The notes under the pieces: model-generated
What the model saw: only the letters and a program-made list of their open reading frames with translations
Told to the model about the DNA's origin: nothing
Databases searched by the model: none
Shown here: piece after piece, positions 1-64,000 of the stretch
How the letters are laid out: every line of letters starts with the position of its first letter
Numbering within the stretch: the first letter of the stretch is position 1
Assembly (NCBI GenBank): GCA_964581625.1
Contig: CAZOPE010000013.1
Span: 1,833 to 65,832, forward strand
Origin: an uncultured Cellvibrionaceae bacterium
GTDB taxonomy: Bacteria; Pseudomonadota; Gammaproteobacteria; Pseudomonadales; Cellvibrionaceae
Direction of reading: 5' to 3'
DNA length: 64,000 bases
Program-made: the position numbers and the translations under genes

Positions 1-98
1 TCATTTATTACTGTGGCAAATTCAATCTCATTCGAGATTCGTCGAATGAGATTGAATTTCATAGTATTTGAGATTTGTAAATTAAGTTCATAAGACAT
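1..98 (-). CDS. Putative cognate immunity protein (CdiI-like), 5' part only, runs off window edge
   Basis: ATG at 98-96 directly abuts the toxin stop (TAAATG); open to the window edge (MSYELNLQISNTMKFNLIRRISNEIEFATVIN...). Position after a CdiA-type toxin is the standard immunity slot. Confidence 0.65.
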   Translation of the reverse strand, partial: MSYELNLQISNTMKFNLIRRISNEIEFATVIN

Positions 99-3000
99 TT
101 AGTAGCTCTTCATATAAACAACACCATTTTTTATAACGTATAAAGCCTTTAAATTTGGCACAGGCTTTTCATAAATAATTTTATAAACATCATTAGCGGT
201 AAAATCGCCTTTAGCCCTACTTAAATTAACTACAATTACCTGCGCTTGCTTTGAAACATTAACTTTGTCGTTAATTGACATTTGTACACTTGTGATCGAA
301 TCAGTGTTTGGTGAATATACATCTGCAAATTCCCCGTTGAATTTCAGGTCAGGATCCGGCATGCCCTTAGGAACTTGCCCTTCTGGCAATTGCTCCACAT
401 CAAAACCATGTTTAGATAAAATATCTGCAGATTCGTTTTCAAGCCTAAACCCTTCACTTTTTTGAGGATCTTTTTCTTTTAAATAGTCTTTAGGCTGTCC
501 TTTCAAAGCTCCCGGCTTAGGATCTACACGCTTTTCTCCCCAAGAACCCAAATCAAGTATTTTATCTCCATCAAATTTATCCTTTCCTACATCAAGATAT
601 TTATAAATAGAGTAACCCGATGCAACAACACCCACGACCGTAACAACTATCCAAGTTATACCCTTTGAGCTATGTGCCTCTAAGTCATTTTTATAGCGAG
701 GATCTTTATTGGTCTCGTCTGTAGTCTCAAACGAATTACCATATAAATATGCAACAGCTCCCGTTCCAATACCCTCTTCTAGCTTTTCTTTCGCATCTAG
801 CGCTTCCGAAGCGCCCGGTATTGCATCTATTGCAGCCTTAGCTAGCTCAGCGCCTTTTTTACCCGTATAAGCAATAGTACTCTTTAACGGAGCCAATATA
901 GGTTCGTCTAAAAGAACCTTGACGGAATCCCTCGCTATATCACCTACCTGCTCAATTCTTATATTGGCTTTACCTGTGTATTCAACTACTTTCGAGCTAA
1001 GCCCCGCCATTCTTTCCTTATTGGCAATATATTCCTCATTATTCCAACCTCCTGTGACCTCTCGACCCGACATGTTATTTAAAACTTTATCGTTTAAATA
1101 AAGCTTATTGAATTCACCAATACTTGCGAATATACCTAAGTTTCGTTGAGCAGTAACTTCCGCCTCTATCGCCGAATCAGAATACCCTAAAGCTTTCAAA
1201 CCAGTTCTTAACTCAATCTCTGCTGCGTTGGCACCACATAGAACAACATCATTGCTCTTGCAGCCAACCAATCCCATACCATGCATGACAGAACCAACAT
1301 GAGCAATTTTTTCTAATGATTCCTTATAACTCTGTGCCGTCATACCTGCACTTGCGGCCGCTGCATTGACATCGCCACCTGCCGCAAAAGCAATAATCCC
1401 TGCTAAAAACTTCGATAGATCGACGCCATTTGCACCAAGATAACCAAGTGTGGAGCCTATGTTAGTAGGGGTTATTTTATTAGGCTCACTAAGGATCTGG
1501 CCGCCAGTTCCAGTTGCCTTTGATTCCAAGATATCGACTGCCACTTGAGCAACTACCGCTCCACCAGCACCAGAAGGACAAGCATCTTTAAAATCAGCAT
1601 CACTTAACTTGGCTGTTAGCCCTTGAGTCAAACAACCCATTGCCGCATGAGCAATATATTTACTTGCTTCATTTAAAGTTGTGGAGTTTGAAATTTTGTC
1701 TGTAAGTTTTTGCCCAATCGTATTTACCGCATAAGTCGCGAGCGTTTGTTTAAAGGCGTTGCGATAATCTTCAGAATTCCCACCATTAATGGTGACCGAA
1801 ACTCCCGCAGTAACTACAGAATGAGTAACGGCCTGATAAGCCTGATTAACAAAGGCAAGCTGCGGCGTCTCTTTAACTTGGGCTTTATCAAAAAACTCAA
1901 GATCAACATACTCGTCAAGCGCACTCAACGCTCCCGCCGTTGCCATAGAGATAGCCAGATTTTTAAGGCTTTCACTGCTCGACATATTTTTCAATGTTTG
2001 CTCAATCGAGTTGCCAGCCAATAAGCTGCTAGCCGCTTGCACCTCAAGCGTTGTAAATCCGGCGCTCATAGCGGATGACAAAAAGCTTTGACCAGATAGA
2101 CTCGCTCCACCACTTGCAACAGCAATTACTATGGTTAGTAACGCCATGGCCGCTGGGCTTAAGCTTCTGTCCACATTGCGAATATGCGTATAGGCTTCGG
2201 TGACCTTAGAAAAATCGACTATTTGATTAAGAGGAACGAGATTTCCTTGCGCATTCTTAAATAGCGTTCGCCCTTCGTAGATGTCTGCCATCCACATTGT
2301 ATCGGGCATTTTTTTGTATTCATCAATTTGGTCTTTGAGGTTGGCGCCCTCTCTACCTGCATATTCAATATCTACACCCAGCAAAGCTTCTACCGCTAAA
2401 CCGCCCACAATGGCATTTGGAATACCTGTTTCTTTTACGTACTCCTCATGTACCGTTTTAATGGTCCAATTGCCTTTTCTAACGGTATCTAAATAGTGCT
2501 GACTGTTTTCCTTGGTAATGAGCAAGCGCACTTTGCCGTTGGTAGCTTTAATTTGTGTACCTTCGCTGCTGGTAATTTTTGCGCCTTTTAGCTCAACTGC
2601 ACCGGTGTTTGTTTCTAATAAAATCCCTTTACCTGCACTGAGTACGCTGCGAATGGCAAAGCTTTCAAAATCGCTACCTGTGCCCGTTGTTCTGCCAATT
2701 TTGTCTACGCGATTGGATTGGAAGTGGCCTTGTTCATCGGCAATATAAATACCGTGCTTGGCGAGCAACTCTATACCGCCCTCGGTACTGTGCAGTTCCG
2801 AGGCAGTCATGGTGATGCTGCCGCCCGCTATAAGCGTGAGCATTTGTTTGGCAGTAAGCTTTGATTGCATTAACTCAAAGCTGCTTTTATTAATAACCCA
2901 ATTACCTTCTGTGGTGGTGCTTTGGCTATTGGTTGCTACTGGCGCTAATACAAGGTCGCCATAGGCATCAAGCGTAAGCGCCCCGAACAATGCATTTGAA

Positions 3001-4055
3001 GTACCTCCTTCGTAGGTAATGCCTTTACCACTGGTAATTTTGATATTTCCGGTTGCACTATCAAGAGTGGCAACTGCAGCTAAACGTGTGCCGGAACCAT
3101 CTTTGGATTGATAAGGAAGCACCAAGGTTTTGTTGATAACATCGCCGCGCGTTGTACGAATATCCAAATTATTGGTGGCTTTTATTTGACCCGACACATT
3201 GAGAAACATATTGCCGGCAATGAGTTCAAGGTTGCCAGAGCCATTGATAGTGCCGGCATTTTTTATATTGTTTATTGAATTAATAACTGTTTGGTAATTT
3301 TCGTTTCCTAAGGCGCTTATGACGACACCTTTGTGAATTTCCAGATCGTTAAATGCAGTACTTAATCCAAATTGGATATAGTGGCCTTCTGGTTTGGTGG
3401 CCAATGTTGCAGAATTTAAATAGACAACAGGAATAATGACTTCTGTACCATTGATGGTACGTTTCTCGGGCCAAATCATGTTGTTGGTGATGGTGTCTTG
3501 CGGGGTTAAAGGCGTTCCAAATTTTTTGGATGTATTCAGCCCAAACTTAATACCCGCTGCGAAGAGTTCATCGTTTTGGTTCTGCTCAAACGCTTTTTTA
3601 GTGGTCGCGTTAAGCAGTAACCCTGCTTTGTCAATAAGTGAGCGGGCTAGCAGAAGATTTAACTGCGCGCGAATCAAACGCTGTTGTACAAACTCATCAC
3701 CAATAACTAGCGTTGTATCCGGTAATGATTCTTGCGTGGGGGATAATTGTGTATAGGCATTGGCAATCGTAACGCCTGATTGGGTGTCTACTTGTAAATA
3801 TCCTGGCCGCGCATACATTGCCCCGCCCGGTTTGCCTGTTGCCCTATATAACGGGCTTTTAAGTACTTGCGAGAAATCATCGTTGCTAAGCATGGTGGCA
3901 GCAATTGCCACCGAGGGTAAGCATATTTGCAAAATGAGGAAATACGCCATAAAGGCTGCGATAAAACGCTTCCATGCTCGCACAGGGTTTCCCTTAAATT
4001 TTTTAACCTTGCGCACAGGCACAGCAAAAGTGTTTTTAGAGTTATTGAATTTCAT
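99..4055 (-). CDS. CdiA C-terminal-half-like polymorphic toxin: signal peptide, FHA-2-type region, DUF637/pre-toxin region, C-terminal PD-(D/E)xK tRNase-type toxin
   Basis: Likely start ATG 4055 (RBS AAGGA) rather than TTG 4073. Signal peptide ...ILQICLPSVAIA. CdiA-like motifs GDEFVQQRLIRAQL and MIWPEKRTINGTEVIIPVVYL. DUF637-like SLSPAAMALLTIVIAVASGG...LKNLAISMATAGAL. C-terminus LENESADILSKHGFDVEQLP..PDPDLKFNGEFADVYSP..INDKV..QAQVIVVNL resembles B. pseudomallei 1026b CdiA-CT. Confidence 0.85.
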   Translation of the reverse strand: MKFNNSKNTFAVPVRKVKKFKGNPVRAWKRFIAAFMAYFLILQICLPSVAIAATMLSNDDFSQVLKSPLYRATGKPGGAMYARPGYLQVDTQSGVTIANAYTQLSPTQESLPDTTLVIGDEFVQQRLIRAQLNLLLARSLIDKAGLLLNATTKKAFEQNQNDELFAAGIKFGLNTSKKFGTPLTPQDTITNNMIWPEKRTINGTEVIIPVVYLNSATLATKPEGHYIQFGLSTAFNDLEIHKGVVISALGNENYQTVINSINNIKNAGTINGSGNLELIAGNMFLNVSGQIKATNNLDIRTTRGDVINKTLVLPYQSKDGSGTRLAAVATLDSATGNIKITSGKGITYEGGTSNALFGALTLDAYGDLVLAPVATNSQSTTTEGNWVINKSSFELMQSKLTAKQMLTLIAGGSITMTASELHSTEGGIELLAKHGIYIADEQGHFQSNRVDKIGRTTGTGSDFESFAIRSVLSAGKGILLETNTGAVELKGAKITSSEGTQIKATNGKVRLLITKENSQHYLDTVRKGNWTIKTVHEEYVKETGIPNAIVGGLAVEALLGVDIEYAGREGANLKDQIDEYKKMPDTMWMADIYEGRTLFKNAQGNLVPLNQIVDFSKVTEAYTHIRNVDRSLSPAAMALLTIVIAVASGGASLSGQSFLSSAMSAGFTTLEVQAASSLLAGNSIEQTLKNMSSSESLKNLAISMATAGALSALDEYVDLEFFDKAQVKETPQLAFVNQAYQAVTHSVVTAGVSVTINGGNSEDYRNAFKQTLATYAVNTIGQKLTDKISNSTTLNEASKYIAHAAMGCLTQGLTAKLSDADFKDACPSGAGGAVVAQVAVDILESKATGTGGQILSEPNKITPTNIGSTLGYLGANGVDLSKFLAGIIAFAAGGDVNAAAASAGMTAQSYKESLEKIAHVGSVMHGMGLVGCKSNDVVLCGANAAEIELRTGLKALGYSDSAIEAEVTAQRNLGIFASIGEFNKLYLNDKVLNNMSGREVTGGWNNEEYIANKERMAGLSSKVVEYTGKANIRIEQVGDIARDSVKVLLDEPILAPLKSTIAYTGKKGAELAKAAIDAIPGASEALDAKEKLEEGIGTGAVAYLYGNSFETTDETNKDPRYKNDLEAHSSKGITWIVVTVVGVVASGYSIYKYLDVGKDKFDGDKILDLGSWGEKRVDPKPGALKGQPKDYLKEKDPQKSEGFRLENESADILSKHGFDVEQLPEGQVPKGMPDPDLKFNGEFADVYSPNTDSITSVQMSINDKVNVSKQAQVIVVNLSRAKGDFTANDVYKIIYEKPVPNLKALYVIKNGVVYMKSY

Positions 4056-4056
4056 T

Positions 4057-7000
4057 TTAAATTCCTTTTTCAAATGCAGCTAACAGATCTAAAAACTTGG
4101 CTTTAAGTTCAGCAAAACCGTCAACAACAATATCCCATACGGATTTTGTTTCTGTTGTTTCTGGAAATTCATACCGCGCCGTGTTCGCCTCAGGTACATG
4201 CCCAGGATTTAAGTACTGGTATTTAGCCGTCGTAGTTACCCATAAGCCATCATCACTTGGAAACTGCGCAATACTGATCAACTTTTTCTCAGCATAAGAT
4301 CCCTTGGATAAATCATTTGATAGCCTCGCAAGAGTTTCTTTTTTGTAGGCGGCCACAAAGCTTTCTTTAGCTTGATCTAGTGGGTTTTGGTTGAATGCAA
4401 TGAAGTTGGCGGGCGATCCGTCCAATTTCCCTGATACCGCGAAAATAGTGCGCTCAATGGTCTCTGCTACAGTCTCGCCCAAGGGGTTGGTATTGATGGT
4501 ATTAATTTCAGCACAGACCGGAATTACCGCTGAGTTTTGTTGACCCGGGGTATTTGATCGGCACCGTTCATTGGTAATCACTAAGGTTTTTTTCAAGTAG
4601 TAATTTTCTCGCTCTAGAATTACTCCTTTACTTCTGACCAGAGCGCCCTCACCTTTGAACTGAACATCGTTATCAACAATAAAATAACTCGTATTGTTTT
4701 CGAACCCTTTTTGGGTGGCGATGCTATCTCCATTAAAAATAGTGGCGAGATTATTTAGATCATCGAACTTAAAAAAAGTGCTCGCAGCTGAATGCATGAC
4801 TGCTGCCGGAGAATATACGTATAAGCGCGCTTCAAGATTTTTGCTTTGGGTTAGGGTTGTGTTTCCCGCCCCGTCAGATGTTTGTGTAACAACACCTTGC
4901 TCATTAACAACATCACCCAGCGCATACATAAAATAACGTTCGTTGTGTACTTGAGGCGCAATCAAAACCATTGCGCTATTTACGCCATTATTTTCTACTG
5001 ACATGCTCGCTGACGAGTTAAGGATGTAACCACCCGCATTCACTTCCAACCGATTTAATGCTGAGATTGATACTGTTGTTGCACTGGCACTATCTTCTTT
5101 AGGCGTTAAGGTGCCAAATTTATAAACATCAAAACTCGCATTGATATTTTCAACATGACGTTTGGCTTTTAAGATGACTTTATCGCCAAAAACATAAGCT
5201 TCTTTGGTGCGTGCTTTTTTAGCGGGCGTTTGAGAGCCGTCAATCTTCGGCAATATAAATTTATCGAAGGTGCTCAGTTGTTGTGTGTATGCCGACGGTT
5301 TTAGTATCCAATAGTTTTCTGGAAGGTTCTCATAGGGTGTTGCCCATCCGTTGCGAATGCTACCGTTTTTACTGTTGAGGTATACATTTACACCGGCGAT
5401 GCTGCCTCCGAAGCGGTTATTAAGATCGCTTGCAGCCGTTAGTGTGACATTCGTAAAACCTTGAATAATATTTTGGTTGTCGACAATGCCTTCTGCAGCC
5501 AAATACAAATTGGTTTCTAATGGTTGTGCGGATTGCACACACACTGCATCAGCACAATTCATTACACCAAGGTTAATAATATCTTTTGCCGCTATAGCCT
5601 CTATATGCCCTGCTACAATGGAGGACGTAACATTGCTTTGTATGTTGCCCGTAGAAACAATTTTAATTTTATGATCGGACTCTACTGTTCCATTGATAAT
5701 GAGATGCCCATTCGTATTATCCAGTGTTGCCAGCTCAATACGCTCGCTAGCAAGTTTGAACTCGCCTTTGTCTATGAAGCTGGCTTGTAGATCTGAATGA
5801 GTGGAAAGCTGGCTATTGATTGTGAGTGGCGATGCAGCAACAATTTTAATGGCTCCCGACCTGATGTTTCCATCAACGGTGGCCATAGGTGCATTTGTAA
5901 TTGCATTAAAAGAAAGTACATTAAAGTTGCTGTAGGCTACTTTGGTTTCACCGGCAACTATGTTTACACTTCCGGTTCCCACCTGCTTATCGCCATTGTC
6001 ATCTAATACATATCCATTGCTAAACAAGTGCGCTTTTTGTTGCGTGTTAATTGCTATGAATGCATCGTTTTTTACAGTGCTGACAGTTTTACCTAATAAC
6101 TGAACCTGCGCTGTAGGGGCATTTAATTTAGTAATGCTTATGCTACCGGATGCAGTCAAATCTCCCACTTGCGTACTGCTTGCATTCAATGGGCTAACTG
6201 GCTGCGCAGCAGCCAAGGTTACGCGGCCAACATTTGCAAAATCACAATAGAGACATTTAATTTGTGCGTTGGGTGTACGGTTGATTAGCAGTACATCTGC
6301 AGCCGCGCCAACAATCTCCAAGGTGCTATTAAGCGTTAATGCCTGAGCATCTATTACAATGAGTTTGGCCGCAGGAGAACCTGTAGCGCTTTTATCGACA
6401 TTCAGGATTTTTAAGGGTTGCCCCACCGTAAAACTTGTAAAAGCGTTGTAGCTTATGCCAGCAGCATTCGGTGGAGCCAATACCACCAGATCATTCAATT
6501 CATCTGCCGCGCGCAGCACTTTTGTCTGGGTGCCTAGCGGGCTATAGTCTGGCGATAAAGACTCCGTTGGCGCTTTTGCGTTAAATAGCGATTCCACAAT
6601 CAAGGGTTGGCTAGCAGCAAATTGTTGCAATCCACCCCGGTCTACAGCTCGTGCACTTAAATTGAATATTCCCGGTTTTGGAGGCGTCCATTGCATTTCA
6701 TAAGGTGGCGCTGTGATTAGCTGACCAATAGGTACTCCATTCGCAAGGAACACAACCTGTGCCGCGTTATTTTCGTTGTCAGTTACTTTTGCAATCAACT
6801 TAATAGACCTACCTTCCTGAACACGTTCATGCGCCAGAGGAGAGGTTAAACTAATCGCTGGTGCACTATTGTTATTAACCTGAATTGTGGCTACGCGCGA
6901 TGTGATTTTTTTCCCTCCACTAACAACAGCACTCGCGGTGATAAGGTAGGTTCCCACTTGCGATGGCCGCCAAAACTTCAAAGCGCCTGTACTGTCTGTT

Positions 7001-9804
7001 GCAAGACCCGAGAGCAAAACATTATTCGCATAAAATTCCACGGGTGGTGTACTGCCATCAGCGGTGCGCCAGATATCTCCTATTGAAGTCTCAACATCGG
7101 CGTAAAGTGCAAATTGCTGTCCAAGGGTGCCCGTCTGTTGGCGATCAGGAGACGGTATCTTCAGGTCTACCACATTATCTGCAGTGCCCAAACTAACTTT
7201 GATTGTTTTTACGGTTTCATAAGAACATGTAGCAGGTTGAATTTGGCATGCTTTTATTGAGTATTTATAGGTTCCTGCTTTTAGGTTAAATGTTTTGGCA
7301 AGCTCCAGACCTCTGTAGATTTCTTTATCTCCCTCCATAAGTACAAAATAACCTGCAGGTGTAGCACTGCTCCAACGCAACGTAAATTTTCCATCTGAAT
7401 CTATACCAGCCGGTAAATTTTCTACGTCTTCGGCACTCAATCGCACTGAACCTAAAACACTAACGTTTACCGGAACTGAACTGGTTTGAACGCCGCTTGT
7501 GTTCATCACTACTGCTTTAACGACATACTCTCCGCCCTCTGACGGCCTCCAGGTTAAAACGTAGGGCCCGGTGTTAAATGACTTTCCATTAATTAATTCA
7601 CCATTCGCATAAAACTTTACCCATAAAACATTGTTAATATTCCCAACCACATTTGCGATCAGCGAGAGATTTTCTCCCAGCTGAATAGATGTTTGGCTTT
7701 GAACCGGCGACACAAGATTTATGGATAATTTATCGGAGGGTGCAAACACTATAGGTGCGGCAGTAGTCCAACCGGAGCACAGCGTGTCGAAAATACAAGC
7801 TTTCACGCGATAGGTATAACTTTTTCCTGCAGTAACCGATGTGTCGCTATAGGCGTTTAACACGAGTTTGTCTGAGACGCGTTTGCCATTCACTTCTAAA
7901 ATTTCGCCATTACGTTCCAGTGTGTAAGTAGCAGAGCCCAATGTCACAGGCCAGTTAATGCTGATTGAATTGCCGCTTACCGCTGTTGTAATTTCGCTAG
8001 GGGCGAAGGGTGCGTATTTCAATTCAATGGTGGTTTCTGCCACCACGCTAGTCTTTCCACTACCGTCCAAAAGCTTTAGTTCCAACTTGTGAATGCCTGG
8101 AGCAGCTAGATAATCTGAAACATAATTATGGCGATTGATATTGCAATAGCCTTCCGCTTTTATTCCGTTATCGTAAAGACATACATTGCCAGGATAGTTG
8201 TTGAACATTTGTAGGGAGAGCTTGCAGCCTGAACCACTGCATCCTTGTAGCATTGCTTTAATATCCGCTACGGTTTGTTCCTTACCCAACACACCAACTT
8301 GCGCAACCAACGCACCAGTGGGCAATGTACCTTTGCGCAATTGATAAATACGACTGCCTGATAAATCTAAAGTCCCAGAACTTGACCCGTTTAAAATAGT
8401 TGAGTCAGGACAGAAAATAATTTTGTTGTCTTGAAATATACAAGCATCCGCTTGCGGTAAAGACCATGTAAGGGTCGGTCTACAACCTGCCTGCGTTACG
8501 GGATTATAAGTACACTCACTAGGCTTAGCTGTCAGTGAATAACCCTGACTTGTATAAGTCGTTGTATACAATGTAAGAGTTGAAATTTCATATAATTGTC
8601 CTTCCACTTTTGCACGAAGAGAATAAGTTGTTCCACCTGCATTTACTGGTAAGGATTTCGTAAAAGTATTGGGCGTAGCTTCCCCAGAAGTTCCTAAAAA
8701 TGCCCATTCTTGACCATCTTTATAAAGACTAACGCCCATGTACCCACCAGTATGCGAGTAGGTGACATTCACCGTACATGTATTGGTGTTGTTGGGAATA
8801 CAGGGGTTTTGAGAACCACTGGCGACAATGAGAGAGCCGGTTGGAGGTTTTACAGTTTTTACTGTAGCGGATGCCAGTAATTTATCTGAGGTACTGGGTC
8901 CGTTGATAAGTTTGAATTGCGTACCCGGCGGGCTATTAACAGGGATTTCTAATTGACTTTCGTTGGAACAAATTAATTTTGAATTATTTTTATAGAGGCA
9001 CGGAGTGTAATCGGCAGACACTTTCCAGCTTACTCGAGTTAAACACGTTGTTGCAGGGTGAATGATGTCGCAACGCTCAGGAGTAACGCTGAATGTAACA
9101 TCTTTAAAGCTACCCTTTAAATTACTCGTAGCAATTGTTCGTATTCCAGACGGCTCTTTAGCGCGAATTTCAAAAACAGATGGATTTGCAGTTAAGGGAA
9201 CAGAAACGTTACCCTGATAAGGACCTGCAGGCGCGCAAGCAAGCTCAGTTGTAGTAGCTCCATCTATTTTATATATACAAGCAGGAAAATCGCCGGTAAA
9301 TTCCCATGCGACTTGGCCGCTGCAAGTTGTGTTATTTGGATCAATAGAACAGACAGATGAAGACTGTGTAATTTTTCCTTCGCTGGGCACAAAAACATAA
9401 AAGCGTTTGCGAATATTAGCTTCACCTAGAAGAATGTAGGTGTAAGTTCCAACAGATAAATCTTTAATATCTTTAGATACACTCCCATTGTTAGATGATT
9501 TATTTTGTGACGCGATTAATGTCGTGCCTTGATAGAGACTAAGAGACCCTGGTACATTTAACGAACCGGAAACCCTTAAAAAAATCTCCTTTGCATTTTT
9601 TTGTAATAGGGTCGGCAAAACAGTAATTCTCGCGTTTAATTTTAGAAGCGGCCATATCGAAAGCGTCAAAACCCAATACAGTAGATGTGATTGCAGTATT
9701 AAGCTCTGGATAATCAAGAAGTATGGGCTTAGAGAGAGATTTCGCAGAGTTACAACCGTAGGGATTGCACGCTCTAACCGCAAATTCGTAAGTTTCCAAA
9801 TCAT
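4057..9804 (-). CDS. Large Ig/FN3-repeat protein with internal TPS (haemagglutination-activity) domain and FHA-like repeats; probably the 3' part of a frameshifted gene starting at 10528
   Basis: Cys-paired repeats, an FN3 unit (SYTYRVKACIFDTLCSGW), Ig-like units (VKFYANGELI..GPYVLTWRP..GEYVVKAVV), TPS motif LAPPNAAGISYNAFTSFTV near 6440-6500, FHA-like LNNRFGGSIAG. The first ~75 aa of the ORF look non-protein-like and lack a signal peptide. Confidence 0.8.
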   Translation of the reverse strand: MIWKLTNLRLERAIPTVVTLRNLSLSPYFLIIQSLILQSHLLYWVLTLSIWPLLKLNARITVLPTLLQKNAKEIFLRVSGSLNVPGSLSLYQGTTLIASQNKSSNNGSVSKDIKDLSVGTYTYILLGEANIRKRFYVFVPSEGKITQSSSVCSIDPNNTTCSGQVAWEFTGDFPACIYKIDGATTTELACAPAGPYQGNVSVPLTANPSVFEIRAKEPSGIRTIATSNLKGSFKDVTFSVTPERCDIIHPATTCLTRVSWKVSADYTPCLYKNNSKLICSNESQLEIPVNSPPGTQFKLINGPSTSDKLLASATVKTVKPPTGSLIVASGSQNPCIPNNTNTCTVNVTYSHTGGYMGVSLYKDGQEWAFLGTSGEATPNTFTKSLPVNAGGTTYSLRAKVEGQLYEISTLTLYTTTYTSQGYSLTAKPSECTYNPVTQAGCRPTLTWSLPQADACIFQDNKIIFCPDSTILNGSSSGTLDLSGSRIYQLRKGTLPTGALVAQVGVLGKEQTVADIKAMLQGCSGSGCKLSLQMFNNYPGNVCLYDNGIKAEGYCNINRHNYVSDYLAAPGIHKLELKLLDGSGKTSVVAETTIELKYAPFAPSEITTAVSGNSISINWPVTLGSATYTLERNGEILEVNGKRVSDKLVLNAYSDTSVTAGKSYTYRVKACIFDTLCSGWTTAAPIVFAPSDKLSINLVSPVQSQTSIQLGENLSLIANVVGNINNVLWVKFYANGELINGKSFNTGPYVLTWRPSEGGEYVVKAVVMNTSGVQTSSVPVNVSVLGSVRLSAEDVENLPAGIDSDGKFTLRWSSATPAGYFVLMEGDKEIYRGLELAKTFNLKAGTYKYSIKACQIQPATCSYETVKTIKVSLGTADNVVDLKIPSPDRQQTGTLGQQFALYADVETSIGDIWRTADGSTPPVEFYANNVLLSGLATDSTGALKFWRPSQVGTYLITASAVVSGGKKITSRVATIQVNNNSAPAISLTSPLAHERVQEGRSIKLIAKVTDNENNAAQVVFLANGVPIGQLITAPPYEMQWTPPKPGIFNLSARAVDRGGLQQFAASQPLIVESLFNAKAPTESLSPDYSPLGTQTKVLRAADELNDLVVLAPPNAAGISYNAFTSFTVGQPLKILNVDKSATGSPAAKLIVIDAQALTLNSTLEIVGAAADVLLINRTPNAQIKCLYCDFANVGRVTLAAAQPVSPLNASSTQVGDLTASGSISITKLNAPTAQVQLLGKTVSTVKNDAFIAINTQQKAHLFSNGYVLDDNGDKQVGTGSVNIVAGETKVAYSNFNVLSFNAITNAPMATVDGNIRSGAIKIVAASPLTINSQLSTHSDLQASFIDKGEFKLASERIELATLDNTNGHLIINGTVESDHKIKIVSTGNIQSNVTSSIVAGHIEAIAAKDIINLGVMNCADAVCVQSAQPLETNLYLAAEGIVDNQNIIQGFTNVTLTAASDLNNRFGGSIAGVNVYLNSKNGSIRNGWATPYENLPENYWILKPSAYTQQLSTFDKFILPKIDGSQTPAKKARTKEAYVFGDKVILKAKRHVENINASFDVYKFGTLTPKEDSASATTVSISALNRLEVNAGGYILNSSASMSVENNGVNSAMVLIAPQVHNERYFMYALGDVVNEQGVVTQTSDGAGNTTLTQSKNLEARLYVYSPAAVMHSAASTFFKFDDLNNLATIFNGDSIATQKGFENNTSYFIVDNDVQFKGEGALVRSKGVILERENYYLKKTLVITNERCRSNTPGQQNSAVIPVCAEINTINTNPLGETVAETIERTIFAVSGKLDGSPANFIAFNQNPLDQAKESFVAAYKKETLARLSNDLSKGSYAEKKLISIAQFPSDDGLWVTTTAKYQYLNPGHVPEANTARYEFPETTETKSVWDIVVDGFAELKAKFLDLLAAFEKGI

Positions 9805-10528
9805 TTAATCCAATTCCCTGCATCCCCTGTTCAAAAGCCGTCCACTGAAACGTGTTTGTTGTCCATCCATTTACTTTGGATATCTTCCAAGTATCACTAC
9901 CAACCTTGCGCGACATAAATTCATAGTACAAATCTGACGCATACGGATCATCATTTACTATATACGACCACGTAAAAAGAATAGAAGCATCATCTTTATG
10001 AAAAATGTACCTGCTCGATGTCTCTTCGAGCACCTTTGCAGGTATGTACCCCCAAACATCATATATTTGGAAATAACTAAATGCAGCAGTAGGTGCTTTT
10101 CGTGGGTCACGAATCGTAACAACATCACTTTCTACAGGTGTACTCCATGTATAGTAAGATTTATTTACTGAGATTTTATATTTATACGTTCCGGCTTTAA
10201 CTGGTTTTGGACGTCGCGTGAACCAATCCCATACTTGTCGCTCTCCCTGAAAAGTCCCCACAAATTGCCAGCTACCATTATTGTATTGTTCCCATAACTG
10301 AAACTTGAACTGGCTGGTGTCATTTCCAGCAGCTTCAACAACAAAGCTGACCCATACATCACTCCCCCCGTAACTGACTTTCGCTCCATTTTCTAATGGA
10401 GAACTTACTTGAACAGTAGCAGAGACGATGTAGGGAAGTTGAGCATAAGAACTAACACTTACAAAAAGCGTTAATAAAAAAAAGAAGCACGAAAAGTGAC
10501 GAAGCGATAGATATTGAAGCGGAGGCAT
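9539..10528 (-). CDS. Secreted FN3/Ig-like protein; likely N-terminal part of the 4057-10528 gene
   Basis: ATG 10528 with AGGGA RBS; Sec signal MPPLQYLSLRHFSCFFFLLTLFVSVSSYA; FN3-like TYEFAVRACNPYGCNS; overlaps the next ORF by 266 nt across homopolymer runs. Confidence 0.7.
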   Translation of the reverse strand: MPPLQYLSLRHFSCFFFLLTLFVSVSSYAQLPYIVSATVQVSSPLENGAKVSYGGSDVWVSFVVEAAGNDTSQFKFQLWEQYNNGSWQFVGTFQGERQVWDWFTRRPKPVKAGTYKYKISVNKSYYTWSTPVESDVVTIRDPRKAPTAAFSYFQIYDVWGYIPAKVLEETSSRYIFHKDDASILFTWSYIVNDDPYASDLYYEFMSRKVGSDTWKISKVNGWTTNTFQWTAFEQGMQGIGLNDLETYEFAVRACNPYGCNSAKSLSKPILLDYPELNTAITSTVLGFDAFDMAASKIKRENYCFADPITKKCKGDFFKGFRFVKCTRVS

Positions 10529-10750
10529 TTTTTCATCCCTAAAAATAATCAATTGTTAGAACAATTCTATTCGGATTTTGCTTTGCTGATTCAGTAAATT
10601 TTTTAATCTACACATACTTTGATTAACATTCAGAATGCAGCACGAAACTTCGATGCATCTCAACATCATCTGATACGGGATTCTGAATTTGCGAACCTTA
10701 TGCAAACGTCCATCTGCAATCCAGTCGTTTAAAAGAACCAAACAATAATT

Positions 10751-10766
10751 CGTGACATGCGTCACA
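10751..10766. promoter_or_regulatory. CRP/Vfr-like site
   Basis: CGTGA-catgcg-TCACA, 9/10 match to TGTGA-N6-TCACA, AT-rich flanks, ~225 bp upstream of ATG 10528. Confidence 0.5.
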
Positions 10767-10913
10767 CTTTTTGAGCCTCACGCCAATTAATACAACATTA
10801 ATAATGTCAAATTAAATTGCAACAGGATTAGCTTGAGAAAGGTAACTTCTTACAAAAAGCAAACCCCATTTTCCAAGACGTATTAGGTTGCTCCGTTAAA
10901 CATAGGCGCAAAT

Positions 10914-10940
10914 AAAAATCCGGCACAAGGCCGGACTTTT
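10914..10940 (-). terminator. Rho-independent terminator after acrB
   Basis: TCCGGC-acaag-GCCGGA stem flanked by A- and T-tracts. Confidence 0.75.
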
Positions 10941-10965
10941 ATTTTCTCACTTATTTCTTCTGCTT

Positions 10966-13900
10966 TTATTCTGCTGGCTTTTTGGGAAACCAGCGCTGCG
11001 CAAACTGAAACACCACGACAAAGAAAACAGGCACGAAGAAGATAGCAAGTACAGTTGCCGACAACATTCCCCCGAACACACCGGTGCCAATGGCGTTTTG
11101 GCTGCCTGACCCCGCGCCGGTGCTAATTACCAGCGGCGTTACGCCCAGCATAAAGGCGAGCGAGGTCATAATGATGGGGCGCAAGCGCATGCGCACGGCA
11201 TCCATAGTCGCATCAAACAAACTCATGCCTTGTTCATGCAATGATTTGGCAAACTCTACAATTAAAATTGCGTTTTTGGATGCAAGGCCAATGGTCGTTA
11301 ACAGCCCCACTTGGAAATAAACATCGTTGGAGAGGCCGCGGCCTATTGCAAAAAGTACGGCGCCGAGCACGCCGAGCGGAACAACCAACATTACGGCAAA
11401 GGGTACTGACCAACTTTCATAAAGCGCTGCTAAACATAAGAACACCACCAACATCGACACTGCATAAAGCAGCGGCGCTTGGTTGCCGGACTGGCGCTCT
11501 TGAAACGACATGCCCGTCCACTGGTAGCCTACGCCTGCCGGTAATTTCTTAATGATTTCCTCAGCAGCCTGCATTGCATCTCCCGAGCTGACACCGGGTG
11601 CGCCTTGGCCGTTGATATTGATGGAAGCAACGCCGTTGTAACGCTCTAACCGGGGCGACCCGAAAATCCAGCGGCCTGTAGTAAAAGCGGAGAACGGCAC
11701 CATCTCGCCTTTATTGTTACGCGCGTACCAGTTGCTAACATCTTCCGGCAGCATGCGAAATTGAGCATCGCCTTGCACGAACACCTTTTTCACTCGCCCC
11801 CGGTCAATAAAATCATTCACATAAGATGCCGCCCAAGCCGTATTGAAAAGACTATTGATGTCGCTGAGCGAAACGCCTAAAGCGGCTGCCTTTTCTTGAT
11901 TCACATCCAGCTTGAATTGCGGCGTATCGTCTTGGCCGTTAGGGCGAACATTAACAAGACGCGAATCTTTCGAGGCCATACCTATGAATTGGTTGCGCGC
12001 TTCAATCATTGCTTCGTGACCAAGGCCACCGAGATCTTGTAATTGCAAATTGAAACCCGTTGATGTTCCTAATTGAGTAATTGCAGGGGGCACAAAGGGG
12101 AACACCATGGCTTCTTTGATTTTGGAGAAGGTGCCCATGGCGCGCTTAGCAACACTTTGAACATCTTGCCCAGAATGCGTACGCTCACTCCAATCTTTTA
12201 AGCTGACAAACGCAATGCCATTATTTTGGCCGCGGCCACTAAAGCTAAAACCTATGACTGAGAACACAGAACGAATGTTGTCTTTTTCTGTTTCCAAATA
12301 ATGTTTTTCAATTTGATTCATCACTTCAATAGAACGCTCTTTAGTAGCGCCAACTGGCAGTGACATTTGTGTATACATGTAGCCTTGGTCTTCGTCCGGT
12401 AAAAACGATGAGGGCAAGCGCGTAAACAGCAACCCCAGTACAACCACAATCGCAACGTAAATCATCATAAAGCGGCTGGTGCGACCAAGCATGGTGCGCA
12501 CGCTGGATTGGTAACGCGTTGTGGCTTTATTGAAATTGCGATTAAACCAACCGAAGAAACCTTTTTTCTCATAGTGATCGTGATCAACAGGCTTTAGCAA
12601 CGTGGCACAAAGTGCAGGTGTGAGCGTTAAAGCCACGATAACGGACAACAACATGGCTGACACAATAGTGATTGAGAATTGACGATAGATAACACCGGTT
12701 GAACCACCAAAAAATGCCATGGGCACAAACACAGCAGCTAACACTAACGCAATGCCAATTAATGCACTGGTAATTTGCCCCATGGATTTTCGCGTGGCTT
12801 CACGCGGAGACAACCCCTCCTCCGCCATTACCCGCTCGACGTTTTCAACCACCACAATGGCATCGTCCACTAGCAAGCCAATGGCCAACACCATGGCAAA
12901 CATGGTAAGCGTATTAATGGAAAATCCACACACCGATAGCACACCAAAAGTACCTAACAACACAATCGGTACAGCAATTGTTGGAATTAAGGTTGCGCGG
13001 AAATTTTGCAGGAATAAATACATTACCAAAAATACAAGGATGATCGCTTCAATCAGTGTTTCAACCACAGCTTTAATGGAAAGGCGAACAAAAGGCGTGG
13101 TGTCCATGGGATAAACCACTTCCATTCCCTGCGGAAAAAATTGCGAGAGTTCCGTGATACGCGCGCGTACTGCATCGGCAGTTTCCAAGGCGTTTGCACC
13201 AGCAGCGAGGGTAATTGCCATACCGGTTGCCGGGCGATTGTTGTACTCGGTTTCGAATTGATAATTCTCACCACCTAGCTCCACCCGCGCGACATCGCCC
13301 AACCGAATTTGCGAGCCATCGTTATTCACGCGCAACAAAATATTTTTAAATTGCTCAGGCGTGGACAAGCGCGTTTGCACCACAATACTCGCGTTTACTT
13401 GCTGACCGGGAAGCGATGGTGTGCCGCCTAATTCGCCCGCGGCAATTTGCGCGTTTTGTGCTTTGATCGCGGCGGTAACATCGGTTGCGGTTAAATTAAA
13501 GGTGGCGAGTTTGTTTGCATCCAACCACACGCGCATGGCGTATTGCGAACCAAACAAGGTGATTTGCCCAACCCCATTTACGCGGCTGAGTTGGTCTTGC
13601 ACGTTGGCGGCAACGTAATCGGCAATGTCGTATTTATCCATACGTCCATCGGCAGATACAAAACCAATAATCAACAAAAAGCCCGCTGACGATTTAGTCA
13701 CGCGAATACCTTGCTGCTGGACTTCTTGTGGCAACAACGGCATTACGGTTTGTAATTTATTTTGCACTTGAACTTGTGCAATGTCGGGGTTGGTTCCCGC
13801 CAAAAAAGTTAGCGTCACACTACCCGACCCGCTGGATTCACTGGCAGACGACATGTATTGAACATTGTCGATTCCCGTTAAACCCTGCTCGATAATTTGA

Positions 13901-14085
13901 ATAACCGTATCTTGCACGGTTTGCGCCGATGCACCGGGGTAGTTGGCATTAATACTCACCGAGGGTGGCGCAACTTCTGGGTATTGAGCGATGGGCAACT
14001 TAAAAATAGAAAGCGCACCCGCCAGCATAATTAAAATTGCAATTACCCATGCAAACACCGGGCGATCAATAAAGAACTTCGCCAT
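10966..14085 (-). CDS. acrB: HAE1-family RND efflux permease (AcrB/MexB-like)
   Basis: [17 protein letters not shown] start, [43 protein letters not shown]; 1039 aa. Confidence 0.96.
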
Positions 14086-14090
14086 GCTAG

Positions 14091-15236
14091 TTACTCCCCG
14101 GTTTTAGTTGCAATTTTTGCGGGAACTGCTTTTACAGTTGCACCCGGTTTTGCCTTTTGCAAGCCTTCTACAATCACTTTCTCACCAACTGCCAAGCCTT
14201 CATCCACCAACCATTTGTCACCAACGGCGGTAGTCGTTTTAATGGAGCGCAGTTCAACTTTATTTTCTTTATTCACCACCAGCGTGGTTGCGCCCCCAGA
14301 GCGATCACGCGTGACACCTTGTTGCGGAACCAGAATCGCTTTTGAATGAACACCATCTTGCAATTCGGTGCGCACGAACATACCGGGCAGCAATAATTTA
14401 TCGGGATTGGGAAAGAGCGCGCGTAACACCACTGTGCCCGTTGATTCGCTAACACCCACTTCAGAGAACTGCAAACGGCCCTCTTGCGCATAACGGGAAC
14501 CATCACTTAACACCAGCTTGACCTTTGCCTCCCCCGGCGCAGAAAGCTTGCCGTTCATCATTTGACGGCGCAGCTTGAGCATTTCATCTACTGATTGGGA
14601 AACATCAACATAGATTGGGTCGAGCTGCTGAATCGTCGCCAACACCTGTGACTGCCCAGCACTGACGAGTGCTCCTTCCGTCACACTGGATTTACCGATA
14701 ACACCGCTGATTGGCGCAAGCACCTTGGTGTACTTGAGATTAATGCGCGCGTTTTCGACAGCCGCTTTACTAATTTCCAGATTCGCCTGCGCTTGGGAGA
14801 AGGCTGCCTGTACATCATCGAAATCTTGTTGGCTAATAGCTTTAGAGACAATCAAACTTTGGAAACGGGCGTTGCGGGCTTTTGCCGCCGAAAAGTTAGC
14901 GTCCGCTCGGGACTGTTCCGCTTGGGCGCTATTTAATGCAGATTCGAATGGCGCGGGGTCAATTTGGTACAAGGGAGTACCCGCTTTAACCTCGGCGCCC
15001 TCGGTAAATAAGCGCTTCTGGATAATGCCACTCACCTGCGGGCGAACTTCTGCTTTGCGGTAGGCAGAGGTACGGCCAGGTAACTCAGACGTAATGGTTG
15101 CCGCCGATTCGCTCACCACCACGACCCCCACTTCAACGGGCGGAGCATCGCCCCCCGCAGGAGCCTTGGGGCCGCACGCCGATAAGAGCCCGATGGATAC
15201 TGCCACTGAAAGGGTTAAATATTTGCTGCGCGACAT
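14091..15236 (-). CDS. acrA: RND membrane-fusion lipoprotein (AcrA/MexA-like)
   Basis: Likely start ATG 15236 (GAGG RBS); lipobox LLSAC; [22 protein letters not shown]; QQLDPIYVD. Confidence 0.93.
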
Positions 15237-15328
15237 GGGTACACCTCTTCCAAAAACGCGATCCCTATAAAAATGCCGGTCAAAAAAACCAGCATCAACT
15301 ATTGAGACAAGAACTATAAAATCAGGTA

Positions 15329-15352
15329 AACATACACCTATGAATGTATTAT
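15329..15352. promoter_or_regulatory. AcrR-like operator (acrA-proximal)
   Basis: AACATACACCTATGAATGTATTAT, 17/24 identical to the E. coli acrAB operator as recalled (TACATACATTTGTGAATGTATGTA). Confidence 0.5.
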
Positions 15353-15496
15353 CTATTACAGCCAATAAGTACGTCAGTTTCAACACAAATGATGAATATA
15401 TTCACAAACTTAACAATCTTTGCACATATTAACGCTGTTTAAATGGGCGACAGATTGTCTGGAGCATTGACGAAAGAATAGTCTATCACTATAAAA

Positions 15497-15520
15497 TACA
15501 TACATAATTGAATGTTTAGA
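15497..15520. promoter_or_regulatory. AcrR-like operator (acrR-proximal)
   Basis: TACATACATAATTGAATGTTTAGA, 18/24 identical to the recalled E. coli acrAB operator. Confidence 0.55.
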
Positions 15521-15545
15521 TTTGTTATAAACCTAAGGAAACTTT

Positions 15546-16187
15546 GTGGCACGTAAAACCAAAGAAGATGCACTTGAAACCCGCAACCAGCTGTTAGACG
15601 CGGCCGAGAGAGTATTTTTTGACAAAGGCTTTAGCCAAACCAGCCTCATGGATATTGCAGAGGCGGCTGGGCTCTCCCGTGGGGCTATTTATTGGCACTT
15701 TAAAAACAAAAGCGATTTATTCGAAGCCATGGCAGACCGTATTCGCCTACCGCTCGAAAACCTAACCGACGCCTGCGCCGACGAAAAAGAACCCAATCCA
15801 TTAGGTAAGCTGCGTGACTTTTGGATTCAGGTTCTTAAAGAAACCACCCGCAACCCGCGCCGCAAACGTGTCCTCAGCATTCTGTTCTTTAAATGCGAGC
15901 TAAACAGCGAAGCCAAACAGTTGGAAATCCGCCGCCAAACCGCGACCTTGGAATATATTCAGGGAATTGAGCAATGCTTGAAAAACGCTATAGACAAAGG
16001 ACAACTCCCAACCAACCTCAACGTGCACCAGGCTGCCATTGCAAACCACGCATTGATCACGGGTTTAATCAGCAATTGGTTATTCCTTCCTGGCAGTTTT
16101 GATTTGGATAAATACGCGGAAGCCATGGTGGATAGTTACTTGTTTATGCTGAAGAATAATGTGGGCTTACAGGAGGGCGAGATCTAG
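15546..16187 (+). CDS. acrR: TetR-family repressor (AcrR/TtgR-like)
   Basis: MARKTKEDALETRNQLLDAAERVF..GLSRGAIYWHFKNKSDLF; divergent from the RND operon. Confidence 0.9.
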   Translation: MARKTKEDALETRNQLLDAAERVFFDKGFSQTSLMDIAEAAGLSRGAIYWHFKNKSDLFEAMADRIRLPLENLTDACADEKEPNPLGKLRDFWIQVLKETTRNPRRKRVLSILFFKCELNSEAKQLEIRRQTATLEYIQGIEQCLKNAIDKGQLPTNLNVHQAAIANHALITGLISNWLFLPGSFDLDKYAEAMVDSYLFMLKNNVGLQEGEI

Positions 16188-16519
16188 TGGCAGCAGTTAC
16201 TGCTGGAATTCAAGGTTAATTGTCTTCAAAAAATATATATGCACTCTTAAGCCCAAGCGAGCAAACAAATAATAAAAATCCGCTGTAAAACCAGCGGCTA
16301 CTCACACTAAAAATACTCATTCTTTGCGCGTACATCTCGCTTATTTTTCTAAAACCAACAGAAAAATTCTGGAGCGAACTTGAAACCTACAGATTCCATT
16401 TCGTAATTTTTAAGCACCTTTAGGCCGAACGGTTGTTGTCATAAATTTAACATCTTGCTGGTATTAAATAGAGGAACTGACACGTAAGCCTAGACTTACA
16501 CTTCCCTATTTCAGCAAGA

Positions 16520-17653
16520 GTGTTCGCCATGCGTGCGCTACGGGTTATACATTTTGTTACCGGCGGTTTTTCTGGATCTACCTCTGTTGCCATACAACTG
16601 GTAAAAAGCCAAAACCCAAATATTGAAAACCTGTTAGTGCTGCGGCGAAAGAAAGCCAAACACGATTCCAAAATTCAACAGCTGCGCGAACAAGGCATAG
16701 CGGTTGAATGCGTAACGAGCTGGTCAAGTATTGCCACCATTTTCTGCCTAATAAAGATATGCCGCCAATTCAAGCCAGACATTATTGTTTGCCATGGCTT
16801 TAGCGAACATCTTTGGGGAAGGTACGCAGGGCTGCTTGCGGGTGTTCCGCATTTAATTCACGTTGAGCACAATTCAAAAGAACGCTACACGCCTTGGCGA
16901 TTGCTTCAAGCGCGATGGCTTGCAAAATACACGGACAAAATTATTGGCTGCTCTGAAGGCGTACGCCAAAAACTCGTTAAACTAAAATTTCCGGAAGAAA
17001 AAACATTAACCATTAATAATGGAATTGATTTGCGGGCTTACGAACAAAGCCTAAGCTTACCCTTCAAAGATCGTGAAAACGCCATTGTGATGGCCGCGCG
17101 ATTTGCCAAACAAAAAGATCACTTAACGCTGATAAAAGCGGTTGCTTTACTACGGGATAAACATATTTTTCCGCCGGTATATCTTGCTGGTTCAGGCAGC
17201 AAGAAACATATGAAGCGAGCAAAGAAATTGGTGAAGGAGTTGAACCTAAAAGACCAAATTAAATTTTTAGGGTTTTGCAACAATGTGCCTGAGTTATTAG
17301 CAAAGAATAAAGTGTGCGTGCTCGCAACACGCTATGAAGGAATGCCCTTATCAATATGCGAAGGCATGGCCTCAGGCTGTGTCGTTATAGGATCTGAAGT
17401 TGTTGGCGTTAAAGAATTAATCAGCCACAGTATTGATGGCCTACTCGCAACACCTGAGTCTCCCGAATCGCTGGCCAATTGCTTACACATCGCTTTAGTC
17501 AATAGCTATTTTACTGATCAGCTCGCCAAAAACGCCCAAGCTCGCGCCATGCAGTATTTTGGTGTCAGCCGCATGGTTACGAGCTATGAAGAGTTATTCT
17601 TGTCGCTAATACAACAACCTGAAACCATGCTGCGCGAATCGCTTTTTTATTGA
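16520..17653 (+). CDS. GT4-family glycosyltransferase
   Basis: TINNGID, MAARFAKQKDH, RYEGMPLSICEGMASGC (EX7E motif). Confidence 0.9.
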   Translation: MFAMRALRVIHFVTGGFSGSTSVAIQLVKSQNPNIENLLVLRRKKAKHDSKIQQLREQGIAVECVTSWSSIATIFCLIKICRQFKPDIIVCHGFSEHLWGRYAGLLAGVPHLIHVEHNSKERYTPWRLLQARWLAKYTDKIIGCSEGVRQKLVKLKFPEEKTLTINNGIDLRAYEQSLSLPFKDRENAIVMAARFAKQKDHLTLIKAVALLRDKHIFPPVYLAGSGSKKHMKRAKKLVKELNLKDQIKFLGFCNNVPELLAKNKVCVLATRYEGMPLSICEGMASGCVVIGSEVVGVKELISHSIDGLLATPESPESLANCLHIALVNSYFTDQLAKNAQARAMQYFGVSRMVTSYEELFLSLIQQPETMLRESLFY

Positions 17654-17662
17654 GGTTACAAT

Positions 17663-18658
17663 ATGGAGCCTCAATATTGGTTAAGCTTACTCATTCCAAT
17701 TTACAACGTAGAAACCTATTTGCGGGAATGTTTGGAATCCGTTCTTGCCCAAATTGATGGTGGGGTAGAAATAATCGCACTTGATGACTGCTCCACAGAT
17801 AACTCTCTTTCGCTGCTACAAGATATAGCACAGCACTCACTCCACCCAATCAACATACTCAGGCACACCCATAACCAAGGGCTCAGCGCAGCACGCAATT
17901 CCCTGCTGGAAATTGCAAAGGGAGATTACATTTGGTTTTTAGACTCTGATGACCTTATGGAGCCCGGCGCTATGCGCCAATTAAAAAAAATTACCGAAGA
18001 ACATAAGCCCGATTTGATCATGTGTGACTTTCGCGTGCTACGTCATCAGCAAACACTAAAGCACAGGTTGCGCGGAGAAAATCATCGTAACTCTTTTGTG
18101 GGGCCGCCCAATATACTTTTGCAAAATTCTGCCGCGCTATTTTACGGGCTTTATAAAAAAGGAGAATTGCATGCGTGGTCGAAGATATCGAAACGACATC
18201 TATGGGGTAATGATTTACGCTTTCCAGTAAACCGCTATATGGAAGATATGACAACCACACCGAGGTTAGCATTGCGCGCCTCTACTTATTTTTACTGCCC
18301 CCAAGTGTGGATTGCCTATCGCCAACGGCAAGGTAGTATTCTCTCTACGCCCAGCGTTAAAAAAATTGAAGACGCCGCTTGCGGTAATGCGGGAGTTCTT
18401 GATTTGTGGCTACAAAAATACCCCAACCTTTCTAACGAAATTCGCTTGGCATTTAGTCATTACTGTGCACGAACACACTATGTTGTTATGCGCGACTTAA
18501 AGCGCTCAAAACATCTTATTCGTGCTTATGTTCAAACAAAAAATAATTATCGCGCGCAGCTGTTCCACAACATTGGCTGGACAAAGCCCCAACTTTGTTG
18601 GCAATACGGAAAACGCGGATTAATTTCGCGCCTGATTCGGTTCCTCATAAAATATTGA
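17663..18658 (+). CDS. GT2-family glycosyltransferase
   Basis: LIPIYNVETYLRECLESV, DDCSTD, NQGLSAARN, WFLDSDD. Confidence 0.9.
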   Translation: MEPQYWLSLLIPIYNVETYLRECLESVLAQIDGGVEIIALDDCSTDNSLSLLQDIAQHSLHPINILRHTHNQGLSAARNSLLEIAKGDYIWFLDSDDLMEPGAMRQLKKITEEHKPDLIMCDFRVLRHQQTLKHRLRGENHRNSFVGPPNILLQNSAALFYGLYKKGELHAWSKISKRHLWGNDLRFPVNRYMEDMTTTPRLALRASTYFYCPQVWIAYRQRQGSILSTPSVKKIEDAACGNAGVLDLWLQKYPNLSNEIRLAFSHYCARTHYVVMRDLKRSKHLIRAYVQTKNNYRAQLFHNIGWTKPQLCWQYGKRGLISRLIRFLIKY

Positions 18659-18665
18659 GACGTTA

Positions 18666-19484
18666 ATGAATATTCAGAAAATTATTATTTGCATTAAATG
18701 GGGTGAAAAATTTGGCCCTGAATATGTGAACCGACTTTACGCCATGGCCAGACGCAATATTACCGGTGAATTTCGCTTAGTGTGTTTCACAGAAAATACT
18801 CAAGGTTTAAGGCCTGAAGTTGAGACCAGGCCACTCCCAGAACTAGGTTGCGCTCACCCAGAACGAACCATTGGCAAATGGCCGAAGGTTGCACTTTGGG
18901 GCGATGAGTTAGGCGGGCTTTCTGGACCTGTTTTATTCGTGGATTTAGATTCAGTCATCATCAATAACATTGATGATTATTTTCGTTACGGCTCCCCCGA
19001 AGATGTCATACTCGCGCGCAATTGGGCAAAACCCTTTTCGGGCATGGGTCAAACATCTGTGTTTCGGTTCCCTGTTGGAAAAAATAGTCACATATTAAAA
19101 AATTTTAGAACATCCGCTCAAACGATTGCAGACAAGTACAAATTTGAACAACACTACATTACATCATCAGTAACTGGCGGAATAAAATTTTGGCCCGAAA
19201 GTTGGACGAGGCACTTTCGGCTGCATTGCCTCCCTATTTTTCCGCTACGTTATTTCGTTTCAGCTAAATTTCCCAGCAACGCGAAAATTGTTACCTTCCC
19301 TGGGGGCCCCAACCCAAGTGATGTTATTTTGGGAAGATGGGATGAAGAAATGAAGCCCTTCCCATCAACCAGAGAACATATCTCCAATGCAGTTGAACAC
19401 TCTACATCCCTCAAAGAGCGTTGGCGTTATATCAAACGTTATGTTTTGCCGTGTGAATGGATAGGAGAGCACTGGCGCGAATAA
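18666..19484 (+). CDS. GT-A-fold glycosyltransferase-like protein
   Basis: IICIKWGEKFGPEYVNRLY start and LFVDLD DxD motif; 7 bp after the GT2 gene. Confidence 0.7.
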   Translation: MNIQKIIICIKWGEKFGPEYVNRLYAMARRNITGEFRLVCFTENTQGLRPEVETRPLPELGCAHPERTIGKWPKVALWGDELGGLSGPVLFVDLDSVIINNIDDYFRYGSPEDVILARNWAKPFSGMGQTSVFRFPVGKNSHILKNFRTSAQTIADKYKFEQHYITSSVTGGIKFWPESWTRHFRLHCLPIFPLRYFVSAKFPSNAKIVTFPGGPNPSDVILGRWDEEMKPFPSTREHISNAVEHSTSLKERWRYIKRYVLPCEWIGEHWRE

Positions 19485-19529
19485 AACATTCAAACCGCAA
19501 ATAAAACATTTAAACAAAGGCAGTGTGAT

Positions 19530-20831
19530 TTAAATGGTTTTTGCAAAAATTAATCCACCCCACACAACATTTCTGTCGCCATCACCCTCTCTTATCTCAG
19601 AGGATTGCGCGCGCAATACGTAGCTTACGCGGTAACCTTGGCGAAACGCATAGGTGTAACCCGCCCAACCTTCAAGAATGACGGGGCGCAAATCAGAATA
19701 GTTATACGAAAAATCGGTCTCTCTAAATTGCCCTTGCAAAAAAGCGTTATAAAAGCGGGCTTTTACACTAAAGCCTGCCCAAAAATAATGTTCGTTTGTG
19801 CTGGCGGTATTGTTGCTGTATGTAGATTTTTCGCCGTAACTGATTAAATCTGGATTAAAGCTCGCCCAGGGGCTAATAATTTTTCCCGTGCGCAAACTTA
19901 AGCCCCAGCTAGTTTCCGTGAGATAACCTACCGATGCCTGTACCGTACTTTTTAATTCAACCGAATGAGAGCCTGTTGCGAGGTATGCCTGCCGCGCAAT
20001 GACATAGCGGCCCGTTATTTCACCGCCATCACTGATTTGATGATCCCAACCATGTGCGTCGCTACTTTGCGTTTCGCGGTGAGCTGCATTTTGCAAATCG
20101 CCCACAATACCTAAACCTAAAACACCCAGGGTTAAACTAGTATTCCATGCAACATTTTTGTCGGTATCTATTTGCTCGTGCGCGCTTGAGAAATAAACCA
20201 GGCTTGCATAAGGGCGATCTGTTTCGTTGATGGTGGTGCGCTCCAACTCTTTCGGCGTAAAGCCGTACAAACCAATTTCAACACTGTAGTTATCTATTGC
20301 GTGAGGGCTAGAAAGTTTTTGTACACCCAAGAACGAATCAATTGCGGCAAGCGGCGTTTTCAGCGATATAGGCGCATAAGTTGCACTTTCACCAGAATAG
20401 GTAAGATTTGTACCGTAGGTGTAATCACGATCGCGGTGGCCGGGAGCCAGCAAGTCATTATCAAAAGACAATGCCCAACTGGTTTTGGATTTCTTGGCGT
20501 CTGCAGTGAACATCGGACGCTTTTCATCATCAACCAAAGCCGCCAACTGCAGCCATTGGGTTTGCGGCTTAGTCGCCAAATAATCACTCGCATCTGCTTT
20601 GGAATAATGCGCGGTTGAAATAAGCAAAACAGCCGCAAACACCTGAACCAGGACTGCGCGCAAGTAAAACAGACCATCTGATATCAAGCCCAGCCGCGTT
20701 TTTTTCAGAGCTGACGCTTTCGCAGATGCTTCGGGCAAGCGAGTGCTAAATTCGGGTAGCGGCTGGGTATGCGCCACGGAGAATCCAGCTGGTGCAAGCT
20801 TGTATTCCTTGGAGTCAATCAAACCATTCAT
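19530..20831 (-). CDS. LpxR/DUF2219-family outer-membrane protein (lipid A deacylase-like)
   Basis: FDNDLLAPGHRDRDYTYG, DRPYASLVYF, GWDHQI, YNAFLQGQF; terminal aromatic residue near the end. Start taken at ATG 20831 (ORF open to 20873). Confidence 0.75.
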   Translation of the reverse strand: MNGLIDSKEYKLAPAGFSVAHTQPLPEFSTRLPEASAKASALKKTRLGLISDGLFYLRAVLVQVFAAVLLISTAHYSKADASDYLATKPQTQWLQLAALVDDEKRPMFTADAKKSKTSWALSFDNDLLAPGHRDRDYTYGTNLTYSGESATYAPISLKTPLAAIDSFLGVQKLSSPHAIDNYSVEIGLYGFTPKELERTTINETDRPYASLVYFSSAHEQIDTDKNVAWNTSLTLGVLGLGIVGDLQNAAHRETQSSDAHGWDHQISDGGEITGRYVIARQAYLATGSHSVELKSTVQASVGYLTETSWGLSLRTGKIISPWASFNPDLISYGEKSTYSNNTASTNEHYFWAGFSVKARFYNAFLQGQFRETDFSYNYSDLRPVILEGWAGYTYAFRQGYRVSYVLRAQSSEIREGDGDRNVVWGGLIFAKTI

Positions 20832-20845
20832 AAAATCACCATTAA

Positions 20846-20859
20846 ATGACCAGTCGTCT
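20846..20859. promoter_or_regulatory. Candidate TetR operator, copy 2
   Basis: ATGACCAGTCGTCT, identical to the 14-mer at 21562-21575. Confidence 0.6.
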
Positions 20860-20965
20860 TCTTTTTGAACCAAAACGAACGCGGCTTTTGGCCACGATGT
20901 TTAGGGAACATCCATTAGGACGAAGGATATAGGTCTTAAACAAATAATTAAGTACGCTTAATTAC

Positions 20966-21550
20966 TTAGTTGTTACCCAAAATGCTGGGCAGGGCTACTA
21001 AAAACGCATCAAGAGGTTCACGGCACTTGGTGGCTTTCATGCGCATCAAGGTGCCTTCCCACGCGTTGAACAGGAATTCTGCAAGCAAGCTGGCAGAAAT
21101 TGAGTTTTTAAGGCTTCCATCAAGCCGAGCTTCTTCAAGCAAGTCTTCCACTATTTGAGTCTTGTTGCGCATCATTTGGCGCACCTTGATCCGAATAGCT
21201 TCGTTGGAATCCGACATCTCCTGGCACATGTTGCCGATAAAGCAGCCGCCATTAAGGTTGGATTCGCAGCCGGGAACACTGTTTTCAAAGAAGTTCTTCA
21301 AACGCTCAAGTGGCGGAACCTTGCGGTCGCCTACCAGCTTCTTGGTTGCCGTCATGCGTTCTTCCGCAACCATCTCTATAGCTGCGAGGGCAAAATCCTC
21401 TTTGCTTTTGAAATAGGTGTAGAAAGAGCCCTTAGGCACCGAAGCGGCATCGACTATGTCCTGAATACTGGTGCCGTTGTAGCCACGGGTGGCCATAACC
21501 TTAATGCCAGCCTCAAGAAGATAGTCTTTTTTAAGTTCGCGTTTGCTCAT
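20966..21550 (-). CDS. TetR-family regulator (NemR-like)
   Basis: LLEAGIKVMATRGYNGTSIQDIVDAASVPKGSFYTYFKSKEDF; C-terminal GGCFIGNMCQEMS. Confidence 0.88.
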   Translation of the reverse strand: MSKRELKKDYLLEAGIKVMATRGYNGTSIQDIVDAASVPKGSFYTYFKSKEDFALAAIEMVAEERMTATKKLVGDRKVPPLERLKNFFENSVPGCESNLNGGCFIGNMCQEMSDSNEAIRIKVRQMMRNKTQIVEDLLEEARLDGSLKNSISASLLAEFLFNAWEGTLMRMKATKCREPLDAFLVALPSILGNN

Positions 21551-21561
21551 GGGGCAATAAT

Positions 21562-21575
21562 ATGACCAGTCGTCT
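21562..21575. promoter_or_regulatory. Candidate TetR auto-operator
   Basis: ATGACCAGTCGTCT 12 bp upstream of the tetR start; resembles the NemR box TAGACCGACTGGTCTA. Confidence 0.6.
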
Positions 21576-21632
21576 GTGTTTTCAAGTGCAAGATTAAAAT
21601 TTTATTATGGCTATGGGAGAGCGTGAATCAAT

Positions 21633-22373
21633 TTATGTGCTGCGTTGCCTTACCGCTTCAAATAACACAACCCCGGTAGCAACGGATACGTTGAGGCTAC
21701 TCACAGTACCAGCCATGGGGATATTGATTAAGTGATCACAAGTTTCCTGCGTTAACCGCCGCAAGCCATCGCCTTCGGCACCCATAAGAATTCCTATGTT
21801 GCCAGTAAGGTTTGCTTGATATACCGATGCTTGTGCTTCACCCGCAGCACCAAATAACCACACACCTTTTTCTTGCAACTTCTTTAGTGTGCGAGCGAGA
21901 TTAGTGACGGGTACAAGCGGCAGCACTTCGGCGGCACCGCAGGCAACTTTGCGAGCAACCGGGGTAAGCCCAACAGATTTATCTTTAGGGACGATAACCA
22001 CATGAACACCCGCTGCTTCTGCCGTGCGCATACAGGCGCCTAGGTTATGAGGATCTGTAACGCCATCCAAAATCAATACGAATGCGGGTTCATTTAGATT
22101 TTCAAGCAAATCGAATAGGAACTTTTCATCGTGAATTTCACCTGGCGTACAAACGGCAACAACACCTTGGTGGTTTTCATCACCAACCAGTTCATCCAAT
22201 TTTTTGCGCTCAACAACTTTGCAGCTAATGTCGTTACTTTGAGCAAGATTGAGAATTTTAGTGAGACGCTGGTCATTTCTGCCTTGCACCATAAAAACTT
22301 CAAGCACACGCTGCGGCGCACTTTTTAAAAGTGCCTGCACCGAATGCAGGCCGAAAATGTGTTCGTTTTTCAA
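21633..22373 (-). CDS. rlmB: 23S rRNA (Gm2251) 2'-O-methyltransferase
   Basis: IFGLHSVQALL, LDGVTDPHNLGACMRTA, GAEGDGLRRLT, SLNVSVATGVVLFE; follows rnr. Confidence 0.95.
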   Translation of the reverse strand: MKNEHIFGLHSVQALLKSAPQRVLEVFMVQGRNDQRLTKILNLAQSNDISCKVVERKKLDELVGDENHQGVVAVCTPGEIHDEKFLFDLLENLNEPAFVLILDGVTDPHNLGACMRTAEAAGVHVVIVPKDKSVGLTPVARKVACGAAEVLPLVPVTNLARTLKKLQEKGVWLFGAAGEAQASVYQANLTGNIGILMGAEGDGLRRLTQETCDHLINIPMAGTVSSLNVSVATGVVLFEAVRQRST

Positions 22374-22447
22374 AAATAGTTACTCTGTCGCTTGTTTAAA
22401 ATAAATCTTGCTGTGTTTTCATATCAGAATCGGTTTTAAGCCAACGA

Positions 22448-25228
22448 TTAAGCCTTGTCGTTAGATTTACCCAGCGCTTTTTTAACAGCAGCTTTCGCCT
22501 TAGCAACGAGTGACGAAGCCGAGTTTGGCGAAGATTGCTGAACTGGTGATACCGCCTTCTTGCGCGAAGCCTTTTCTGTTTGCTCGCCATTATTTACCTC
22601 GCTGGATTTTTTCGCCTTAACCGATGCAGGTTTTGTAGTATCGGTTTTATCCAATGATTTATTAGCCGCCTTGGCAGCTGCTCTTGGCTTTGCTGGCGGA
22701 GAAATTATTTCAGCTGCTTTCTTAGCGGCAGCTATTTTTTCTGCCTTAGTCTGCGCGGGCGTTTTAGCAGGGGTTGATTTTACCCGTTTGCTTTCAGGGG
22801 ATTTACCCAAGGACGTTTTAGGGGAGGAACTTTTGCCAGCAGATTTCTGCGCAGGTTTTGCAGATTTTTCAGCTTTGCTTTTTGAGGCTTTTTTTGTCGC
22901 TGTAGATTTCGCACCTTCGGTGGCACGCACTTTTTTCTTTTCCGCTTTTTTAACCACAATCGGCACTATAGATTTTTTAGGGCGGCGAATGGCGTTATCC
23001 GATTCCAACTCAAAATCAATTTTACGATTTTCCAAATCGACCCGAACAACACGCACAACAAGTTCATCGCCCAAACCAAATACACGACGAGTGCGATCCC
23101 CAACCAACCTGTGTTGTGCCGCTTCAAAACGGTAGTAATCGTGTGGCAAGGCGGTGATATGAACCAAGCCATCCACATACAAATCTTTTAATTCAACAAA
23201 CAAACCAAAACCTGTTACTGCACTTACGTGGCCAGCGAATACCGCCCCCACTTGATCGCGCAAGTATTCACATTTCAACCAGCTCACTACATCGCGCGTT
23301 GCTTCATCTGCACGGCGCTCAGTTAATGAGCACTGTTCACCAAAAACCACCATATCGTTAGCGGTATAAGGATAAATTTGGCGAGTAGGGATAGGCATAG
23401 CGCCGACGGCGCGTCGCACATGTGTTGTTGGTGTTTCACTACGAATAACAGAGCGAATTGCGCGGTGAACTAAAAGATCTGGGTAGCGGCGAATAGGCGA
23501 CGTGAAGTGTGTGTAAGCATCGTAACCCAAACCGAAATGGCCGCGATTTTCCACTTGATACATGGCTTGGCGCAAACTGCGCAACATGACGGTTTGTATC
23601 ATGTTGGAGTCGCTACGGCCTTCAATATGTTGCATCAACTGTTGGTAGTCGCCTGATGTTGGCTCAGCGCCACCCGCTAACCCTAAACCCAATTCAGCAA
23701 GGAATTCACGCAAGTTAGTGAGCTTTTGTTCTGTTGGCCCTTCGTGTACGCGGTACAGACCTACAAGATTATGTTTTTCTAAAAACTTCGCCGAACACAC
23801 GTTGGCGCACAGCATACATTCTTCAATTAATTTATGCGCATCGTTACGTTTAACTGGCACTATGCGTTCAATTTTACGGTCTTCATTAAATTGAATTCGC
23901 GTTTCCACTGTATCGAAATCAATTGCACCACGTTCATCACGCGCCACACGTAAACATTGATAAAGTTTGTGCAACAACTCCAACTGCGGTACAACCTGTT
24001 TGTATTCTTCGCGCAGCGCTTTCGCTTCGTCATCAGATTCGGTGAGGATTTTTCCTACCTTGGTATAAGTTAAGCGCGCGTGCGAATACATCACGCCTTC
24101 ATAAAACTCATAACCCGTAATTTTTCCTGCATCAGTGATCGTCATTTCGCACACCATGCACAAACGATCTACCTGCGGGTTCAACGAACACAATCCGTTC
24201 GATAGCGCTTCCGGCAGCATGGGTACAACGTAATCAGGGAAATAAACCGAATTGCCACGGCTGCGCGCTTCCATATCCAACGCGCTATTTACTTTCACGT
24301 AGTGGGATACATCTGCAATCGCAACAAACAAACGCCAGCCACCGCGACGGCGCTCGCACAAAACAGCATCGTCAAAATCACGTGCATCTTCACCATCAAT
24401 TGTCACGAAAGGTAAATGGCGAACGTCTACGCGATGTAATTTATCTTGCTCAGCAACTTCTGCGGGTAACACCGCCGCTTCCGTCACTACATCCTGCGGC
24501 CAAACGTGCGGAATACCGTGCGCCTGAATAGCCAATTCGATTTCCATTCCTGGCGCCATGTGATCGCCCAGCACCTGAATAACACGCCCCATCGGCAGGC
24601 GATTTTTATCGGGCTGCTGAGTAATTTCAGCAACAACAATTTGACCGTGGGTAGCACCACCGTAGGCACCAAAAGGAATCATAATGTCTTGGGTGATGCG
24701 CGCATTTTCTGGCCGCACAAATTGCACACCGTCTTCATTAAAAAAACGACCTGCCAATTGCGTAGTGTTGCGCGCTAGCACTTCAACAATGGCGCCTTCT
24801 TCTTTGCCACGATATTGCTCGCCAGACAAACGCACCAGCACCTCGTCGCCATCGAACACACGGCGCATTTGACGGTTATGTAAATAAATGTCTTCGCCGC
24901 CGTTGGCCGGAATCACAAACCCATAACCATCTTTATGGCCCTGAACTCGTCCACGGATAACATCAATTTTATCGAGACGAAGGTAAGCATCTTTGCGGTT
25001 GCTGATCAGCTGGCCATCGCGCGCCATGGCGATGAGCCTGCGTCGTAGGGCTTCAACTTGGTCTTCATCGGTAAGATTGAGGATCTCGCACATTTGCGGA
25101 TGGGTAATGGGCTCTGAGGCGTTATCGAGCAAGTCCAAAATGTACTCGCGGCTGGGAATGGGATTTTCGTATTTCTCAGCTTCGCGAGCGGCAAAAGCGT
25201 CTTGATGCGGCGTTTTACGTTTGGTCAA
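22448..25228 (-). CDS. rnr: Ribonuclease R
   Basis: TIDGEDARDFDDAV, HFTSPIRRYPDLLVHR, S1 domain, long Lys/Ala-rich tail. Confidence 0.97.
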   Translation of the reverse strand: MTKRKTPHQDAFAAREAEKYENPIPSREYILDLLDNASEPITHPQMCEILNLTDEDQVEALRRRLIAMARDGQLISNRKDAYLRLDKIDVIRGRVQGHKDGYGFVIPANGGEDIYLHNRQMRRVFDGDEVLVRLSGEQYRGKEEGAIVEVLARNTTQLAGRFFNEDGVQFVRPENARITQDIMIPFGAYGGATHGQIVVAEITQQPDKNRLPMGRVIQVLGDHMAPGMEIELAIQAHGIPHVWPQDVVTEAAVLPAEVAEQDKLHRVDVRHLPFVTIDGEDARDFDDAVLCERRRGGWRLFVAIADVSHYVKVNSALDMEARSRGNSVYFPDYVVPMLPEALSNGLCSLNPQVDRLCMVCEMTITDAGKITGYEFYEGVMYSHARLTYTKVGKILTESDDEAKALREEYKQVVPQLELLHKLYQCLRVARDERGAIDFDTVETRIQFNEDRKIERIVPVKRNDAHKLIEECMLCANVCSAKFLEKHNLVGLYRVHEGPTEQKLTNLREFLAELGLGLAGGAEPTSGDYQQLMQHIEGRSDSNMIQTVMLRSLRQAMYQVENRGHFGLGYDAYTHFTSPIRRYPDLLVHRAIRSVIRSETPTTHVRRAVGAMPIPTRQIYPYTANDMVVFGEQCSLTERRADEATRDVVSWLKCEYLRDQVGAVFAGHVSAVTGFGLFVELKDLYVDGLVHITALPHDYYRFEAAQHRLVGDRTRRVFGLGDELVVRVVRVDLENRKIDFELESDNAIRRPKKSIVPIVVKKAEKKKVRATEGAKSTATKKASKSKAEKSAKPAQKSAGKSSSPKTSLGKSPESKRVKSTPAKTPAQTKAEKIAAAKKAAEIISPPAKPRAAAKAANKSLDKTDTTKPASVKAKKSSEVNNGEQTEKASRKKAVSPVQQSSPNSASSLVAKAKAAVKKALGKSNDKA

Positions 25229-25346
25229 AGGAAGTGTCCTGTAGTGTTAAAGCAGCCTCTTGGCTGCCCTATTTGGCTGAATGCCATCTTCGTTTAATTA
25301 TAGGGTAGTCATTATGACAAACCCACAAATATAATCAGTTTGCGCG

Positions 25347-25375
25347 TTGACAAGCCTTGAGCTGCTATTTATAGT
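25347..25375 (+). promoter_or_regulatory. Sigma70 promoter for tRNA-Leu
   Basis: TTGACA (25347-52), 17-nt spacer, TATAGT (25370-75), followed by a GC-rich discriminator. Confidence 0.8.
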
Positions 25376-25401
25376 TCGCCGCCTTGGCCAACGGCCAAAA
25401 T

Positions 25402-25486
25402 GCCCAGGTGGTGAAATTGGTAGACACGCCAGCTTCAGGTGTTGGTGGCGCAAGCTGTGCCGGTTCGAGTCCGGCCCTGGGCACCA
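25402..25486 (+). tRNA. tRNA-Leu(CAG)
   Basis: GCCCAGG/CCTGGGC acceptor stem, D-arm GGTGAAATTGGTAGAC, anticodon loop TT-CAG-GT, long variable arm, GGTTCGAGTCC T-arm, encoded CCA; 85 nt. Confidence 0.97.
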
Positions 25487-25512
25487 AATTCAAATGGCCT
25501 ACTCTGGCCTCG

Positions 25513-25549
25513 AAAAAAGCCTCGATGTGAAAACATCGGGGCTTTTTTT
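25513..25549 (+). terminator. Rho-independent terminator after tRNA
   Basis: AAAAAAGCCTCGATGT-gaaa-ACATCGGGGCTTTTTTT. Confidence 0.9.
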
Positions 25550-25664
25550 GTTTCCGCCTGTGCACGTTCGCCCACCGCAACACACGATTTGAAAGTGGCC
25601 GCCGGTGAACTTCCCACTCTAAAATTCGTCACACACGTATACCCAACGCTTAGAGGTAAATACC

Positions 25665-27041
25665 ATGTCGCAATTTCGCATAGAACACGACACCATGGGC
25701 GAGGTGCAAGTTCCCGTGACAGCACTTTACGGCGCACAAACGCAACGTGCCCTCAATAATTTTCAACTAAGCCATTTGCAACTACCCAGTGCATTTATTC
25801 ACGCCGTTGCGCACATTAAAAAAGCTGCTGCACAAACAAACCTTCAATTGGATTTATTAGATGCAGATGTCGCCAAGGCAATTGCAGATGCCTCGGACGC
25901 CATTATTGCCAATAAATATGCGGATCAATTTCCGGTTGACGTTTTTCAAACCGGATCTGGCACTAGCACCAATATGAACGTGAATGAAGTTATTGCACAC
26001 TTGGCGAGTGCTGCACTGGGGGAAAAAGTGCATGCGAATGATCACGTCAACATGTGCCAAAGTAGCAATGACACGATTCCGAGCGCCATTCATATGAGCG
26101 CCGCCATTGCATTTGAACGCTATTTATTTCCTGCACTCGAAAATTTACACACACATTTGCTGGGTAAATCAGAACACTTACATCATTTGGTGAAAACTGG
26201 CCGCACACATTTAATGGACGCAATGCCGCTCACATTCGGCCAAGAGATTGGTGGCTGGGCAAGCCAGATTGAAAGCAACTATGTGCGTTTGAAAACACTC
26301 TTTCCACAGCTATTGCAGCTTGCTCAAGGTGGTACTGCCGTTGGCACTGGCGTTAATGCTGATTCGAAGTTTGCGGCCCTGTTCGCACAACATTTAGGTG
26401 ATAACACAGGCTTATCTTTTGTTCCTGCGAGTAACTTCTTCGCGTTAATGAGCTCACAAGACACTGCTGTAGCGGCTTCCGGGCAACTTAAAACATTGGC
26501 GGTTAGTCTTATGAAAATTGCGAATGATTTGCGCTGGATGAATTCAGGCCCCTTAGCGGGGCTTTCCGAAATTAGTTTGCCAGCACTACAACCAGGGTCA
26601 TCGATTATGCCGGGCAAGGTGAACCCAGTCATTCCCGAAGCAGTGTGCATGGCCTGCGCGCAGGTTGTAGGCAACGACGCCAGTATCACAATTGCAGGGC
26701 AATCTGGAAATTTTCAACTAAATGTTATGCTACCGTTAATTGCTTACAATTTATTGCAATCCATTCAGCTCTTGAGCAATGCAAGCAATCAGCTCGCCGA
26801 CATGATCGCAGGCTTCACGGTAAACCAACCTAATATTGAACATGCTCTTGTGCGAAATCCCATATTAATCACTGCGCTAAACTCAATAATTGGATACGAA
26901 AAAGCCGCTGCAATCGCGAAAAAAGCGTACGCAGAAGGCAAACCCATCATTGATGTGGCCGAAGCAGAAACCCATATTAGCCGCACGGAGCTTGAGCACC
27001 TGTTAAACCCACAATTCCTTACAAACAACCTTGGGAAATAG
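25665..27041 (+). CDS. fumC: Class II fumarate hydratase
   Basis: FRIEHDTMGEVQVP, YGAQTQRA, QTGSGTSTNMNVNEV, GSSIMPGKVNP. Confidence 0.9.
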   Translation: MSQFRIEHDTMGEVQVPVTALYGAQTQRALNNFQLSHLQLPSAFIHAVAHIKKAAAQTNLQLDLLDADVAKAIADASDAIIANKYADQFPVDVFQTGSGTSTNMNVNEVIAHLASAALGEKVHANDHVNMCQSSNDTIPSAIHMSAAIAFERYLFPALENLHTHLLGKSEHLHHLVKTGRTHLMDAMPLTFGQEIGGWASQIESNYVRLKTLFPQLLQLAQGGTAVGTGVNADSKFAALFAQHLGDNTGLSFVPASNFFALMSSQDTAVAASGQLKTLAVSLMKIANDLRWMNSGPLAGLSEISLPALQPGSSIMPGKVNPVIPEAVCMACAQVVGNDASITIAGQSGNFQLNVMLPLIAYNLLQSIQLLSNASNQLADMIAGFTVNQPNIEHALVRNPILITALNSIIGYEKAAAIAKKAYAEGKPIIDVAEAETHISRTELEHLLNPQFLTNNLGK

Positions 27042-27229
27042 CATTCACGGGAGATGAAATAAAGCGTATACGTATAAGCCAATAAAAAATAAACAAAAGG
27101 TCCCTAGCGCCATTCCGGATAATTTACGTGCGGTCATATAAGCCTCACCTACGGTTCAATTAAAACGCTTTAATCAGAACCCATTAAACCGCGCTCAAAT
27201 ATGAGCGATGAATTAAGCGCGGTTGTTGT

Positions 27230-28690
27230 TCAATTCAGATTGGGATAATTAATGATGATATTGACACGTCGATTCTGCTGACGACCTTCCTCAGTAGCGT
27301 TGTACGCGTAACGACGCGAATATCCAAAGCCTTCCGGAGTTAAGCGTGACCGGCTTACACCCGCTTTTTCCACGAGATAATCCACAACTTTTTGCGCACG
27401 CGCTAGAGAGATTTTCTGAGCAGTATTGGGAGAGGTATTATCGGTATGCCCTTCCACTGTTGCAGTAACGTCGGGGTTGTCGTTCAGAAATTTTCCCACA
27501 CGATTCAGTTCGGAATAATATTCCTCTGCAACATTGGATTGGTTGCGCTCGTATTCCATACGCAAAGCCATGGTCACGCGCGCGCTTAAAGGTTGTAAAC
27601 CCGCTATATCATTTGCACAAGAGATAACCGATTTAATACGGCGATTGTGGCGTTTGCCATCTTCCGTACTGTTGTCTGCAACGGGTTGACTCTCACCATA
27701 ACCTGCAGCCTTCAACCGATTTTTAGCAATATTATAATTAGCAACTAAATAATCAACCACGCTCTCAGCCCTGCGTTGAGATAGTTTTACATTTCTGTCG
27801 GCATCTCCAACATCGTCCGTATGACCTTCAATTACGGCGGTAGTTGCAGGGTATTTGTTCAAGAAATTTGCAACAACAGCGATTTTTTCTTTTTCAGCCC
27901 GCTGAACTTGTGCGTTATCAATCTCGAATTCTATGTCGAGCGTGGTGCAATATTCCTGTAGGCGGACGGCAGGAACTGGAGCAGATGTAAATGCAGCAAC
28001 AGGCGCTGCTTTACGGCCAAACTTATAAACCACTCCCATATTCACTGAATCAGCGTAACCTTTTTCGTTGATTGCATCATTTACACGATAGCGCTCTACC
28101 CCAAAACGCGCAGCCCAAGATGAGGTAAAACCGTACTGAATCCCTAACCCAATTTTTGGATTGAGATTTTTATCAACTCTAGAGGTATCGCTTACAAAAA
28201 TAGCTTCGCTCGGATTGAAATGATCTTTTCGCTCCACATGGGTGATGCCCACCAAGCCAAAGCCTGACAACTTTTCAGTGAAAGGGATGCTTCCAATTAA
28301 ATCAAGATGTATACCTCTAAACCGGCTTTTTCCGTAAAGTGATCCTTCAGGAGTAACTCGTGCAGTGAAATCAGTTTCGCCCAAATCAAAGTAACCCGCT
28401 TCCAAACTCACATGAGAATTAAATTGAAATCCCGCAAAAACTTTAAAACCATCATCCGTTTTATTGCCGTCTATAGAATTAACCGTAAATTGATTAGTAG
28501 CGATTTGCGCTGCAATATCTCTATTGTCTAAGTCGTAATACGTTTTCCCGATCGCCCCGCCTAAGTACCAACCGCGGTTCTCATCAGCACGTACTATGCC
28601 CGCATTTAAAATACACAAAATAAAGAGCAGCATAAGCAGGTAAGGCTTAAGCGTGACAAAAGAGATATTGAACTTCTCGTTTAACTTCAT
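27230..28690 (-). CDS. OmpA-family protein: N-terminal beta-barrel plus two tandem OmpA C-terminal domains
   Basis: Start ATG 28690 (AAGGAG RBS); GWYLGGAIG barrel start; two copies of EGHTD...LS..RA..V..YL...GYG..P/RY..N.TE.G...NRR. Confidence 0.88.
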   Translation of the reverse strand: MKLNEKFNISFVTLKPYLLMLLFILCILNAGIVRADENRGWYLGGAIGKTYYDLDNRDIAAQIATNQFTVNSIDGNKTDDGFKVFAGFQFNSHVSLEAGYFDLGETDFTARVTPEGSLYGKSRFRGIHLDLIGSIPFTEKLSGFGLVGITHVERKDHFNPSEAIFVSDTSRVDKNLNPKIGLGIQYGFTSSWAARFGVERYRVNDAINEKGYADSVNMGVVYKFGRKAAPVAAFTSAPVPAVRLQEYCTTLDIEFEIDNAQVQRAEKEKIAVVANFLNKYPATTAVIEGHTDDVGDADRNVKLSQRRAESVVDYLVANYNIAKNRLKAAGYGESQPVADNSTEDGKRHNRRIKSVISCANDIAGLQPLSARVTMALRMEYERNQSNVAEEYYSELNRVGKFLNDNPDVTATVEGHTDNTSPNTAQKISLARAQKVVDYLVEKAGVSRSRLTPEGFGYSRRYAYNATEEGRQQNRRVNIIINYPNLN

Positions 28691-28864
28691 GGTCTTCTCC
28701 TTAGGGTTAGCTCCTTGATGACAGCGATACAAATCAAGGCTCATCGATCTCAGCTACTGCATGCTCATTTTTAACAGTGCAGTTGAAGAACTCGGTGCGC
28801 TAACCAACGCTATTGTTTGTATTAAACAAGCGCCTAGGCGACACACTTTATTAAATACCGAAAT

Positions 28865-28894
28865 AAAAAAGCTCCGCCATTGCAGAGCTTTTTT
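28865..28894. terminator. Bidirectional-looking terminator after the BON gene
   Basis: AAAAAAGCTC-cgccattgca-GAGCTTTTTT. Confidence 0.7.
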
Positions 28895-28934
28895 ATTATA
28901 GAATTTGTGTATTTTATTTTTTTCTCACATGTCT

Positions 28935-29357
28935 TTATCGCACATACATAGCGTTAGTAACTGACTTAACGCCTTCTACAGACTTAGCTACTTTGATCGC
29001 TTCGTGCTGGGTATCCATTGAACTAACAACACCGCTCAGTTGAACAATGCCTCTATAGGTATCTACGTTGACCTCCGTCGCTTTTAGTAAGTCATCAGCA
29101 ACCAGAGCAGCCTTAACTTTTGCGGTAAGCATAGAATCATCAATATATTCGCCCGTGCTCTCGTGCTTTAGATTGGAGGTGCATGACACTAAAAAAATCA
29201 GACATAAAGTCACCAAAAAAAGAGGAATATTTTTTAACAATGCTTTAACAACAATTTTACTAATCGGCACTTCTTCAGGCGCTGGATATATGGATGACAT
29301 ATCCAACTCATTATTTACGTGCAGTTGTTCGGAATGGTCGTGGACACGAGTATTCAT
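28935..29357 (-). CDS. BON-domain (OsmY-like) lipoprotein
   Basis: STGEYIDDSMLTAKVKAAL, VNVDTYRGIVQLSG, VEGVKSVTN. Confidence 0.85.
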   Translation of the reverse strand: MNTRVHDHSEQLHVNNELDMSSIYPAPEEVPISKIVVKALLKNIPLFLVTLCLIFLVSCTSNLKHESTGEYIDDSMLTAKVKAALVADDLLKATEVNVDTYRGIVQLSGVVSSMDTQHEAIKVAKSVEGVKSVTNAMYVR

Positions 29358-29606
29358 AAGCCAACTCCTACTGTACCTATCCCTACATTAAAGATGCTTG
29401 ATTGGGCAGTGTTTTAAGCTGCCCCTCAAAGACTACAATCGCCCTGTTAACAACAGTATCAACAGTATGATAATTACTAAACCTAAGCCTCCACTCGGGC
29501 CATAGCCCCAGCTACGGCTGTGCGGCCAACTGGGAATTGCACCTATAAGCGCAAGAATTAAGATCACTAAAAGTATTGTTCCTAACGTCATAATTTTTTA
29601 CCTCGC

Positions 29607-30431
29607 TTATTGAACGGCAGTTTTGGTATCCGAAATAATAACTTCTACGCGGCGGTTCATCTGGCGGCCAGATGATGTTTCGTTACTAGCAACCGGAAAG
29701 TTTTCACCCTTGCCTGCAGCAGTTAAACGATTAGATGCAATGCCCTGTGACATTAAATATTGCTGTACTGCGTTTGCGCGGCGCTGTGATAAGCCGAGGT
29801 TGTATTCTTCGTCGCCAACACTGTCTGTATGACCTTCAATGGTAACAGTGCGATCTGGATACTGATTTAAAAACGCAGCTAATTTAGACACATTTGCAAT
29901 GGCGCTCGCCTTCAAATCCGACTTGGCGGTTTCAAAAAGTACATCACCTAAAGTCACCACCAAACCACGCTCAGTTGATTTTGCGTTCAGCTCAGCAATT
30001 TGGCGCTGAAGTTCTTCAGCTTGACGACGCGCTTGGTCAGCATCTGCTTTTGCCGCATCAGCTTCGCGAGTGCGAGAATCAAGGCGCGCTTTTTCGCGTG
30101 CATCTGCTAGCTCTTTACGTTGATCTTCCAAATAACGCGCTTGCGCTTGCGCTGCCGCTATATCGATTTTGTGATCAGCCATCCATACCAAATGTTCCAA
30201 ATAAGAGTCATCCTTGGGCACTTTTTCCGCAGCTTGCACTGCCGCTTCTGCATCTTTAAATGCGACCGGCGCGCGGTTTGCCAATTGGGAATTGGCCTGC
30301 AAGGTACTCAGCTTGCTGCGTACAGCAGCAACTTCGGGTGGAATTTTTGATGACGTCGCGCAACCAGAAAATATAATTGCACTCAAAGAAATAGCACTTA
30401 CGATTTTTGCTGTGTAAATTAATGTGTTCAT
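29607..30431 (-). CDS. DUF4398 + OmpA-domain lipoprotein
   Basis: Lipobox FSGC, coiled coil, TERGLVVTLGDVLFET, IEGHTDSVG, NRRVEVII. Confidence 0.88.
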   Translation of the reverse strand: MNTLIYTAKIVSAISLSAIIFSGCATSSKIPPEVAAVRSKLSTLQANSQLANRAPVAFKDAEAAVQAAEKVPKDDSYLEHLVWMADHKIDIAAAQAQARYLEDQRKELADAREKARLDSRTREADAAKADADQARRQAEELQRQIAELNAKSTERGLVVTLGDVLFETAKSDLKASAIANVSKLAAFLNQYPDRTVTIEGHTDSVGDEEYNLGLSQRRANAVQQYLMSQGIASNRLTAAGKGENFPVASNETSSGRQMNRRVEVIISDTKTAVQ

Positions 30432-30853
30432 TATTTCGCTCCCTCATTACGTTGCAATTCTTGTTTCACGGCCGATGTACCTTTTTGCAACTCGTCATTG
30501 ATTTCTTTCGCTTTAACGGCTGCCGTTTTGGCTGTCGCCAATTCTGCATTCACTTGAGCGCGTTGCGCAAAGCGTGCTGCTCTAGTCATATTTTTTGCGT
30601 TAACTTCAGTTTTGGCGTCTGCTAAATATTTACGCGCATCAACCAATTCCGGTGATGCATAATCCGTGACTTGGGCTTGTTCCGCGAGTTTAATCGCAGT
30701 CTCCGCTGCAGTGATTTGACTATTAGGAGGTGGTGTTGATGCGCAGGATGCCAACATGACAGTGGCAATGATTGCCAAACCTGAAACGTAAAATGTAGAC
30801 ACGATGGATCTAGTGCAGCTACTTGAGTTTTTGCTTTTGATATTCCGAATCAT
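30431..30853 (-). CDS. DUF4398 lipoprotein
   Basis: Lipobox LASC, AETAIKLAEQAQ, YASPEL, AQVNAELA; abuts the OmpA lipoprotein gene. Confidence 0.8.
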   Translation of the reverse strand: MIRNIKSKNSSSCTRSIVSTFYVSGLAIIATVMLASCASTPPPNSQITAAETAIKLAEQAQVTDYASPELVDARKYLADAKTEVNAKNMTRAARFAQRAQVNAELATAKTAAVKAKEINDELQKGTSAVKQELQRNEGAK

Positions 30854-31176
30854 GGTAATGTTCCTCGCTTAATTTACTTTTTGCTGAATGCTTCTGAATG
30901 CAACCCTATAGGTACAGAAATTTTGATGAGGCAAGCATATATTGACGCAGCAATATGCATTTATCGGTGCGTTATCGCACCATTTCAGCGCCATGATCCT
31001 TACCAAAGCAATTCGCAATTGCAAAAGCAATTTGACAAACTCGAGTTATAAAAAGCATGAAGTTTTGTGTGTGTTGACGTACAGATACCTGCTAAAAATA
31101 TGGTGATGATCTGCTCAACTCGGTAGGCCTAAGGTTTGACGCCACCGTGCAATCCAACTCAAACAGGAACTTAATT

Positions 31177-31515
31177 ATGAAAAGTGATATTCAGCCAGCA
31201 GAAATTTTTGAACCTACAGAAAAAACCAACAGTATTTCTGTAGAGTTCCAGCGCTTTCTCACTGATATTGAAGATCTAGTATCGCAAGCGACCTCTTTAA
31301 CAGGTGAAGATTTGGCGAAGCTAAAAAACTCCATGAACGAGCGCATTACTGTTGCCAAAGAATCGTTAAATGAACTGAGTAATAACCTTGTTCAAAAAGC
31401 ACGTAAGGGTGCCACTGCTACTAACAATTATGTTCACGAACAACCTTGGACAGCAGTGGGCGCTGGTGCGGCGATTGGTTTATTAGTTGGCCTGCTTGTT
31501 TCGCGTCGCGATTAA
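31177..31515 (+). CDS. DUF883/ElaB/YqjD-family membrane-anchored protein
   Basis: C-terminal YVHEQPWTAVGAGAAIGLLVGLLVSRR; start ATG 31177 with AGGA RBS. Confidence 0.88.
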   Translation: MKSDIQPAEIFEPTEKTNSISVEFQRFLTDIEDLVSQATSLTGEDLAKLKNSMNERITVAKESLNELSNNLVQKARKGATATNNYVHEQPWTAVGAGAAIGLLVGLLVSRRD

Positions 31516-31518
31516 GCC

Positions 31519-31956
31519 ATGTGGAAGCTTATAATGGAAGTTGCAAGCAACTTATTGACCGGTAAGGACGCCGGTTCGATAAACCCATTGCAATTAGTGG
31601 GTATGTTGCGCTCAGCAGGCAGCGCTCTCGTTGCCCAGGTTTCATTGCACGCACAACTGGCACATATTGAATGGCAACAGGAAAAGCAGCGCCTTTGTAA
31701 AATGGCCGTTTTCGGAATATTAGGTTTTGTATTTTTTCTTTGCTTTGCAATAGCGGCAAGCGCGTTCGCTATATTGTTAAGTTGGAATACTCCTTACTTA
31801 ATTCATACTTTTACTGCGGTATTAATTGTTCATATTGTTGGATTTGTATGGGCAGCGCTAAGCCTTAAAAAACTTGCCGCGCAAAGCAACCATAGTTTTG
31901 CGGCAACACGCGCAGAAATTGCATCAGACATAGCCTTGCTGAAGAGCGCATTATGA
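31519..31956 (+). CDS. YqjE-like (holin-like) membrane protein
   Basis: LAHIEWQQEKQRL, two TM helices, FAATRAEIASDIALL; follows the ElaB-like gene. Confidence 0.7.
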   Translation: MWKLIMEVASNLLTGKDAGSINPLQLVGMLRSAGSALVAQVSLHAQLAHIEWQQEKQRLCKMAVFGILGFVFFLCFAIAASAFAILLSWNTPYLIHTFTAVLIVHIVGFVWAALSLKKLAAQSNHSFAATRAEIASDIALLKSAL

Positions 31957-32276
31957 ATGAACTAGCAAACGAAAAACGCGAAGCGTTGCAGAGCATGGAT
32001 GCACATTCTCAAGTTTGTGCGGTCAAATCTCTCGATGACCAAAGACAAGAGTTGTGCATGCGCCTTCAAGCTAACAGAAGACAAATAGCCATAAAATTGG
32101 CTGGCCCAGAACGAAACAATCAGTTCCCTCGCAGCGCAGCCATGCGGTTTATGTCAAACCCTCATACACATGAAATACTCCACAAAGCTGCCAATGCTGC
32201 TTTAGGCCTTCAAACATTCAGGGTTTTACGTTGGGGTGTGAGCGCCATGAAATTTTTTCGCAAAGGTTTTAGGTAA
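31953..32276 (+). CDS. Hypothetical protein in the YqjK position
   Basis: ATGA overlap with the preceding gene; synteny with elaB-yqjE. Confidence 0.55.
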   Translation: MNELANEKREALQSMDAHSQVCAVKSLDDQRQELCMRLQANRRQIAIKLAGPERNNQFPRSAAMRFMSNPHTHEILHKAANAALGLQTFRVLRWGVSAMKFFRKGFR

Positions 32277-32315
32277 ATTTAATTTTTATAACCTCTGCAT
32301 TTATGACCTCTTTAT

Positions 32316-33281
32316 TTATAACCAGCCCGATTTTTTAAATCGGTAATAAAGATAACTACATATGGTACCCACCACGACTATGGCTACGGGATAACCAAAC
32401 TTCCACTTTAACTCGGGCATATATTCAAAGTTCATTCCCCACACCCCCACAAAAGCAGTCGCTACGCCAAAAATAGCGGCCCACGCAGCGAGTTTTTTAT
32501 TTACTTCGCCCTCATCAATTGCAACCATCGATAAGTTCACTTGAATCGCAGTTCCTATGGTTTCGCGTATTGAATCTACAGAAATATTGATGCGATAAAG
32601 ATGATCGTGAACATCGCGAAAATAATCTTTGGTGTCTGCAACAATCGCAGGAACACGGCCACCATCCAATTTACCAACGGCTTCTAATAGCGGCGCTACC
32701 GCGTGTTTGAGAATAGTGACTTTGCGTTTAAGCTGGTACAGTTTTTCTATGTTGCTACGCTGAGAGCCTTTTGTGAAAATCTGTTCTTCAATAGATTCTA
32801 ATTCAGATTCAATAGCATCCATCACTGGAAAATAGCGATCCACCACTGCATCCATCAGCGCATACAACACAAAACCAGCACCCAGTTTGAGATGCTGCGG
32901 CTCTCGTTCGCAACGGTCTCGTACGCCTAAAAAATTTTGGCTGCTGCGATTGCGAACAGACAAGATATAATTCTTGCCCACGAACACATCAACTTCACCT
33001 ACACACAGCTGTCCATCGCGTATTTCAAGTGCGTGCATTACTGCAAAAAGCGAATCACCATATTCTTCAATTTTGGGCCGCTGATGACCACACATTGCAT
33101 CCTCAACCGCAAGCTCGTGCAAGCTAAATTCTTCCTGCATTTTGGTTACTTCGGCTGGTTCAGCATCTTTTAGAGCAACCCATACAAAGCAGTCTTCGCG
33201 CTTCACATATTCGCTGATATCCTCGATATCAATGTCACACAGCTTTTTTCCTTCTTCGTAAGCTACACAGTTAATTAGCAT
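32316..33281 (-). CDS. corA: Magnesium/cobalt transporter CorA
   Basis: HQRPKIEEY, GVWGMNFEYMPEL (GMN motif), two C-terminal TMs. Confidence 0.93.
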   Translation of the reverse strand: MLINCVAYEEGKKLCDIDIEDISEYVKREDCFVWVALKDAEPAEVTKMQEEFSLHELAVEDAMCGHQRPKIEEYGDSLFAVMHALEIRDGQLCVGEVDVFVGKNYILSVRNRSSQNFLGVRDRCEREPQHLKLGAGFVLYALMDAVVDRYFPVMDAIESELESIEEQIFTKGSQRSNIEKLYQLKRKVTILKHAVAPLLEAVGKLDGGRVPAIVADTKDYFRDVHDHLYRINISVDSIRETIGTAIQVNLSMVAIDEGEVNKKLAAWAAIFGVATAFVGVWGMNFEYMPELKWKFGYPVAIVVVGTICSYLYYRFKKSGWL

Positions 33282-33435
33282 TATCGCCTCGCAACATTTT
33301 TATACCCGCCTTTAACGTATTGAACTATTGTGAAGAATCCTATTTTACATACTTATCTTAAGCTAACTAACGCACAGAATCTGCAAGGGTACAACTTTAT
33401 CCTGCAAATTCATCTTGCTCTCAAGGAGTGCTTTT

Positions 33436-33888
33436 ATGAAAATTTTAACAGTGGTAGTTTGCCTATTCAGTATGATTTCTATGGTCGCGTGTAATAGTTA
33501 TTCATCACGCGACGAGCACGTTCGCAGTGTTCACTCATCGCCACGTATTTCATCTGACAAGTATGGCCGTGTGACCGATATTGAAGTCTTGTCCCGTGAA
33601 GCGCGGACTTCGGGTGGCGGCGCAGTGTTAGGTGCGGTTATTGGGGGCGTTTTAGGTCATCAAGTCGGTAAAGGTACAGGGCGCGACTTGGCAACAGGAG
33701 CAGGCGCCGTTGGTGGTGCTATTGCCGGTAACAGCGTAGAGCGCCGAAATGGTCGGGATCAAGAGATTTATCGTATTTCCGTACGCTTTGAAAATGGCAG
33801 TAGACAGCAATTTGACTACGAACACATTGATGACCTACGTGTAGGTGATAGAGTTAAGGTAGAAGGCGGTCAGCTGGAACGATTGTAA
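33436..33888 (+). CDS. Glycine-zipper 2TM lipoprotein (SlyB-like)
   Basis: Lipobox MVAC; GGGAVLGAVIGGVLGHQVGKGTGRDLATGAGAVGGAIAG. Confidence 0.85.
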   Translation: MKILTVVVCLFSMISMVACNSYSSRDEHVRSVHSSPRISSDKYGRVTDIEVLSREARTSGGGAVLGAVIGGVLGHQVGKGTGRDLATGAGAVGGAIAGNSVERRNGRDQEIYRISVRFENGSRQQFDYEHIDDLRVGDRVKVEGGQLERL

Positions 33889-34025
33889 TAATTGATTTTT
33901 AATCGCAGCAGGTTAGAACGCAACATTTAGAACGCAAAAGGTATTTGCGATCAGCGCGCGCAAGGTTAACCATTTTAAGGAGTTGGAAGTTGGCCTTGCA
34001 CGCAACGCATTTGAGGAAATACTTT

Positions 34026-34847
34026 ATGCAAATCAACACGACCGATGCACGCATTTTGATTGTTGATGATCAAGCCGTTAACGTTCAATTACTGGAACAA
34101 GTATTGAGCGAGGCTGGTTATACGAATTTAAGTATGACCATGAACCCTCTGGACGTTTGCGCTTTGCATGAAGAACACTCCTACGATTTAATTCTGCTCG
34201 ACATACAAATGCCTCACATGGACGGGTTTGAAGTGATGGAGCAGCTAAAAGCATTACAAATAAATTCTTACCTGCCGGTCATTGTTCTGACTGCACAGCC
34301 AACACACAAACTCAAAGCACTTCAGCTTGGCGCAAAGGATTTTATTAGCAAACCTTTCGATTTGCTGGAAGTAAAAACGCGCATTCACAATATGCTTGAA
34401 GTTCGTTTACTCCATAAAAAGTTGGAGGAATGTAATCGTCATTTGGAAGATACCGTTCGCCAACGCAGTGATGAACTACGTGAAAGCGAAGCGCGTTTTC
34501 GCCGCCTCACTGAGCTCGCGTCTGATTGGAATTGGGAGCAGGACGCGCAAGGCCATTTTATTAATATGCCTGACTCTTTACGTCACAGATTGGGTATAAA
34601 ACTCTCTTCAGATCCGCATGAACCAGACCATTTGAATGACTGGAATGAAAATGACCGCGCCACTTTTTGTGCAATGTTGGCGAGCAGACAATCCTTTATT
34701 GACTTTACTTTTTGCCGCACCAACGAGGTAGGACAAGCCCTACATTTTCGAATCAGCGGAGAGCCCATTTGGGGGGATCATGGTGAGTTTGCAGGCTACG
34801 TAGGTTTGGGGATGGATTACGAAGTGCTTATAAGTGTTGCAAGCTAA
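34026..34847 (+). CDS. Response regulator: receiver + coiled coil + PAS-like domain, no output domain
   Basis: ILIVDDQ, DLILLDIQMPHMDG, DFISKPF, ESEARFRRLTELASDWNWEQD; start ATG 34026 with GAGG RBS. Confidence 0.8.
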   Translation: MQINTTDARILIVDDQAVNVQLLEQVLSEAGYTNLSMTMNPLDVCALHEEHSYDLILLDIQMPHMDGFEVMEQLKALQINSYLPVIVLTAQPTHKLKALQLGAKDFISKPFDLLEVKTRIHNMLEVRLLHKKLEECNRHLEDTVRQRSDELRESEARFRRLTELASDWNWEQDAQGHFINMPDSLRHRLGIKLSSDPHEPDHLNDWNENDRATFCAMLASRQSFIDFTFCRTNEVGQALHFRISGEPIWGDHGEFAGYVGLGMDYEVLISVAS

Positions 34848-35137
34848 ACCTTAATATCAATTCGCGAACGACTCGACTGATAGTTCGCTACGGACAAAAA
34901 AGCACGGCTTACAGGATCATTATTTTGCGGGGTTCTTTTCCCTCCTGATTTCGCCTCCGTTGTCGGCTCTGCCGGCGGAATGACTAACGGTGCTACGGCA
35001 ACCCGGTATTGATGAGGACTTTGCGGATCGCGCTCTGCCTCCAAGGTAACGGCTGGTCGAGCTTGCACTTGTGACCGCTGTGAGTAAGCGGCTCCAGGGC
35101 CATAAGCCGAATAACCTAAAAAGTCACCTATTACCAT
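34844..35137 (-). CDS. Hypothetical 97-aa protein
   Basis: ATG-started ORF in intergenic space, protein-like composition, ends RIDIKV. Confidence 0.55.
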   Translation of the reverse strand: MVIGDFLGYSAYGPGAAYSQRSQVQARPAVTLEAERDPQSPHQYRVAVAPLVIPPAEPTTEAKSGGKRTPQNNDPVSRAFLSVANYQSSRSRIDIKV

Positions 35138-35229
35138 CTACGGAACCAAATACGCTTTTCAGTTGAAAAATGGGTTAATAAGTGAGCAGTATAGCCAATT
35201 AATCCCCAATGCCCGAGTTCTTTCCCTAT

Positions 35230-35448
35230 TTATTTGTGTTCACACTCTACCCGACGAACAAGTAAGAATGGGTGCCCAAGTTCAGCCGCCCCTTCGTAAA
35301 ACTCCTGCCCAACCAGTGATGGAGCGACATTTTTCCACCCATATGACTCCTGCCCGCACATTGACCGAATTTTGCCCAATGCAAGGTCGCCTTCTTTGAT
35401 AATATCGCCATCGCTAACGCGACTGTAGCCTTCGGGACAGGGGTGCAT
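35230..35448 (-). CDS. Hypothetical 72-aa protein
   Basis: ATG preceded by GAGG at good spacing; globular-looking sequence MHPCPEGYSRVSDGDIIKEGDL... Confidence 0.5.
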   Translation of the reverse strand: MHPCPEGYSRVSDGDIIKEGDLALGKIRSMCGQESYGWKNVAPSLVGQEFYEGAAELGHPFLLVRRVECEHK

Positions 35449-35605
35449 TTAAGCCTCGCAGGCGGCACTTGATATTTATTTTTCAAACTCGTCGATTCAG
35501 ATCACTTCGGCTCGACTAAATAGCGTAATTTAACATTGCACGGTGCAACCCGCGCGCGCCGTTAACGCCTAATAATCGCTTATTGCGACCCGACTGGATT
35601 TCACA

Positions 35606-36817
35606 ATGACTTCAGACTCCTCCCAATTATCCCGTATTTCAAGTGGGGAATTCACCCTGCTGGTGGCGCTGCTCATGTCGATTGTCGCCATTTCCATTGA
35701 CGCCCTGCTGCCCGCACTCGGTGTTATCCCTCAGGACATTCCACTCGCTTACCCTAATCAGGCGCAGCTCATTATTAGCGCGCTTTTTTTGGGTATGGCC
35801 ATAGGCCAATTGGTTTGCGGCCCCATGTCAGATGCAACTGGCCGTAAGAAAGTCTTGTACAGCGGCATTTTGCTCTTTTTGATCGGCAGCGCTTTATGTT
35901 TTTTTGCGCAAGACATTAATACTTTGCTGATCGGTCGCTTTATTCAAGGGCTCGGGGTATCAGGCCCCTATGTATCCGCTATTTCCATTGTGCGCGACAA
36001 ATACGCTGGCCGCGAGATGGCAAAGGTAATGTCACTCGTGATGATGATTTTTATTTTGGTACCTGCGATTGCGCCCAGCCTAGGCCAATCAATTTTGTTG
36101 ATTGCATCTTGGCGCTACGTGTTTGTACTTTACATTGCCTACGCTGTAACTATTGGCCTTTGGATTTTTCTACGATTAGAGGAAACACTGCCGGTGGAGA
36201 ACCGCATTCCGTTAAGCGCAAGGGGTTTTTACGACGGTTTTAAGGAAGTGATCTGCAACCGCGTCACCATGGGCTACACCCTGTGCATGGGCCTGTTTTT
36301 TGGCAGTTTTATCGGCTACTTGAATTCATCGCAACAAATTTTCCAAGGGCTGTTCCACACGGGCAAACTGTTTACCGTGTACTTTGGGGTATTGGCACTG
36401 GTGTTTGGTATTTCATCACTCGTCAACTCGCGCTTCGTTGAAAAATGGGGAATGCACTTTATTAGTTTGCGCGCTGTGCTAGGGGTTGTTATTAGCTCCG
36501 CCTGCTTTTTAGCGCTGCATGCGGTGTGTGAGATTCAGCTGTGGATGTTCATGACCTATATTGCTTTGTTGTTTTTCGCTTTCGGGCTTATCTTCGGCAA
36601 TGTGAATGCAATGGCCATGGAGCCTATGGGCCATGTCGCTGGCATCGCATCCGCGGTTATAGGTTCAGTGTCATCGATTCTTTCCATGGTGATAGGCACT
36701 TTTATTGGCCAGATGTACAACAACACCCTCATCCCTATGACAGTCGGCTTCCTCACCATGACGAGTTTGGCCTTAGTAACCATGAAAATAGCAGACAACA
36801 ATAAGCCAACAAGTTGA
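35606..36817 (+). CDS. Bcr/CflA-family MFS drug-resistance transporter
   Basis: SIDALLPAL, GPMSDATGRKK, IVRDKYAGREMAK, APSLG; ~12 TMs. Confidence 0.9.
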   Translation: MTSDSSQLSRISSGEFTLLVALLMSIVAISIDALLPALGVIPQDIPLAYPNQAQLIISALFLGMAIGQLVCGPMSDATGRKKVLYSGILLFLIGSALCFFAQDINTLLIGRFIQGLGVSGPYVSAISIVRDKYAGREMAKVMSLVMMIFILVPAIAPSLGQSILLIASWRYVFVLYIAYAVTIGLWIFLRLEETLPVENRIPLSARGFYDGFKEVICNRVTMGYTLCMGLFFGSFIGYLNSSQQIFQGLFHTGKLFTVYFGVLALVFGISSLVNSRFVEKWGMHFISLRAVLGVVISSACFLALHAVCEIQLWMFMTYIALLFFAFGLIFGNVNAMAMEPMGHVAGIASAVIGSVSSILSMVIGTFIGQMYNNTLIPMTVGFLTMTSLALVTMKIADNNKPTS

Positions 36818-36867
36818 CCCCCCCCCCATCGCCAACCTGACTGGCTCGACTGCAAGTCAGGTTGGCG
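36818..36867. repeat. C10 tract plus 13-bp stem-loop directly after the MFS stop codon
   Basis: C-run 36818-36827; CGCCAACCTGACT (36830-42) / AGTCAGGTTGGCG (36855-67). Confidence 0.6.
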
Positions 36868-37117
36868 CGGTAACACTCCCCCCTCTTGTTTCCCTGTATG
36901 TGGGAACTTCCGAAACTCTAAACTGGTCTTAAGAGCTTGTTTACACAAACACAGTCACACAGCTGGAAAAGATACAGACACCAAACTCAACTCACCTATA
37001 CAATGCCGGCATAAACTGCGCTGGCAAAATTGATGTTTGAGCCAAGCGCCCCATAATAAATTCGACCCAAATGCCGATTTACCCGGCATTGCTTTTCCGC
37101 GATAACAAGGTGATTTC

Positions 37118-38038
37118 ATGAGAAACATTATTGTTCCTCAGCTTTTCAAATGCCTTTCCTGGTTACCTCTAAATGGCGCACGTGCGTTGGGCGTGATGAT
37201 CGGCCACTGTATGTGGTTTACCCGTAGCCGTAGCCGCCGGATTACACTTAAAAATATCCGCGCCTGCTTCCCGCAACTTTCGGTGGAAGAAGTCAACAAA
37301 CTAGCACACCAAAGTCTTATTGAAACCGCAAAAACGGCTGCTGAAGTGAGCCTGATTTGGCGCCGCTCTTGGTCTTGGCTTGATTCCAAGATCGTCGCAG
37401 TGGAAGGTGAGGATCTCCTTCGCGCCGAGCTCGCGAAAGGCCAAGGGCTGATTGTATTAGCGCCTCATCTGGGCAATTGGGAGGTCGTCGCGCCCTACCT
37501 TGCGAGCATCGCCCCGCTTACCGCTATGTATCAACCGCTTGCAATACCCGCCATGGACAAAATCATTTTGGCGGGCCGCAGTAAAACTAACATCAATATG
37601 GCACCCACCAATCGCAAAGGTGTGGCGATGCTCTTAAAAACCTTACAGCAAGGCAATATTGTCGGCATCCTACCTGATCAATTACCCAAAAAAGATGCCG
37701 GCGCCGAAATGGCCCCATTTTTTGGGCAAGAAACACTGACCATGAGCCTTGTACATTCGCTCATAAGCCGAACCCAAGCACGCGCTGTAGCCGTTTTTGC
37801 CATGCGAGTACCTCGCGGCTTTAAAATGATTGTGTTACCTGCTGATGAAGCCATCTATGGTGACGATCCGGTCATATCTGTTCGCGGCCTAAACGCCAGC
37901 GTGGAGAGCTGCGTTCGTTTGGCGCCCTCGCAGTACCAATGGGAATACAACCGCTTTCGCCTCCCTAAATCCCACCAAATCGCTCTTGAACAAAAGCGCA
38001 ATTTATTTGCGTGTAAATCCTGTGACACCAAACCATAA
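37118..38038 (+). CDS. Lipid A late acyltransferase family (LpxL/HtrB-like)
   Basis: PHLGNWE (HX4E/D), ILPDQ, FFG, PSQYQWEYNRFR. Confidence 0.85.
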   Translation: MRNIIVPQLFKCLSWLPLNGARALGVMIGHCMWFTRSRSRRITLKNIRACFPQLSVEEVNKLAHQSLIETAKTAAEVSLIWRRSWSWLDSKIVAVEGEDLLRAELAKGQGLIVLAPHLGNWEVVAPYLASIAPLTAMYQPLAIPAMDKIILAGRSKTNINMAPTNRKGVAMLLKTLQQGNIVGILPDQLPKKDAGAEMAPFFGQETLTMSLVHSLISRTQARAVAVFAMRVPRGFKMIVLPADEAIYGDDPVISVRGLNASVESCVRLAPSQYQWEYNRFRLPKSHQIALEQKRNLFACKSCDTKP

Positions 38039-38163
38039 AGTCGGGTCAACCGCTACAATCGGATCACCGAATCGCTTGCCAATTCCAAAAGTTTATTAGC
38101 GCTTAATTTTTAATCGATTTAAGGCTTAAGTTATGGCCCTTTTCAAGGCAGCGTGTTACCTTA

Positions 38164-38179
38164 TGTGACACAATTCACA
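38164..38179. promoter_or_regulatory. CRP/Vfr consensus site
   Basis: TGTGA-cacaat-TCACA, perfect core, 43 bp upstream of the ThDP-enzyme ATG. Confidence 0.7.
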
Positions 38180-38221
38180 CTTAATGCGTGACGGATCACT
38201 TTTACGGTAAGGCTCCAGATA

Positions 38222-40018
38222 ATGCTAAACGTTGTTCCCACTGCAGCGTCACAGGATTCAGCAGACGCAACCACGGAAAAAAAATACCAAGATACTTACG
38301 CCGATTTGATTGTCGATTATCTTGCCCAAATGGGTATTGATCTGGTTTTTGGCGTTCCCGGTGGCGCCATTGAACCGCTATTGAATTCTCTCGCGCGTAG
38401 CGAGCGCAAAGGCGGCCCTCGTTTGATCGTGGCTCGCCATGAATGCGGCGCAGCATTTATGGCCGACGGCTATTATCGCGAAACCGGTAAAATGGGTGTG
38501 GTTTGCAGTACTACGGGCCCTGGAGCCACCAACTTGCTCACCGGCGTAGCCTCTGCCGTGGCAGACGAAATCCCCATGCTGGTAATTACTGCGCAAACGC
38601 CACTTCCAAAATTCGGCAAACGTGCGCTACAAGAATCTAGCTGTACAGCAATAGATACCGTTGGCATCTTTCGCTACGTTACCCAGTTCAACACATTGGT
38701 GTCACACCACGAACAGCTGGAAAGTAAGCTTGTTTCGGCAATCATGGCCGCACATCGCAAACCGCACGGGCCGGCTCACATCAGCATTCCATCTGATATC
38801 TTGCGCGCGCCAGCAAATATAAATGCTCATATTCACAGCGATCTGTTAATTCACGATTTTTCAATGTCTGATGCGCAATCCATCGCACGACTTTGCGAAA
38901 AATTGGCTCGCGTAGATAACATCGTTCTTTATATAGGGAATGGTGTTGGCAAGGCGAGCATGCAAATCATGGAGTTTATAAACCTAACCGGCGCCAATTT
39001 CGTTACCAGCCCAACGGGCAAAGGTTGGGTGGACGAGAATCACCCCCTCTACCGCGGTGTTTACGGCTTTGCTGGCCACGAGAGCGCGACCGCCCTATTG
39101 CAAGACCCAAACTTGGATTTAATTTTGGCCGTGGGGACAGACCTAGGTGAATTGGGCACCAGCGGCTGGAAGGGTGACTTGTTAAATACCAAATTAGTTC
39201 ATATAGATTCCTCTATCGAACACTTTACGCGCTCACCTATGGCCAACCTCCATGTGTTCGGAAATATTGACGTGATCTTCGAACAATTGCTTATCAACGT
39301 TCGCGATTCGCGCAAATGGGGCAAGACCTGGGAAACCTTGCATCCCGTATCCGAACGCAACATAAATGGCGGCTATGCCACGCTGCTTGAAACGGGCAAA
39401 TGCTTTTCCAATGACAGCCCTGTCAAACCACAGCGTTTAATGAACCATTTGTCACAACAACTCCCGGAAGAAACACGCATCTTCATCGACGCAGGCAACA
39501 GCTGGTCTTGGGCTACCCACTACCTTACACGTGCCAATAACGAAGGGCTTTACCGAATCGCCATGGGATACGGTTCTATGGCTTGGGCTATTGGGGCGTC
39601 CATAGGCTCCGCTATGGGAAATCGTGAAGCACCAACCTTATGCATTGTGGGGGATGGCTCTTACCTCATGAGCGCTCAAGAAATTACGGTTGCAGCACAA
39701 CATCAACTTCCCGTTGTATTCCTTGTCCTCAACGACTCCGTCATGGGCATGGTGATGCATGGGCAACGCTTGGGTAATCAAGAATCCATCGGCTGGGAAC
39801 TCAATACCATCAACTACGCTGCGCTTGCGCAGGCGATGGGAATTGACGGGATTGTGATAGAAACACCGGAGGCGCTAGATAAGCTAGATATAGAAAGCCT
39901 TTTTTACAAAAACGGCCCCACGCTTATTGATGTAAGAATCGACCGCGAAGAAGTGCCCCCCATGAGTGATCGAATTAAAGGATTGGCAATCAATGGCTCG
40001 GCAACACCCGGCGGTTAA
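38222..40018 (+). CDS. Thiamine-diphosphate-dependent enzyme (acetolactate-synthase-like)
   Basis: FGVPGG, RHECGAAFMADGY, TTGPGATN, ThDP motif GDGSYLM...LND; no adjacent ilvH/ilvN. Confidence 0.9.
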   Translation: MLNVVPTAASQDSADATTEKKYQDTYADLIVDYLAQMGIDLVFGVPGGAIEPLLNSLARSERKGGPRLIVARHECGAAFMADGYYRETGKMGVVCSTTGPGATNLLTGVASAVADEIPMLVITAQTPLPKFGKRALQESSCTAIDTVGIFRYVTQFNTLVSHHEQLESKLVSAIMAAHRKPHGPAHISIPSDILRAPANINAHIHSDLLIHDFSMSDAQSIARLCEKLARVDNIVLYIGNGVGKASMQIMEFINLTGANFVTSPTGKGWVDENHPLYRGVYGFAGHESATALLQDPNLDLILAVGTDLGELGTSGWKGDLLNTKLVHIDSSIEHFTRSPMANLHVFGNIDVIFEQLLINVRDSRKWGKTWETLHPVSERNINGGYATLLETGKCFSNDSPVKPQRLMNHLSQQLPEETRIFIDAGNSWSWATHYLTRANNEGLYRIAMGYGSMAWAIGASIGSAMGNREAPTLCIVGDGSYLMSAQEITVAAQHQLPVVFLVLNDSVMGMVMHGQRLGNQESIGWELNTINYAALAQAMGIDGIVIETPEALDKLDIESLFYKNGPTLIDVRIDREEVPPMSDRIKGLAINGSATPGG

Positions 40019-40155
40019 CGGATACCGTTGAGGCTTGTGGTCGTTCAATAATCATATAGTTCATTAAAAGCAATCTGATATTCACTTTTTACACTTCAAA
40101 AATGGCGTCAGTGTGCTTATTAAGCTAGCATGAACTCTAACTTGGAGAGCCATGC

Positions 40156-42681
40156 GTGTTATCAAATACTAACAAGACTATTCCATCCGCCGCGTCCACC
40201 CGTATTCTGGTTGTAAACAGCGACTCGGCGGCACAACAAAAAATCAGGGGTTGTCTGGTATCGTCTGGCTATGGTCAATTCACCATTGTTGATGACGCGC
40301 AAAATGCTCTGCGCTTTTTACGTAGTCATCCCGTCGATTTAATCATTGTTGATATTGATATTCCCGATCTCGATGGCTGGCGGCTGTCACGACTTATCCG
40401 TAGCGGCATTCTCAAATGCCGATCTGACCTTCCGATTATTATTCTCGCTAAAACCTGGTGTGAACGTATTGCCGAGGTCACAGCGCGTGAATACGGCATC
40501 AACTATTTGCTTCCGCTCAACCACCTGAGCAATTTGACAGAGATTATTCAGAACCTTACCCAGCAAACCAGCCAAGAACCGCCGAAACCACGTTTATTGG
40601 TGGTTGAAGATTCACCGGACACCTCTGATTTAATTCAACGTGTACTCACCACACATTTCGACATAGAAGTCGCTGCCGATGGCGCATTGGGTTTAGCCAT
40701 TTGGCAGGAAAAACGCCACGATTTGGTGTTGCTAGATGTTGCCTTACCCACCATGAACGGCCACGATATCTTGCTTGAAATCACCCGTATTGATCCCAGC
40801 CAACCCGTGGTGATCATGACAGCTCACGCGTCTATTGAGCATGCAGAAGAATTAATGCTTTCTGGTGCGGTAGATTTTCTACCCAAACCTTTCCGCGCCG
40901 AACAACTGCGCAAAGTATGCGACATTGCAATTCATCGCGAAGATTACCTCGTCAGTAACGCACAATTTGCTGAACGCGTAAAAACACTCGAAGCGCGTGA
41001 GCGGGAGTTTCGTCACCTCTACGAAAGTCATCATCAATTGTTGGATGATCTTCAATCGGTTGTGATGGAGCTAGATGAAGATTTAAACATTGCATTTTTG
41101 AACCGCACATGGGAAACCTTAATGGGGTTCCCCATCGAAGACTCTATTGGTCGTCCGTTCGAGGACTTCATCTCACCGGAAGATGCAAGTCAATTTGCCA
41201 ACCTCAAAGAACACATTACGGCGGCAATTCACGAAAAGAAAACCAGTACCGAAATTGAACTTTGCTTGCGCGACGTAAATCACCAAAAGATTTGGACGCA
41301 GCTGAAAATTAGCCACTCCACCCGCAGCGAAGAGTTTTCAACACTCACCGTATGCATGGATAACATTACCGAACGGCGCAAATCGCAAGAACAATTGCAG
41401 TATCTAGCGATGCACGATTCTTTAACGGGTTTATATAATCGCCACCATTTCGAATTAACGCTAGAGCAACTTTCAAAAGATGCTGCACGCACCAAGCGGC
41501 ACCATGGCTTGGTGTATTTGGATCTCGATCACTTTAAAGTGATTAACGATACTTTCGGCCACCAAAAAGGCGACGAAGTTCTGCGCGAAATGTCCGCTAT
41601 GTTAGCGCGCCGTGTACGCAAGCCAGACATTTTGTGTCGCCTTGGCGGAGATGAATTTGCTGTGCTGTTGCGTAATGTAACTGCACAAAGCGCGCAAGAT
41701 TTTGCGCGCGAGATTCAAAAGACAATTGGCGAATTCAGTTTTCAGTTACAAGAACAGCGAATCAACTTAGGTTGCAGTATTGGCGTAACGGTTATTGACG
41801 GCAGTGCGCATACCGCTGAAGAACATTTTATGCGCGCCGACATTGCACTCTATGTCGCCAAAGGCCGCGGCCGCAACCTCATTCATATGTACGATGCAAA
41901 AGACAACGAAAGTGATGAGTTACGCTTGCGTATTAACGTCTCACAAAAAATTCGTAAAGCAATTTCAGAAGATAGGATGGTGCTTTACTTCCAACCGATT
42001 TATGACGTTAACAAAGATAAAATTTCTTACTACGAGTCACTTATTCGCTTACGCGAACCTGACGGCACTATTGTAGGCCCTGCCGAATTTATTCCTGCAC
42101 TGGAAGCCGCTGGTGAAATGCATTTGTTGGACCGTTGGATCATTAAATTAGCGACGCGCACGCTCAAAGATCATCCAGAACTTAACCACATTGCCATCAA
42201 CCTATCCGCTCAAGCGTTTAAAGATGAAACCTTGGTTCCGACTATTTTGGAGAGTTTAAAAAATACCGGTGTAAATGCTAAAAGACTCACGTTCGAACTC
42301 ACCGAGAGTGCAAGTCTGTTTAACTTAGCTATTACGCAGCGTGTAATTGCAGAATTGCACCTTCTAGGTTGCAGCTTCTCTGTAGATGACTTTGGCTCTG
42401 GCTTTAGCAGCTTCGCTTACCTAAAAGATTTACCCGCCGACTACATCAAACTCGATGGCTCATTTATCCAAAACCTTCACAAAGACAGCATTGACCAAGC
42501 ACTGGTAAAAGCGATGATCCAAGTGATTCAGGCGCTCGGCAAAAAAGCGGTTGCTGAATATGTGGAGAACGAACAGATATTGGATATTTTGAAAAAAATG
42601 GGGATAGATTTTGTTCAAGGCTACCACATAGGCCGCCCTATTCCTGTGGAAAAAATCCTCGCTAAAAAAACAATGGCCTAA
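40156..42681 (+). CDS. REC-REC-PAS-GGDEF-EAL c-di-GMP enzyme
   Basis: Two receivers (DLIIVDID, DLVLLDVA), PAS (AFLNRTWETLMG), AMHDSLTGLYNR, RLGGDEF, YESLIRL, DDFGSGFSS. Confidence 0.92.
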   Translation: MLSNTNKTIPSAASTRILVVNSDSAAQQKIRGCLVSSGYGQFTIVDDAQNALRFLRSHPVDLIIVDIDIPDLDGWRLSRLIRSGILKCRSDLPIIILAKTWCERIAEVTAREYGINYLLPLNHLSNLTEIIQNLTQQTSQEPPKPRLLVVEDSPDTSDLIQRVLTTHFDIEVAADGALGLAIWQEKRHDLVLLDVALPTMNGHDILLEITRIDPSQPVVIMTAHASIEHAEELMLSGAVDFLPKPFRAEQLRKVCDIAIHREDYLVSNAQFAERVKTLEAREREFRHLYESHHQLLDDLQSVVMELDEDLNIAFLNRTWETLMGFPIEDSIGRPFEDFISPEDASQFANLKEHITAAIHEKKTSTEIELCLRDVNHQKIWTQLKISHSTRSEEFSTLTVCMDNITERRKSQEQLQYLAMHDSLTGLYNRHHFELTLEQLSKDAARTKRHHGLVYLDLDHFKVINDTFGHQKGDEVLREMSAMLARRVRKPDILCRLGGDEFAVLLRNVTAQSAQDFAREIQKTIGEFSFQLQEQRINLGCSIGVTVIDGSAHTAEEHFMRADIALYVAKGRGRNLIHMYDAKDNESDELRLRINVSQKIRKAISEDRMVLYFQPIYDVNKDKISYYESLIRLREPDGTIVGPAEFIPALEAAGEMHLLDRWIIKLATRTLKDHPELNHIAINLSAQAFKDETLVPTILESLKNTGVNAKRLTFELTESASLFNLAITQRVIAELHLLGCSFSVDDFGSGFSSFAYLKDLPADYIKLDGSFIQNLHKDSIDQALVKAMIQVIQALGKKAVAEYVENEQILDILKKMGIDFVQGYHIGRPIPVEKILAKKTMA

Positions 42682-42705
42682 CAGGAAACACCCATTAGGC
42701 CATTG
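42671..42705. terminator. Inverted repeat at the convergent junction
   Basis: CAATGGCCTAA / TTAGGCCATTG 11-bp stem overlapping the EAL stop codon. Confidence 0.55.
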
Positions 42706-42734
42706 TAATCAACGCTAAAAATAAACATTCCAAA

Positions 42735-43589
42735 TTAATCTGGCACAGCGCGCAGCGCAGGGCCTTGGTAATCTATATCTTCACAGCGAAGGGGTAAGAA
42801 CGTATTGGGTGGTTGGGCGAATGTGTCCAAATAACAGGCTGTCACACCGCTCGCCACAGCCATGGAAAACATTTGATATACCTCCTGCCCACAAAAGTCA
42901 TAGTCCGAGAGAAATGCAGCGACATATCCATTTATGTTCATTCGTTCGTCGTACTTTTCAAGCAGTACTTTTTCTATCTCATATGCCAAAGCCAAATGCC
43001 TTCCAGCAGATAAATTTAATGACTTGCTAACTCGCTCCATGGCTTCAATTCGCTCATCACCTTTAGCAATTGGACGGATGTAACCAACAATCATAGGCTT
43101 TCCTCCGCGAGAGGATACACTTTTTAAAACATCTTCTACAGACATCCCACTATCAATTTGCTTTAACGCAGCTTGAATAAATCGCATTCCTTCAACGATA
43201 GGAAATATCCCGTAGAAACGAGAGTCGGCGGCGAGCGCTCCCAATGCTGTTGCCGCCATGGCAGATGCACGGGCAGTTCCCGCCAAAGCTCCTATTTGAT
43301 TACACCAGATTCGAGAATCTGGCCAACTAAGACAACCGTATATACCTTCAACCCAAGCGGCCAAATTTTTATCTATCAATTTTCCCGTCGCGTTTAGGAC
43401 GACGATCTGCATATAGGTTTTTTCTCCGACCAACTCTTCCAACATGGAATAGCCATGACTGTACACAGCTTTACCAGGAAACCAGCCACCGGTGTTGCTA
43501 ATAATCTTCCCTCTGCGTTGGTCCAACTTGGCGACAGAATCCATGTCGCTAAAAGTATTTTTATCGTTCGATAACATAGTTTTCATCAC
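42735..43589 (-). CDS. Citrate-synthase/citryl-CoA-lyase-fold protein, non-canonical (B)
   Basis: HGYSMLEELVG, MIVGYIRPIAKGDERI, MNINGYVAAFL align with the CS small-domain motifs. Confidence 0.7.
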   Translation of the reverse strand: MMKTMLSNDKNTFSDMDSVAKLDQRRGKIISNTGGWFPGKAVYSHGYSMLEELVGEKTYMQIVVLNATGKLIDKNLAAWVEGIYGCLSWPDSRIWCNQIGALAGTARASAMAATALGALAADSRFYGIFPIVEGMRFIQAALKQIDSGMSVEDVLKSVSSRGGKPMIVGYIRPIAKGDERIEAMERVSKSLNLSAGRHLALAYEIEKVLLEKYDERMNINGYVAAFLSDYDFCGQEVYQMFSMAVASGVTACYLDTFAQPPNTFLPLRCEDIDYQGPALRAVPD

Positions 43590-44385
43590 TCACAAAGGGC
43601 ATAGCCGTAATAGGTTTATTGGCAACTTCCAAACCGTGAGCCACTAACCCTGGGGCACCAAGCAATTGAAATACAGATGCACCCATACGCGCATGAAAAC
43701 CCAAGTCGGACAATACCGCCGCCACTACTCCCGTCAACAACCACCCGCTACCAGTCTGTTGCAGCTGCTTACTAAGTTGACACCCCCAACGTAAGGCTTT
43801 ACCGGCACCCTCATGTTTTACCAAACGATTTGCAAGCTCAATGGCCATCAATTCTAAGCCACCATTACGGCAACCGAAGCCCGGGGTAAGAGTACTCTCT
43901 TGAGTCAAGTTTTGTGCCTCAGGGGAGTGCCGCAATATTTGCGCAACTTTAGCGGCATCGGAATCTTGATGCTTCCGCAGAAAACGCATGGCATCTTCAA
44001 TTTCACCAGCGCCCATGAAACTTCCACCTAAGACGGCAGATGCTATCGGCAAAATATGCACAGATTCCGTTTTACCAATCCCCGCATTCATTGCAGCCCG
44101 AGTTGCCGGATGTCGAGGCCCTGGATTAATCATCGCAACCATTAATTGTTGCAATAATCCAGATTCCGCCGCGTTAGGTAACTCGCCACGAAACAGTAAA
44201 TAAAACATGTCCGAGTAGCTACGTTTTTCCATTAGCTCAAATAGTTCATAGCCATGGCATAGTGCGGAAGCAGTTATGTAGGGGTTTTCATCGCTAGGTA
44301 ACTCTCGCCAAATACGTGTTGCTGTTCGCGTTACAAAAGGTTCGTTGCGACTACGCACTTTACCCGGCTTGGTTTCTTCACTCAT
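43561..44385 (-). CDS. Citrate-synthase/citryl-CoA-lyase-fold protein, non-canonical (A)
   Basis: CHGYELFELM, YLLFRGELP, INPGPRHPATRAA, TPGFGCR, FQLLGAPGLVAH. Confidence 0.72.
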   Translation of the reverse strand: MSEETKPGKVRSRNEPFVTRTATRIWRELPSDENPYITASALCHGYELFELMEKRSYSDMFYLLFRGELPNAAESGLLQQLMVAMINPGPRHPATRAAMNAGIGKTESVHILPIASAVLGGSFMGAGEIEDAMRFLRKHQDSDAAKVAQILRHSPEAQNLTQESTLTPGFGCRNGGLELMAIELANRLVKHEGAGKALRWGCQLSKQLQQTGSGWLLTGVVAAVLSDLGFHARMGASVFQLLGAPGLVAHGLEVANKPITAMPFVSDENYVIER

Positions 44386-44398
44386 GGTAGGAACTCGA

Positions 44399-46555
44399 TT
44401 ACTTGAAGGCGTAGGTTAAACCCAGCCAAAAACTACGTGATTCTAGAGGATAATCATCAGGAATAGTGCCGCTGCTTGGTTCACGCGCGTCGGCATTTGC
44501 TGCGTTACGGACAGCTAATTGCAAATCCAAATCCGGTAATAAATTTTTCCGGTTTAACGTCAAATTAACTAAGGAGTAATCGCTTATCGGCGGACGCAAA
44601 TCAGTCACGGGGCGCTCGCGATCGCTTATCCAGCCAAACTGACTATTGAGCGACCAATCAGGCGTAATCTGCCAATTAATATTTGCTTTTGCTTGACGCC
44701 CTGGAGCGTCAGCAATTCGCGCATTAGTTTTACTATCAACCGCGTTCTGAAGAGAGTAACTAAACCCAACTTGTAAATATTGAGCAGGCCTCCAGTTCAG
44801 CTCCCACTCAAAACCCTCACCATTTTGAGCGTTAGCATTTTGGGCCACCTTAATCTGCGCATTTGAATCGGGGATAAAATCGATCATTTTTTTGGCTTGG
44901 TAAGTAAAAAATGTCAAAGTTGTCTGCAGCTTATCTGTAGGGCGGTAATTAAAAGATAACTCCTCACTATTAATTTGCTCCGGTTGTATATCGGGGTTAC
45001 CTAAGGATACCGGATTATTTTTAAAATGAAGCTCAGAGAATGAGGGGGCCCTAAACGCACTGCCTAAAAGTATCTTGGTTGTCAGCTTTTCAGTAACACC
45101 CCATACGAGCGCAATTCGCGGATTTGTAGTGTCTCCAAAATCAGAATATTTGTCGTAGCGCAGACCAGCAGTTAAATCAAGATCGTTTCGAATACTCCAT
45201 TCGTCCTGCAAAGATAAATAGTTAACGGCTCGGGATTTATCAACCAGAAAAACGTATGCCGTGCCAGTAACGTCTGTCATATACCCGTTTACTACGTTCG
45301 GTAGAGGCACCCCATCTAAAACACCAGGACCAAAATTTTTACTTTCTCGGGGATTCGCACTCTGTAAACGCTTACCAAAATTAAATCGAATACGATGAGA
45401 CTCAAACCCGCTGTAAATTGAAACGAAATCAAATTTGGTGTCTTTTGTTATCCCTCCGGGGCGCCCTTTTAGTCCGTCAGTAAAAAGAACAGCTCCAACA
45501 GGAGTAACAAAATCTACATTACCATCAGCACCAATAGGTACAATCGATCCCGGAGGTGCCAAGGTAAATTGCGCGATTTCATTATAATACATATGGCTTA
45601 GGCGGATGCTATTATCCCAATCAGCATCATTTTTTTGAAAATGGTACGTCATGTCCGCCATCAAAAGATCGCTATCATCTCTGCCGTTCGGGTCCAGCGC
45701 TTGAGCGGCCCCAGCGCCCACCCCGGCATCAGTAGACAACCAGTTCCACAGATTAAACTGAAGACGATCAGTACTAAGCGCCAAATGAGAATCCAAAATT
45801 TGGTAGCGTGTTGACAAAGCTCCGGGAGCAAGCGACACTTTTGTGCCGAATGCCGTATCTAAACTGGATTGGAGATCGGTGTATATTTTGCGGGAAGAAT
45901 CTCCTACGGAATCTTGATAACTCGCGTCGAAAGCAAAAGCAATTCCATTCCATTCCGCTGAAGTTTGTAACCACAATTCACGACTATTAAATGAGCCAGT
46001 GCGGGCACCAATTTTCGTGTGCTTGATTGATCCCGCATCCTTTGTGATGACGTTAACTACACCTGCATAAGCATCGGCGCCATACACTGCAGAACCTGGT
46101 CCACGTATGACCTCAACGCGATCAATATTGGCAACGGGTAATCTAAATAAAGCGGGGCGTCCACCAGAGGAGCTAAATTGCACAGGAACGCCATTCAACA
46201 TCATCAATACTTGCGAATTAAAACCTGTATGAATCCCACGGATGGATTCTACCGAGTCTAATCGGCTGAGCGCCGATAGAGAAATATGCATCCCCGGTAC
46301 CGTCTCCAAAACATCATCAAGCGTACGCGCACCCATAGCTTCAATTTGAGCGGCATAAATAACAGATGCAGTCGCAGGGGCTTTATCGAGAGGGGTGCTA
46401 TTACCCGTGGCGATTGAAATTTGTACTTGGCCTAGTTCGGCGAGGGATAGGTTGTAAACATCTAATGGCGCGGCGGATTTATTCTCCGCTTGGGTTGCAG
46501 CAGAAATAGCGCAGATAAATGCTGAGAGTAGTGCTCGGGCATATGGTGCTTGCAT
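44399..46555 (-). CDS. TonB-dependent receptor
   Basis: Signal peptide, plug IDRVEVIRGPGSAVYGADAYAGVVNVIT, LTAGLRYDKYSDFG, terminal YAFK. Confidence 0.93.
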   Translation of the reverse strand: MQAPYARALLSAFICAISAATQAENKSAAPLDVYNLSLAELGQVQISIATGNSTPLDKAPATASVIYAAQIEAMGARTLDDVLETVPGMHISLSALSRLDSVESIRGIHTGFNSQVLMMLNGVPVQFSSSGGRPALFRLPVANIDRVEVIRGPGSAVYGADAYAGVVNVITKDAGSIKHTKIGARTGSFNSRELWLQTSAEWNGIAFAFDASYQDSVGDSSRKIYTDLQSSLDTAFGTKVSLAPGALSTRYQILDSHLALSTDRLQFNLWNWLSTDAGVGAGAAQALDPNGRDDSDLLMADMTYHFQKNDADWDNSIRLSHMYYNEIAQFTLAPPGSIVPIGADGNVDFVTPVGAVLFTDGLKGRPGGITKDTKFDFVSIYSGFESHRIRFNFGKRLQSANPRESKNFGPGVLDGVPLPNVVNGYMTDVTGTAYVFLVDKSRAVNYLSLQDEWSIRNDLDLTAGLRYDKYSDFGDTTNPRIALVWGVTEKLTTKILLGSAFRAPSFSELHFKNNPVSLGNPDIQPEQINSEELSFNYRPTDKLQTTLTFFTYQAKKMIDFIPDSNAQIKVAQNANAQNGEGFEWELNWRPAQYLQVGFSYSLQNAVDSKTNARIADAPGRQAKANINWQITPDWSLNSQFGWISDRERPVTDLRPPISDYSLVNLTLNRKNLLPDLDLQLAVRNAANADAREPSSGTIPDDYPLESRSFWLGLTYAFK

Positions 46556-46922
46556 AACGACAATCCATAATTTTAGTAAAAATCTTACTCCTGTTTATAT
46601 TTTTACTAAGGTGGTAATTATCTATTGCATCGATATTTACGAATGACCACTGAACGGTGCTGCATCAACAGATTTTTTATGTAAACTTTCTTCGCTAATT
46701 CTGCGCGAAACGCCCCTAAAGATAGCCTACCTTTCGTTGAAAGCAAACAAGTACTTGCTGTAAAACCAAAAAAAATTTATTGAATACAAATAATTACAGT
46801 GTGATGCGGATTTCGATGTACACAAGGGGACGAATTGGCATGCACCTTAAGCAAGGTGCCATACCAATCCTGGGTTCGAAAGGGCCGCAAAGCCCTTAAG
46901 AAGGTTGATATTGAAATGTTAA

Positions 46923-49241
46923 TTATTTGGTCGGAACCAAACGCTGCACGGTTTGCTTTAAAGTCTCACGTTTGATCGGTTTGGTTAAATATTCTTCTGC
47001 TTTTAGGCGGTTTTCAAGTTTGCTATCATCCGTCATCGAAATAATAATAACCGGAATATCTTTTAACACTGGGTCTTCTTTTATTTGTTCAAATAATTGC
47101 CATCCCTTTTTATCCTGCAACAGCAAGTCCAAGGTGATAAGTTGCGGTTTTATTTTCTTCAGCAAACTCAGACCAGATTCCGCGTCATAGGCGGTATGCA
47201 CTAAATAACCGTCACCACGCATAGTACGCGCCATAACATCTAAAAAAGCGGGGTCATCATCAATCATTACGATATGCTTGCCGTTCAATTCCGACGTTTT
47301 TTCGACTTCTTGCGCTTCCTGTTCATTTTCCGCATCGTTTTGACCGAAGCTTGCGTCGGGATCTATAGGCAAAGGAATATCCACAATAAAAGTAGAGCCT
47401 TTACCTAATTGGCTTTCTACTTCAATAGTGCCGCCCATTAACTCGCAAAGCTGGCGCGTAATAGATAACCCCAAACCGCTACCCTGAAATTTCCGCGTGG
47501 TGCTGCTGTCAGCTTGCCGGAAAGGATCGAAGATGTGTTGTTGTTGCTCTGGAGAAATACCGATTCCCGTATCGCTCACGGTAATGTAGATACGATTCGG
47601 CTCGTGATGCGCCTGTAAAGTTACAATCCCACCCGGAGAAAACTTACTCGCATTCCCGAGAAGGTTAATCATCATGTGCAATAATTTTTCAGGATCTGCT
47701 ACCGGCAAAGTGGCACCGTCGTTTACATCAAGCTTTAACTGGGTAGAGTTTTTCTCGAGTAGAGGCTTCACGGTGCCAACAGCGTCGTCCACCAAACTGG
47801 AGAGTTTTACGTCGGTTAGATCCAAACGCATGCGACCAGATTCAATTTTTGCCAAATCCAATACACCGTTAATGAGTTTTAACAAACGCTCGGAATTATT
47901 GATGACCCGAGAAAGATCTTTTATATGAACTTGATCGTCGCTCAACTTTAAATCTTCAATCACCACTTCGGTATAGCCAATAATCGCTTGTAAAGGTGTA
48001 CGTAATTCATGGCTCATAAGGGACAAAAATTCGCCCTTGGCTTGACTTGCATCCTCAGCTTTGCGTTTTGCAATGGCGAGACGATCACGAGCAAACTGCA
48101 AATCCTGCGCGTGAGCAGCCAGCCGCTGGTTATCGCGTTTTTTGGTGTTGTATGCAAACCATACAGTGATTACTAACGCCAAACCAAGAATTACAAGACC
48201 CCACGCATACATGAGCGCCTTTTTCTGGATGCCGACCGTTTCATCCAAGCTGGCAATGGCATCTTTTTGTTTTTTGAGCTCAACTTCCTGATTCTTAATG
48301 GTCCAATCCAATTCAAGTACACGTTTTTCGCGCGCATCAATTTCACGAACAATTTTGGTCAATTCTTGCTGCTGAGTGTTCAGTTCTTTTGTTCGCTGCT
48401 CCACTTCATTTACCAAGGTCAAGCGCTCCTGCTTGCCTTTTTCCAGCTGTTCATTTTGTGCAGCGATCAAAGCGTCACTTTTCTGAATATCCTTATTTAA
48501 ATCGGACATTTGCTTTTCTAGGCGCGCCGTTAAGGCTTCTTGGTTTTGAATATTTGCTGTCAAATCGGCAAGGGTCTTTTCACGTATTTGCATTTGTTTT
48601 TGCAAATTCACTAATGATGTTTGCCCTTCACGGAATAATTTAGCCACATCAATTTCTGTACCACCGTTTAATATCAATTCTGGGAGCGGCTTCAAACCCT
48701 GATTAATGAGATTTGATTTATTCACTTCAAACCGCAGGCGATCATTTGCTGCAGATAACAGATTAATCATCACAAGTTGTTTGTTGGAAAAATCATAAGT
48801 CACCAAGAGTACTGGCTTACCCTCAACAGCGCTGTATATATCTGTGAGGGTTTGATTGCTAGCATCTTCAACGTATACCAACTGATATTTCCCTAGGGCT
48901 TTTAGTGTGCTCACGTTCGAGACGGTAATGGGTAAATTTCTGACGGTTACTTTTTCAGCTAGTAATTGCAACTCTGAATAGATGGGCGTTTTTTCGGCAC
49001 CGTATACCGCAATATCAAAAGAGTTGATGCCCGATTCATTCGGCCACTCGATATTTTTGGCAAAGTTGTAAATATAAGATGCGGTAATGCGTTGCTTATT
49101 GGCTTGCTGCGCTTGGGCAGAGCTTTCAATGCTCAAGAAAAATAATGCTAGGAGCCAAGCTAGGTAGCGAGAAATGTATGGAGAAGAAAGAATAAAACCC
49201 GAGCAGCGCGAATAATAATTATGCATGTGGCTTTTATACAT
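46923..49241 (-). CDS. Hybrid histidine kinase: YfiR/DUF4154 periplasmic domain, coiled coil, TM, HisKA-HATPase, REC
   Basis: SYIYNFAKNIEWP, RLRFEVNK, LMSHELRTPL, NASKF, DTGIGI, GSGLGL, LITLDLLL. Confidence 0.9.
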   Translation of the reverse strand: MYKSHMHNYYSRCSGFILSSPYISRYLAWLLALFFLSIESSAQAQQANKQRITASYIYNFAKNIEWPNESGINSFDIAVYGAEKTPIYSELQLLAEKVTVRNLPITVSNVSTLKALGKYQLVYVEDASNQTLTDIYSAVEGKPVLLVTYDFSNKQLVMINLLSAANDRLRFEVNKSNLINQGLKPLPELILNGGTEIDVAKLFREGQTSLVNLQKQMQIREKTLADLTANIQNQEALTARLEKQMSDLNKDIQKSDALIAAQNEQLEKGKQERLTLVNEVEQRTKELNTQQQELTKIVREIDAREKRVLELDWTIKNQEVELKKQKDAIASLDETVGIQKKALMYAWGLVILGLALVITVWFAYNTKKRDNQRLAAHAQDLQFARDRLAIAKRKAEDASQAKGEFLSLMSHELRTPLQAIIGYTEVVIEDLKLSDDQVHIKDLSRVINNSERLLKLINGVLDLAKIESGRMRLDLTDVKLSSLVDDAVGTVKPLLEKNSTQLKLDVNDGATLPVADPEKLLHMMINLLGNASKFSPGGIVTLQAHHEPNRIYITVSDTGIGISPEQQQHIFDPFRQADSSTTRKFQGSGLGLSITRQLCELMGGTIEVESQLGKGSTFIVDIPLPIDPDASFGQNDAENEQEAQEVEKTSELNGKHIVMIDDDPAFLDVMARTMRGDGYLVHTAYDAESGLSLLKKIKPQLITLDLLLQDKKGWQLFEQIKEDPVLKDIPVIIISMTDDSKLENRLKAEEYLTKPIKRETLKQTVQRLVPTK

Positions 49242-49335
49242 CTTAAGTGGGCCCTATTGATTGCCATCCCTGACATAATTAGCATCAAAAGCGTATGGCC
49301 TAGCATAACCGTTAAAATTGAATCTTGATAGCGGG

Positions 49336-50250
49336 CTATAAAATTGGCTCAACGGGATCAACGTGTGTCATAACATCCAGCACAGGCATACTTTCCATAA
49401 CACGCTCACGAGCTTTAACAGCAATGTCGTGACCTTCAGCGACCGTCATATCGCCCAATATTTCCAAATGAACATCCACAATAATCAAATCACCGGTTTT
49501 GCGGGTACGCAAGTCGTGCAAACCCTGAACACCAGGAGTAGCCAATATAATTGCGCGAATTTTTTCAATTTCCTCCAAGTCGGCTGCGCGATCCATCAAA
49601 TCATTAAGTGAATTCCAGGCGAACCCCCACCCCATTTTTATAACCATCAAGCCCACTACTAAGGCTGCGATAGGATCAAGCAAGGTAAAACCTAACAAGT
49701 TACCACCAATGCCTAAAGCTACAACAAATGAAGAGGCAGCATCGGAACGTGCGTGCCATGCGTTGGCAATCAATAAAGTGGAACGAAGGCGCTGCCCAAC
49801 CGCAAACATGTAGCGGAATAACAATTCTTTAACAACTAACGCAACCAAAGCCACCCACAAAGCAATCATATGAACTGGAGCAATTACCGAGGGATCTGCC
49901 AATTTGTGCACCGCAGCCCACAACATGCTCACACCTACGGCGAGCAACAACATGCCCAGCACCAAAGACGCTGCATTTTCGTAGCGATAATGGCCATAGT
50001 GATGGTCTTCATCCGGACCTGCTTTGCTGTGGTGGCCCGCAAACAACACCACAAAATCTGAGACCAAATCTGATAACGAATGAATGCCATCTGCAATAAG
50101 CGCTTGTGAGCTTGCAAAAATACCCACAACAATTTGCAAAGCACTTAGCACAATATTGATCACCACACTTATCCAAGTGCAGCGCTGAGCTGCGCGGTGG
50201 TTTTCCACCGCACCGTTTTCTGATGTAGGGTTTAAATTAACAGGTTTCAT
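49336..50250 (-). CDS. Cation diffusion facilitator (FieF-like)
   Basis: ALIADGIHSLSD, HHYGHYRYE, NAWHARSDA, VDVHLEI. Confidence 0.92.
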   Translation of the reverse strand: MKPVNLNPTSENGAVENHRAAQRCTWISVVINIVLSALQIVVGIFASSQALIADGIHSLSDLVSDFVVLFAGHHSKAGPDEDHHYGHYRYENAASLVLGMLLLAVGVSMLWAAVHKLADPSVIAPVHMIALWVALVALVVKELLFRYMFAVGQRLRSTLLIANAWHARSDAASSFVVALGIGGNLLGFTLLDPIAALVVGLMVIKMGWGFAWNSLNDLMDRAADLEEIEKIRAIILATPGVQGLHDLRTRKTGDLIIVDVHLEILGDMTVAEGHDIAVKARERVMESMPVLDVMTHVDPVEPIL

Positions 50251-50255
50251 TAAAT

Positions 50256-52268
50256 TTATTCACGCGCCCGCATCGGAATTTTATATCTCTGCTCACGGTA
50301 CAACAAAGACGGCAATATTACGTGTGCCATCGCTTTATCAACTTGCGCTTGCGAAGGACTTTCATTTTTCATAGTAAGCTCACCTTTTGCGGCATCGTAA
50401 CGGCCAAGTAACGGGCTTTTGTTAGGCCTTAAAATGGTAGCCGCATCGCCTTCCAACCACGCAAAATAATTATCAAATTGCATGAGCGCCCGCCCTGGTG
50501 TTTCGTTATCTTTGGCGAAATCACGGCCAATCATTGGGTGCTCACTGGTTATGCCCATTAACGACAAGAGTGTCGGCGCCAAATCAATTTGGCTTGCCAA
50601 GTGCGCAATACGTTTTGGCTGAACATCCGCCCCCATAATCAAGCCTGGAATGTGGAATTTTTTTATGGGTACTAAACTATCCCCGTAAACGCGGTTATCG
50701 TGATCTGCAACAATCAGGAAAATAGTATCTTTCCAATAGGCTTGTTTTTTCGCTTCATTAATAAACTTACCTAACGCGTAATCGGCGTACTTAACAGCGT
50801 TATTAACGGTTTGTTTAGTGGAGTCGTGCAACTCGATACGGCCATCGGGGAATTCAAAAGGCTCATGGTTGGACGAACTAAAAATCAAACTGAAAAAAGG
50901 CTTATTTTCTGAATGCAACTGCTGCAATCGCTCAAGTGACTTGTTAAATAAATCTTCATCGCTTGCGCCCCAACTACCAACGAACACGGGGTTTGGTATA
51001 TCACCACGATCAACCACCTGTTGAAAACCGTTACCGGTAAAAAAGCCGCGCATATTATCGAAATGGGCTTCACCGCCATACACAAACTCTGTGTGATAAC
51101 CTTGCTCACCCAAACCTAAGGCCAAGGTGTAAAAATTGTGTTGTGCTAGCGAAAGTTTAACCACGCTACGTGCAGGTGTTGGAGCGTAACCTGAAACAAC
51201 GGCTTCAATTCCCCGCACAGAACGCGTACCTGTTGCGTAAAGCTGCTCAAACCACCAGCCTTCATTTTTTAGCTTTTCTAACTCTGGCGTAACGGGTAAT
51301 CCGCCAAGGGATTCCACAAATGTTGCACCTAAACTTTCTTCCAAAACAATAACCAAGTTGAGTGGCTTTTCCCGGGCTACAGCCGGAACTTGGCGATGCA
51401 ATGTTGGATAGTCCGTTGATGCAAATTCATATCCACTCAACCAAGGAGCAGCCTTAACCTGCTGAAATACTTTTTCACGGGGGAAAGCGCCGTAAATTTC
51501 CGACGAATTAGCCTCACGGCGCATTCCGTTCAAAGCATCAAAAACAGACCAGCCGGAATTAATAATTAGCGAGTTCACTAGCGCATCGCCAGACAAAGCA
51601 AACAAGGCAGGGTTCGCAGGGCGATGATCTGTAGTAGACCTCACCTGAAGAAAAACCAAAATAAAAATAAGGGGCCAGGATAATAAGAGCTTTTTTGTAG
51701 ACCAGAGTTGTATATTCGCAGAGGCCTCATCAAGGATTTTATAAATTCCCAAACCCAACAGAATTGTAAAACCAACACCTAAAATAAGTGCCAAACGAAA
51801 ACCGTTCCATAAGGTGGATAAAACTTCTTTTGGATAAGAGAGATATTCAATAAATAATCGATTAGGACGTAAGTCAAACTGCATCATAAATGGCGGCGTC
51901 GATAACTCCATAAATATTACGAACACCAACGCAAACGTCGCCCAACTCAAATTGAATAACCGCCACGCGCGTACGGATACTCTGTGCGCTAACAAAGGCG
52001 CCAATAAAACAGCTATAGCGAAAAAGTACCCCAAGAGAATCAAATCCGCGCGTATGCCTTGCAAGATCATATCGCTCACAATACCGGCAGCGCTAACGCG
52101 ATCCCATTGCCATGCCATTAACCCCCATCTCGATAGGGATAACACAACTAAACCGAGCAACAACATTTGAACCATTGTTGCGTAGGGGCCGGCCCAAGCG
52201 GTGAGAGAAGTCATACCTGTTGCGAATTTGGCGAGCCGCTGCTTTATCGCACCAATTATCTTTATCAT
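50256..52268 (-). CDS. LTA-synthase/sulfatase-family membrane protein (phosphoglycerol-transferase-like)
   Basis: Five N-terminal TMs, NLVIVLEESL, GTRSVRG, SNHEPF, LIVADH, ASQIDLAPT. Confidence 0.88.
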   Translation of the reverse strand: MIKIIGAIKQRLAKFATGMTSLTAWAGPYATMVQMLLLGLVVLSLSRWGLMAWQWDRVSAAGIVSDMILQGIRADLILLGYFFAIAVLLAPLLAHRVSVRAWRLFNLSWATFALVFVIFMELSTPPFMMQFDLRPNRLFIEYLSYPKEVLSTLWNGFRLALILGVGFTILLGLGIYKILDEASANIQLWSTKKLLLSWPLIFILVFLQVRSTTDHRPANPALFALSGDALVNSLIINSGWSVFDALNGMRREANSSEIYGAFPREKVFQQVKAAPWLSGYEFASTDYPTLHRQVPAVAREKPLNLVIVLEESLGATFVESLGGLPVTPELEKLKNEGWWFEQLYATGTRSVRGIEAVVSGYAPTPARSVVKLSLAQHNFYTLALGLGEQGYHTEFVYGGEAHFDNMRGFFTGNGFQQVVDRGDIPNPVFVGSWGASDEDLFNKSLERLQQLHSENKPFFSLIFSSSNHEPFEFPDGRIELHDSTKQTVNNAVKYADYALGKFINEAKKQAYWKDTIFLIVADHDNRVYGDSLVPIKKFHIPGLIMGADVQPKRIAHLASQIDLAPTLLSLMGITSEHPMIGRDFAKDNETPGRALMQFDNYFAWLEGDAATILRPNKSPLLGRYDAAKGELTMKNESPSQAQVDKAMAHVILPSLLYREQRYKIPMRARE

Positions 52269-52358
52269 TTTTCAAATTCCTGAAGGCTTTACTAAAAATT
52301 TGGAGGAAGGCCGCAAACTAGGCTAGCGAATGATTAATCGTTATAATTCCAAAGCTTT

Positions 52359-54584
52359 TTGCCTTTCACAGCGATTATAACCGAAGCCCACCATTCCAGC
52401 ACCAAGGGTCCCAGCTTGACGCATTTATCTTACAGCACGCTTAACATTGGCCCCTATCAGGGAAATATTGCACCTGAATTTGACAATGACACATTGCGAA
52501 CAAATTTGGCTTGCATTACCAACTTTTTAAAAAGCCCCAAGGCAGTTCGCTTGTCGAATGGCGTGGATTATGTTGTGCGGGTGCCCATTAATACCCTGAA
52601 TGGGGAAATAGTTGTTGCACTCAAAGTTTTCAAGCGTCAAAGCTTGCTTAAGGATCGCTTCGATCAAAAGAACAAGTCGAAAGCTGAGCGTTCATTTAAC
52701 GCAGCGGCCTATTTAAAAGCCCATGAGATAGGAACCCCAGCGCCTGTTGCTTGGCTTGATCGCTGGGAAAACAATCGCTTGATTGAAAGCTACTTTCTAA
52801 GCATTTTTCAACCGGCAATTTGTTTCAGAGACGCGCTTACCGATCTATACAATGGCGAACGTGACAACGCGCTCTTGATGGAATTATTACATTTAGTCGC
52901 TCCCGCTATAAAGCAAATGCATGATCATCAATTTATGCACGGCGATTTGGGCAACCAAAATATATTGCTCCCCAAAAACGCAGATGGATCTTGGGGGCAA
53001 CCGCAATTTATTGATTTGAACCGCTGTGCAATTCCTGGGCGGCCACTAACAGATAAAGAGCGAGCATTTGATTTGTCTCGCCCCATATTGCCAGGCAATT
53101 ACCTCAATTTTTTTAAATATATTTACTGTAATCATGATATGCCGTCCAAGGCGCTTGAGCGGCACGAAAAAACTTATCGCGAGCGCTTTGCATTCCATCG
53201 AAAATCCAAACACTTTCGCCACCCTATTCGCTTTTTGAAAAACCGCCACAAAAAGCCGGCACATGCTTATCCAGATCCAAAAGATTATTGGTTATGGGAT
53301 GAAAAAACAGCTCAACCCATGATTGCACTTTCAAAGAAGGAGAAAAGCCAGCAGCGATTTTTTATGAATTCGCTAAAAATTATTGGTGGCACGCTCAGCG
53401 CACTACCCGGCATTTTTACGCGCTACCGTTCATTAAAAAAGCAGAGTTTTAAGCAACCAGTAGTATTAAAAAACCGTATTGGCGTAGCCCTTCATCCGCA
53501 TGATGATTACATTGAACATGAATTAAGGCTGCTTGGTGAATTAGGGAATCCACCTATACTCATTCGTTTTTGCCGCCACGAAACTGACGCCATTTGGGAT
53601 AAAACAATTGCGCTTGTTCAGCGCCTTCATACCCAAGGCGTGGAAGTTATGGTTGCGCTCTTGCAGGATCGCCAAGCAGTTCTACAACCAGAGCTTTGGT
53701 CTGTGTTTTTGCATAAAATAATTCCTGCCATTGCTCAGCACACACAACACATTGAAATCACGCATGCTTTCAATCGAATTAAATGGGGAATTTGGACCTT
53801 AAATGAATGGCAACAATTGATTAACCCTGCTTTTGAATTACAAAAGCAATTTCCTCACATTCAACTTACTGGGCCAGCCTGTATTGATTTCGAATATATG
53901 CCGGTGATTGGTGCGTTAAAATCGTTGAAACCTGGGCAAAAGTTTTCCGCTCTTTCGCATCTCTTATATGTGGATAGACGCGGAGCGCCTGAAAATCCGC
54001 AAGGCCCTTTCGCAACACTGGAAAAGTGCGCTTTATTAAAAGCGTTGACACACGTAACACCCAACTGCGATGACAAGGTTATTATCTCTGAAGTTAACTG
54101 GCCAATTGAAAATACCGACATCTGGTCACCTATCGTATGCCCTTATGTGACGCCAAAGTGGAAAGAAAAACCTTCTGGCGAATCTGAAGCGGCTTATGCC
54201 AATTACATGTTGCGTTACATTGTTATTGCAATTTGCTCCGGGCATGTCGACCAATTGTTTTGGTGGCGCTTATCCGCAAAAGGTTACGGATTAATTGATG
54301 ATCAAAATCAATTTAAACCACGCCTTGCTTATTCAGCACTGCAATACTTTTTTGTGCGCTTAGGCGATTCAACTTTTATCAAACGCTGGCCATCCGTAAA
54401 AAATATTTATGTGATGGAGTTTCAGAATGATACCCAGCAAATACTTATGTTGTGGTGTATCAATGGTGAGTCTACGGATTTGCCCAAGTTTGATGCGCAG
54501 AAAACCTATGACCGGGACGGAAACTCGCTGAAAAAAGCAGTTATATCCGAGTCACCCATTTATTTAGTTCGTGGGCTGCTTTAA
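52359..54584 (+). CDS. LPS kinase (Kdo/WaaP family) fused to a glycoside-hydrolase-like TIM barrel
   Basis: VALKVFKR, HGDLGNQNILL, FIDLNR; C-half IEITHAFN, LSHLLY, IISEVNWP, QLFWWRL, GYGLID. Start codon uncertain. Confidence 0.75.
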   Translation: MPFTAIITEAHHSSTKGPSLTHLSYSTLNIGPYQGNIAPEFDNDTLRTNLACITNFLKSPKAVRLSNGVDYVVRVPINTLNGEIVVALKVFKRQSLLKDRFDQKNKSKAERSFNAAAYLKAHEIGTPAPVAWLDRWENNRLIESYFLSIFQPAICFRDALTDLYNGERDNALLMELLHLVAPAIKQMHDHQFMHGDLGNQNILLPKNADGSWGQPQFIDLNRCAIPGRPLTDKERAFDLSRPILPGNYLNFFKYIYCNHDMPSKALERHEKTYRERFAFHRKSKHFRHPIRFLKNRHKKPAHAYPDPKDYWLWDEKTAQPMIALSKKEKSQQRFFMNSLKIIGGTLSALPGIFTRYRSLKKQSFKQPVVLKNRIGVALHPHDDYIEHELRLLGELGNPPILIRFCRHETDAIWDKTIALVQRLHTQGVEVMVALLQDRQAVLQPELWSVFLHKIIPAIAQHTQHIEITHAFNRIKWGIWTLNEWQQLINPAFELQKQFPHIQLTGPACIDFEYMPVIGALKSLKPGQKFSALSHLLYVDRRGAPENPQGPFATLEKCALLKALTHVTPNCDDKVIISEVNWPIENTDIWSPIVCPYVTPKWKEKPSGESEAAYANYMLRYIVIAICSGHVDQLFWWRLSAKGYGLIDDQNQFKPRLAYSALQYFFVRLGDSTFIKRWPSVKNIYVMEFQNDTQQILMLWCINGESTDLPKFDAQKTYDRDGNSLKKAVISESPIYLVRGLL

Positions 54585-54691
54585 GAAGTTGAACGAGGCT
54601 AATTGGTTTCCCGGAATAAGTTCGGCAACCCACAGAATTACACCTAGTGTGAGCGCATGATAATTTTTAAACGGCGCAAAGGGAGAACCCC

Positions 54692-55228
54692 ATGAAACGC
54701 ATCGGCCTATTTATTTTGGCTTTAATCACTCTATCTCTGACCAGTTGCTTAGGAAAGCCCGAGAAAATTGTACCTGTTACTCATTTTCAATCTGACCATT
54801 ACTTAGGTACTTGGTACGAAATTGCGCGTCTGGATTTTTACCACGAAAAAGGAATGACCCACGTTACTGCCCATTACAGTTTGCGTGAAGACGGTGGAAT
54901 TAAAGTGCTAAATCGAGGTTATCTTGCAGAGAAAGGACGCTGGCGTGAAGCTGAAGGAAAAGCCTATTTTGTAGAAGATAAAAATACAGCGTATTTAAAA
55001 GTGTCCTTCTGGGGCCCTTTTTATAGTTCCTACATCGTTTTTGATCTCGATGAAAATTATCAATACGCCTTGGTGACGAGCTCCAGCAAATCCAATTTGT
55101 GGTTACTGGCTAGAACGCCTACCATTTCTGGTGAGGTTAAAGCCAGTATGCTCGCGAAAGCGGCTGCGCTAGGCTTTGATACCAACAAGCTGGTTTATGT
55201 AGAGCAATCGGAAAAGCCTCCACAATAA
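54692..55228 (+). CDS. blc: Outer-membrane lipocalin
   Basis: Lipobox LTSC, YLGTWYEIARLD, LKVSFWGPF, YQYALV, LWLLARTP. Confidence 0.92.
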   Translation: MKRIGLFILALITLSLTSCLGKPEKIVPVTHFQSDHYLGTWYEIARLDFYHEKGMTHVTAHYSLREDGGIKVLNRGYLAEKGRWREAEGKAYFVEDKNTAYLKVSFWGPFYSSYIVFDLDENYQYALVTSSSKSNLWLLARTPTISGEVKASMLAKAAALGFDTNKLVYVEQSEKPPQ

Positions 55229-55235
55229 ACGCTAA

Positions 55236-55604
55236 TCAGTGGCTTATCATCCATGGGCGCATTGAGGGAAACATTTTGTTGCCCTCAGCTGTAAACATTA
55301 GCGCCGATTTGCGAATTGGCTTATCGCCACAACCACAGCCCTTTCCATGCTTATGTTGATGCCGGGCTTTTTGCTCCGCACGATAATCGGGTGTGGAAAA
55401 AACAGGTTCGTTCATTGCTTTTTCATTGCGCGAATGTGCGGCACGGTTTTCTTTTTTCATATCCAGAAATTCTGGCGCAACCATAATGACACGCGCAGAT
55501 AAATTTCCGCAGGTTGGGCAAGCGCAGGGCTGGCTCGAGTTTTCCATGGTGTTTAACTCGTGAAATAAGCCATGTTCTGTGCATTTGTAATCGTAGACGG
55601 GCAT
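55236..55604 (-). CDS. fmdB: FmdB-family zinc-ribbon protein
   Basis: MPVYDYKCTEHG..CPTCG; C-terminal FPSMRPWMISH. Confidence 0.88.
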   Translation of the reverse strand: MPVYDYKCTEHGLFHELNTMENSSQPCACPTCGNLSARVIMVAPEFLDMKKENRAAHSRNEKAMNEPVFSTPDYRAEQKARHQHKHGKGCGCGDKPIRKSALMFTAEGNKMFPSMRPWMISH

Positions 55605-55640
55605 GATTATTCTCCTAATGCAGTTAAGTATAATTTCATA

Positions 55641-55860
55641 TCTTTTTCGCCTGTTGGCGAGTCACTTTTCGTTGCTTGTCCAACGAAAAGTAACCAAAAG
55701 AAAAGACACCCCTCTCGTTCCATCTCCTCCGCGTTTCAGAAAATAGCCGTCGTTCCGGTGCGACATCCCTGTCGCATCGTCACTAAAACAAACTTCCTGT
55801 TTGTTTTACGACTATTTTCTTCCAATGCTCAGGGAACTCGCAGGGGCCCGTGGCGACAAT
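55641..55860. repeat. Highly structured non-coding element (MITE/REP-like) between fmdA and fmdB
   Basis: Several nested hairpins within ~220 nt (see findings); only one copy in this window. Confidence 0.6.
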
Positions 55861-55883
55861 AGTTAGCTTTTTGAGCGCATGAA

Positions 55884-57113
55884 CTATTTATCTTTCGATA
55901 AAGGTATATCCATTCCTGGTGTTACCTTCTTCGTTGGCCCTTCCGCACTTGGGTTCACATCGAAATCGAAAATATCCGTTGGCAGCCATAAGGTTGCGCA
56001 GGCATTGGGAATATCAACAACACCACTGATATGACCTTGCACCGGAGCACAACCCAAAATGGCGTAAGCTTGCGCTTTGCTGTAACCAAACTTGGTTAGA
56101 TAATTAATCGCATTCAAACAAGCCTGACGATAAGCAACGTGAACATCGAGGTAATGTTGCTCGCCATATTCATCTACCGATATACCTTCAAAGATTAAAT
56201 AATCGTCGTATTTTGGGGCAATTGGGCTTGGTTTGAAAATGGGGTTTTTGATGGCGTATTTCGCCATACCGTCTTTGATTAAATTCACACGCAGATGAAT
56301 CCAGCCAGCCATTTCAATCGCGCCGCAAAATGTAATCTCACCGTCACCTTGGCTAAAGTGCAAATCACCTACGGATAAACCGCCGCCCTTTACATAGACA
56401 GGGAAATAAATTTTGGAACCGCGCGACAGATCTTTAATATCGCAGTTACCGCCGTGCTCACGCGGTGGTACAGTGCGCGCACCTTCAGCGGCTGCTACTT
56501 TCGCCTCATCAGGCTTCATGCGACCCATATGTGCGGTATCCGCATAGGGAAGTGTTGCAAGTGCAGGAACGCGGTCTGGTTCTGTTTCGTACAATTCTTT
56601 TTCGCGTTTGTTCCACTCCAGTAACATTTCTTTGGATGGCAAGCAACCAATCAATCCGGGGTGTACCAAGCCTGCGAATTCCACATTAGGCACGTGACGG
56701 GATTTGGTGAACATGCCGTTAATATCCCAAATGGATTTTTGCGCTTCCGGAAAGTGCTCTGTTAGAAAGCCACCACCATTTTGTTTGGAGAAAAATCCAT
56801 TAAAGCCCCATAAGCTTTCTTGAAAAGCGCCTATGTCTAGAATATCAACAACCAGCAAATCACCCGGCTCAGCACCTTCAACACCTACAGGCCCGGAGAG
56901 AAAATGCACTTGAGATAAATCTACATCGCGTACGTCATCTGCGCTGTCATTGTTAGCAATTTGCCCGCCTGTCCAGTCGTAACATTCAATAATAAAATCA
57001 TCGCCCGGCTTTACTGTCTTAACCATTGGTATATCGGGATGCCAGCGGTTATGGATCATGTCGTTTTCGTAAGGCGATTTTTTTAAATCTACTTTAATAA
57101 TCGTTTCTGTCAT
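55884..57113 (-). CDS. fmdA: Formamidase
   Basis: HNRWHPDIP, PREHGGNCD, GDLHFSQGDGEI, GVVDIPNAC. Confidence 0.95.
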   Translation of the reverse strand: MTETIIKVDLKKSPYENDMIHNRWHPDIPMVKTVKPGDDFIIECYDWTGGQIANNDSADDVRDVDLSQVHFLSGPVGVEGAEPGDLLVVDILDIGAFQESLWGFNGFFSKQNGGGFLTEHFPEAQKSIWDINGMFTKSRHVPNVEFAGLVHPGLIGCLPSKEMLLEWNKREKELYETEPDRVPALATLPYADTAHMGRMKPDEAKVAAAEGARTVPPREHGGNCDIKDLSRGSKIYFPVYVKGGGLSVGDLHFSQGDGEITFCGAIEMAGWIHLRVNLIKDGMAKYAIKNPIFKPSPIAPKYDDYLIFEGISVDEYGEQHYLDVHVAYRQACLNAINYLTKFGYSKAQAYAILGCAPVQGHISGVVDIPNACATLWLPTDIFDFDVNPSAEGPTKKVTPGMDIPLSKDK

Positions 57114-57463
57114 AACTGACTCCTGCTATTAGTGGCTAAGTGCTAACAAACGCTTAAGCTTTTTCTAAAAAAACCTAAGCTAGCGGTCAGGATCAGTATC
57201 TATTTAGCACCCACGTCAAACCATACGATAAATAGCCAAGACAACTGCGTTATTTGACGTATAGACGAACCCAAGCTCAAAGGTGCGCAAGCGCACTGAC
57301 AAGACGGACATGGCAATTTATGCTGCCTAGTCGACAAACTTTTCGTAAAAAATTCATTTCAAAACCCAGTTCTCAAATAGTTACATCAACCTATTTTGTT
57401 AAGGTTTTGTTAATACGGAAATTGTTTACACTAACTTGCGAAAACACGTAAGAGGAAAAACGT

Positions 57464-58003
57464 ATGAACAAATTAATAGTTATTGGCATGGTGTTGGGGG
57501 TAGGAGTTGCTACCGCGGGTGGCGCTATTGCTGGATATAAAATTTTTAAGGAGCCAGATTCTGCGGATGTAATCAAAGTCCAACCCATTACTAAACAAGT
57601 TAAGGTTCCCCACAAAGAGTGCGAAGATAAAACTGTTGTGCATCAACGTCCCGTTAAAGACGATAACCGCGTTGCAGGTAAAGCAATAGGCGCTGTGCTG
57701 GGCGGTGTGTTAGGTAACCAAGTGGGCGGAGGCAACGGTAAAAAAGTTGCGACTGTAGCGGGGGCCGTTGCGGGTGGTTATGCGGGCGACCGAGTACAAA
57801 ATGATATGCAAAAGAAAGATACTTACACCACCGTGGAAAATGTATGCACGACCAGATACACAACACGTGAAGATATAGAAGGCTACAATGTTACCTATCG
57901 TTTGAAAGGAAAAGAATCTGTCACCCGAATGTCTTATGACCCAGGTGAAAAAATTCCTGTAAAGAATGGTCAATTGGTTTTAAGCCAAGCAGATATGCAA
58001 TAA
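57464..58003 (+). CDS. Glycine-zipper 2TM protein (YcfJ-like)
   Basis: GAVLGGVLGNQVGGGNGKKVATVAGAVAGGYAG; GYNVTYRL..MSYDPGEKIPV. Confidence 0.85.
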   Translation: MNKLIVIGMVLGVGVATAGGAIAGYKIFKEPDSADVIKVQPITKQVKVPHKECEDKTVVHQRPVKDDNRVAGKAIGAVLGGVLGNQVGGGNGKKVATVAGAVAGGYAGDRVQNDMQKKDTYTTVENVCTTRYTTREDIEGYNVTYRLKGKESVTRMSYDPGEKIPVKNGQLVLSQADMQ

Positions 58004-58013
58004 CAGTTTAATT

Positions 58014-58039
58014 AGCCCTCAATAATGAGGGCTTTTTTT
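58014..58039 (+). terminator. Rho-independent terminator
   Basis: AGCCCTCA-ataa-TGAGGGCT followed by a T-run. Confidence 0.85.
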
Positions 58040-58111
58040 GGGGATAAAAAACCAACCATTAACCGGAGTGTTAAAGGTTGGAAGAGCAATACCTATGTTT
58101 ACACAACAGCA

Positions 58112-58801
58112 CTAAACAGAAAGATATGAGGCAACCTTGGCTTCATCCACCGAAGAGCGCAACTCCTCGTGCACTATTTCTCCTTTTTCGATCACCAAAA
58201 TTCTATCCGCAATATCTAACGCAAAACTCAGCACTTTTTCGGAAACAATAATGGATAGACCGCGCTTGTCGCGAATAGCTTTTAAAGTGCGACCCATTTC
58301 GCGAATGATAGACGGTTGTATACCCTCAGTAGGCTCATCAAGTAACAATAATTTTGGATCACTCGCCAATGCGCGGGCAATAGCCAATTGTTGTTGCTGG
58401 CCGCCCGATAAATTACCTCCTCGTCTACTGCGCATTTCGTGCAATACTGGGAACATATCGTAGAGTTCTTGCGGAACAGATTTTTTGTTAGTTGAGGTTA
58501 AACCCGTCTCTATATTTTCTTTAACCGTCATACTCGAAAAAATCATTCTGCCTTGAGGCACAAATCCAAAACCATTAGCCACACGCTGATAACTCTTTAA
58601 GTTACTGACTTCTTTCTCATTAATTTTAACGCTGCCAGACGCACTGGGTATCACGCCCATTAAGGATTTCATAAGCGTGGTTTTACCCATACCGTTGCGG
58701 CCCATAATGGCGACAATTTCATTGGGTTGTATTTTAAAATTTAAGCTGTGTAAGACTTCACTTTGCCCGTAGCAAACGCGGTAATCGGAAACTGCTAGCA
58801 T
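58112..58801 (-). CDS. urtE: Urea/amide ABC transporter ATPase
   Basis: GRNGMGKTT, LSGGQQQQLAIARAL, DEPTEGIQP. Confidence 0.9.
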   Translation of the reverse strand: MLAVSDYRVCYGQSEVLHSLNFKIQPNEIVAIMGRNGMGKTTLMKSLMGVIPSASGSVKINEKEVSNLKSYQRVANGFGFVPQGRMIFSSMTVKENIETGLTSTNKKSVPQELYDMFPVLHEMRSRRGGNLSGGQQQQLAIARALASDPKLLLLDEPTEGIQPSIIREMGRTLKAIRDKRGLSIIVSEKVLSFALDIADRILVIEKGEIVHEELRSSVDEAKVASYLSV

Positions 58802-58824
58802 GATAATACCCTCTGTATAATTGC

Positions 58825-59571
58825 TTAATGGCCCAGGTAAACTTCTATCACGTGGGGATCAGCTTTCACCTTGTCAATGGAGCCTTCAGCTAAAATTTTC
58901 CCTTGGTGAAGTACCGTTACACGGTCAGCAATTTGCGCAACAAACTGCATATCGTGTTCGATGACAATTACCGATCTATCCTTAGTGATACGCCGCAAAA
59001 GTTCAGCGGTTTGTTGCCGCTCCGCTACGGACATACCTGCCACGGGTTCATCCAACATTAATAGCTCAGGGTCTTGAATAAGTAACATACCGATTTCTAA
59101 CCACTGCTTTTGCCCATGACTTAACAACTCCGCTTGCTTATCCAAAAATTCTGTGAGAAAAATCATATCCGCAATTTCATGCACCTTACCGATAACTTCA
59201 GCATCGCGCTTGAACGCAAGAGCACCAAACACAGATCGCCCACGTGGAAATGAAATTTCGAGGTTTTCAAACACGGTAAGATCACCATAAATAGACGGTG
59301 TTTGAAACTTACGGCCAACGCCCGCTTTTACAATGTCATGCTCTTTCTTTTTGGTGAGTTCCTGATTGCGAAATTTAATCGAGCCTTGAGTGGCTTTTGT
59401 TCTTCCGCATATCAAATCCAATACCGTGGTTTTTCCCGCACCGTTAGGGCCTATGATTACGCGAATTTCATTTTCATCCACGTAAAATGTTAAGTCATTG
59501 ACCGCTTTAAAACCGTCGAAGGAAACAGTAAGGCCTTCCACCGCTAACAAAAAATCTGTGTTGTTACTCAT
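58825..59571 (-). CDS. urtD: Urea/amide ABC transporter ATPase
   Basis: SFDGFKAVN, GPNGAGKTT, LSHGQKQWLEIGM, EVYLG. Confidence 0.92.
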   Translation of the reverse strand: MSNNTDFLLAVEGLTVSFDGFKAVNDLTFYVDENEIRVIIGPNGAGKTTVLDLICGRTKATQGSIKFRNQELTKKKEHDIVKAGVGRKFQTPSIYGDLTVFENLEISFPRGRSVFGALAFKRDAEVIGKVHEIADMIFLTEFLDKQAELLSHGQKQWLEIGMLLIQDPELLMLDEPVAGMSVAERQQTAELLRRITKDRSVIVIEHDMQFVAQIADRVTVLHQGKILAEGSIDKVKADPHVIEVYLGH

Positions 59572-60787
59572 GGATAACTCCTTGGGTCAAAGGTGAGACG
59601 CCAACATTGCTAGCATTTTCGGATTTGCTTACCGGTTTAGCCTCCGTTTTCTTTTGCGGCTCAGTTACAACAGCCTCAGATTTTTTAGGCGCTTTTATAT
59701 CGGCAATCCATTTTGAAATTTTGGGCGCAATATAGGTTGCGTAAAGCCCTGCCAAACCATTTGGGAACGCCATAACCACCGCGATAAATAATCCACCCAA
59801 TGCAAACAACCAAAGCTCAGGGAAACTTTCTGACAAGCTTGATTTCGCCCAGTTAACCAAGACGGCACCGTATACTGCACCGATAATTGACATGCGCCCG
59901 CCTACAGCACAGAAAATTACCATCTCAATTGAGGGCACAATGCCCACCAACGTTGGTGACATAAAACCCACTTGCAACGTAAATAGCGCCCCGCCAATTG
60001 ATGAAAATACAGCACCCAAACAGAACACAAAAATTTTGAAGTTAGAAACGTCGTAACCTGAAAAACGCACGCGGTCTTCTTTGTCACGCATTGCCACCAG
60101 TAAGCGTCCAAATTTACTTTTGCGAACAAACTGCGCTGCAAATAAACACAGAAACAATACGCCTACACACACGAAATAAAGAATATATTTCGCTTGGTCA
60201 GTACGAATATCCCAACCCAACAAAGTGCGTAGATCCGTCATACCATTAACACCACCGGTATAGCCTTGTTGACCAATAATGAGAATAGTGAGAATCGCTG
60301 CAATGGCTTGCGTGATAATGGCGAAGTACACACCACCAACACGACGCTTGAACATTGCCGCACCAATAATGTAGGCAAGCAATGCGGGCAAAATAAGAAT
60401 TGCAGCAATAGTGAATGGAAGGCTATAGAAAGGTTTCCAAAAAAATGGCAGTGCCGTAATTTGGTTCCAATCCATAAAATCGGGAATACCAGGTGTCGAT
60501 TGAATTTTTGTGGTAATGGGATCAGATGCTTCGAGTTTTAAAAACATCGCCATCACATAACCGCCCAACCCAAAAAAAACGCCTTGCCCCAAACTTAAAA
60601 TACCCCCATAGCCCCAACACAAAACCAACCCTATGGCGACAAATGCGTAAGTTAAATACTTACCCATGAGATTCAAACGAAAAATATCCAGCGATAAAGG
60701 CAGCACCAGGATTAATAAAACTGCCAGTACCACATAACCGGAAATTTCTTTTTTGGGAAACAGTGATGCCAAGCCTTGATAAGACAT
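59564..60787 (-). CDS. urtC: Urea/amide ABC transporter permease
   Basis: WGYGGILSLGQGVFFGLGGY, PDFMDWNQ, RVRFSGY. Confidence 0.92.
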   Translation of the reverse strand: MSYQGLASLFPKKEISGYVVLAVLLILVLPLSLDIFRLNLMGKYLTYAFVAIGLVLCWGYGGILSLGQGVFFGLGGYVMAMFLKLEASDPITTKIQSTPGIPDFMDWNQITALPFFWKPFYSLPFTIAAILILPALLAYIIGAAMFKRRVGGVYFAIITQAIAAILTILIIGQQGYTGGVNGMTDLRTLLGWDIRTDQAKYILYFVCVGVLFLCLFAAQFVRKSKFGRLLVAMRDKEDRVRFSGYDVSNFKIFVFCLGAVFSSIGGALFTLQVGFMSPTLVGIVPSIEMVIFCAVGGRMSIIGAVYGAVLVNWAKSSLSESFPELWLFALGGLFIAVVMAFPNGLAGLYATYIAPKISKWIADIKAPKKSEAVVTEPQKKTEAKPVSKSENASNVGVSPLTQGVIHE

Positions 60788-60797
60788 GATGAACTCC

Positions 60798-61724
60798 TCA
60801 ACGGCGAACTTTCAGCGTGAACAAACCTTGTGGGCGCAACATTAAGATGAACACCACAAACAAGAGCGTTAAAACCTTGGCCATGGAACCACTCATAAAA
60901 AATTCCATGGTCGATTGCGCTTGCGAAATACTGAATGCAGATGCAATGGTGCCAAGCAAGCTCGTTGCTCCACCGAATACCACTACAAGAAAAGTATCCA
61001 CAATATAAAGTTGGCCGGATGTTGGGCCAGTAGAACCGATCATGGTGAACGCGCTACCTGCAACACCCGCAATACCGCAACCTAAAGCAAAGGTGACGCG
61101 ATCTACTTTCGCCGTGTTAATCCCTACAGCACCTGCCATTGGGCGATTTTGCACAACAGCGCGAACACGAGTACCCCAGCGCGAGCGATACATTAAAATT
61201 CCCACTGCAGTGGAAATACCTAGCGCGAGACACATAACAAACAATCCGTTAATTGGCAGCTCAATAGTTTCGCTAACTTTTACTGAACCCATTAGCCAAT
61301 CCGGCAAAGTCACACCCACTTCTCGCGCACCAAACACGCTTCGATAAGTTTGTTGCAAAATTAAACTTAAACCCCAAGTTGCTAACAAGGTATCCAAGGG
61401 GCGGTTGTAGAGATGTCGTATCATTGCCCATTCCACCAGCGCCCCTAGTGCGCCCGCAGCAATAAAGGCGAGAATCATCGCGAGAATAAAATAAATACTG
61501 AACAGACTCGGTAGGTAAGTTTCAAACACGTGAGATGTTAAATAAGTAACGTAGGCACCGAGAATCATAAACTCACCGTGCGCCATATTAATCACGCCCA
61601 TTTGACCGAAAATAATTGCAAGGCCAAGCGCCATTAACACAAATACGGAAAACAGAATTAAACCGGCAACGCCTTGCATGGCGAAGATGGAGAGTAAATC
61701 TGAGGTGCTATATTCTGCGAACAT
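60798..61724 (-). CDS. urtB: Urea/amide ABC transporter permease
   Basis: FGQMGVINMAHGEF, RPLDTLLATWG, GQLYIVDTFLVVVFGG. Confidence 0.92.
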   Translation of the reverse strand: MFAEYSTSDLLSIFAMQGVAGLILFSVFVLMALGLAIIFGQMGVINMAHGEFMILGAYVTYLTSHVFETYLPSLFSIYFILAMILAFIAAGALGALVEWAMIRHLYNRPLDTLLATWGLSLILQQTYRSVFGAREVGVTLPDWLMGSVKVSETIELPINGLFVMCLALGISTAVGILMYRSRWGTRVRAVVQNRPMAGAVGINTAKVDRVTFALGCGIAGVAGSAFTMIGSTGPTSGQLYIVDTFLVVVFGGATSLLGTIASAFSISQAQSTMEFFMSGSMAKVLTLLFVVFILMLRPQGLFTLKVRR

Positions 61725-61781
61725 TGCGTAATCCTCTTAGGTGACAAACGTTTTTACGAGACAACTGTCGTTGGTGAAGAA

Positions 61782-61808
61782 GAGAAGAGCCGCGCAGCGG
61801 CCCTTCTC
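61782..61808 (-). other. Intercistronic stem-loop after urtA
   Basis: GAGAAGAGCCGC-gca-GCGGCCCTTCTC; typical of structures that stabilise the binding-protein mRNA segment. Confidence 0.5.
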
Positions 61809-61815
61809 GCTCACT

Positions 61816-63075
61816 TTATTGATAACCCGCAGGGAACGGATTAGGCTCAATCAAGTCTTTGGTTTCGTAGATCACATCGTATTGACCATCAGGACGTGCA
61901 TGACCTATGCGAGTTTTTGACCAGAGGTGATGGTTGGGGTGAACTTTCACATAACCTTCTGGTGCAGTTTTCAATTCAATACCAGGCGAAGCTGCTTTCA
62001 CTTTGTCGATATCAAATGAACCTGCTTTTTCTACCGCTGCTTTCCACAACCATGGACCGAGATAAGCTGCTTGAGTTACGTCGCCGATCACCACGTCTTT
62101 GCCCCAACGCGCTTTAAATGCTTCAACAAATTTCTTGTTGTTGTCGTTGGTTAAACTTTGGAAGTATTTCATTGACGCATAAGCACCTTGCATGTTCTCA
62201 CCGCCAATACCGAGGATTTCGTCTTCAGTTACAGAGATGGTTAATACCAAGGGTTTCTCTTTGGTCATATCAATACCAGCCGCTTTTAATTGTTTGTAGA
62301 AGGCAACGTTTGAACCACCTACTACAATTGCGTAAATTACATCGGGCTTGGTTAATTTGATTTTGTTAATCACAGAGTTAAATTGCGTGTGACCAAGTGG
62401 ATAATATTCTTCACCCACTACTTTTAAGCCCAATTTTTCAATGTGCTTACGTGCAATTTTGTTGGAGGTACGTGGCCAAATATAATCTGAGCCCAGCAAG
62501 TAAAATGATTTGGCTCCCTTAGCTTTTGTTACCCAATCAATACCCGCAATGATTTGTTGGGTCGCTTCCTGACCGGTATAAATAACGTTGGGCGATTGTT
62601 CCAAACCTTCGTAGAACGTTGGGTAGTACAACATACCGTTGTATTGTTCAAAAATGGGCAATACGGCTTTACGCGATGCCGATGTCCAGCAACCAAACAC
62701 GGCCGCCGTTTTATCGTTTACTAATAATTTTTTGGATTTTTCAGCAAAGGTTGGCCAATCACTGGCACCATCTTCTTGAATAAATTCTATTTTGCGTCCA
62801 AGCACGCCACCCATTGCGTTAATTTGCTCAATCGCAAGTTTCTCAGCTTGAACCGAGCCTGTTTCACTGATTGCCATGGTGCCTGTCACCGAGTGCAGAA
62901 TCCCCACCTTCACGGTTTTATCCGTGACTGCAAGGCCAGTGGTGTTCACTGCATCAGCGGCGTGTACACTGCTGAACGCAAATGAGGCAGCCAAGGTGAA
63001 TAAACAAGCTTTCCAGCCAGATGCACCGGCTTTTGTCGCGTGCGATTGCTCGCCCTTAAAAAATAATGTCTTCAT
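61816..63075 (-). CDS. urtA: Urea/amide ABC transporter substrate-binding protein
   Basis: VGILHSVTGTMAISE, EDGASDWPTFAEK, GCWTSASRK, YPTFYEGLE. Confidence 0.94.
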   Translation of the reverse strand: MKTLFFKGEQSHATKAGASGWKACLFTLAASFAFSSVHAADAVNTTGLAVTDKTVKVGILHSVTGTMAISETGSVQAEKLAIEQINAMGGVLGRKIEFIQEDGASDWPTFAEKSKKLLVNDKTAAVFGCWTSASRKAVLPIFEQYNGMLYYPTFYEGLEQSPNVIYTGQEATQQIIAGIDWVTKAKGAKSFYLLGSDYIWPRTSNKIARKHIEKLGLKVVGEEYYPLGHTQFNSVINKIKLTKPDVIYAIVVGGSNVAFYKQLKAAGIDMTKEKPLVLTISVTEDEILGIGGENMQGAYASMKYFQSLTNDNNKKFVEAFKARWGKDVVIGDVTQAAYLGPWLWKAAVEKAGSFDIDKVKAASPGIELKTAPEGYVKVHPNHHLWSKTRIGHARPDGQYDVIYETKDLIEPNPFPAGYQ

Positions 63076-63520
63076 GGTCTATCCTCAAATTAATTTTTCA
63101 GGCTTGTTGAAGTGCTCGAATTACCACTGGGCAAAAAATTCACGAAAATAGGTTTTGCCCACAGCTTGCAATCTACGCACATCGCCCCTCTTAACCCATT
63201 CGATAAATGGCGCAGACCAATACGTCATTTAACGCATAGCATCCGCACCATACCCACCGTATTTTCAATCTTGAATAGAGAAAGAAGAGCCGCGAATGTA
63301 AAAAAGCAGGAGTGCCCAATTAACTGGCACAAGAGTTGAAGGGATTAGTAATGAGTAACCGCTGCTAAACAAGACGCTAAATTCTCTGACAAATACACGG
63401 CTCTCAAGAGCAAAAATCAGAGAATCAACGTTTTAAAAAGTAGCAGCGCACCAAATAACAACAGGCGTTTTCCGTGAAGCACCATAAACAGACCTTGATA
63501 TTTTTTAGCACGAAACCAGC

Positions 63521-64000
63521 ATGACCGCGAAACAGCACATATTCAGAGTTAGGCGTAATTACAACCAATGGGTTGCAAACCAAACATTGGAGGATTACGC
63601 CTTACGCTTTACTGCGAAGAGCGCGCGCCGCTGGAGCTATGCGCGCGTTGCTACAACAGCTTTAGGTGCGATTTCATTTCTTGCATTAGAAGCCATTGGC
63701 GGCGCCATTACGCTGCATTACGGTTTTAACAACGCTATTGCGGCAATTTGTGTAGTAAGCCTAATTATTTTTTTGAGCGCCATTCCCATCAGTTACTACG
63801 CTGCAAAATACGGCGTAGACATTGATTTGCTAACACGCGGAGCAGGCTTCGGTTACATCGGCTCCACAATTACATCGCTTATTTATGCTTCCTTCACCTT
63901 TATTTTCTTTGCGCTTGAAGCAGCCATTATGGCCATGGCCTTGGAATTACTTTTTCATATTCCGTTAGCGCTAGGTTATCTATTGAGTTCCGTAGCGATT
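63521..64000 (+). CDS. N-terminus of a permease-like membrane sensor (hybrid kinase family found beside urt/fmd genes); truncated by window edge
   Basis: Not in the ORF track; ATG 63521 gives MTAKQHIFRVRRNYNQWVANQTLEDYALRFTAKSARRW...GAISFLALEAIGG...GVDIDLLTRGAGFGYIGST, open to 64000. Confidence 0.8.
   Translation, partial: MTAKQHIFRVRRNYNQWVANQTLEDYALRFTAKSARRWSYARVATTALGAISFLALEAIGGAITLHYGFNNAIAAICVVSLIIFLSAIPISYYAAKYGVDIDLLTRGAGFGYIGSTITSLIYASFTFIFFALEAAIMAMALELLFHIPLALGYLLSSVAI

Follow-up and report, generated by a model that had tools for sequence, protein, structure and literature searches.

At the start of the window (the whole 64,000-nucleotide stretch of DNA that we analysed) the minus strand carries two large genes, A and B, and a small immunity-like ORF, with 'upstream' meaning higher coordinates. 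We consider it probable that they form a conserved three-gene polymorphic-toxin module (A-B-I) that derives from a CdiA-type exoprotein by fission just before FHA-2 and is exported independently of a TpsB transporter. We infer that A would act as the filament or adhesin and B as the delivery and toxin subunit.

Gene A extends from 10528 to 4057; its TAA stop (4059-4057) and the ATG of B at 4055 are separated by the single base 4056, and a TAG 9 codons upstream of this ATG closes the frame of B. These junction bases, together with the AAGGA at 4067-4063, agree with the sequence-only reading, which had placed the start of B 1 nt past the stop of A and had given B an RBS of its own. The immunity-like ORF, 149 aa long in the genome contig (C13), begins right after the B stop. 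The features of the locus are collected in Table 1.

Table 1. Features of the A-B-I locus in window coordinates
Feature	Coordinates	Strand	Basis or remarks
Gene A, upstream frame	9539..10528	(-)	Colinear with N-terminus of the L002 A protein; signal peptide, then Ig-like sequence
Predicted A signal peptide MPPLQYLSLRHFSCFFFLLTLFVSVSSYA/Q	10439-10528	(-)	Start of upstream frame
T7 run, frame shift of A	9578..9584	(-)	One T beyond what the open frame needs; comparison with L002
Gene A, downstream frame, 1915-aa ORF	4057..9804	(-)	Colinear with the intact 2207-aa L002 orthologue
Best-scoring Big_7 bacterial Ig domain	6670..6861	(-)	Pfam PF17957, 64 bits, two stretches; N-terminal extension of A
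A core module, 846 aa	4060..6600	(-)	Common to all A proteins; alignment A1, AF2 model ma78db3dec477, genome scans
TPS-fold domain of A	5701..6495	(-)	Core residues ~36-300; hhalign, Foldseek, phmmer
Shine-Dalgarno-like AAGGA	4063..4067	(-)	7 nt before the ATG of B, within the end of gene A
Gene B, 1318 aa	99..4055	(-)	Stand-alone 'C-terminal-half CdiA' with own signal peptide and C-terminal toxin
Predicted B signal peptide, residues 1-53	3897..4055	(-)	Long K/R-rich n-region, hydrophobic core, AIA/A; heuristic and family conservation
B N-domain, residues ~54-225	3381..3896	(-)	Holds GDEFVQQRLIRAQL and MIWPEKRTINGTEVIIPVVYL; homologous to canonical CdiA mid-region
B beta-helix, residues ~226-515	2511..3380	(-)	FHA-2-like position; AF2 model m26645fe18dbe, pLDDT >85 for 270-440
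DUF637 domain, B residues 662-826	1578..2072	(-)	Pfam PF04830, 70.7 bits, E 1.6e-19
C-terminal toxin domain, B residues ~1180-1318	102..518	(-)	CdiA_C / Bp1026b tRNase type; PDB 4g6v
Immunity-like ORF, 5' part	1..98	(-)	ATG 98-96; continues past window start

Protein B starts with MKFNNSKNTFAVPVRKVKKFKGNPVRAWKRFIAAFMAYFLILQICLPSVAIAA/TM, a stretch with 10 K/R residues, a hydrophobic core and, by our heuristic, an AxA site. The same layout is common to all ~45 N-termini of the B family that we inspected, bar one N-truncated record, and 59 of 133 full-length members reach a strict hydrophobicity cut-off; heuristic and conservation together predict a long Sec-type signal peptide, as the sequence-only reading had proposed. 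B contains no TPS domain, the signal peptide running into CdiA mid-region sequence. A phmmer search with residues 1-300 gave internal matches in the canonical CdiAs P0155 (832-1072 of 2253 aa) and P0157 (1029-1194 of 2485 aa), which bears out the claim that B begins with CdiA mid-region motifs; in the AF2 model of this N-domain, residues 97-175 are helical and residues 193-212 form a hairpin. In P0155 the mid-region is followed by Fil_haemagg_2 from 1164 and DUF637 at 1513-1680, colinear with B, and the split point is the conserved segment that in canonical CdiA lies ahead of the FHA-2-type repeats and DUF637. Pfam Fil_haemagg_2 gave weak matches, in B homologues only, and the B model had no significant Foldseek match in the PDB. 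Taken together, the AF2 beta-helix, the PF04830 match and the colinearity with P0155 back the description of B as continuing through FHA-2-like, DUF637 and pre-toxin sequence. Automated annotation names such proteins only 'DUF637 domain-containing' or 'filamentous hemagglutinin'.

The C-terminal domain of B matches PDB 4g6v ('Adhesin/hemolysin' in the annotation; E 2.6e-10), which we take to be the B. pseudomallei 1026b CdiA-CT tRNase. This match is in line with the proposal that B ends in a tRNase domain; B itself scores only 25.0 bits against CdiA_C (Pfam PF18451, residues 1234-1310), just below the cut-off of 26.6; the B homologue of locus L001 reaches 45.6 bits. Inspection by eye showed no VENN (or ELYN/NxxLYN) motif at the toxin boundary of the window B, which reads ...GMTAQSYKE... 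at the VENN-equivalent site and whose toxin diverges past ...KDKFDGDK; some B homologues (P0006, P0010 and P0011) have (Q/K/E)NNAL there. The C-terminal toxins vary among close B homologues (Pfam: Ntox21+HINT, PF24241, Endonuclease_NS_2, DUF4951), P0004 and P0005 being almost identical up to this region, and in L005 orphan toxin and immunity-like modules lie between its two A-B pairs. The small ORF behind the window B has no match in Pfam or the PDB and is 53% identical to the ORF behind the L001 B homologue, which has the same toxin type; its position directly past B and this identity uphold the earlier naming of an immunity-like ORF after the toxin. The small ORF co-varies with the toxin and is read here as a putative immunity gene. 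On sequence grounds the locus fits the definition of a polymorphic toxin system (Zhang et al. 2012, PMC3482391), in that its trafficking region is conserved, its C-terminal toxin recombines, a predicted immunity gene lies next to it and orphan cassettes occur.

In protein A the signal peptide is followed by Ig-like repeats and these by a TPS-fold beta-helix; the C-terminus is helical, and the protein carries no toxin. Alignment A1 of its core shows invariant CxxCxF..R.T, ENIN, NERY and SP motifs. Pfam and NCBIfam scans of A detected neither a TPS domain nor FHA repeats, PF05860 gave no Pfam match even at E<=10, and none of the HMM libraries scanned assigned A a function. The TPS fold emerges from profile and structure comparisons: hhalign aligned the A profile to the TPS domain of P0157 (the 2485-aa canonical CdiA, Pfam TPS domain at 33-298) with a probability of 93% and E 3.3e-7, and the top Foldseek matches of the A model are all TPS domains, with Fha30 (1rwr) at E 3.3e-9, HpmA at a target-normalised TM-score (TMt) of 0.75, and also HxuA and EtpA. 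A phmmer comparison of A with HpmA gave E 0.0085, and the A1 profile also matches the TPS domains of canonical TpsAs adjoining TpsB genes (E 1e-16 to 1e-7). [quoted passage not shown] Beyond the TPS fold, hhalign found only a weak repeat-type match of the A profile to the non-TPS part of canonical CdiA and no clear colinearity with its FHA-1/RBD part, so that colinearity of A plus B with CdiA extends to the TPS fold and all of B, and not to the later part of A. The C-terminal parts of the AF2 models of both A and B are of low confidence.

The position of the TPS fold differs within the A family. In the short homologues (the A of L001 and the first A of L005) it directly follows the signal peptide; in long A proteins it is preceded by 1300-4400 residues of other domains, and in the window A it begins ~1340 residues in, behind the Ig-like repeats. 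We know of no export mechanism for a TPS fold that has no TpsB and lies behind a long stretch of other domains. The NPNL...NPNGI motifs defined for TPS domains (PMC5709968) are not kept across the A family, and the motif positions vary. The extension itself is lineage-variable: Ig-like in the window, absent elsewhere, or replaced by an extra N-terminal segment without firm family (faint PKD, SpvB and FG-GAP assignments in the A of L004), with open frames spanning 723-5262 aa between lineages. The window A is frameshifted at a T7 run, where it reads KGDFF/LRVSGS and L002 reads KADFVRVEGS; A is also frameshifted in the metagenome-assembled genome of L001. The shifted frame of the window A may mean that the system is off or phase-variable here, or that the sequence was mis-assembled. 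The A family was collected from loci, a protein homologue search with the A core having given only one match; among A homologues that carry a name, the closest belongs to a Moraxellaceae metagenome-assembled genome.

The two-gene arrangement is widely conserved. The N-terminal region of B is found in at least 202 protein clusters (50% identity, E<=1e-3), and among the best 150 of these nearly all proteins are ~1150-1650 aa long and match at their own N-terminus. Within the taxonomic family of the window, the A core occurs in 36 of 277 genomes and a stand-alone B in ~35, with near-complete overlap: all 35 B carriers have the A core, immediately upstream wherever contigs permit the check, and in ~35 genomes from 13-14 genera the pair is adjacent and co-oriented, as it also is in Pseudoalteromonas. 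Seven independent loci (the window, L001, L002/L003, L004, two pairs in L005, and L008) show A, then B carrying a signal peptide of its own, then a small ORF. Their junctions vary from a 1-nt spacer to a TAATG overlap and to spacers of 12-100 nt, the latter holding AAGGA- or GAGGG-type RBSs where visible. No fused single-ORF form was found in close relatives. The two-gene architecture, which the sequence-only reading had asked to see in related genomes, is therefore a feature of seven loci and ~35 genomes, and the conserved pairs with differing junctions and the stand-alone B clusters sustain its view of a hard-wired split over a nonsense break.

We found no gene for an outer-membrane transporter that belongs to the pair. 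The flanks of all seven loci contain no TpsB/CdiB gene near A-B, and in the window's own genome neither PF03865 nor phmmer with CdiB fragments detected one, the only Omp85 proteins being two. Among 34 relatives carrying the pair, 10 have no detectable TpsB, including the complete single-contig genome G071; the search works, as it recovers TpsBs in other genomes. In the remaining 24 carriers some TpsB is present far from the pair, and where the neighbours were examined its own canonical TpsA adjoins. Two matches considered as linked transporters were rejected: the TpsB-like match on contig C19 of G002 is TamA/TamB, and that of G003 is a weak orphan Omp85 adjoining recQ. Omp85 proteins of BamA size and TamA size are present in every genome checked. 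The label 'two-chain CDI variant' therefore holds for the CdiA-derived ancestry and not for canonical CdiB-type export logic; to judge from the sequences, it describes ancestry better than mechanism, since there is no CdiB/TpsB, the NPNL/NPNGI motifs are not kept and the TPS fold is internal here.

In the mechanism that we propose, Sec would take the two chains across the inner membrane independently of each other. A would be the surface or target-recognition part, a role that would explain its variable extension, and B would provide outer-membrane insertion and toxin delivery, like the FHA-2, PT and CT half of CdiA. The C-terminal helix/hairpin module of A, at core residues ~720-847, may associate with the helical N-domain of B, and the producer's outer membrane would be crossed by something other than a dedicated TpsB; BamA/TamA and type II secretion are candidates, as is an FHA-2-like part that inserts by itself. 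A free-standing B-type chain is plausible, given that a C-terminal fragment of CdiA, once purified, enters receptor-containing membranes and frees its toxin unaided (PMC13625785). More tentatively, and with somewhat less than even confidence, we suggest that A and B assemble in the envelope and cross the producer outer membrane without TpsB, with receptor specificity residing in the swappable extension of A.

Other explanations were weighed against these data. If a nonsense mutation or frameshift had cut a single chain in this strain, the ORFs would be pseudogene halves of a broken cdiA, as the 1-nt distance and different frames of the A stop and the B ATG and the further frameshift at the T7 run would allow. 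We give this next to no credence: B has its own RBS and predicted signal peptide, the layout recurs in seven loci and ~35 genomes with differing junction geometries, members of the 202 B clusters are nearly all stand-alone, and the comparative data, with no fused ORF in close relatives, refute it. It is scarcely more credible that A is an ordinary adhesin beside an independent Sec-dependent toxin-immunity pair (B-I). In its favour, A has no function assigned in any HMM library; against it, presence and absence of A and B are almost perfectly coupled over 277 genomes, the genes are strictly adjacent and co-oriented with stop and start tightly coupled or overlapping, and both parts have CdiA/TpsA ancestry.

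Two further readings concern the route of export. Two-partner secretion with a transporter in trans, in which an unlinked TpsB or a housekeeping Omp85 (BamA/TamA) recognises the TPS fold of A and B docks to A, appears improbable to us. The own genome and 10 of 34 carriers have no TpsB, the TpsBs with examined neighbours adjoin their own TpsA, NPNL/NPNGI is not kept in A, and the internal TPS fold of long A proteins does not fit TPS-first threading; these points outweigh the genuine TPS fold retained by A, the presence of some TpsB in 24 of 34 carriers, the BamA- and TamA-size Omp85 proteins in all genomes checked, and the documented relaxed specificity of BcpB (PMC10449530). A better, still minor, chance is left for a diffusible bacteriocin-like two-component toxin, with B, alone or with A, released via type II secretion, vesicles or lysis, the extension of A finding the receptor and the FHA-2/DUF637 part of B inserting into the outer membrane of the target. 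No TpsB is there to anchor a surface filament, both proteins have plain Sec signals, the soluble CdiA fragment mentioned above enters membranes in vitro, and the extension of A is strongly variable between lineages. Against this, no lysis or release gene is conserved beside the locus, and large beta-helical proteins of such kind are normally surface-attached. The conserved A-B-I module with TpsB-independent export thus remains our preferred reading.

With the canonical CdiB/CdiA/CdiI systems (type Vb; E. coli EC93, Burkholderia BcpAIOB) the locus shares the CdiA mid-region motifs, the succession of beta-helix, DUF637 and pretoxin region, a C-terminal toxin that can be exchanged (in the window one akin to Bp1026b CdiA-CT), an immunity gene directly downstream (here the immunity-like ORF), orphan modules in a relative, and a TPS-fold beta-helix. 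Canonical CDI, in contrast, uses one polypeptide that starts with a TPS domain and is served by CdiB; here two cistrons take its place, both encoding a Sec signal, the TPS fold belongs to A and not to the toxin exoprotein B, lacks conserved NPNL/NPNGI and lies behind a long Ig-like extension, the window B has no VENN motif, and neither locus nor genome encodes CdiB. The 'Cluster III' short TpsAs with DUF637 (~1900 aa, with TpsB and a putative immunity gene; Xenorhabdus, PMC5709968) and the short Acinetobacter CdiA (PMC6336857) are close in size to the A core (~850 aa) and B (~1250 aa) combined, and likewise combine a TPS fold and DUF637 with a small gene downstream, but each is made as a single chain that has a canonical TPS domain at its N-terminus, and a TpsB lies next to it. 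A full-text literature search for TpsB-less or split CdiA found only StbD, which is weak evidence that others are absent. StbD of Citrobacter rodentium is a CdiA-like effector whose TPS domain is replaced and whose locus has no cdiB (bioRxiv 10.64898/2026.05.07.723447), and it shows that the CdiA delivery half recombines onto other export contexts. It differs in being a single polypeptide, joined to a fimbrial tip adhesin in a chaperone-usher operon, and it was inactive until fused to cdiBA (same preprint); in our locus B is partnered by a TPS-fold protein from another gene, in an arrangement that is conserved widely. By analogy only, the Neisseria MafA/MafB/MafI system (PMC4287609) also centres on a polymorphic toxin that has a signal peptide and depends on Sec, with a partner gene before it and immunity and orphan cassettes after it, and its outer-membrane route is likewise unsettled. 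MafA, however, is a small lipoprotein and A a beta-helix, and no sequence relation to Maf was found (no DUF1020 in B by Pfam).

In the current CDI model, CdiB threads one chain, which stalls and thereby keeps the toxin half waiting in the periplasm. In our locus, as in many genomes, the CdiA-type delivery half is encoded by a gene of its own, signal peptide included, and without CdiB. If the system is active, the FHA-2/DUF637/toxin half would be deployable without a covalent link to a TPS-led filament, the TPS fold could do something besides targeting to TpsB, and an unrecognised outer-membrane route must exist; should A and B indeed assemble as tentatively suggested above, type V-like beta-helical proteins would in effect have a new route of export, or would export themselves. 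An active system would also offer a natural two-piece arrangement in which to dissect which CdiA functions sit in which half.

The toxin locus lies on the minus strand throughout (see the table). In contig C13, the source of the window (C13:1833-65832; 3.7 Mb draft assembly, 104 contigs), the immunity-like ORF downstream of B is followed by one unrelated ORF and then rpsF. At the A/B junction the TAA of A is separated by 1 base from the ATG of B, with AAGGA 7 nt 5' of this ATG and a TAG 9 codons upstream that closes the B reading frame; a B start 1 nt past the A stop with its own RBS, as proposed in the sequence-only reading, is thus confirmed. The efflux operon and TetR-like regulator beside A show no sign of a relation to the toxin locus. 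The G/C content is 37.6% at the toxin/immunity end (window 1-1000), 39-46% over the remaining A-B locus and 46-52% in the adjoining RND operon (window 11000-15000); this pattern is consistent with horizontally exchanged modules. The first part of the immunity-like ORF contains an inverted repeat that was flagged as terminator-like.

Features of the toxin locus and of comparison loci (window positions for the first nine rows, positions in the respective locus or contig for the others)
Feature	Position	Strand	Size or remark
Gene A	ATG 10528 to stop 4059-4057	minus	
Gene A, frame with signal peptide	10552..9539		337 aa
Gene A, long frame	9804..4057		1915 aa
A7 run in A	9596-9602	minus	in frame, conserved in L002
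T7 run in A	9578-9584	minus	meeting point of the two frames
Gene B	ATG 4055 to stop 101-99	minus	1318 aa
Immunity-like ORF	ATG at 98, runs off window	minus	149 aa in contig C13
Inverted repeat	18-59	plus	18 bp, 5 G-C pairs, 6-nt loop
RND efflux pump, membrane-fusion protein, divergent TetR-like regulator	10966-16187		1039 aa (pump), 431 aa (fusion protein); directly upstream of A
Tandem A-B pairs, locus L005 (GCA_945882995.1)	6947-23483		983+1160 aa and 1033+1347 aa
A of locus L004	1542-9998		2819 aa
A of locus L008 (Pseudoalteromonas luteoviolacea)	7025-9982		
A core in genome G058 (same genus)	C1:1250640-1252898		within a 5262-aa frame

[quoted passage not shown] Its first 53 residues make up a long predicted signal peptide (10 K/R, hydrophobic core, AIA/A), as had been claimed, and the following N-domain (residues ~54-225) contains GDEFVQQRLIRAQL and MIWPEKRTINGTEVIIPVVYL. 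In an exhaustive phmmer search against 50% identity representatives, B residues 1-300 match 202 clusters at E<=1e-3; the best 150 of these are nearly all 1150-1650 aa long and are matched at the same N-terminal position. Only two internal matches occur among the matches listed, both in canonical CdiAs: P0157 (2485 aa; Pfam TPS domain 33-298, mid-region 1029-1194) and P0155 (2253 aa), in which Fil_haemagg (457-505), the mid-region (832-1072), Fil_haemagg_2 (from 1164), DUF637 (1513-1680) and PT-HINT follow one another. These matches bear out the proposed CdiA mid-region motifs and, together with the domain order, make B colinear with the portion of canonical CdiA that starts just before the FHA-2-type repeats. 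The predicted DUF637 was likewise recovered by Pfam (residues 662-826, 70.7 bits). For the proposed tRNase domain the picture is mixed: CdiA_C (residues 1234-1310) scores 25.0 bits, under the cut-off of 26.6, and the C-terminus matches PDB 4g6v (E 2.6e-10), which we take to be the CdiA-CT/CdiI complex of B. pseudomallei 1026b with a tRNase toxin. The AF2 model of B (12-sequence alignment, pLDDT 68) starts with a helical N-domain and a hairpin, continues with a beta-helix modelled at high confidence (226-515) and a helical DUF637 region, and has no significant fold neighbour in the PDB.

Judged by its sequence, B is a polymorphic toxin. A signal peptide and the N-domain recur in every one of its homologues at 37-64% identity, which are 1158-1431 aa long and vary in their C-terminal domains (Ntox21+HINT, PF24241, Endonuclease_NS_2, DUF4951). 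P0004 and P0005 are almost identical up to the toxin boundary. By eye, no VENN-type motif is present in the window B, and (Q/K/E)NNAL is found at the equivalent boundary site in some relatives. The ORFs 3' of B in the window and in locus L001 share 53% identity, and both Bs carry the same toxin type. In L005, orphan toxin and immunity-like modules lie between the two A-B pairs; this string of small ORFs, which includes a 63-aa Ntox21 fragment, looks like an orphan toxin/immunity array.

For gene A, a TPS domain and FHA-like repeats had been proposed. Pfam detects neither, finding only Big_7 and weak Ig-like matches. The final 846 residues of A are a module kept in every A protein (alignment A1 of the A core), and three methods show that this core begins with a TPS fold: phmmer (HpmA, E 0.0085), hhalign (P0157 TPS domain, E 3.3e-7 at 93% probability) and Foldseek, run on an AF2 model whose confident part extends to residue ~560 (matches to Fha30 at E 3.3e-9 and to HpmA with a target-normalised TM-score of 0.75; also HxuA and EtpA). 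The core profile also picks up the TPS domains of canonical TpsAs adjoining TpsB genes. In the same alignment, the NPNL/NPNGI positions, a hallmark of TPS domains (PMC5709968), are not conserved across the A family, and CxxCxF..R.T is invariant and common to the HpmA-type TPS domain (phmmer alignment). The extension before the core is absent in the L001 A and the first L005 A, comprises ~300 residues without assigned family in the second L005 A and ~1340 residues with Ig-like repeats in the window and in L002, and is longer still in L004, where only faint or weak PKD, SpvB and FG-GAP matches stand ahead of the Ig-like repeats common to the window A. The longest open frame holding the core, in G058, would place up to ~4400 residues before the TPS fold. 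The L008 A has extra sequence without assigned family on the C-terminal side of the core, with a proline-rich tail at its end. No clear signal peptide is seen in this gene as called, and with a transposase immediately before it, its 5' part may have been disrupted.

In the window, A is split into two overlapping frames. The intact L002 orthologue (2207 aa) is colinear with both, and they meet at the T7 run (window KGDFF then LRVSGS; L002 KADFVRVEGS), so that A is frameshifted in this assembly. Phase variation, inactivation and a sequencing error in the homopolymer are candidate explanations, and the frameshift may switch the system off in this genome.

A strain-specific break of cdiA is ruled out by the conservation of the pair. 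The order A, B, small ORF occurs in seven loci with differing junctions (1-nt spacer, TAATG overlap, or spacers of 12-100 nt with AAGGA- or GAGGG-type RBS where visible), one of them in a Pseudoalteromonas luteoviolacea isolate genome with an Imm49 gene after B. Within the GTDB family of the window, 38 of 277 genomes contain a B N-domain match (about 35 in frames of 1170-1450 aa; 3 weak matches in canonical long frames) and 36 of 277 the A core (E<=1e-20). The A core lies immediately upstream of B on the same strand in 35/35 B carriers tested; the two exceptions to pairing (A only; B fragment only) are fragmented assemblies. The hard-wired two-gene split is thereby supported, and its conserved layout and co-occurrence argue that A and B work together. 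No TpsB lies near any A-B locus. None was found in the window genome with PF03865 or by phmmer with CdiB fragments (PF03865 recovers TpsBs in genomes G001 and G002, and only a borderline Omp85-type match in G003), and its only Omp85 proteins are one of BamA and one of TamA size. A TpsB gene was possibly missed in this 93.6% complete assembly; that one was overlooked in all ten of the 34 A-B carriers where PF03865 found none, among them G071, a complete genome in a single contig, and G054, G058 and G034, each 100% complete, is unlikely. The other 24 carriers have a TpsB, which lies at a distance from the A-B pair or on a different contig, and wherever its neighbours were examined it adjoins a canonical TpsA; we regard export of A-B by an Omp85 protein acting in trans as quite improbable. 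A and B might cross the producer's outer membrane through BamA/TamA, by type II secretion or by self-insertion; release as a diffusible toxin is a further candidate, in our estimation a minor possibility.

From the sequences, the ancestry is clear: the locus is a variant of CdiA-type polymorphic toxins that arose by fission, with the TPS-fold part and the delivery/toxin part as separate proteins, each putatively targeted to Sec on its own. A would probably act at the surface or in receptor recognition, and B in membrane insertion and as the toxin. This division is supported by a published in vitro result, in which the C-terminal fragment of CdiA, once purified, inserted into membranes carrying the receptor and released its toxin by cleavage (PMC13625785). 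Among published non-canonical cases, StbD comes closest, a natively inactive fimbrial-adhesin-CdiA fusion in an operon that, like the A-B locus, lacks cdiB (bioRxiv 10.64898/2026.05.07.723447); StbD consists of one chain, and its export context differs from that of A-B. Full-text literature searches returned no published description of a two-gene, TpsB-less arrangement, which is suggestive rather than conclusive. A two-chain CDI machine would be plausible, and with CdiB missing and the TPS fold displaced, the A-B system is more unusual than the sequence-only reading had stated.

Follow-up and report, generated by a model that had tools for sequence, protein, structure and literature searches.

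Positions 38164-49241 of the window, the 64 kb stretch of Cellvibrionaceae DNA analysed here, carry a gene module that is real and undescribed, and no published description of it was found in the literature. It combines a ThDP-dependent enzyme and two proteins of citryl-CoA lyase (CCL) fold (CS-A and CS-B) with a TonB-dependent receptor (TBDR), a periplasmic sensor that is here part of a hybrid kinase, and a GGDEF-EAL protein. We consider it an even bet that this one conserved module makes, recaptures and senses a small molecule, and a quorum-sensing-like reading is plausible to about the same degree. If true, a self-made molecule steers biofilm-type behaviour through c-di-GMP.

The genes that were originally predicted to form a circuit stay together across classes and phyla. 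Enzymes, TBDR, periplasmic sensor and c-di-GMP enzyme were found in 80 named loci from Cellvibrionaceae, Hahella, Neptuniibacter, Chromatiales, Ca. Tenderia, Gallionellaceae and Desulfuromonadales, and the clustering persists in Gamma- and Betaproteobacteria and Desulfuromonadales with shuffled gene order and swapped sensor types. Among the 57 well-flanked loci (at least 7 kb on each side), 56 contain the TBDR, 56 a periplasmic sensor, 51 the ThDP enzyme, clustered with the CS pair, and 49 a homologous GGDEF-EAL gene. The layout of the window is conserved in about 17 genomes of the same genus. Other families have single operons of the types ThDP>TBDR>CSA>CSB, ThDP>CSA>CSB>TBDR or CSA>CSB>ThDP>TBDR, and some loci add an SDR. 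The sensor slot is occupied by three non-homologous forms, namely the YfiR-kinase fusion, a PF04392 protein with an sCache_4 kinase, or a stand-alone DUF4154 protein with a CHASE8-HAMP-PAS-GGDEF-EAL protein. Within the genus Cellvibrio, one genome (G016) has the arrangement kinase>TBDR<GGDEF-EAL and no enzymes, and in three others (G002, G003 and G021) the kinase and GGDEF-EAL genes alone remain of the module. The kinase and GGDEF-EAL genes thus stay where the ThDP gene, the TBDR or the CS pair has been lost, and the signalling pair is not strictly enzyme-dependent.

In the window, ORF calls and Pfam and NCBIfam domain assignments agree with all genes, domains, gaps and overlaps in the original prediction. 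ORF coordinates confirm the 13 bp gap between the TBDR and CS-A genes and the 29 bp overlap of CS-A and CS-B, and domain calls confirm that AHAS small subunit and ilv genes are absent beside the ThDP gene. The latter is flanked by an LpxL-like acyltransferase gene and the GGDEF-EAL gene, which follows on the same strand after 137 bp; no terminator-like site was found between the two. A hairpin with a 16-bp stem (42670-42706, no strand assigned), terminator-like in both directions, separates this unit from the convergent one. The 367-bp spacer between the kinase and TBDR genes contains another hairpin 3' of the kinase stop codon and a conserved sigma-70-like promoter, so that the locus comprises about three transcription units, not two.

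The ThDP-dependent protein (38222-40018, plus strand, 598 aa) is a carboligase-type enzyme similar to ALS, ScyA and BbmA. It has TPP_enzyme_N, M and C domains, and shares with AHAS, catabolic ALS, ScyA-related proteins and BbmA/CsmA the three-domain architecture, the catalytic Glu (in GGAIEP) and the ThDP-Mg motif (GDG...ND). Its scores lie below every curated cut-off, with a maximum of 309 bits against TIGR00118 (AHAS; cut-off 538) and 302 bits against a ScyA-related model (cut-off 1000). It is not the housekeeping AHAS: the true AHAS genes of the genome, at 748 and 626 bits, are located elsewhere, in support of the predicted distinction. In contrast to the acetolactate synthase family, the enzyme has no small subunit and is paired with CS-fold proteins or with a KASIII. 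The best solved relatives are BbmA (8x3x, 294 bits) and CsmA (8x3z). Since the nearest characterised relatives reach only about 290-310 bits, the substrates cannot be read from them.

CS-A (43561-44385, minus strand, 274 aa) and CS-B (42735-43589, minus strand, 284 aa) are distant paralogues (hhalign 98.5%, 19% identity). They had been described as pseudo-citrate-synthases, and the label is apt. Against citryl-CoA lyase models the pair scores only 85 and 54 bits, with cut-offs of 193-261 (the 54 bits are for CS-B against PRK06224). CS-A matches the CCL from H. thermophilus (PDB 6hxp) at E 1e-17, and its AF2 model (pLDDT 87) has 6hxp as the top Foldseek match, with a TM score of about 0.7. The pair resembles citrate synthase, citryl-CoA lyase and the CCL module of ATP-citrate lyase in fold, in size (about 270 aa) and in carrying the GELP helix signature. 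In contrast to these enzymes, the His/His/Asp triad is absent from both proteins. In CS-A, the alignment to 6hxp shows H to G, H to C and D to T changes, and most oxaloacetate-binding residues also seem to be substituted in an alignment to pig citrate synthase. The old motifs are replaced by new invariant ones. The conserved signatures are NPGPRHPATRAAM, PGFG and APGLLAHG.E..KP.TAMPF in CS-A, and WPD.RIW.N, YG and GY.RP....DER in CS-B. CS-A and CS-B could be partners without catalysis. The known citryl-CoA lyases and citrate synthases are dimers, and the two proteins probably form a dimer as well. The overlapping arrangement of their genes is a further difference from the classical enzymes.

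Some proteins of the module are fused to one another in nature. A ThDP::CS-A fusion is found in P0242, and CS-A::CS-B fusions in P0136 and P0237, with CS-B behind CS-A in P0136. A sensor-HK-REC-Hpt-REC-GGDEF-EAL fusion is present in L109, a locus of the CS type, and in G038, where the locus is of the KASIII type. Together with the co-conservation and the separation from AHAS, the fusions support in part the predicted signal-synthesis and sensing circuit, in which neither strict enzyme dependence of the signalling pair nor general cAMP control can be upheld. In sibling loci, a FabH-like KASIII takes the place of the CS pair, and it is restricted to genomes without that pair. The KASIII-linked ThDP enzymes nest at two separate places inside the CS-linked ThDP clade, a branching pattern by which the CS pair was replaced at least twice, independently. 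The replacement suggests a biosynthetic role, with condensing chemistry on acyl thioesters. Carbazole biosynthesis offers a lead in the ThDP and KASIII-like pairs NzsH/NzsJ and CqsB3/CqsB1, in which the ThDP acyloin synthase supplies an alpha-hydroxy-beta-keto acid that the FabH-like enzyme condenses with an acyl thioester. The same pairing occurs in the sibling loci of G003, G021 and G038. However, the module lacks the cyclase, ACP and prenyltransferase context, the second enzyme in the window is a CS-fold pair, and only the module is linked to a TBDR and to c-di-GMP signalling.

The 772 aa hybrid kinase (46923-49241, minus strand; DUF4154-HisKA-HATPase-REC) consists of a signal peptide, a periplasmic YfiR/DUF4154 head (about 49-191; 91 bits), a helix (202-342), a transmembrane segment (343-365), HisKA with the His within an SHELRTP box, HATPase and REC (657-765). 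The H-box is found at about 402-481 in 35/35 homologues. An AF2 model has a single continuous helix at 202-399 (pLDDT 81-89), in which the head would be carried on a periplasmic helix of about 141 residues, a predicted stalk of ~21 nm. The response regulator (40156-42681, plus strand, 841 aa) is of the type REC(degenerate)-REC-PAS-GGDEF-EAL. Both its c-di-GMP domains look intact by their motifs (RKPD I-site, GGDEF, ESL, ELTE and DDFGSG), and the GGDEF and EAL motifs are also intact in distant homologues. The TBDR (44399-46555, minus strand, 718 aa) has a plug and a barrel, but no N-terminal signalling domain, and no named receptor family matched it above cut-off.

In the reading that we favour, the cytoplasmic ThDP enzyme would join 2-oxoacid-derived units to an acyloin or an alpha-hydroxy-beta-keto acid. 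A CS-A/CS-B heteromer, with a rebuilt active site in the CCL fold and physically associated with the ThDP enzyme, would carry out the second step, probably an acyl-thioester-dependent condensation or acyl transfer. The product, a derivative or a complex would get outside the cell, and the dedicated TBDR would return it to the periplasm. There it may be detected by the YfiR-like head of the kinase, which fits in part with the sensor fusions, or, in other lineages, by the PF04392 binding protein with its sCache kinase or the YfiR/CHASE8 pair. The kinase would then set the phosphorylation of the response regulator and shift c-di-GMP. This reading is supported by the absence of a signal peptide from all three enzymes and of a conserved inner-membrane importer across 86 loci. 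Biosynthesis also fits better than nutrient catabolism, because Gallionella, Sideroxydans, Thiogranum and Ca. Tenderia, which are among the hosts, are obligate chemolithoautotrophs. The reading is weakened by the lack of a conserved exporter in the module and of Fur-box enrichment upstream of the TBDR, and by the loss of the CS triad. It also counts against the reading that, siderophores apart, few self-made small molecules are known to have a TBDR. Moreover, the four Cellvibrio genomes above indicate that the signalling pair can work without the enzymes, and three of them that it can do so even without this TBDR, and the hybrid kinase of the window has no Hpt domain and none is encoded nearby.

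Alternatively, the TBDR may take in a foreign or environmental compound that the sensor reports to c-di-GMP and that the ThDP and CS enzymes degrade, salvage or inactivate, in the manner of Lsr acting on AI-2. Receptor genes often stand with catabolic genes, lyases exist among ThDP and CCL-fold enzymes, and G016 keeps receptor and sensor without the enzymes. We nevertheless regard this as unlikely, because the enzymes are cytoplasmic and no inner-membrane transporter is conserved in the 86 loci, the residues required for CCL lyase chemistry are lost, the KASIII that shares the slot is from a condensing enzyme family, and the hosts include obligate autotrophs. It is quite improbable that the TBDR transports no ligand and plays the part of YfiB, with its periplasmic face, when the receptor is loaded or stressed, engaging the YfiR head that the ~21 nm stalk would hold beside the outer membrane. 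The enzymes would then have a separate role, such as the production of a cytoplasmic effector that the GGDEF-EAL protein reads through its PAS domain. The predicted helix is long enough to span the periplasm, domain calls identify no YfiB-like lipoprotein gene in the locus, a true YfiR and CHASE8 (YfiN-type) pair lies beside the TBDR in some lineages, and the ThDP gene adjoins the GGDEF-EAL gene in most. However, the TBDR has no signalling extension, and many lineages have in the sensor slot an sCache kinase together with a PF04392 solute-binding protein that is soluble, the classic arrangement for a free periplasmic ligand.

Siderophores, too, are self-made compounds served by a dedicated TBDR, the CS fold handles polycarboxylates, and many of the hosts are iron oxidisers or metal reducers. 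The enzymes might make a small chelator of the carboxylate type, with its metal complex imported through the TBDR and the sensor coupling metal supply to c-di-GMP. This is very unlikely in view of the missing Fur-box signal, the altered oxaloacetate/citrate-binding residues of CS-A, and the absence from the loci of NIS/NRPS synthetases, periplasmic or inner-membrane metal-uptake genes and TonB-ExbBD. The CDF gene that adjoins the kinase gene is syntenic in only a few close relatives. Finally, the genes might be functionally unlinked neighbours by descent within Cellvibrio only. Plain synteny could account for the layout within the genus, but the genes are found together in at least three classes, in other orders and on other strands and with members fused, so that this explanation is already contradicted and scarcely credible.

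A make-recapture-sense module would resemble several known systems. In the Rpf/DSF system of Xanthomonas, the RpfF synthase acts with the RpfC hybrid kinase and the REC-HD-GYP protein RpfG. Common to both gene clusters are enzymes for making a signal, putative in the module, a hybrid sensor kinase and, as output, a c-di-GMP-turnover enzyme with a receiver domain. The enzymes themselves are unrelated (ThDP and CS-fold pair here, crotonase there), and the module has a periplasmic YfiR head instead of a membrane input domain, GGDEF-EAL instead of HD-GYP, and a dedicated TBDR in addition. In YfiBNR (TpbB) of Pseudomonas aeruginosa and HmsCDE of Yersinia, as is proposed for the module, a periplasmic YfiR/DUF4154 protein controls a c-di-GMP enzyme and there is an outer-membrane partner; the likeness to YfiBNR extends to the free YfiR and CHASE8-HAMP-...-GGDEF protein of some module lineages. 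In contrast, YfiR is fused here to a histidine kinase via the predicted helix, a TBDR takes the outer-membrane position that YfiB, an OmpA-like lipoprotein, has there, phosphotransfer would lead to the output, and the module includes three enzymes. In LuxP-LuxQ and TorT-TorS, a periplasmic binding protein controls a hybrid kinase, much like the soluble PF04392 protein encoded beside the sCache_4 kinase in many lineages. The binding-protein family differs, however, and the window has the YfiR-kinase fusion, with an outer-membrane receptor upstream.

Two regulatory elements differ in their distribution. The CRP/Vfr-type palindrome TGTGAcacaatTCACA (38164-38179, plus strand), 42 bp 5' of the ThDP start codon, is the sole perfect TGTGA-N6-TCACA in the window, where 0.07 are expected. 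Such a site precedes the ThDP gene in 5/71 relatives, all among the closest, and is kept at about -58 in L034, L037, L049 and, weakly, L038. It is thus a local regulatory feature, and the predicted cAMP control is backed by a perfect site but limited to a small subclade. In the proposed mechanism, it would be an addition to the ThDP/GGDEF-EAL unit that only the present genome and those nearest to it have. Ahead of TBDR-CS-A-CS-B (46691-46746, minus strand), the promoter TTGCTT-17-TATCTT (46717-46746) is followed by an inverted repeat TTCGC..GCGAA (46691-46710). The two form the only conserved block of the spacer in about 30 loci of the Cellvibrio type; the repeat of other species differs in sequence but retains its inverted symmetry.

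The genes at 38164-49241 of the window belong to a module that is real and widely distributed, and for which a full-text literature search found no published description of the gene combination. According to the ORF list and profile scans, two genes lie on the + strand, one for a ThDP enzyme (38222-40018, 598 aa, with TPP_enzyme_N, M and C domains) and one, starting 137 bp past it, for a REC-REC-PAS-GGDEF-EAL protein (40156-42681, 841 aa). Four - strand genes converge on this pair. They encode a DUF4154(YfiR)-HisKA-HATPase-REC kinase (46923-49241, 772 aa), a TonB-dependent receptor (TBDR, 44399-46555, 718 aa), and two proteins of the citrate synthase/citryl-CoA lyase (CCL) fold, CS-A (43561-44385, 274 aa) and CS-B (42735-43589, 284 aa). 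The original prediction had this anatomy right, including the 13 bp between TBDR and CS-A and the 29-bp overlap between CS-A and CS-B.

Gene spacing, a conserved promoter and hairpins suggest that the locus is best read as three predicted transcription units, ThDP>GGDEF-EAL, TBDR>CS-A>CS-B, and the kinase. Between the convergent units lies a hairpin (42670-42706) whose stem measures 16 bp. The 367-bp spacer between kinase and TBDR holds a hairpin just past the kinase stop, seen by eye, and one conserved block. The short hairpin (AAGGGC-loop-GCCCTT, 46880-46897, - strand) lies about 25 nt past the stop, is followed by three T only, and would be a weak terminator at best. The block is the only conserved one among about 30 related spacers, and combines a promoter-like element before the TBDR, a predicted sigma-70-like TTGCTT-17-TATCTT (46717-46746, - strand), with an inverted repeat that follows it (46691-46710, - strand) and might act as an operator or form a hairpin in the 5' UTR. 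The repeat reads TTCGC..GCGAA here and AGTGC..GTACT in other species groups, with its symmetry retained. An Rfam scan of 36000-52500 at E<=1 returned zero RNA families, and therefore the spacer contains no known riboswitch.

The association of these genes is conserved across genomes. Of the 25 genomes of the genus (Cellvibrio, judging by the names), 19 encode CS-A, as do 6 of 16 other genera of the order. Within Cellvibrio the whole layout is syntenic, and in other families the genes form single operons in the orders ThDP>TBDR>CSA>CSB, ThDP>CSA>CSB>TBDR or CSA>CSB>ThDP>TBDR. With a six-sequence alignment as the query, 201 loci were detected when one genome per species was scanned. Hosts among the best 80 of the 201, which were examined, are Cellvibrionaceae, Hahella, Neptuniibacter, Pseudohongiellaceae, Chromatiales/Thiogranum and Ca. 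Tenderia, together with Gallionella/Sideroxydans/Sideroxyarcus and Trichloromonas/Geoalkalibacter/Malonomonas. All ORFs of 86 loci were clustered into gene families, with sensor and SDR families identified by Pfam. The CS pair is found in 86/86 loci, the TBDR in 80/86, the ThDP enzyme in 70/86, and a single homologous GGDEF-EAL family in 66/86; the sensors are a YfiR-kinase (35/86), a PF04392 binding protein (30/86), an sCache_4 kinase (28/86) or a stand-alone DUF4154 protein (7/86). In the 57 loci flanked by at least 7 kb on both sides, the TBDR is present in 56, a periplasmic sensor of one of three kinds in 56, the ThDP enzyme in 51 and the GGDEF-EAL protein in 49. The linkage that had been proposed from one genome thus holds in a comparison across many, and the recurrence of the gene set over the loci examined rejects a chance neighbourhood. 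Cultured carriers include Cellvibrio mixtus J3-8, C. fibrivorans BE190, Cellvibrio sp. OA-2007 and Malonomonas rubra DSM 5091, which makes the module open to direct testing.

The ThDP enzyme has the three-domain architecture of a biosynthetic AHAS, with the catalytic Glu in GGAIEP and the ThDP motif GDGSYLM...LND, but lacks the other properties of this enzyme. Its scores reach none of the curated cut-offs (309 versus 538 bits for AHAS, TIGR00118; 302 versus 1000 for the ScyA-related model). As had been noted at the outset, no AHAS small subunit is adjacent, the neighbours being an LpxL-like gene and the GGDEF-EAL gene. The genome of the window encodes AHAS large-subunit sequence on other contigs, in two pieces that exceed the cut-off (748 and 626 bits), and therefore the ThDP enzyme of the window is not the ilv enzyme. 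On these grounds a housekeeping AHAS was rejected. The closest solved relatives are BbmA (8x3x, 294 bits) and CsmA (8x3z), and a full-text literature search that included the PDB codes found no account of their roles.

CS-A matches the citryl-CoA lyase 6hxp with an E-value of 1e-17. A Foldseek search with its AF2 model (pLDDT 87) returned 6hxp on top (E 2.4e-10, TM 0.68-0.72), followed by ACLY CCL modules and citrate synthases. CS-B is a paralogue of CS-A (19% identity, hhalign 98.5%), so that the all-alpha citrate-synthase-type fold is indicated by the model for CS-A and by hhalign to CS-A for CS-B. The catalytic His/His/Asp triad of CS/CCL is missing, and so are most of the oxaloacetate-binding residues. 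At the positions of pig CS H274, H320 and D375, the alignment of CS-A to 6hxp places G, C and T, in columns that vary across the family, and a by-eye alignment of CS-B to CCL places Y, I and N, with only the DER arginine kept. The profile scores agree: CS-A reaches 23.8 bits against a PF00285 cut-off of 27 and CS-B has no match, and with the NCBIfam CCL models (PRK06224) the two score 85 and 54 bits against cut-offs of 193-261. The label of pseudo-citrate-synthases that these proteins had been given is therefore fair as far as the old active site is concerned. CS-A has acquired the near-invariant motifs NPGPRHPATRAAM, PGFG and APGLLAHG.E..KP.TAMPF, and CS-B has invariant motifs of its own, WPD.RIW.N, YG and GY.RP....DER. 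The strength of this new conservation argues for an active site that was rebuilt rather than decayed.

The CS proteins are physically tied to the ThDP enzyme in some relatives. In the representative library, the 885-aa protein P0242 is a ThDP::CS-A fusion, with a ThDP part 41% identical to that of the window (E 1e-153) and a CS part that bears LANPGPRDP, and P0136 and P0237 are CS-A::CS-B fusions. Irrespective of the signalling question, CS-A and CS-B thus constitute a branch of the citrate synthase fold that lacks the textbook catalytic residues, is still strongly conserved, and is tied to a ThDP enzyme, with which it is fused in some cases. An oxidoreductase of the SDR family (about 240-290 aa), missing from the locus of the window, is present in 22/86 loci, often directly after CS-B (L037, L041, L042, L049, L053, L060, L061, L064, L065, L067, L079, L084, L088, L089, L091, L095, L101, L110 and others). 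It is likely to be a tailoring enzyme for acyloin reduction or oxidation.

Sibling loci without the CS pair provide the best available clue to the role of CS-A and CS-B. Two complete Cellvibrio genomes, G003 and G021, have no CS pair and encode a 73%-identical ThDP enzyme in the arrangement sensor-PAS-GGDEF-EAL > ThDP > FabH-like KASIII. Facing this unit in convergent orientation are the genes for a different TBDR and, after it, a protein of 304 aa that matches no Pfam family and whose N-terminus, by eye, resembles a signal peptide. In G038, from another family, the order is ThDP > KASIII > TBDR > PF04392 > fused kinase-GGDEF-EAL, with a TBDR 37% identical to that of the window. These modules (L118, G003:C6:40000-56000, at 2705-11648; L119 in G021; L122, G038:C1, at 7990-18536) contain a KASIII of 321 or 316 aa, which is found only in these 3 of 41 genomes, all of them without the CS pair. 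In a quick maximum likelihood tree (IQ-TREE), the KASIII-linked ThDP enzymes occupy two separate positions inside the CS-linked clade: that of G003 groups within the Cellvibrio clade with support 100, and that of G038 with L030 and L109 with support 99. Because the long branches of G038, L109 and L030 meet there, a second, independent swap is supported less securely than the first. In view of the sibling loci, the mutual exclusion of KASIII and CS pair, and the nested tree, one and the same pathway slot has been filled either by the CS pair or by a condensing enzyme that depends on thioesters, each in place of the other. This swap favours a biosynthetic reading of CS-A and CS-B, and its repetition yields a concrete, testable hypothesis for their chemistry, whatever the answer to the signalling question.

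The TBDR has a plug (82 bits) and a 22-strand-type barrel (124 bits) behind a signal peptide, with plug and barrel motifs conserved in 85 family members, and in profile scans no named receptor family matched over its cut-off. It is not a cell-surface signalling receptor of the FecA/FpvA type: only about 55 residues precede the plug, no STN signalling domain was matched, and there is no sigma/anti-sigma cluster among the conserved neighbours of the module loci. The receptor gene is duplicated in tandem in L039, L051, L088, L096, L105 and L112.

The slot for the periplasmic sensor is filled differently in different lineages. In Cellvibrionaceae, a YfiR domain is fused to the kinase; in the window, this YfiR/DUF4154 head (PF13689, 91 bits, residues 51-189, or about 49-191) lies in the periplasm behind a signal peptide. 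Desulfuromonadales, Neptuniibacter and Chromatiales have a PF04392 protein and an sCache_4 kinase. In Gallionellaceae and others, PF04392 or free YfiR adjoins a membrane-bound sCache/CHASE8-HAMP-PAS-GGDEF-EAL protein, and no kinase is needed. On the output side, the RxxD I-site and the GGDEF, ESL, ELTE and DDFGSG motifs of the GGDEF-EAL protein are all intact; of its two REC domains, judged by eye, the first seems degenerate and the second canonical. The genetic linkage of a HisKA + HATPase kinase to a REC-bearing GGDEF-EAL protein becomes a fusion in G038, where a single protein of 1497 aa reads sCache_4-HAMP-HisKA-HATPase-REC-Hpt-REC-GGDEF-EAL; L109, a CS-type locus, encodes the same order from HAMP on, with no sCache_4 match. 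In Cellvibrio species without other parts of the module, the kinase and GGDEF-EAL genes are still adjacent. The signalling chain is thus supported in three independent ways, by non-homologous sensors in one slot, by kinase-output fusions and by the persisting adjacency of the pair, and for these reasons c-di-GMP is the output that has been conserved downstream of sensing in the periplasm.

A domain scan found no Hpt domain in the kinase, the GGDEF-EAL regulator or the locus. Orthologous kinases in G003, G016, G021 and L036 lack a C-terminal REC of their own. The receiver domain of the kinase can therefore be dispensed with in nature, and direct His-to-Asp transfer from kinase to GGDEF-EAL protein is plausible. 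Several orthologous YfiR-kinases stop at about residue 650 (L036 in G013:C1, and L116 and L117 in G003 and G016), with a TAA stop there in G013. The genome of the window also carries a second YfiR module, without TBDR or enzymes (G000:C26, L115, 7910-13588), that consists of a free DUF4154 protein (190 aa), a CHASE8-HAMP-HisKA-HATPase-REC-Hpt kinase (893 aa) and a REC-PAS-GGDEF-EAL protein (806 aa). The kinase at the locus described here, which has no Hpt, could in principle use the one in this second module.

Beyond the module itself, its folds, intact motifs and fusions, all of which are shown, what it might do can be pictured as follows. The ThDP enzyme would make an acyloin-type intermediate, to which a CS-A/CS-B heteromer sitting on it would add or transfer an acyl unit. 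The product would leave the cell, be re-imported by the TBDR, and be sensed by the YfiR head, or by the binding protein in other lineages; the kinase would then set the phosphorylation state of the GGDEF-EAL protein. We consider this scheme of synthesis, recapture and sensing about equally likely to be right or wrong. The alternative that the molecule is imported and processed, so that it is eaten rather than made by the cell, appears unlikely. The enzymes are cytoplasmic and no inner-membrane importer is conserved in the module loci, the KASIII alternative points to biosynthesis, and the hosts named in the scan include lineages known as obligate autotrophs; all three points speak for a molecule made by the cell. 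Against it counts that no exporter is conserved in the module loci, and that some species have retained the kinase/GGDEF-EAL pair but not the enzymes; these species could be eavesdroppers, or may have a sensor with an enzyme-independent input.

Synthesis and recapture is further weakened by the fact that uptake of a self-made small molecule by a TBDR is otherwise siderophore-like, yet there is no Fur signal. A scan for Fur boxes before 83 TBDR genes gave results no better than shuffled sequence, and iron regulation is therefore unsupported. A metallophore, which would be a special case of the same scheme, is improbable. A contact relay as with YfiB would have in its favour that the YfiR head is periplasmic and that the predicted kinase helix is long enough to keep it near the outer membrane. 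In a model built on 14 orthologues, residues 202-399 form one unbroken helix (pLDDT 81-89) that spans the transmembrane segment at 343-365, and its periplasmic part, about 141 residues, would measure roughly 21 nm by our own arithmetic. We regard such a relay as improbable. Neither a YfiN-type CHASE8 gene nor a YfiB-type OmpA-like gene is present in 35.6-52.3 kb of the window. A CHASE8-HAMP-PAS-GGDEF-EAL partner exists in other lineages of the module. The head on its predicted 21-nm helix offers a simple architecture to study how a signal on the outer-membrane side reaches a cytoplasmic kinase.

The genetic architecture is consistent with an autoinducer (quorum-sensing) circuit. Of the loop originally envisaged, the genetic linkage and the signal flow to c-di-GMP are supported, whereas chemistry, direction of the pathway, ligand and quorum-like behaviour stand as hypotheses. 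It is possible, though on balance doubtful, that the module represents a new class of signal system, for cell-cell or self-sensing in cellulolytic, iron-oxidising, sulfur-oxidising and metal-reducing bacteria. Its signal would be a hitherto undescribed molecule of the acyl-acyloin type, made by a ThDP carboligase and a new heteromeric, triad-less branch of the CS fold, whose chemistry would differ from that of all known members and which is interchangeable with a FabH-like condensing enzyme. The signal would be gated at the outer membrane by a TBDR of its own, and read in the periplasm, by a YfiR head on a periplasm-spanning stalk or by a binding protein, into c-di-GMP. If true, a chemical language that has escaped recognition, its uptake gated by a receptor and dependent on energy, would control c-di-GMP and thus attachment versus motility in bacteria of environmental importance, namely plant-polymer degraders, iron oxidisers of the Gallionellaceae, Desulfuromonadales and electroactive Tenderia.

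In its logic, the module is closest to the Rpf/DSF cluster, where signal enzymes also accompany a hybrid kinase and a receiver-domain c-di-GMP enzyme, but its enzymes are unrelated to RpfF. The sibling versions resemble the binding-protein/kinase pairs of LuxPQ/TorTS. With YfiBNR the module shares the YfiR domain, but the window has neither YfiN nor YfiB. The signalling domain of FecA is missing in the TBDR, the CS proteins differ from citrate synthase/CCL in catalytic residues and scores, and the ThDP enzyme falls short of the AHAS equivalog. For these reasons, the module is not a member of the Rpf/DSF, LuxPQ/TorTS or YfiBNR systems.

Genes on either side of the locus are syntenic in close Cellvibrio relatives only, and were rejected as parts of the module. 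They are a Bcr/CflA-type MFS exporter (35606-36817) and an LpxL-like acyltransferase upstream of the ThDP gene (35606-38038 for the two, + strand), and a CDF cation-efflux gene (49336-50250, - strand) just upstream of the kinase. The cAMP control that had been suggested would also be local. The palindrome TGTGAcacaatTCACA (38164-38179) is the sole perfect TGTGA-N6-TCACA within 64 kb, where 0.07 are expected, and the CRP-type site in the window is real as a sequence. However, such a site precedes the ThDP genes of only 5/71 relatives scanned, and is found at an equal distance (about -58) only in L034, L037, L049 and, weakly, L038. A family-wide role was rejected, since the site is kept in the nearest relatives only, and the putative CRP site is a lineage-specific regulatory layer outside the definition of the module.

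Follow-up and report, generated by a model that had tools for sequence, protein, structure and literature searches.

Two adjacent genes of an uncultured Cellvibrionaceae bacterium, here called A and B, encode proteins whose citrate-synthase fold is of the short type seen in citryl-CoA lyase (CCL). Both have lost the catalytic residues of that fold and are under strong purifying selection. They are inherited together with a ThDP enzyme, to which they are sometimes fused, and they point to an uncharacterized small-molecule pathway rather than to a broken citrate synthase. Table 1 gives the features concerned within the window (the whole stretch of 64,000 nucleotides that was analyzed).

Table 1. 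Features of the A/B module, with positions in the window
Feature	Position	Strand	Basis or remark
ALS-like ThDP enzyme, 598 aa	38222..40018	+	co-inherited partner of A/B
Protein with two receivers, PAS, GGDEF, and EAL	40156..42681	+	NCBIfam hits; convergent with B
Predicted intrinsic terminator, 16-bp stem then T7 run	42670..42706	-	29 nt past the B stop codon
Citrate-synthase-fold subunit B, 284 aa	42735..43589	-	open reading frame; no hit in the Pfam scan
A/B overlap, 29 nt	43561..43589	-	sequence read; GTG 43589 as B start
Citrate-synthase-fold subunit A, 274 aa	43561..44385	-	open reading frame; CCL-like
TonB-dependent receptor, 718 aa	44399..46555	-	plug and beta-barrel Pfam hits; 13 nt upstream of A
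Hybrid histidine kinase	46923..49241	-	Pfam DUF4154, HisKA, HATPase_c, Response_reg

Both open reading frames lie on the minus strand at the positions given in an earlier note made from the sequence alone, and all of the motifs quoted there were found (INPGPRHP, GGSFMGAG, GFGCR, and LLTG in A; WPDSRIW, DSRFYG, GYIR, and NING in B). A matched the citryl-CoA lyase of Hydrogenobacter thermophilus (6hxp) with an E value of 1e-17 by HMMER, or 1e-33 when the A family profile was used, and the family profile of B aligned with the same protein over its full length (E value, 1.4e-16). The AlphaFold2 model of B (pLDDT 88.9, pTM 0.81) also had 6hxp as its best Foldseek match (TM, 0.71/0.78). Thus, profile and structure comparison place both proteins in the citrate-synthase/CCL superfamily at the level of the fold. 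Profile-profile alignment of A with B by hhalign (99.4%; E value, 1e-21) set all quoted motifs in register, and the identity between these diverged paralogues is 22%. The same short fold, of about 260 to 280 aa, is found in 6hxp and in the CCL module of ATP-citrate lyase (6hxn, 6qcl, 6hxk, and 6z2h); to call A and B full length, as had been done, is correct by the standard of CCL (about 260 to 270 aa) and incorrect by that of citrate synthase (about 430 aa). A scored 23.8 bits against Pfam PF00285, under the gathering score of 27 bits. The best scores against the NCBIfam PRK06224 citryl-CoA lyase models, which have cut-offs of 193 to 261 bits (245 for the model quoted), were 85.5 bits for A and 53.6 bits for B, and both proteins are below the curated cut-offs of the citrate synthase and CCL families.

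Relative to 6hxp, A has INPG in place of IDHG, GSFMGA in place of GSAHGG, PGFGCR in place of PGYGHR, and LLTG in place of NVDG, and the DHG motif has become NPGPR in A and (W/Y)PDxRxW in B. At the positions of His274, His320, and Asp375 (pig citrate synthase numbering), A carries M124, C172, and T218, while B carries F125/Y126, a deletion of the His (or I171), and N220. In the B family profile, all three His positions lack a His, that of GYGHR being deleted or replaced (GY-I-RP), and the Asp position of NVDG is not conserved in this family. Along similar lines, no His or Asp occurred at the three catalytic positions of either family profile in the profile alignments to 6hxp and by hhalign. The alignments to 6hxp and the A-B profile alignment agree on the motif substitutions, which had been placed correctly; the B model matches the 6hxp fold, and the aligned family profiles restore no catalytic His or Asp. 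Since the triad is absent and the curated cut-offs are not reached, neither A nor B is a conventional citrate synthase or citryl-CoA lyase, as the earlier note had held. It had also named conservation of the substituted residues as a check; those found in the window (M124, C172, and T218 in A; N220 in B) are not conserved within their families.

The oxaloacetate/citrate residues (His238, Arg329, Arg401, and Arg421') have also been lost, A keeping 0 of 4 and B only the equivalents of Arg329 (R180, the DPR-type arginine) and Arg421' (R280, in the C-terminal Y..G...R), with P90 or S92 at the position of His238 and Ala at that of Arg401. B retains, in addition, the equivalent of N373, the Asn of NVD (N218). 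Given that A and B have derived traits in common, namely, P-x-x-R in place of H-G-x-x and the loss of all three catalytic positions, the change seems to have preceded the duplication. The housekeeping citrate synthase of the same genome is intact (ADHE, SHGGAN, GFGHRVYKNFDPR, NVDF, GRAVG, and GRPR), with all three catalytic residues, and this canonical gltA-type gene rules out A/B as the citrate synthase of the cell.

Each protein had about 1000 clusters of homologues (1089 for A), and dN/dS values were 0.09 to 0.12 for A and 0.05 to 0.06 for B. Signs of neutral decay were sought and none were found, and with dN/dS values of 0.05 to 0.12, decay of the pair is excluded. Genuinely decaying copies do occur in two genomes (G044 and G298), with in-frame stops and truncated neighbor genes. 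The B family has 19 invariant columns that, by the alignment with 6hxp, are spread over all five loops of the citrate-synthase active site; among them are P90, R93, W95, N97, Y126, G127, G169, R172, D178, and E179 as well as R180, N218, D229, G248, C252, G276, and R280. Such a conserved pocket would be a sign of ligand binding, not of catalysis.

A set of 38 genomes was fetched, representing about 30 families within the class of this bacterium, and A and B were adjacent at 34 of the 38 loci. The pair was in the same frame at only three loci, and four natural A-B fusion proteins were found (P0256, P0391, P0357, and P0385). The AlphaFold2 model of one of these fusions, built from an alignment of the four fusions, two TGA read-through pairs, and 40 B sequences in which the A half was represented by six sequences, was compact (pLDDT 80.9, pTM 0.73), with disorder confined to the linker, and both of its halves matched CCL. 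Adjacency, fusions, and the compact model all speak for joint action, and A and B very probably act together; of the obligate heterodimer that had been proposed, this part stands, while the heterodimer geometry is something that we infer. Translational coupling, which had also been claimed, is probable. Taking GTG 43589 as the start of B gives an overlap of 29 nt, and ATG 43586 gives one of 26 nt; a strong Shine-Dalgarno sequence could not be seen. Overlaps of 4 to 26 nt recur among close relatives. The receptor gene, A, and B form one predicted operon, which the predicted terminator would close.

The gene of the ALS-like ThDP enzyme adjoins A/B in most loci, across about 30 families. Its best solved relatives were BbmA (8x3x, 294 bits) and CsmA (8x3z, 255 bits), ahead of the best AHAS (214 bits), and by sequence it belongs with CybE, BbmA, and CsmA, being nearer to BbmA and CsmA than to AHAS, AlsS, or HACL; benzaldehyde lyase and 2-hydroxyacyl-CoA lyase were also among its matches. 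BbmA and CsmA are CybE homologues that produce alpha-hydroxy-beta-keto acids (PMC12395478). Three TPP_enzyme domains (Pfam) were detected in an orthologous fusion (P0362) and in the orthologues at two other loci (L087 and L088). ThDP-A fusions are represented by P0362 and by an 886-aa open frame in another genome (G049). Three genomes without an adjacent copy had an orthologue elsewhere, with 44 to 51% identity. Among the genomes compared, orthologues of this enzyme (44 to 52% identity) were present only in those carrying A/B, and ten genomes without A/B had paralogues of 26 to 30% identity only.

An orthologue of the TonB-dependent receptor (37 to 47% identity) adjoins A/B in about 30 of the 38 distant loci. 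The hybrid kinase, which combines a periplasmic YfiR/HmsC-like domain (DUF4154) with a receiver domain, is conserved in Cellvibrio-type loci (the cluster is present in cultivable Cellvibrio as well, such as C. fibrivorans, locus L010), while at distant loci an ABC_sub_bind-like periplasmic protein and a HAMP kinase, encoded separately, take its place; a periplasmic sensor and a kinase are usual at the A/B loci of the 38-genome set. The receiver-GGDEF-EAL gene, which 13 of the 17 close loci and several of the distant loci retain, probably encodes the output of the kinase. Synteny inside the Cellvibrio-type clade alone is explicable by shared ancestry. Across the 38 loci, no inner-membrane transporter, CoA ligase, or CoA transferase was conserved in the module, nor was an exporter. 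SDR genes lie within the module at three loci elsewhere, one of them as a B-SDR fusion, and the modules of other genomes also contain genes for an O-methyltransferase, an AsnB-like amidotransferase, or a sulfotransferase. These tailoring genes, all absent from this window, are signs of biosynthesis. A search of the window for a Fur box (19-mer, up to 3 mismatches) gave no match and hence no sign of iron regulation, which is a weak test. The earlier note had offered new chemistry or a CoA-ester-binding sensor as the role of the pair and had overlooked the co-inheritance and fusion with the ThDP enzyme, the TonB-dependent receptor, and the sensor kinase. Given this context, A/B are probably better seen as a step of a small-molecule pathway than as a free-standing CoA-ester sensor.

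The reading that we prefer, to which we would give roughly an even chance, is that an A/B heteromer with a rebuilt ligand pocket and the ThDP carboligase make a small molecule that the receptor, the YfiR-type kinase, and the c-di-GMP genes take up and sense. The catalysis, substrate, and signaling role that follow are those that we infer. Before gene duplication, the common ancestor of A and B would have given up both the oxaloacetate site and the His/His/Asp machinery, and a new pocket, conserved since, would have replaced the old one. B would supply most of the polar residues of this pocket (R93, N97, Y126, R172, D178, E179, R180, N218, C252, and R280), the last being the counterpart of the arginine that a citrate synthase subunit gives to the active site of its partner, and A would retain chiefly a Gly/Pro scaffold together with R91, E28, and E253. 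The heteromer may cooperate with the carboligase, a relative of the CybE, BbmA, and CsmA synthases. Its most likely role would be to capture the unstable ThDP product, a tertiary alpha-hydroxy-carboxylate with a citrate-like central carbon. Conversion would follow by decarboxylation, cleavage, or acyl transfer, perhaps with a CoA ester as a reactant. The product would be finished in some genomes by an SDR, O-methyltransferase, or amidotransferase. It would then act outside the cytoplasm and be admitted to the periplasm by the TonB-dependent receptor, where the YfiR-like domain of the kinase (in other lineages, a separate binding protein and kinase) may sense it and relay the signal to the receiver-GGDEF-EAL protein. 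Several points count against the reading: a conserved exporter is missing from the module, a self-made small molecule that needs a TonB-dependent receptor is odd, and the tailoring genes are not found in this window. The pairing of a CybE-type ThDP enzyme with a citrate-synthase-fold partner is also without precedent, because the known partner of such enzymes, CybF, is KASIII-like and not citrate-synthase-like (PMC8777810).

A bolder form of this proposal, which we put forward tentatively and think more likely wrong than right, is that the ThDP carboligase and A/B constitute a new type of synthase. A citrate-synthase fold with a wholly different active site would process an alpha-hydroxy-beta-keto acid, and the product would belong to a new class of extracellular signal or chelator, gated by the receptor and read by periplasmic YfiR-type or binding-protein sensors that control c-di-GMP.

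The strongest of the alternatives, which we consider unlikely, makes A/B a noncatalytic partner of the ThDP enzyme with a regulatory or a ligand-sensing task: a metabolite, either a CoA ester or a hydroxy-acid, would be bound in the rebuilt pocket, and A/B would thereby tune the carboligase. The pair would then be comparable to the small regulatory subunit of acetohydroxyacid synthase and come near the sensor idea of the earlier note. The loss of all catalytic residues, the lack of an AHAS-type small subunit beside the ThDP gene, the physical contact implied by the ThDP-A fusions, and a conserved pocket that fits ligand binding are all in keeping with it. However, two diverged subunits and the 19 invariant positions of B, several of them Arg, Asp, Glu, Tyr, and Cys, exceed what a regulator usually needs, and a B-SDR fusion is more typical of consecutive enzymes. 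A catabolic module, in which the receptor imports an external compound that the ThDP enzyme and A/B cleave in the cytoplasm, with A/B as the lyase for an intermediate that is a hydroxy-acid or an acyl-CoA, seems improbable to us. It would agree with the predicted cotranscription of the receptor with A/B, with the CCL relatives being lyases, and with the cleaving members of the ThDP superfamily found among the matches (benzaldehyde lyase and 2-hydroxyacyl-CoA lyase), but a conserved inner-membrane transporter, CoA ligase, and CoA transferase are all missing, the periplasmic binding-type protein goes with a kinase and not with a permease, the accessory genes are of the tailoring type (O-methyltransferase, amidotransferase, and sulfotransferase), and the nearest ThDP relatives are synthases. 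That A, B, or both have remained citrate synthases or CCLs by means of substitute catalytic residues, or else are drifting pseudogenes, is very hard to believe, since the shared fold and the equivalents of R329, N373, and R421' in B are its sole support, whereas both family profiles lack His and Asp at the catalytic positions and do not conserve the residues found there in the window, the genome has a canonical citrate synthase, and the low dN/dS values exclude neutral decay, the two truly decaying copies being different in appearance.

The citrate-synthase fold is among the best-studied enzyme scaffolds, and to our knowledge, every characterized member uses the same His/His/Asp machinery on acyl-CoA and oxaloacetate. 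A/B represent an old, widespread, and strongly selected branch that has discarded this machinery, is divided between two specialized subunits, and is now bound up with a ThDP carboligase. Their reaction, once found, would give a textbook fold new chemistry and probably lead to a small molecule not known before. Given that an outer-membrane receptor, a sensor kinase with a periplasmic domain, and a c-di-GMP enzyme accompany the pair, this molecule may control surface behavior in Cellvibrio-type polysaccharide degraders and in many other environmental proteobacteria.

We found no published description of the A/B pair or of the module in the literature, and the systems that come closest each differ from it. 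CCL is a homo-oligomer, whereas A and B are two diverged paralogous subunits that both lack the His, His, Asp triad and whose genes neighbor those of a ThDP enzyme and of a TonB-dependent receptor instead of a citryl-CoA synthetase gene. In the furanolide pathway (CybE, CybF, and CybC), a spontaneously decarboxylating ThDP product passes to a second, acyl-CoA-using enzyme (PMC12395478, PMC8777810), which is the KASIII-like CybF and not a citrate-synthase-fold protein like A/B. The ThDP enzyme studied here is only moderately similar to BbmA (294 bits), and a furanolide product is not implied; no KASIII-like furanolide synthase or acyl-CoA ligase was seen among the open reading frames at 37 to 50 kb of the window or in the annotated or read neighbor clusters of the 38 loci. 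In ScrABC of Vibrio parahaemolyticus, LuxS/LuxPQ, and the CqsA/CqsS alpha-hydroxyketone system, a signal synthase and a periplasmic sensor are encoded together. By analogy, the module may likewise join cytoplasmic enzymes with a binding element of the periplasm and either a membrane kinase or a c-di-GMP enzyme, and a product of the acyloin type would be akin to the alpha-hydroxyketone autoinducers, but we know of no ThDP enzyme, citrate-synthase-fold protein, or TonB-dependent receptor in any of the three systems. In the catabolic AlsS-AlsD-BdhA acetoin/butanediol pathway, the middle enzyme is acetolactate decarboxylase, the fold of which is unrelated to that of citrate synthase. The order of an ALS-like ThDP enzyme, an enzyme acting on an alpha-hydroxy-beta-keto acid, and, in some modules, an SDR would be similar, but receptor and sensor genes belong only to the present module, the ThDP enzyme of which is nearer to BbmA and CsmA than to AlsS.

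The earlier note had read two adjacent genes, A and B, as full-length citrate-synthase-fold proteins with replaced catalytic motifs, and open reading frames were found exactly where it had placed them (see the table), alignments to the citryl-CoA lyase (CCL) of Hydrogenobacter thermophilus (PDB 6hxp) confirming the replacements. A scored 23.8 bits on the Pfam Citrate_synt model (cut-off, 27), a Pfam scan gave zero matches for B, and the NCBIfam citryl-CoA lyase models gave 85 bits for A and 54 bits for B, both well under the cut-off of 245. When A was aligned to 6hxp (E 1e-17), IDHG became INPG, GSAHGG became GSFMGA, PGYGHR became PGFGCR, and NVDG became LLTG. Family profiles from 67 A-type and 41 B-type sequences matched 6hxp at E values of 1e-33 and 1.4e-16, respectively, the latter alignment spanning all of B. 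In the B profile, the His of GSAHGG is replaced by F125, next to an invariant Tyr; that of GYGHR is deleted or substituted (G169-Y170-I171-R172-P173); and the Asp of NVDG falls in a variable column (N220 in the window), preceded by an invariant Asn. When the two family profiles were compared with each other, every replaced motif fell opposite its counterpart (hhalign 99.4%, E 1e-21, 17% identity).

Features in the window around genes A and B
Feature	Position	Strand	Remarks
ALS-like thiamine-dependent (ThDP) enzyme	38222-40018	+	convergent toward B
Protein with two receivers, PAS, GGDEF and EAL	40156-42681	+	convergent toward B
Terminator hairpin	42670-42706		16-bp stem and T7 tail; 29 nt past B stop
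B	42735-43589	-	ORF, 284 aa, GTG start
A	43561-44385	-	ORF, 274 aa
A/B overlap		-	29 nt; sequence read
TonB-dependent receptor	44399-46555	-	718 aa; Pfam; A starts 13 nt after it
Hybrid histidine kinase, periplasmic YfiR/HmsC-like DUF4154 domain	46923-49241	-	Pfam; upstream of receptor

The AlphaFold2 model of B (pLDDT, 88.9; pTM, 0.81) had 6hxp as its top structural match (TM 0.71/0.78), followed by the CCL modules of ATP-citrate lyases, with full-length citrate synthases lower. The triad (His274/His320/Asp375 in pig citrate synthase) was absent from both profiles. As an internal control, the canonical citrate synthase of the same genome (426 aa) keeps ADHE, SHGGAN, GFGHRVYKNFDPR, NVDF, GRAVG, and GRPR. 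Both proteins thus have the CCL version of the fold without the triad. A and B are members of the citrate synthase/CCL superfamily at the level of the fold, and by every functional measure (triad, oxaloacetate site, and curated cut-offs) they are unlike either enzyme.

The site has been rebuilt and is not decaying. No signs of neutral decay were detected in either gene, the dN/dS ratios of unsaturated orthologue pairs being 0.09 to 0.12 for A and 0.05 to 0.06 for B. Each protein has ca. 1,000 homologue clusters (60 to 90% identity clustering), and an exhaustive search for A relatives gave 408 clusters at 50% identity, 106 of them at E<1e-30. The NPGPR that replaces DHG in A is kept down to 30% identity. 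Most near-invariant positions of A are Gly, Pro, or Ala, the others being E28, N34, R91, and E253; C172, M124, and H92 of A in the window vary across the family. B is under tighter constraint, with 19 invariant columns: G34 and G69; P90, R93, W95, and N97 in the former His238 loop; Y126 and G127 in the His274 loop; G169, R172, D178, E179, and R180 in the His320/Arg329 loop; N218 in the Asp375 loop; D229, G248, and C252 in the Arg401 helix; and G276 and R280 at the C terminus, matching the CCL Y..G...R. In citrate synthases, R421' is the arginine that one subunit gives to its partner, and R280 is taken to be its counterpart from the sequence match. Since A and B have derived features in common (P-x-x-R for H-G-x-x and the loss of all three catalytic residues), the change of function most likely predates their duplication. 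Ahead of the CCL-aligned part, A has a conserved N-terminal IW-E....NPF motif (I25, W26, E28, N34, and P35), which directly follows the linker in a fusion of the ThDP enzyme to A (P0362) and may serve as an arm for docking or for contact across subunits.

The earlier note had missed the genomic context. B is the last gene of its operon, given the terminator past its stop; it has an ATG three bases downstream of its GTG, and no strong ribosome-binding site was visible. The strong terminator hairpin also covers the final codons of the convergent GGDEF-EAL gene and could end transcription coming from either side. The six-gene layout, in which the genes for the YfiR-kinase, the receptor, A, and B face the convergent GGDEF-EAL and ThDP genes, was found in 17 Cellvibrio-type loci. 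Among 400 genomes sampled from the window's class, 41 (34 genera) had A, and in most of the 38 for which 20 kb around A was fetched (tblastn and ORF clustering), ThDP, A, B, and receptor genes were neighbors, forming a module. Two orders occurred, ThDP>receptor>A>B and ThDP>A>B>receptor>binding protein>kinase, the latter being that of a clade at 28 to 35% identity, where a HAMP kinase and a periplasmic protein of its own, ABC_sub_bind-like, take the place of the YfiR domain. B was found in 11 of 401 genomes sampled phylum-wide, other classes included; its absence from one genome of the same family makes the distribution patchy.

Three genomes without a ThDP gene beside A/B had a 44 to 51% identical orthologue elsewhere, and in 10 genomes without A/B the only ThDP relatives were ordinary paralogues (26 to 30% identical). 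Where it decays, the module goes as a unit: G044 (locus L057) has an in-frame TAG in A, B reduced to residues 134 to 269, and truncated receptor and ThDP genes, and G298 (locus L062) has two TGA and one TAG in A and a fragmented receptor, with B and ThDP seemingly intact. Two loci (L069:8989-9540 and L073:10577-11113) carry between the ThDP gene and A an ORF of 178 to 183 aa whose sequence (..LPDHLHCIW..WQRRFWEH..) resembles, by eye, that of REP-associated/IS200-type tyrosine transposases.

It is well established that citrate synthases and CCLs form dimers, each subunit helping to complete the active site of the other. Strict adjacency, the conserved overlap, four natural A-B fusions (P0256, P0391, P0357, and P0385), and the compact model of P0256 argue for an A/B heteromer; the two partners of the obligate heterodimer proposed earlier very probably act together, in a putative geometry. 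In that model (pLDDT, 80.9; pTM, 0.73; six rows only in the A half of the alignment), disorder was confined to a linker of ca. 30 residues and each half matched CCL. At the P0256 locus, the ThDP gene and, after it, the A-B fusion converge on a histidine kinase, an SDR, and the receptor. Besides P0362 (885 aa), an 886-aa open frame in G049 joins ThDP and A, and B is fused to an SDR in P0393 to P0395, the P0394 locus (L088) otherwise having the window's architecture. The metagenomic P0358 (411 aa) joins an A-type domain to an unrecognized N-terminal domain of ca. 130 aa (..CCGSHGG..) with no Pfam match.

The best solved relatives of the ThDP enzyme were BbmA (294 bits) and CsmA (255 bits), above every acetohydroxyacid synthase. 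Both (the second written "BpmA") appear in PMC12395478, which cites Liu et al. (Nat Chem 2025), as CybE homologues making alpha-hydroxy-beta-keto acids. In furanolide pathways, the ThDP product goes to a second, acyl-CoA-using enzyme (PMC8777810). Since that enzyme is KASIII-like, whereas A/B have the citrate synthase fold, the parallel is an analogy in logic, with no homology. Alpha-hydroxy-beta-keto acids are tertiary alpha-hydroxy-carboxylates and decarboxylate spontaneously. The carbon bearing OH and COO- in such a product would resemble the one at the center of citrate or citryl-CoA, and the ThDP-A fusion suggests direct handover; from both, we infer that A/B binds the ThDP product and converts it, and a CoA ester may take part. 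It is unlikely that the pair is instead a pseudo-enzyme that accompanies the ThDP enzyme in a regulatory or sensing role. Somewhat less probable still is a lyase that breaks down a compound taken up from outside, the gene content of the module being against it: other genomes carry tailoring-type genes inside it (SDRs, an O-methyltransferase with a small-molecule OMT dimerization domain, an AsnB-like amidotransferase, and a sulfotransferase), which fit biosynthesis better. That the genes encode a conventional enzyme or are in decay is very improbable in view of the purifying selection, the rebuilt site, and the gene content.

In A/B, a fold that is known has had its active site replaced and has entered a new partnership; in source records such proteins go by no other names than "citrate synthase" or "hypothetical protein," and no paper describing the pair or the module was found in the literature searched. 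The receptor, periplasmic sensor, and kinase recur in the module, and no inner-membrane transporter was conserved across the 38 distant loci, which suggests that the product would pass the receptor into the periplasm, where it would be sensed, and that the receiver-GGDEF-EAL protein would be the output. Eight distant loci have a gene set of chemosensory type immediately upstream of their ThDP gene (clusters c7, c10, and c11 in L062, L065, L078, and L080; c7 and c12 to c15 in L069, L073, L075, and L079). Judged by eye, the set encodes MCP-like proteins, a CheB-like protein, a receiver-phosphatase-kinase-like protein, and a TPR-containing CheR-like methyltransferase, which hints at a second signaling output.

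Follow-up and report, generated by a model that had tools for sequence, protein, structure and literature searches.

An LPS-type kinase fused to a GH39/PslG-like barrel with an altered acid/base position in an uncultured Cellvibrionaceae bacterium

A single open frame of 741 amino acids, at positions 52359 to 54584 on the forward strand of the window (the whole stretch of DNA that was analyzed, 64,000 nucleotides in length), encodes a protein of two parts. Its N-terminal domain, judged by motifs and profile matches, belongs to the Kdo/WaaP kinase family and has the catalytic motifs in place, and structure prediction assigns the C-terminal domain to the GH-A fold, closest to GH39/PslG. With confidence a little better than even, we read the protein as a cytoplasmic lipopolysaccharide (LPS) inner-core kinase with a glycan-recognizing, possibly noncanonically catalytic, barrel, and with follow-on decoration in the periplasm.

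The open frame and its kinase domain

The longest open reading frame (ORF) begins with TTG at 52359, and the gene probably begins at a second TTG, at 52416, which would give 722 amino acids plus a stop codon. This start is likely because close homologues, which are 721 to 723 amino acids long, open with MTHL in alignment with residue 20 of the 741-residue ORF, and because AAGGG lies 7 nucleotides upstream of the codon. Residue numbering throughout follows the longest ORF. The frame is not a chance one, since full-length homologues number more than 300 and the columns of the catalytic site are invariant. An earlier note on this DNA had described a 90-bp gap shared with a divergent gene; that figure holds for the longest ORF, the neighbor lying at 50256 to 52268 on the minus strand, and becomes about 147 bp with the probable start. 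In a promoter and terminator scan of 52150 to 54800, sites were no more numerous than in shuffled sequence, and no promoter-like site was called within the intergenic region. The features of this part of the window are as follows.

50256 to 52268, minus strand: putative 670-residue membrane protein with a VP1736/LtaS-like sulfatase-fold domain (PF00884, E 2.7e-45, residues 304 to 573)
52269 to 52415, no strand: shared divergent intergenic region with the corrected start
52416 to 54584, plus strand: probable true gene, from homologue N termini and the upstream AAGGG
52437 to 53258, plus strand: Kdo/WaaP-family (protein-kinase-like) domain, approximately residues 27 to 300, from PF06293, Foldseek and a predicted model (pLDDT of about 90)
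52614 to 52625, plus strand: VALK, residues 86 to 89, with the ATP-anchoring Lys89
52938 to 52961, plus strand: HGDLGNQN catalytic loop, residues 194 to 201, with His194, Asp196 and Asn201
53013 to 53024, plus strand: DLNR, residues 219 to 222, with the metal-binding Asp219 (the equivalent of the DFG Asp)

The Kdo/WaaP profile PF06293 matches the ORF at 32.3 bits (gathering cut-off, 21.3 bits; E 8.6e-8), a partial and weak match confined to residues 160 to 236. Foldseek with the kinase part returned WaaP (6dfl, E 4e-9) and PRPK (6wqx, E 7e-9), and a single-sequence search of the PDB gave only marginal kinase matches (TP53RK, E 0.004). The best NCBIfam match of this part is KdkA (NF002475), over residues 101 to 227, at 30 bits against an equivalog cut-off of 142, and no WaaP-specific NCBIfam model matched at E 0.01 or better, which places the domain below the equivalog level for both WaaP and KdkA. 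The three kinase motifs that had been called intact were all found, and they persist in a conservation set of 74 fusions from several phyla, 34 to 84% identical, in which Lys89 and His194 occur in every member and Asp196, Asn201 and Asp219 each occur in 73.

The barrel, its pocket, and the helix before it

The features C-terminal to the kinase domain are listed here.

53289 to 53318, plus strand: W-x-W-D...Q-P linker motif (W311 in 73 of 74 fusions; W313, D314 and Q319 in all 74)
53358 to 53441, plus strand: basic-flanked helix of the predicted model, residues 334 to 361, with Pro350 in mid-helix
53445 to 54581, plus strand: GH39/PslG-like (beta/alpha)8 barrel and C-terminal beta-sandwich, residues 363 to 741, from VIA-align and a profile search of the PDB
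53760 to 53789, plus strand: predicted strand-4 end T-H-A-F-N-R-I-K-W-G, with THAFN at 53760 to 53774 (residues 468 to 472), from hhalign and strand position in the model
53886 to 53894, plus strand: acidic pair D510-F-E512 after strand 5 (D510 in 74 of 74, E512 in 72 of 74)
53973 to 53993, plus strand: family-specific loop D539-R-R-G-A-P-E545 after strand 6 (D539, R540, R541, G542, P544 and E545 each in 74 of 74)
54084 to 54101, plus strand: strand 7, I-S-E-V-N-W, containing Glu578 (candidate nucleophile) and Asn580 (each in 74 of 74); ISE at 54084 to 54092 (residues 576 to 578)

The C-terminal half matches no Pfam or NCBIfam family, and searches with 28 relatives were likewise without a match up to E 1. 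That includes the GH39 profile PF01229, which the true GH39 genes of this genome match at E 1e-119 and 1e-55. A single-sequence search of the PDB gave one GH30 match for the barrel, at E 0.15, and a profile search reached 5jvk at E 7.6e-5, a level that indicates only remote homology. Foldseek matched the domain to PslG at E 8e-16, and VIA-align gave Z scores of 30.6 and 29.3 with the full-length predicted model. With a model of the domain alone (pLDDT 91.8), the scores were 33.0 for 5jvk (340 aligned residues, rmsd 3.0) and 31.6 for PslG 4zn2 (351 aligned residues, rmsd 3.2), the next family following at 25.9. Residues 363 to 739 align to PslG 35 to 442 and to 5jvk 127 to 525, hence over both the barrel and the beta-sandwich of the GH39 architecture. 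The models contain eight strand-helix units and match structures of GH39, GH79, GH30, GH51, GH5, GH1 and GH10 at Z 20 to 33, with Klotho chains among the fold matches. The GH-A-like barrel proposed earlier is thus borne out in the per-domain comparisons by both methods, including the glutamate of strand 7.

An hhalign profile comparison with genuine Cellvibrio GH39 enzymes sets IEITHAFN opposite FEVWNEPN, with His469 in place of Asn and Ala470 in place of the acid/base Glu; its P value is 0.005 and its posterior confidence is low, and the register at strand 4 is secured by the anchors E-x-x-(N/H)-x-x-N and GxW. In the domain model, strand 4 comprises residues 464 to 470 and ends on Ala470. The Glu of the N-E-P motif, the GH-A acid/base at the end of strand 4, is therefore aligned with an alanine, in keeping with the alteration to THAFN that had been pointed out from the letters. 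At position 470 the 74 fusions carry Ala (64), Val (7), Thr (2) or Asn (1), never Glu or Asp, and Ala is found in all 28 rows of a second alignment composed mostly of stand-alone forms. Asn472, Arg473, Lys475 and Trp476 are each present in all 74 fusions. At strand 7 the hhalign register is off by two residues, and Glu578 was placed instead by strand position in the model, as the penultimate residue of strand 7 (574 to 579), which is where a GH-A nucleophile is expected. The nucleophile-type ISE thus appears to be kept, and the family consensus at this strand, ITExNWP, is similar to the ITE motifs seen in GH-A. The D510/E512 pair is invariant in the 28-row alignment, stand-alone forms included. 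Since some 30 residues of the domain are invariant, the barrel is probably functional, and such strict conservation of acidic and basic residues, in a pocket whose geometry is deduced from strand positions alone, would fit an enzyme better than a lectin.

The linker motif occurs also at the N terminus of stand-alone barrel proteins. The helix that follows it, at residues 334 to 361, has a best hydropathy of 1.14 and plentiful Lys and Arg on both flanks, and we propose that it is a membrane-interface helix, not hydrophobic enough for a transmembrane segment. Taken over 205 fused forms, the median of the best 19-residue hydropathy is 0.82, with three forms reaching 1.6 and none as high as 1.9. 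As a transmembrane segment the helix was rejected for the fused forms, 202 of which are not transmembrane-like, and because of its basic flanks. Nine of 28 stand-alone barrels carry a hydrophobic helix in the corresponding position, with eight reaching 1.9, and those forms with a truly hydrophobic helix may be periplasmic. The N terminus of the fusion has no hydrophobic stretch, as expected from the earlier statement that a signal peptide is not evident. With helix 334 to 361 as the sole hydrophobic candidate, the cytoplasmic location put forward at the same time is upheld by these predictions.

Family distribution, gene neighborhoods, and the LtaS-like partner

With the D-R-R-G-A-P-E motif (residues 539 to 545) as the search pattern, the family was found in at least 587 species genomes, in about 435 clusters at 50% identity, from the Gammaproteobacteria, Verrucomicrobiota, Kiritimatiellia and Lentisphaerae. 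At 80 loci spread over those four groups, the commonest neighbors were GT4 (30), GT9 (18), an LpxL-type acyltransferase (15), MsbA (12) and WaaL (6). Homologues of 55% identity lie within clusters of the order DUF6165-GT9-Glyphos_transf-GT2-fusion-GT adjoining valS. A triple fusion of GT4, kinase and barrel exists, as do split forms, in which a kinase gene lies directly upstream of a barrel gene, and stand-alone barrels. The assignment to LPS core made in the earlier note is thus backed by gene context across phyla. In the literature we found no description of a kinase-barrel fusion or of a Cellvibrio core structure, and the supposition that the fusion is not an already characterized family agrees with that search.

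No LPS-family kinase besides the fusion was found in this genome, which also carries HldE and three GT9 genes. Two other PF06293 matches, a Hanks kinase that bears TPR repeats and a 449-residue Ser/Thr kinase, were considered and rejected as LPS kinases, both being Hanks-type. A 650-residue WaaG-WaaP fusion (PF06293, E 1e-46), located beside GT9, MsbA and HldE, is present in four Cellvibrio genomes (G016, G009, G015 and G006) and was not found in this genome and its close relatives (G000, G019, G022, G013 and G007). Since no other LPS-family kinase was found here, the fusion is probably the source of the core phosphate for which other Cellvibrio species rely on a WaaG-WaaP protein. In other Cellvibrio species the fusion and the LtaS-like gene both lie within the heptosyltransferase core cluster by valS. 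The fusion in this genome has left that usual slot and now stands beside the VP1736/LtaS-like gene; no LPS gene was seen among the neighboring genes of the window that were scanned with Pfam.

Against the PDB, the divergent neighbor matches 3lxq (VP1736) at E 4e-147, LtaP at 1e-23 and LtaS at 1e-10 to 1e-14. Among NCBIfam models it is best matched by phosphoglycerol transferase I (OpgB; E 1e-22), at 80 bits against a cut-off of 572, and it falls below both the OpgB and the LtaS equivalog cut-offs. We found no description of VP1736 function in the literature. A sulfatase-family gene adjoins members of the family in three arrangements: divergently from the fusion, codirectionally downstream of it inside the core cluster (L036, L039, L040, L041, L048, G020 and G024), and convergently beside a stand-alone barrel gene. 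Among 25 Cellvibrio genomes, 15 have both genes and 9 have neither, the fusion occurs alone in one assembly that is 84% complete, and the partner never occurs alone. Genomes lacking both genes fall in at least three places in a ValRS tree, and within Cellvibrio the fusion is inherited together with its LtaS-like neighbor. A class-wide sample, however, rejects universal coupling: 10 genomes have a strong LtaS-like orthologue without any barrel homologue, the LtaS-like gene is absent from all 7 genomes whose barrel stands alone, and the 3 genomes that combine it with a fused form come from a single family. The pairing with the sulfatase gene suspected earlier therefore stands for Cellvibrio, where co-occurrence is near perfect, and for the three adjacencies, but it is limited to some lineages.

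Proposed function, alternatives, and known systems

Family and gene context suggest to us that the WaaP/KdkA-type domain would work on the cytoplasmic side of the inner membrane, where it would transfer phosphate from ATP to a core sugar (heptose or Kdo) of newly made lipid A-core. The basic, Pro-kinked helix would keep the protein at the membrane surface, and the predicted barrel, strictly conserved at its presumed -1 site but devoid of a general acid, would recognize the core oligosaccharide and so set which sugar is phosphorylated; it may also process a substrate from which the leaving group can depart unprotonated. After export of the LPS by MsbA, the VP1736/LtaS-like transferase would probably add a phosphoglycerol-type head group in the periplasm. 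Hydroxyl groups are the usual acceptors of LtaS-type enzymes, and the partner could therefore work independently of the phosphate placed by the kinase.

More tentatively, the barrel could itself be a working noncanonical enzyme of glycosyl transfer or trimming, making the protein bifunctional. Glu578 would then attack a glycosyl phosphate, a sugar nucleotide or some other donor whose leaving group is anionic and good, and with that group held by Arg473, Lys475, Arg540 and Arg541 an acid catalyst would be unneeded. The residues that are invariant across phyla include five acidic and at least six basic ones clustered after strands 4, 5 and 6, only the acid/base being missing, and the existence of stand-alone forms implies an independent function for the domain. 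Retaining glycosidases in which the acid/base is mutated, moreover, continue to turn over substrates that have good leaving groups. Against this, the basic residues are assigned to the pocket by strand position only, with a putative orientation to the -1/+1 sites, and lectin-like pseudo-glycosidases such as the chi-lectins have classically arisen by just such a loss of the catalytic acid, a point to which the Klotho matches add. We know of no such glycosyl-phosphate-processing activity in LPS core assembly. A bolder version, which we regard as rather unlikely, is a new cytoplasmic, acid-independent glycosyl-transfer enzyme working with the fused kinase, in which Glu578 displaces from a glycosyl phosphate or sugar nucleotide a leaving group of phosphate type, bound by the Arg/Lys cluster that follows strands 4 and 6. 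It would consume a sugar phosphate made by the kinase, or add a sugar onto a phosphate that the kinase has installed, and, if true, would bring a non-Leloir step into LPS core assembly in many diderm phyla.

Two further readings depart from a cytoplasmic LPS kinase altogether. Very improbable, in our estimate, is a receptor-type transmembrane kinase in which helix 334 to 361 spans the membrane and the GH39-like domain senses a periplasmic glycan, to which the cytoplasmic kinase responds by signaling or by modifying a target. The order of kinase, helix and extracytoplasmic-type domain does resemble that of PknB-like kinases, PslG aligns from residue 35, just after what we take to be its N-terminal membrane anchor, a hydrophobic helix occurs at the corresponding point in some stand-alone barrels, and the LtaS-like partner would act in the periplasm. 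The hydropathy of the 205 fused forms and the Lys and Arg on both flanks of the helix argue the other way, as do the GT4-kinase-barrel fusion and neighbors that are mostly enzymes of the cytoplasmic face (GT4, GT9, LpxL-type acyltransferases). A non-LPS target, whether osmoregulated periplasmic glucans, an exopolysaccharide or a glycolipid, with the OpgB/LtaS-like pairing reflecting that other pathway, seems to us quite improbable too. OpgB as the top NCBIfam match of the neighbor would favor it, as would the lack of LPS genes among the Pfam-scanned neighbors and the service of a close fold relative, PslG, to an exopolysaccharide; yet that OpgB match is far under its cut-off, other Cellvibrio species hold both genes in the heptosyltransferase core cluster, and the neighbors across phyla are lipid A and core genes.

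Phosphorylation of the LPS core stabilizes the outer membrane, and WaaP is a recognized drug target in Pseudomonas. The present family would represent a different and widespread route, in which an LPS-type kinase is joined to a strictly conserved, acid-less domain of glycosidase fold that has no Pfam model. The role of the barrel would reveal either a new principle of substrate targeting for LPS kinases or a new chemistry of glycosyl transfer that works without an acid. Within Cellvibrio there is a natural experiment in this regard, with species that have the fusion and the LtaS-like gene, WaaG-WaaP, or both, so that core structures could be compared.

Among known systems, the heptose(I) kinase WaaP (RfaP) of P. 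aeruginosa (6DFL) has in common with the fusion its family, fold, Lys/His-x-Asp...Asn/Asp motifs and core-cluster genes, but the profile match is weak, and the fusion adds about 440 residues of linker, helix and GH39-like domain. KdkA, although the closest NCBIfam match of the kinase part, is a single-domain protein. In E. coli, the core is phosphorylated in the cytoplasm by WaaP and decorated in the periplasm by EptC (CptA), a transferase of sulfatase fold; the gene pair described here would follow a similar logic, with a neighbor that is LtaS/OpgB-like rather than EptA/EptC-like. PslG (4zn2, 5bx9, 9g17), the GH39 endoglycosidase of Psl biosynthesis, and BcGH39 (5jvk) match over the whole domain and have the strand-7 Glu in common, at 13 to 16% identity; the fusion differs in lacking a PF01229 match, in the Ala and His at the acid/base Glu and its preceding Asn, and in being joined to a kinase and putatively cytoplasmic. 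Chi-lectins, Klotho and beta-Klotho, and myrosinase, which has no acid/base Glu, are likewise glycosidase folds that lack the general acid and keep the remaining pocket, but they belong to unrelated families and biology, and conservation in the fusion is much stricter than would be expected of a domain that only binds. The WaaG-WaaP protein of Cellvibrio also joins an LPS-family kinase to a carbohydrate-active domain, there an N-terminal GT4, and its PF06293 match is strong.

Gene extent and kinase domain

The kinase-barrel fusion, numbered here in its 741-aa frame, and its surroundings are as follows.

52359-54584, +, longest open reading frame of the fusion, 741 aa
52416-54584, +, fusion gene as taken here, 722 aa, TTG start at 52416
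50256-52268, -, sulfatase-family neighbor, 670 aa with a PF00884 domain
54692-55228, +, Blc-type outer-membrane lipocalin gene, directly downstream of the fusion
55236-57113, -, formamidase gene (fmdA) and FmdB-type zinc-ribbon gene, just downstream
Residues 311-320, +, linker motif W-x-W-D...Q-P, kept in stand-alone barrel proteins
Residues 334-361, +, long linker helix, kept in stand-alone barrel proteins

Homologs of 721 to 723 aa start with MTHL, which aligns with residue 20, the TTG codon at 52416 with AAGGG 7 nt upstream, and the 722-aa extent was therefore taken as the gene. A coordinate check confirmed the positions of all five motifs quoted in the earlier note. The divergence it described from the sulfatase-family gene also stands, and its 90-bp gap becomes about 147 bp with the TTG start. 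The lipocalin gene also follows the fusion in loci L028, L030, L031, L066, and L102, the last from a Verrucomicrobiota MAG. The fmdA and FmdB-type genes appear unrelated to the fusion.

The kinase half matched Pfam PF06293 (Kdo/WaaP) at 32.3 bits, above the cut-off of 21.3, and its best NCBIfam match was KdkA, a family-level match only (30 bits against a cut-off of 142). In the AlphaFold model of the whole fusion (pLDDT 85.3, pTM 0.77), the N-terminal domain matched WaaP (6dfl, E 4e-9) and PRPK/Bud32 by Foldseek. Across 74 full-length fusions showing 34 to 84% identity, Lys89 and His194 are invariant, and Asp196, Asn201, and Asp219 are each kept in 73. With the motifs intact, as had been claimed, the kinase half looks active, a prediction made from these conserved residues.

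Barrel fold, pocket, and cellular location

No Pfam or NCBIfam model matched the barrel half, here or in 28 relatives. Structural comparison was more informative, and the domain-only model was of high confidence (pLDDT 91.8, pTM 0.92).

Structural and profile matches of the barrel half
Foldseek, full model: PslG (GH39), E ~1e-15; GH30 xylanases next
VIA-align, full model: 5jvk (GH39), Z 30.6; PslG, Z 29.3; model 363-739 aligns to PslG 35-442
VIA-align wide, domain-only model: 5jvk, Z 33.0 (340 aligned, rmsd 3.0); PslG, Z 31.6 (351 aligned, rmsd 3.2); GH79 next, 25.9
Family profile against PDB: 5jvk, E 7.6e-5

The models clearly predict a GH39-like fold, bearing out the GH-A-like barrel of the earlier note. 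In the alignment of the family profile with eight true GH39 enzymes of Cellvibrio, two of which the source genome encodes, IEITHAFN pairs with FEVWNEPN, so His469 is in place of Asn and Ala470 in place of the acid/base Glu, which agrees with the altered THAFN motif first noticed. The catalytic glutamates of GH-A enzymes lie at the ends of strands 4 and 7; in the domain model, strand 4 ends with Ala470, and Glu578, from the ISE read as a retained nucleophile motif, stands last but one in strand 7. At position 470, 64 of the 74 fusions have Ala, 7 have Val, 2 Thr, and 1 Asn, and a divergent set of 28 rows, mostly stand-alone barrels, has Ala throughout; neither set has an acidic residue there. 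Strictly conserved in all 74 fusions are Arg403, Gln436, Arg438, Asn472, Arg473, Lys475, Trp476, Asp510, Tyr537, Asp539, Arg540, Arg541, Glu545, Lys556, Glu578, Asn580, Arg619, Trp635, and Trp636, with Glu512 kept in 72. The usual GH-A residues of strands 2, 6, 7, and 8 (Arg, Tyr, Glu, and Trp) therefore have counterparts in the barrel; among the usual residues the N-E pair alone is altered, and after strands 4 and 6 come basic motifs that are new. This pattern suggests a functional pocket that may bind something anionic.

Helix 334-361, with Lys/Arg at both ends, is the sole candidate membrane segment of the fusion. Its own hydropathy is 1.14, and the best 19-residue Kyte-Doolittle value across 205 fused forms has a median of 0.82, with three reaching 1.6 and none 1.9. 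The N-terminus has no signal peptide. The helix is read as interfacial and both domains as probably cytoplasmic, in line with the location proposed earlier. A truly hydrophobic helix occupies the equivalent position in 9 of 28 stand-alone forms, mostly with a central Pro; this helix might be re-entrant or might be a genuine anchor.

Distribution and core gene context

A barrel-only search gave 435 clusters at 50% identity, 179 of them at E 1e-30 or better, comprising mostly fusions of ~720 aa, along with stand-alone proteins of 410 to 475 aa and longer fusions such as GT4+kinase+barrel. A scan for the motif LYVDRRGAP found at least 587 species genomes, including Cellvibrionaceae, other Pseudomonadales, Legionella shakespearei, Akkermansiaceae and other Verrucomicrobiota, Kiritimatiellia, and Lentisphaerae. 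Among 400 gammaproteobacterial genomes sampled evenly, the family occurs in 11 in addition to the source genome. A literature search found no paper on the kinase-barrel fusion. In rare longer forms (P0196 and P0205), TsaE or RibF (FAD synthetase) is joined to the kinase-barrel N-terminus, and at L025:1052-3636 tsaE lies directly upstream; the longer forms may be genuine fusions, or they may reflect read-through in gene calling or assembly.

Homologs with 55% identity in Cellvibrio sp. PSBB006 and one metagenome contig adjoin valS, in the order DUF6165-GT9-Glyphos_transf-GT2-[fusion]-GT1/GT9. Unsupervised clustering of neighbors likewise returned lipid A and core genes, as the earlier assignment to LPS core had anticipated.

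Neighbors in 80 loci
GT4: 30
GT9 heptosyltransferase: 18
LpxL-type lipid A acyltransferase: 15
MsbA: 12
LtaS-like sulfatase family: 9
GT2: 9
YrbL: 7
WaaL: 6

YrbL, a kinase-like protein of the PhoP network, adjoins the fusion at L060:7559-8209 and in six other Verrucomicrobiota/Legionella loci. In one split form, the stand-alone barrel gene and the end of a PEMT+Kdo-kinase gene overlap, and in another the barrel gene follows a 269-aa kinase homolog (hhalign probability, 97%); the pairing is thus kept, which argues that the two halves work together, in lipid A-core assembly.

Close homologs carry Cellvibrio names in the databases, which places the source genome in that genus. Two loci bear on the core of this genus.

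L122:5074-9778 (source genome, contig 61), core block, DUF6165-GT9-Glyphos_transf, then GT9(-)-GT4(-)-valS
L018:5374-7326 (genome G016, contig 1, 3953373-3955325), WaaG(GT4)-WaaP fusion between a GT9 gene and msbA/hldE

The kinase-barrel fusion is missing from its usual slot on contig 61, and in the source clade it adjoins the sulfatase-family gene instead of the core block. No other LPS-family kinase was detected in the source genome (assembly 93.6% complete), which has HldE and three GT9 genes, so its core should contain heptose. Genomes G016, G009, G015, and G006 carry the 650-aa WaaG-WaaP fusion beside GT9, MsbA, and HldE. It was not found in the source genome (G000) or its relatives G019, G022, G013, and G007, so core kinases in Cellvibrio seem to be of two different kinds, with some species carrying both. 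The Cellvibrio core cluster always includes DUF6165 and a TagF-like (PF04464) gene, neither of which is known to have a role there.

The sulfatase-family neighbor and a proposed pathway

The neighbor lies divergent from the fusion in the source clade, co-directional and directly downstream of it within the core cluster in L036, L039, L040, L041, L048, G020, and G024, and, at a GT9-WaaL locus, convergent with a stand-alone barrel gene.

Occurrence in 25 Cellvibrio genomes
Both genes: 15
Neither gene: 9
Fusion only: 1 (G002, 84% complete)
Neighbor only: 0

The two genes are thus co-inherited in Cellvibrio, and in G016, G003, and G021 they are both present and far apart. A ValRS tree, built on one gene and weakly supported at several nodes, puts the genomes lacking both genes in no fewer than three positions: G012 by itself, G009 as the sister of G020 and G024 (support 98/98), and G017, G006, and G015 in one group. 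The pairing proposed in the earlier note holds within the genus and is limited beyond it. The class-wide sample contained 13 genomes with a strong neighbor ortholog (~3% of sampled Gammaproteobacteria); three, all of one family, also have the fused form, and the other 10 have no barrel homolog. None of seven stand-alone-barrel genomes in that sample has the neighbor, and a universal link is ruled out.

We propose that the kinase would phosphorylate core heptose or Kdo, and that the barrel would recognize, and perhaps process, the core glycan. The main rival holds that the barrel is an active enzyme whose substrate has a leaving group of the phosphate type. Under core phosphorylation and recognition, the neighbor would be a periplasmic transferase that later decorates the same core. 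Its best match is Vibrio parahaemolyticus VP1736 (PDB 3lxq, E 4e-147), for which a structure is solved and no published function was found, followed by lipoteichoic acid primase and synthases. By sequence, the neighbor is predicted to be LtaS/OpgB-like rather than EptA-like.
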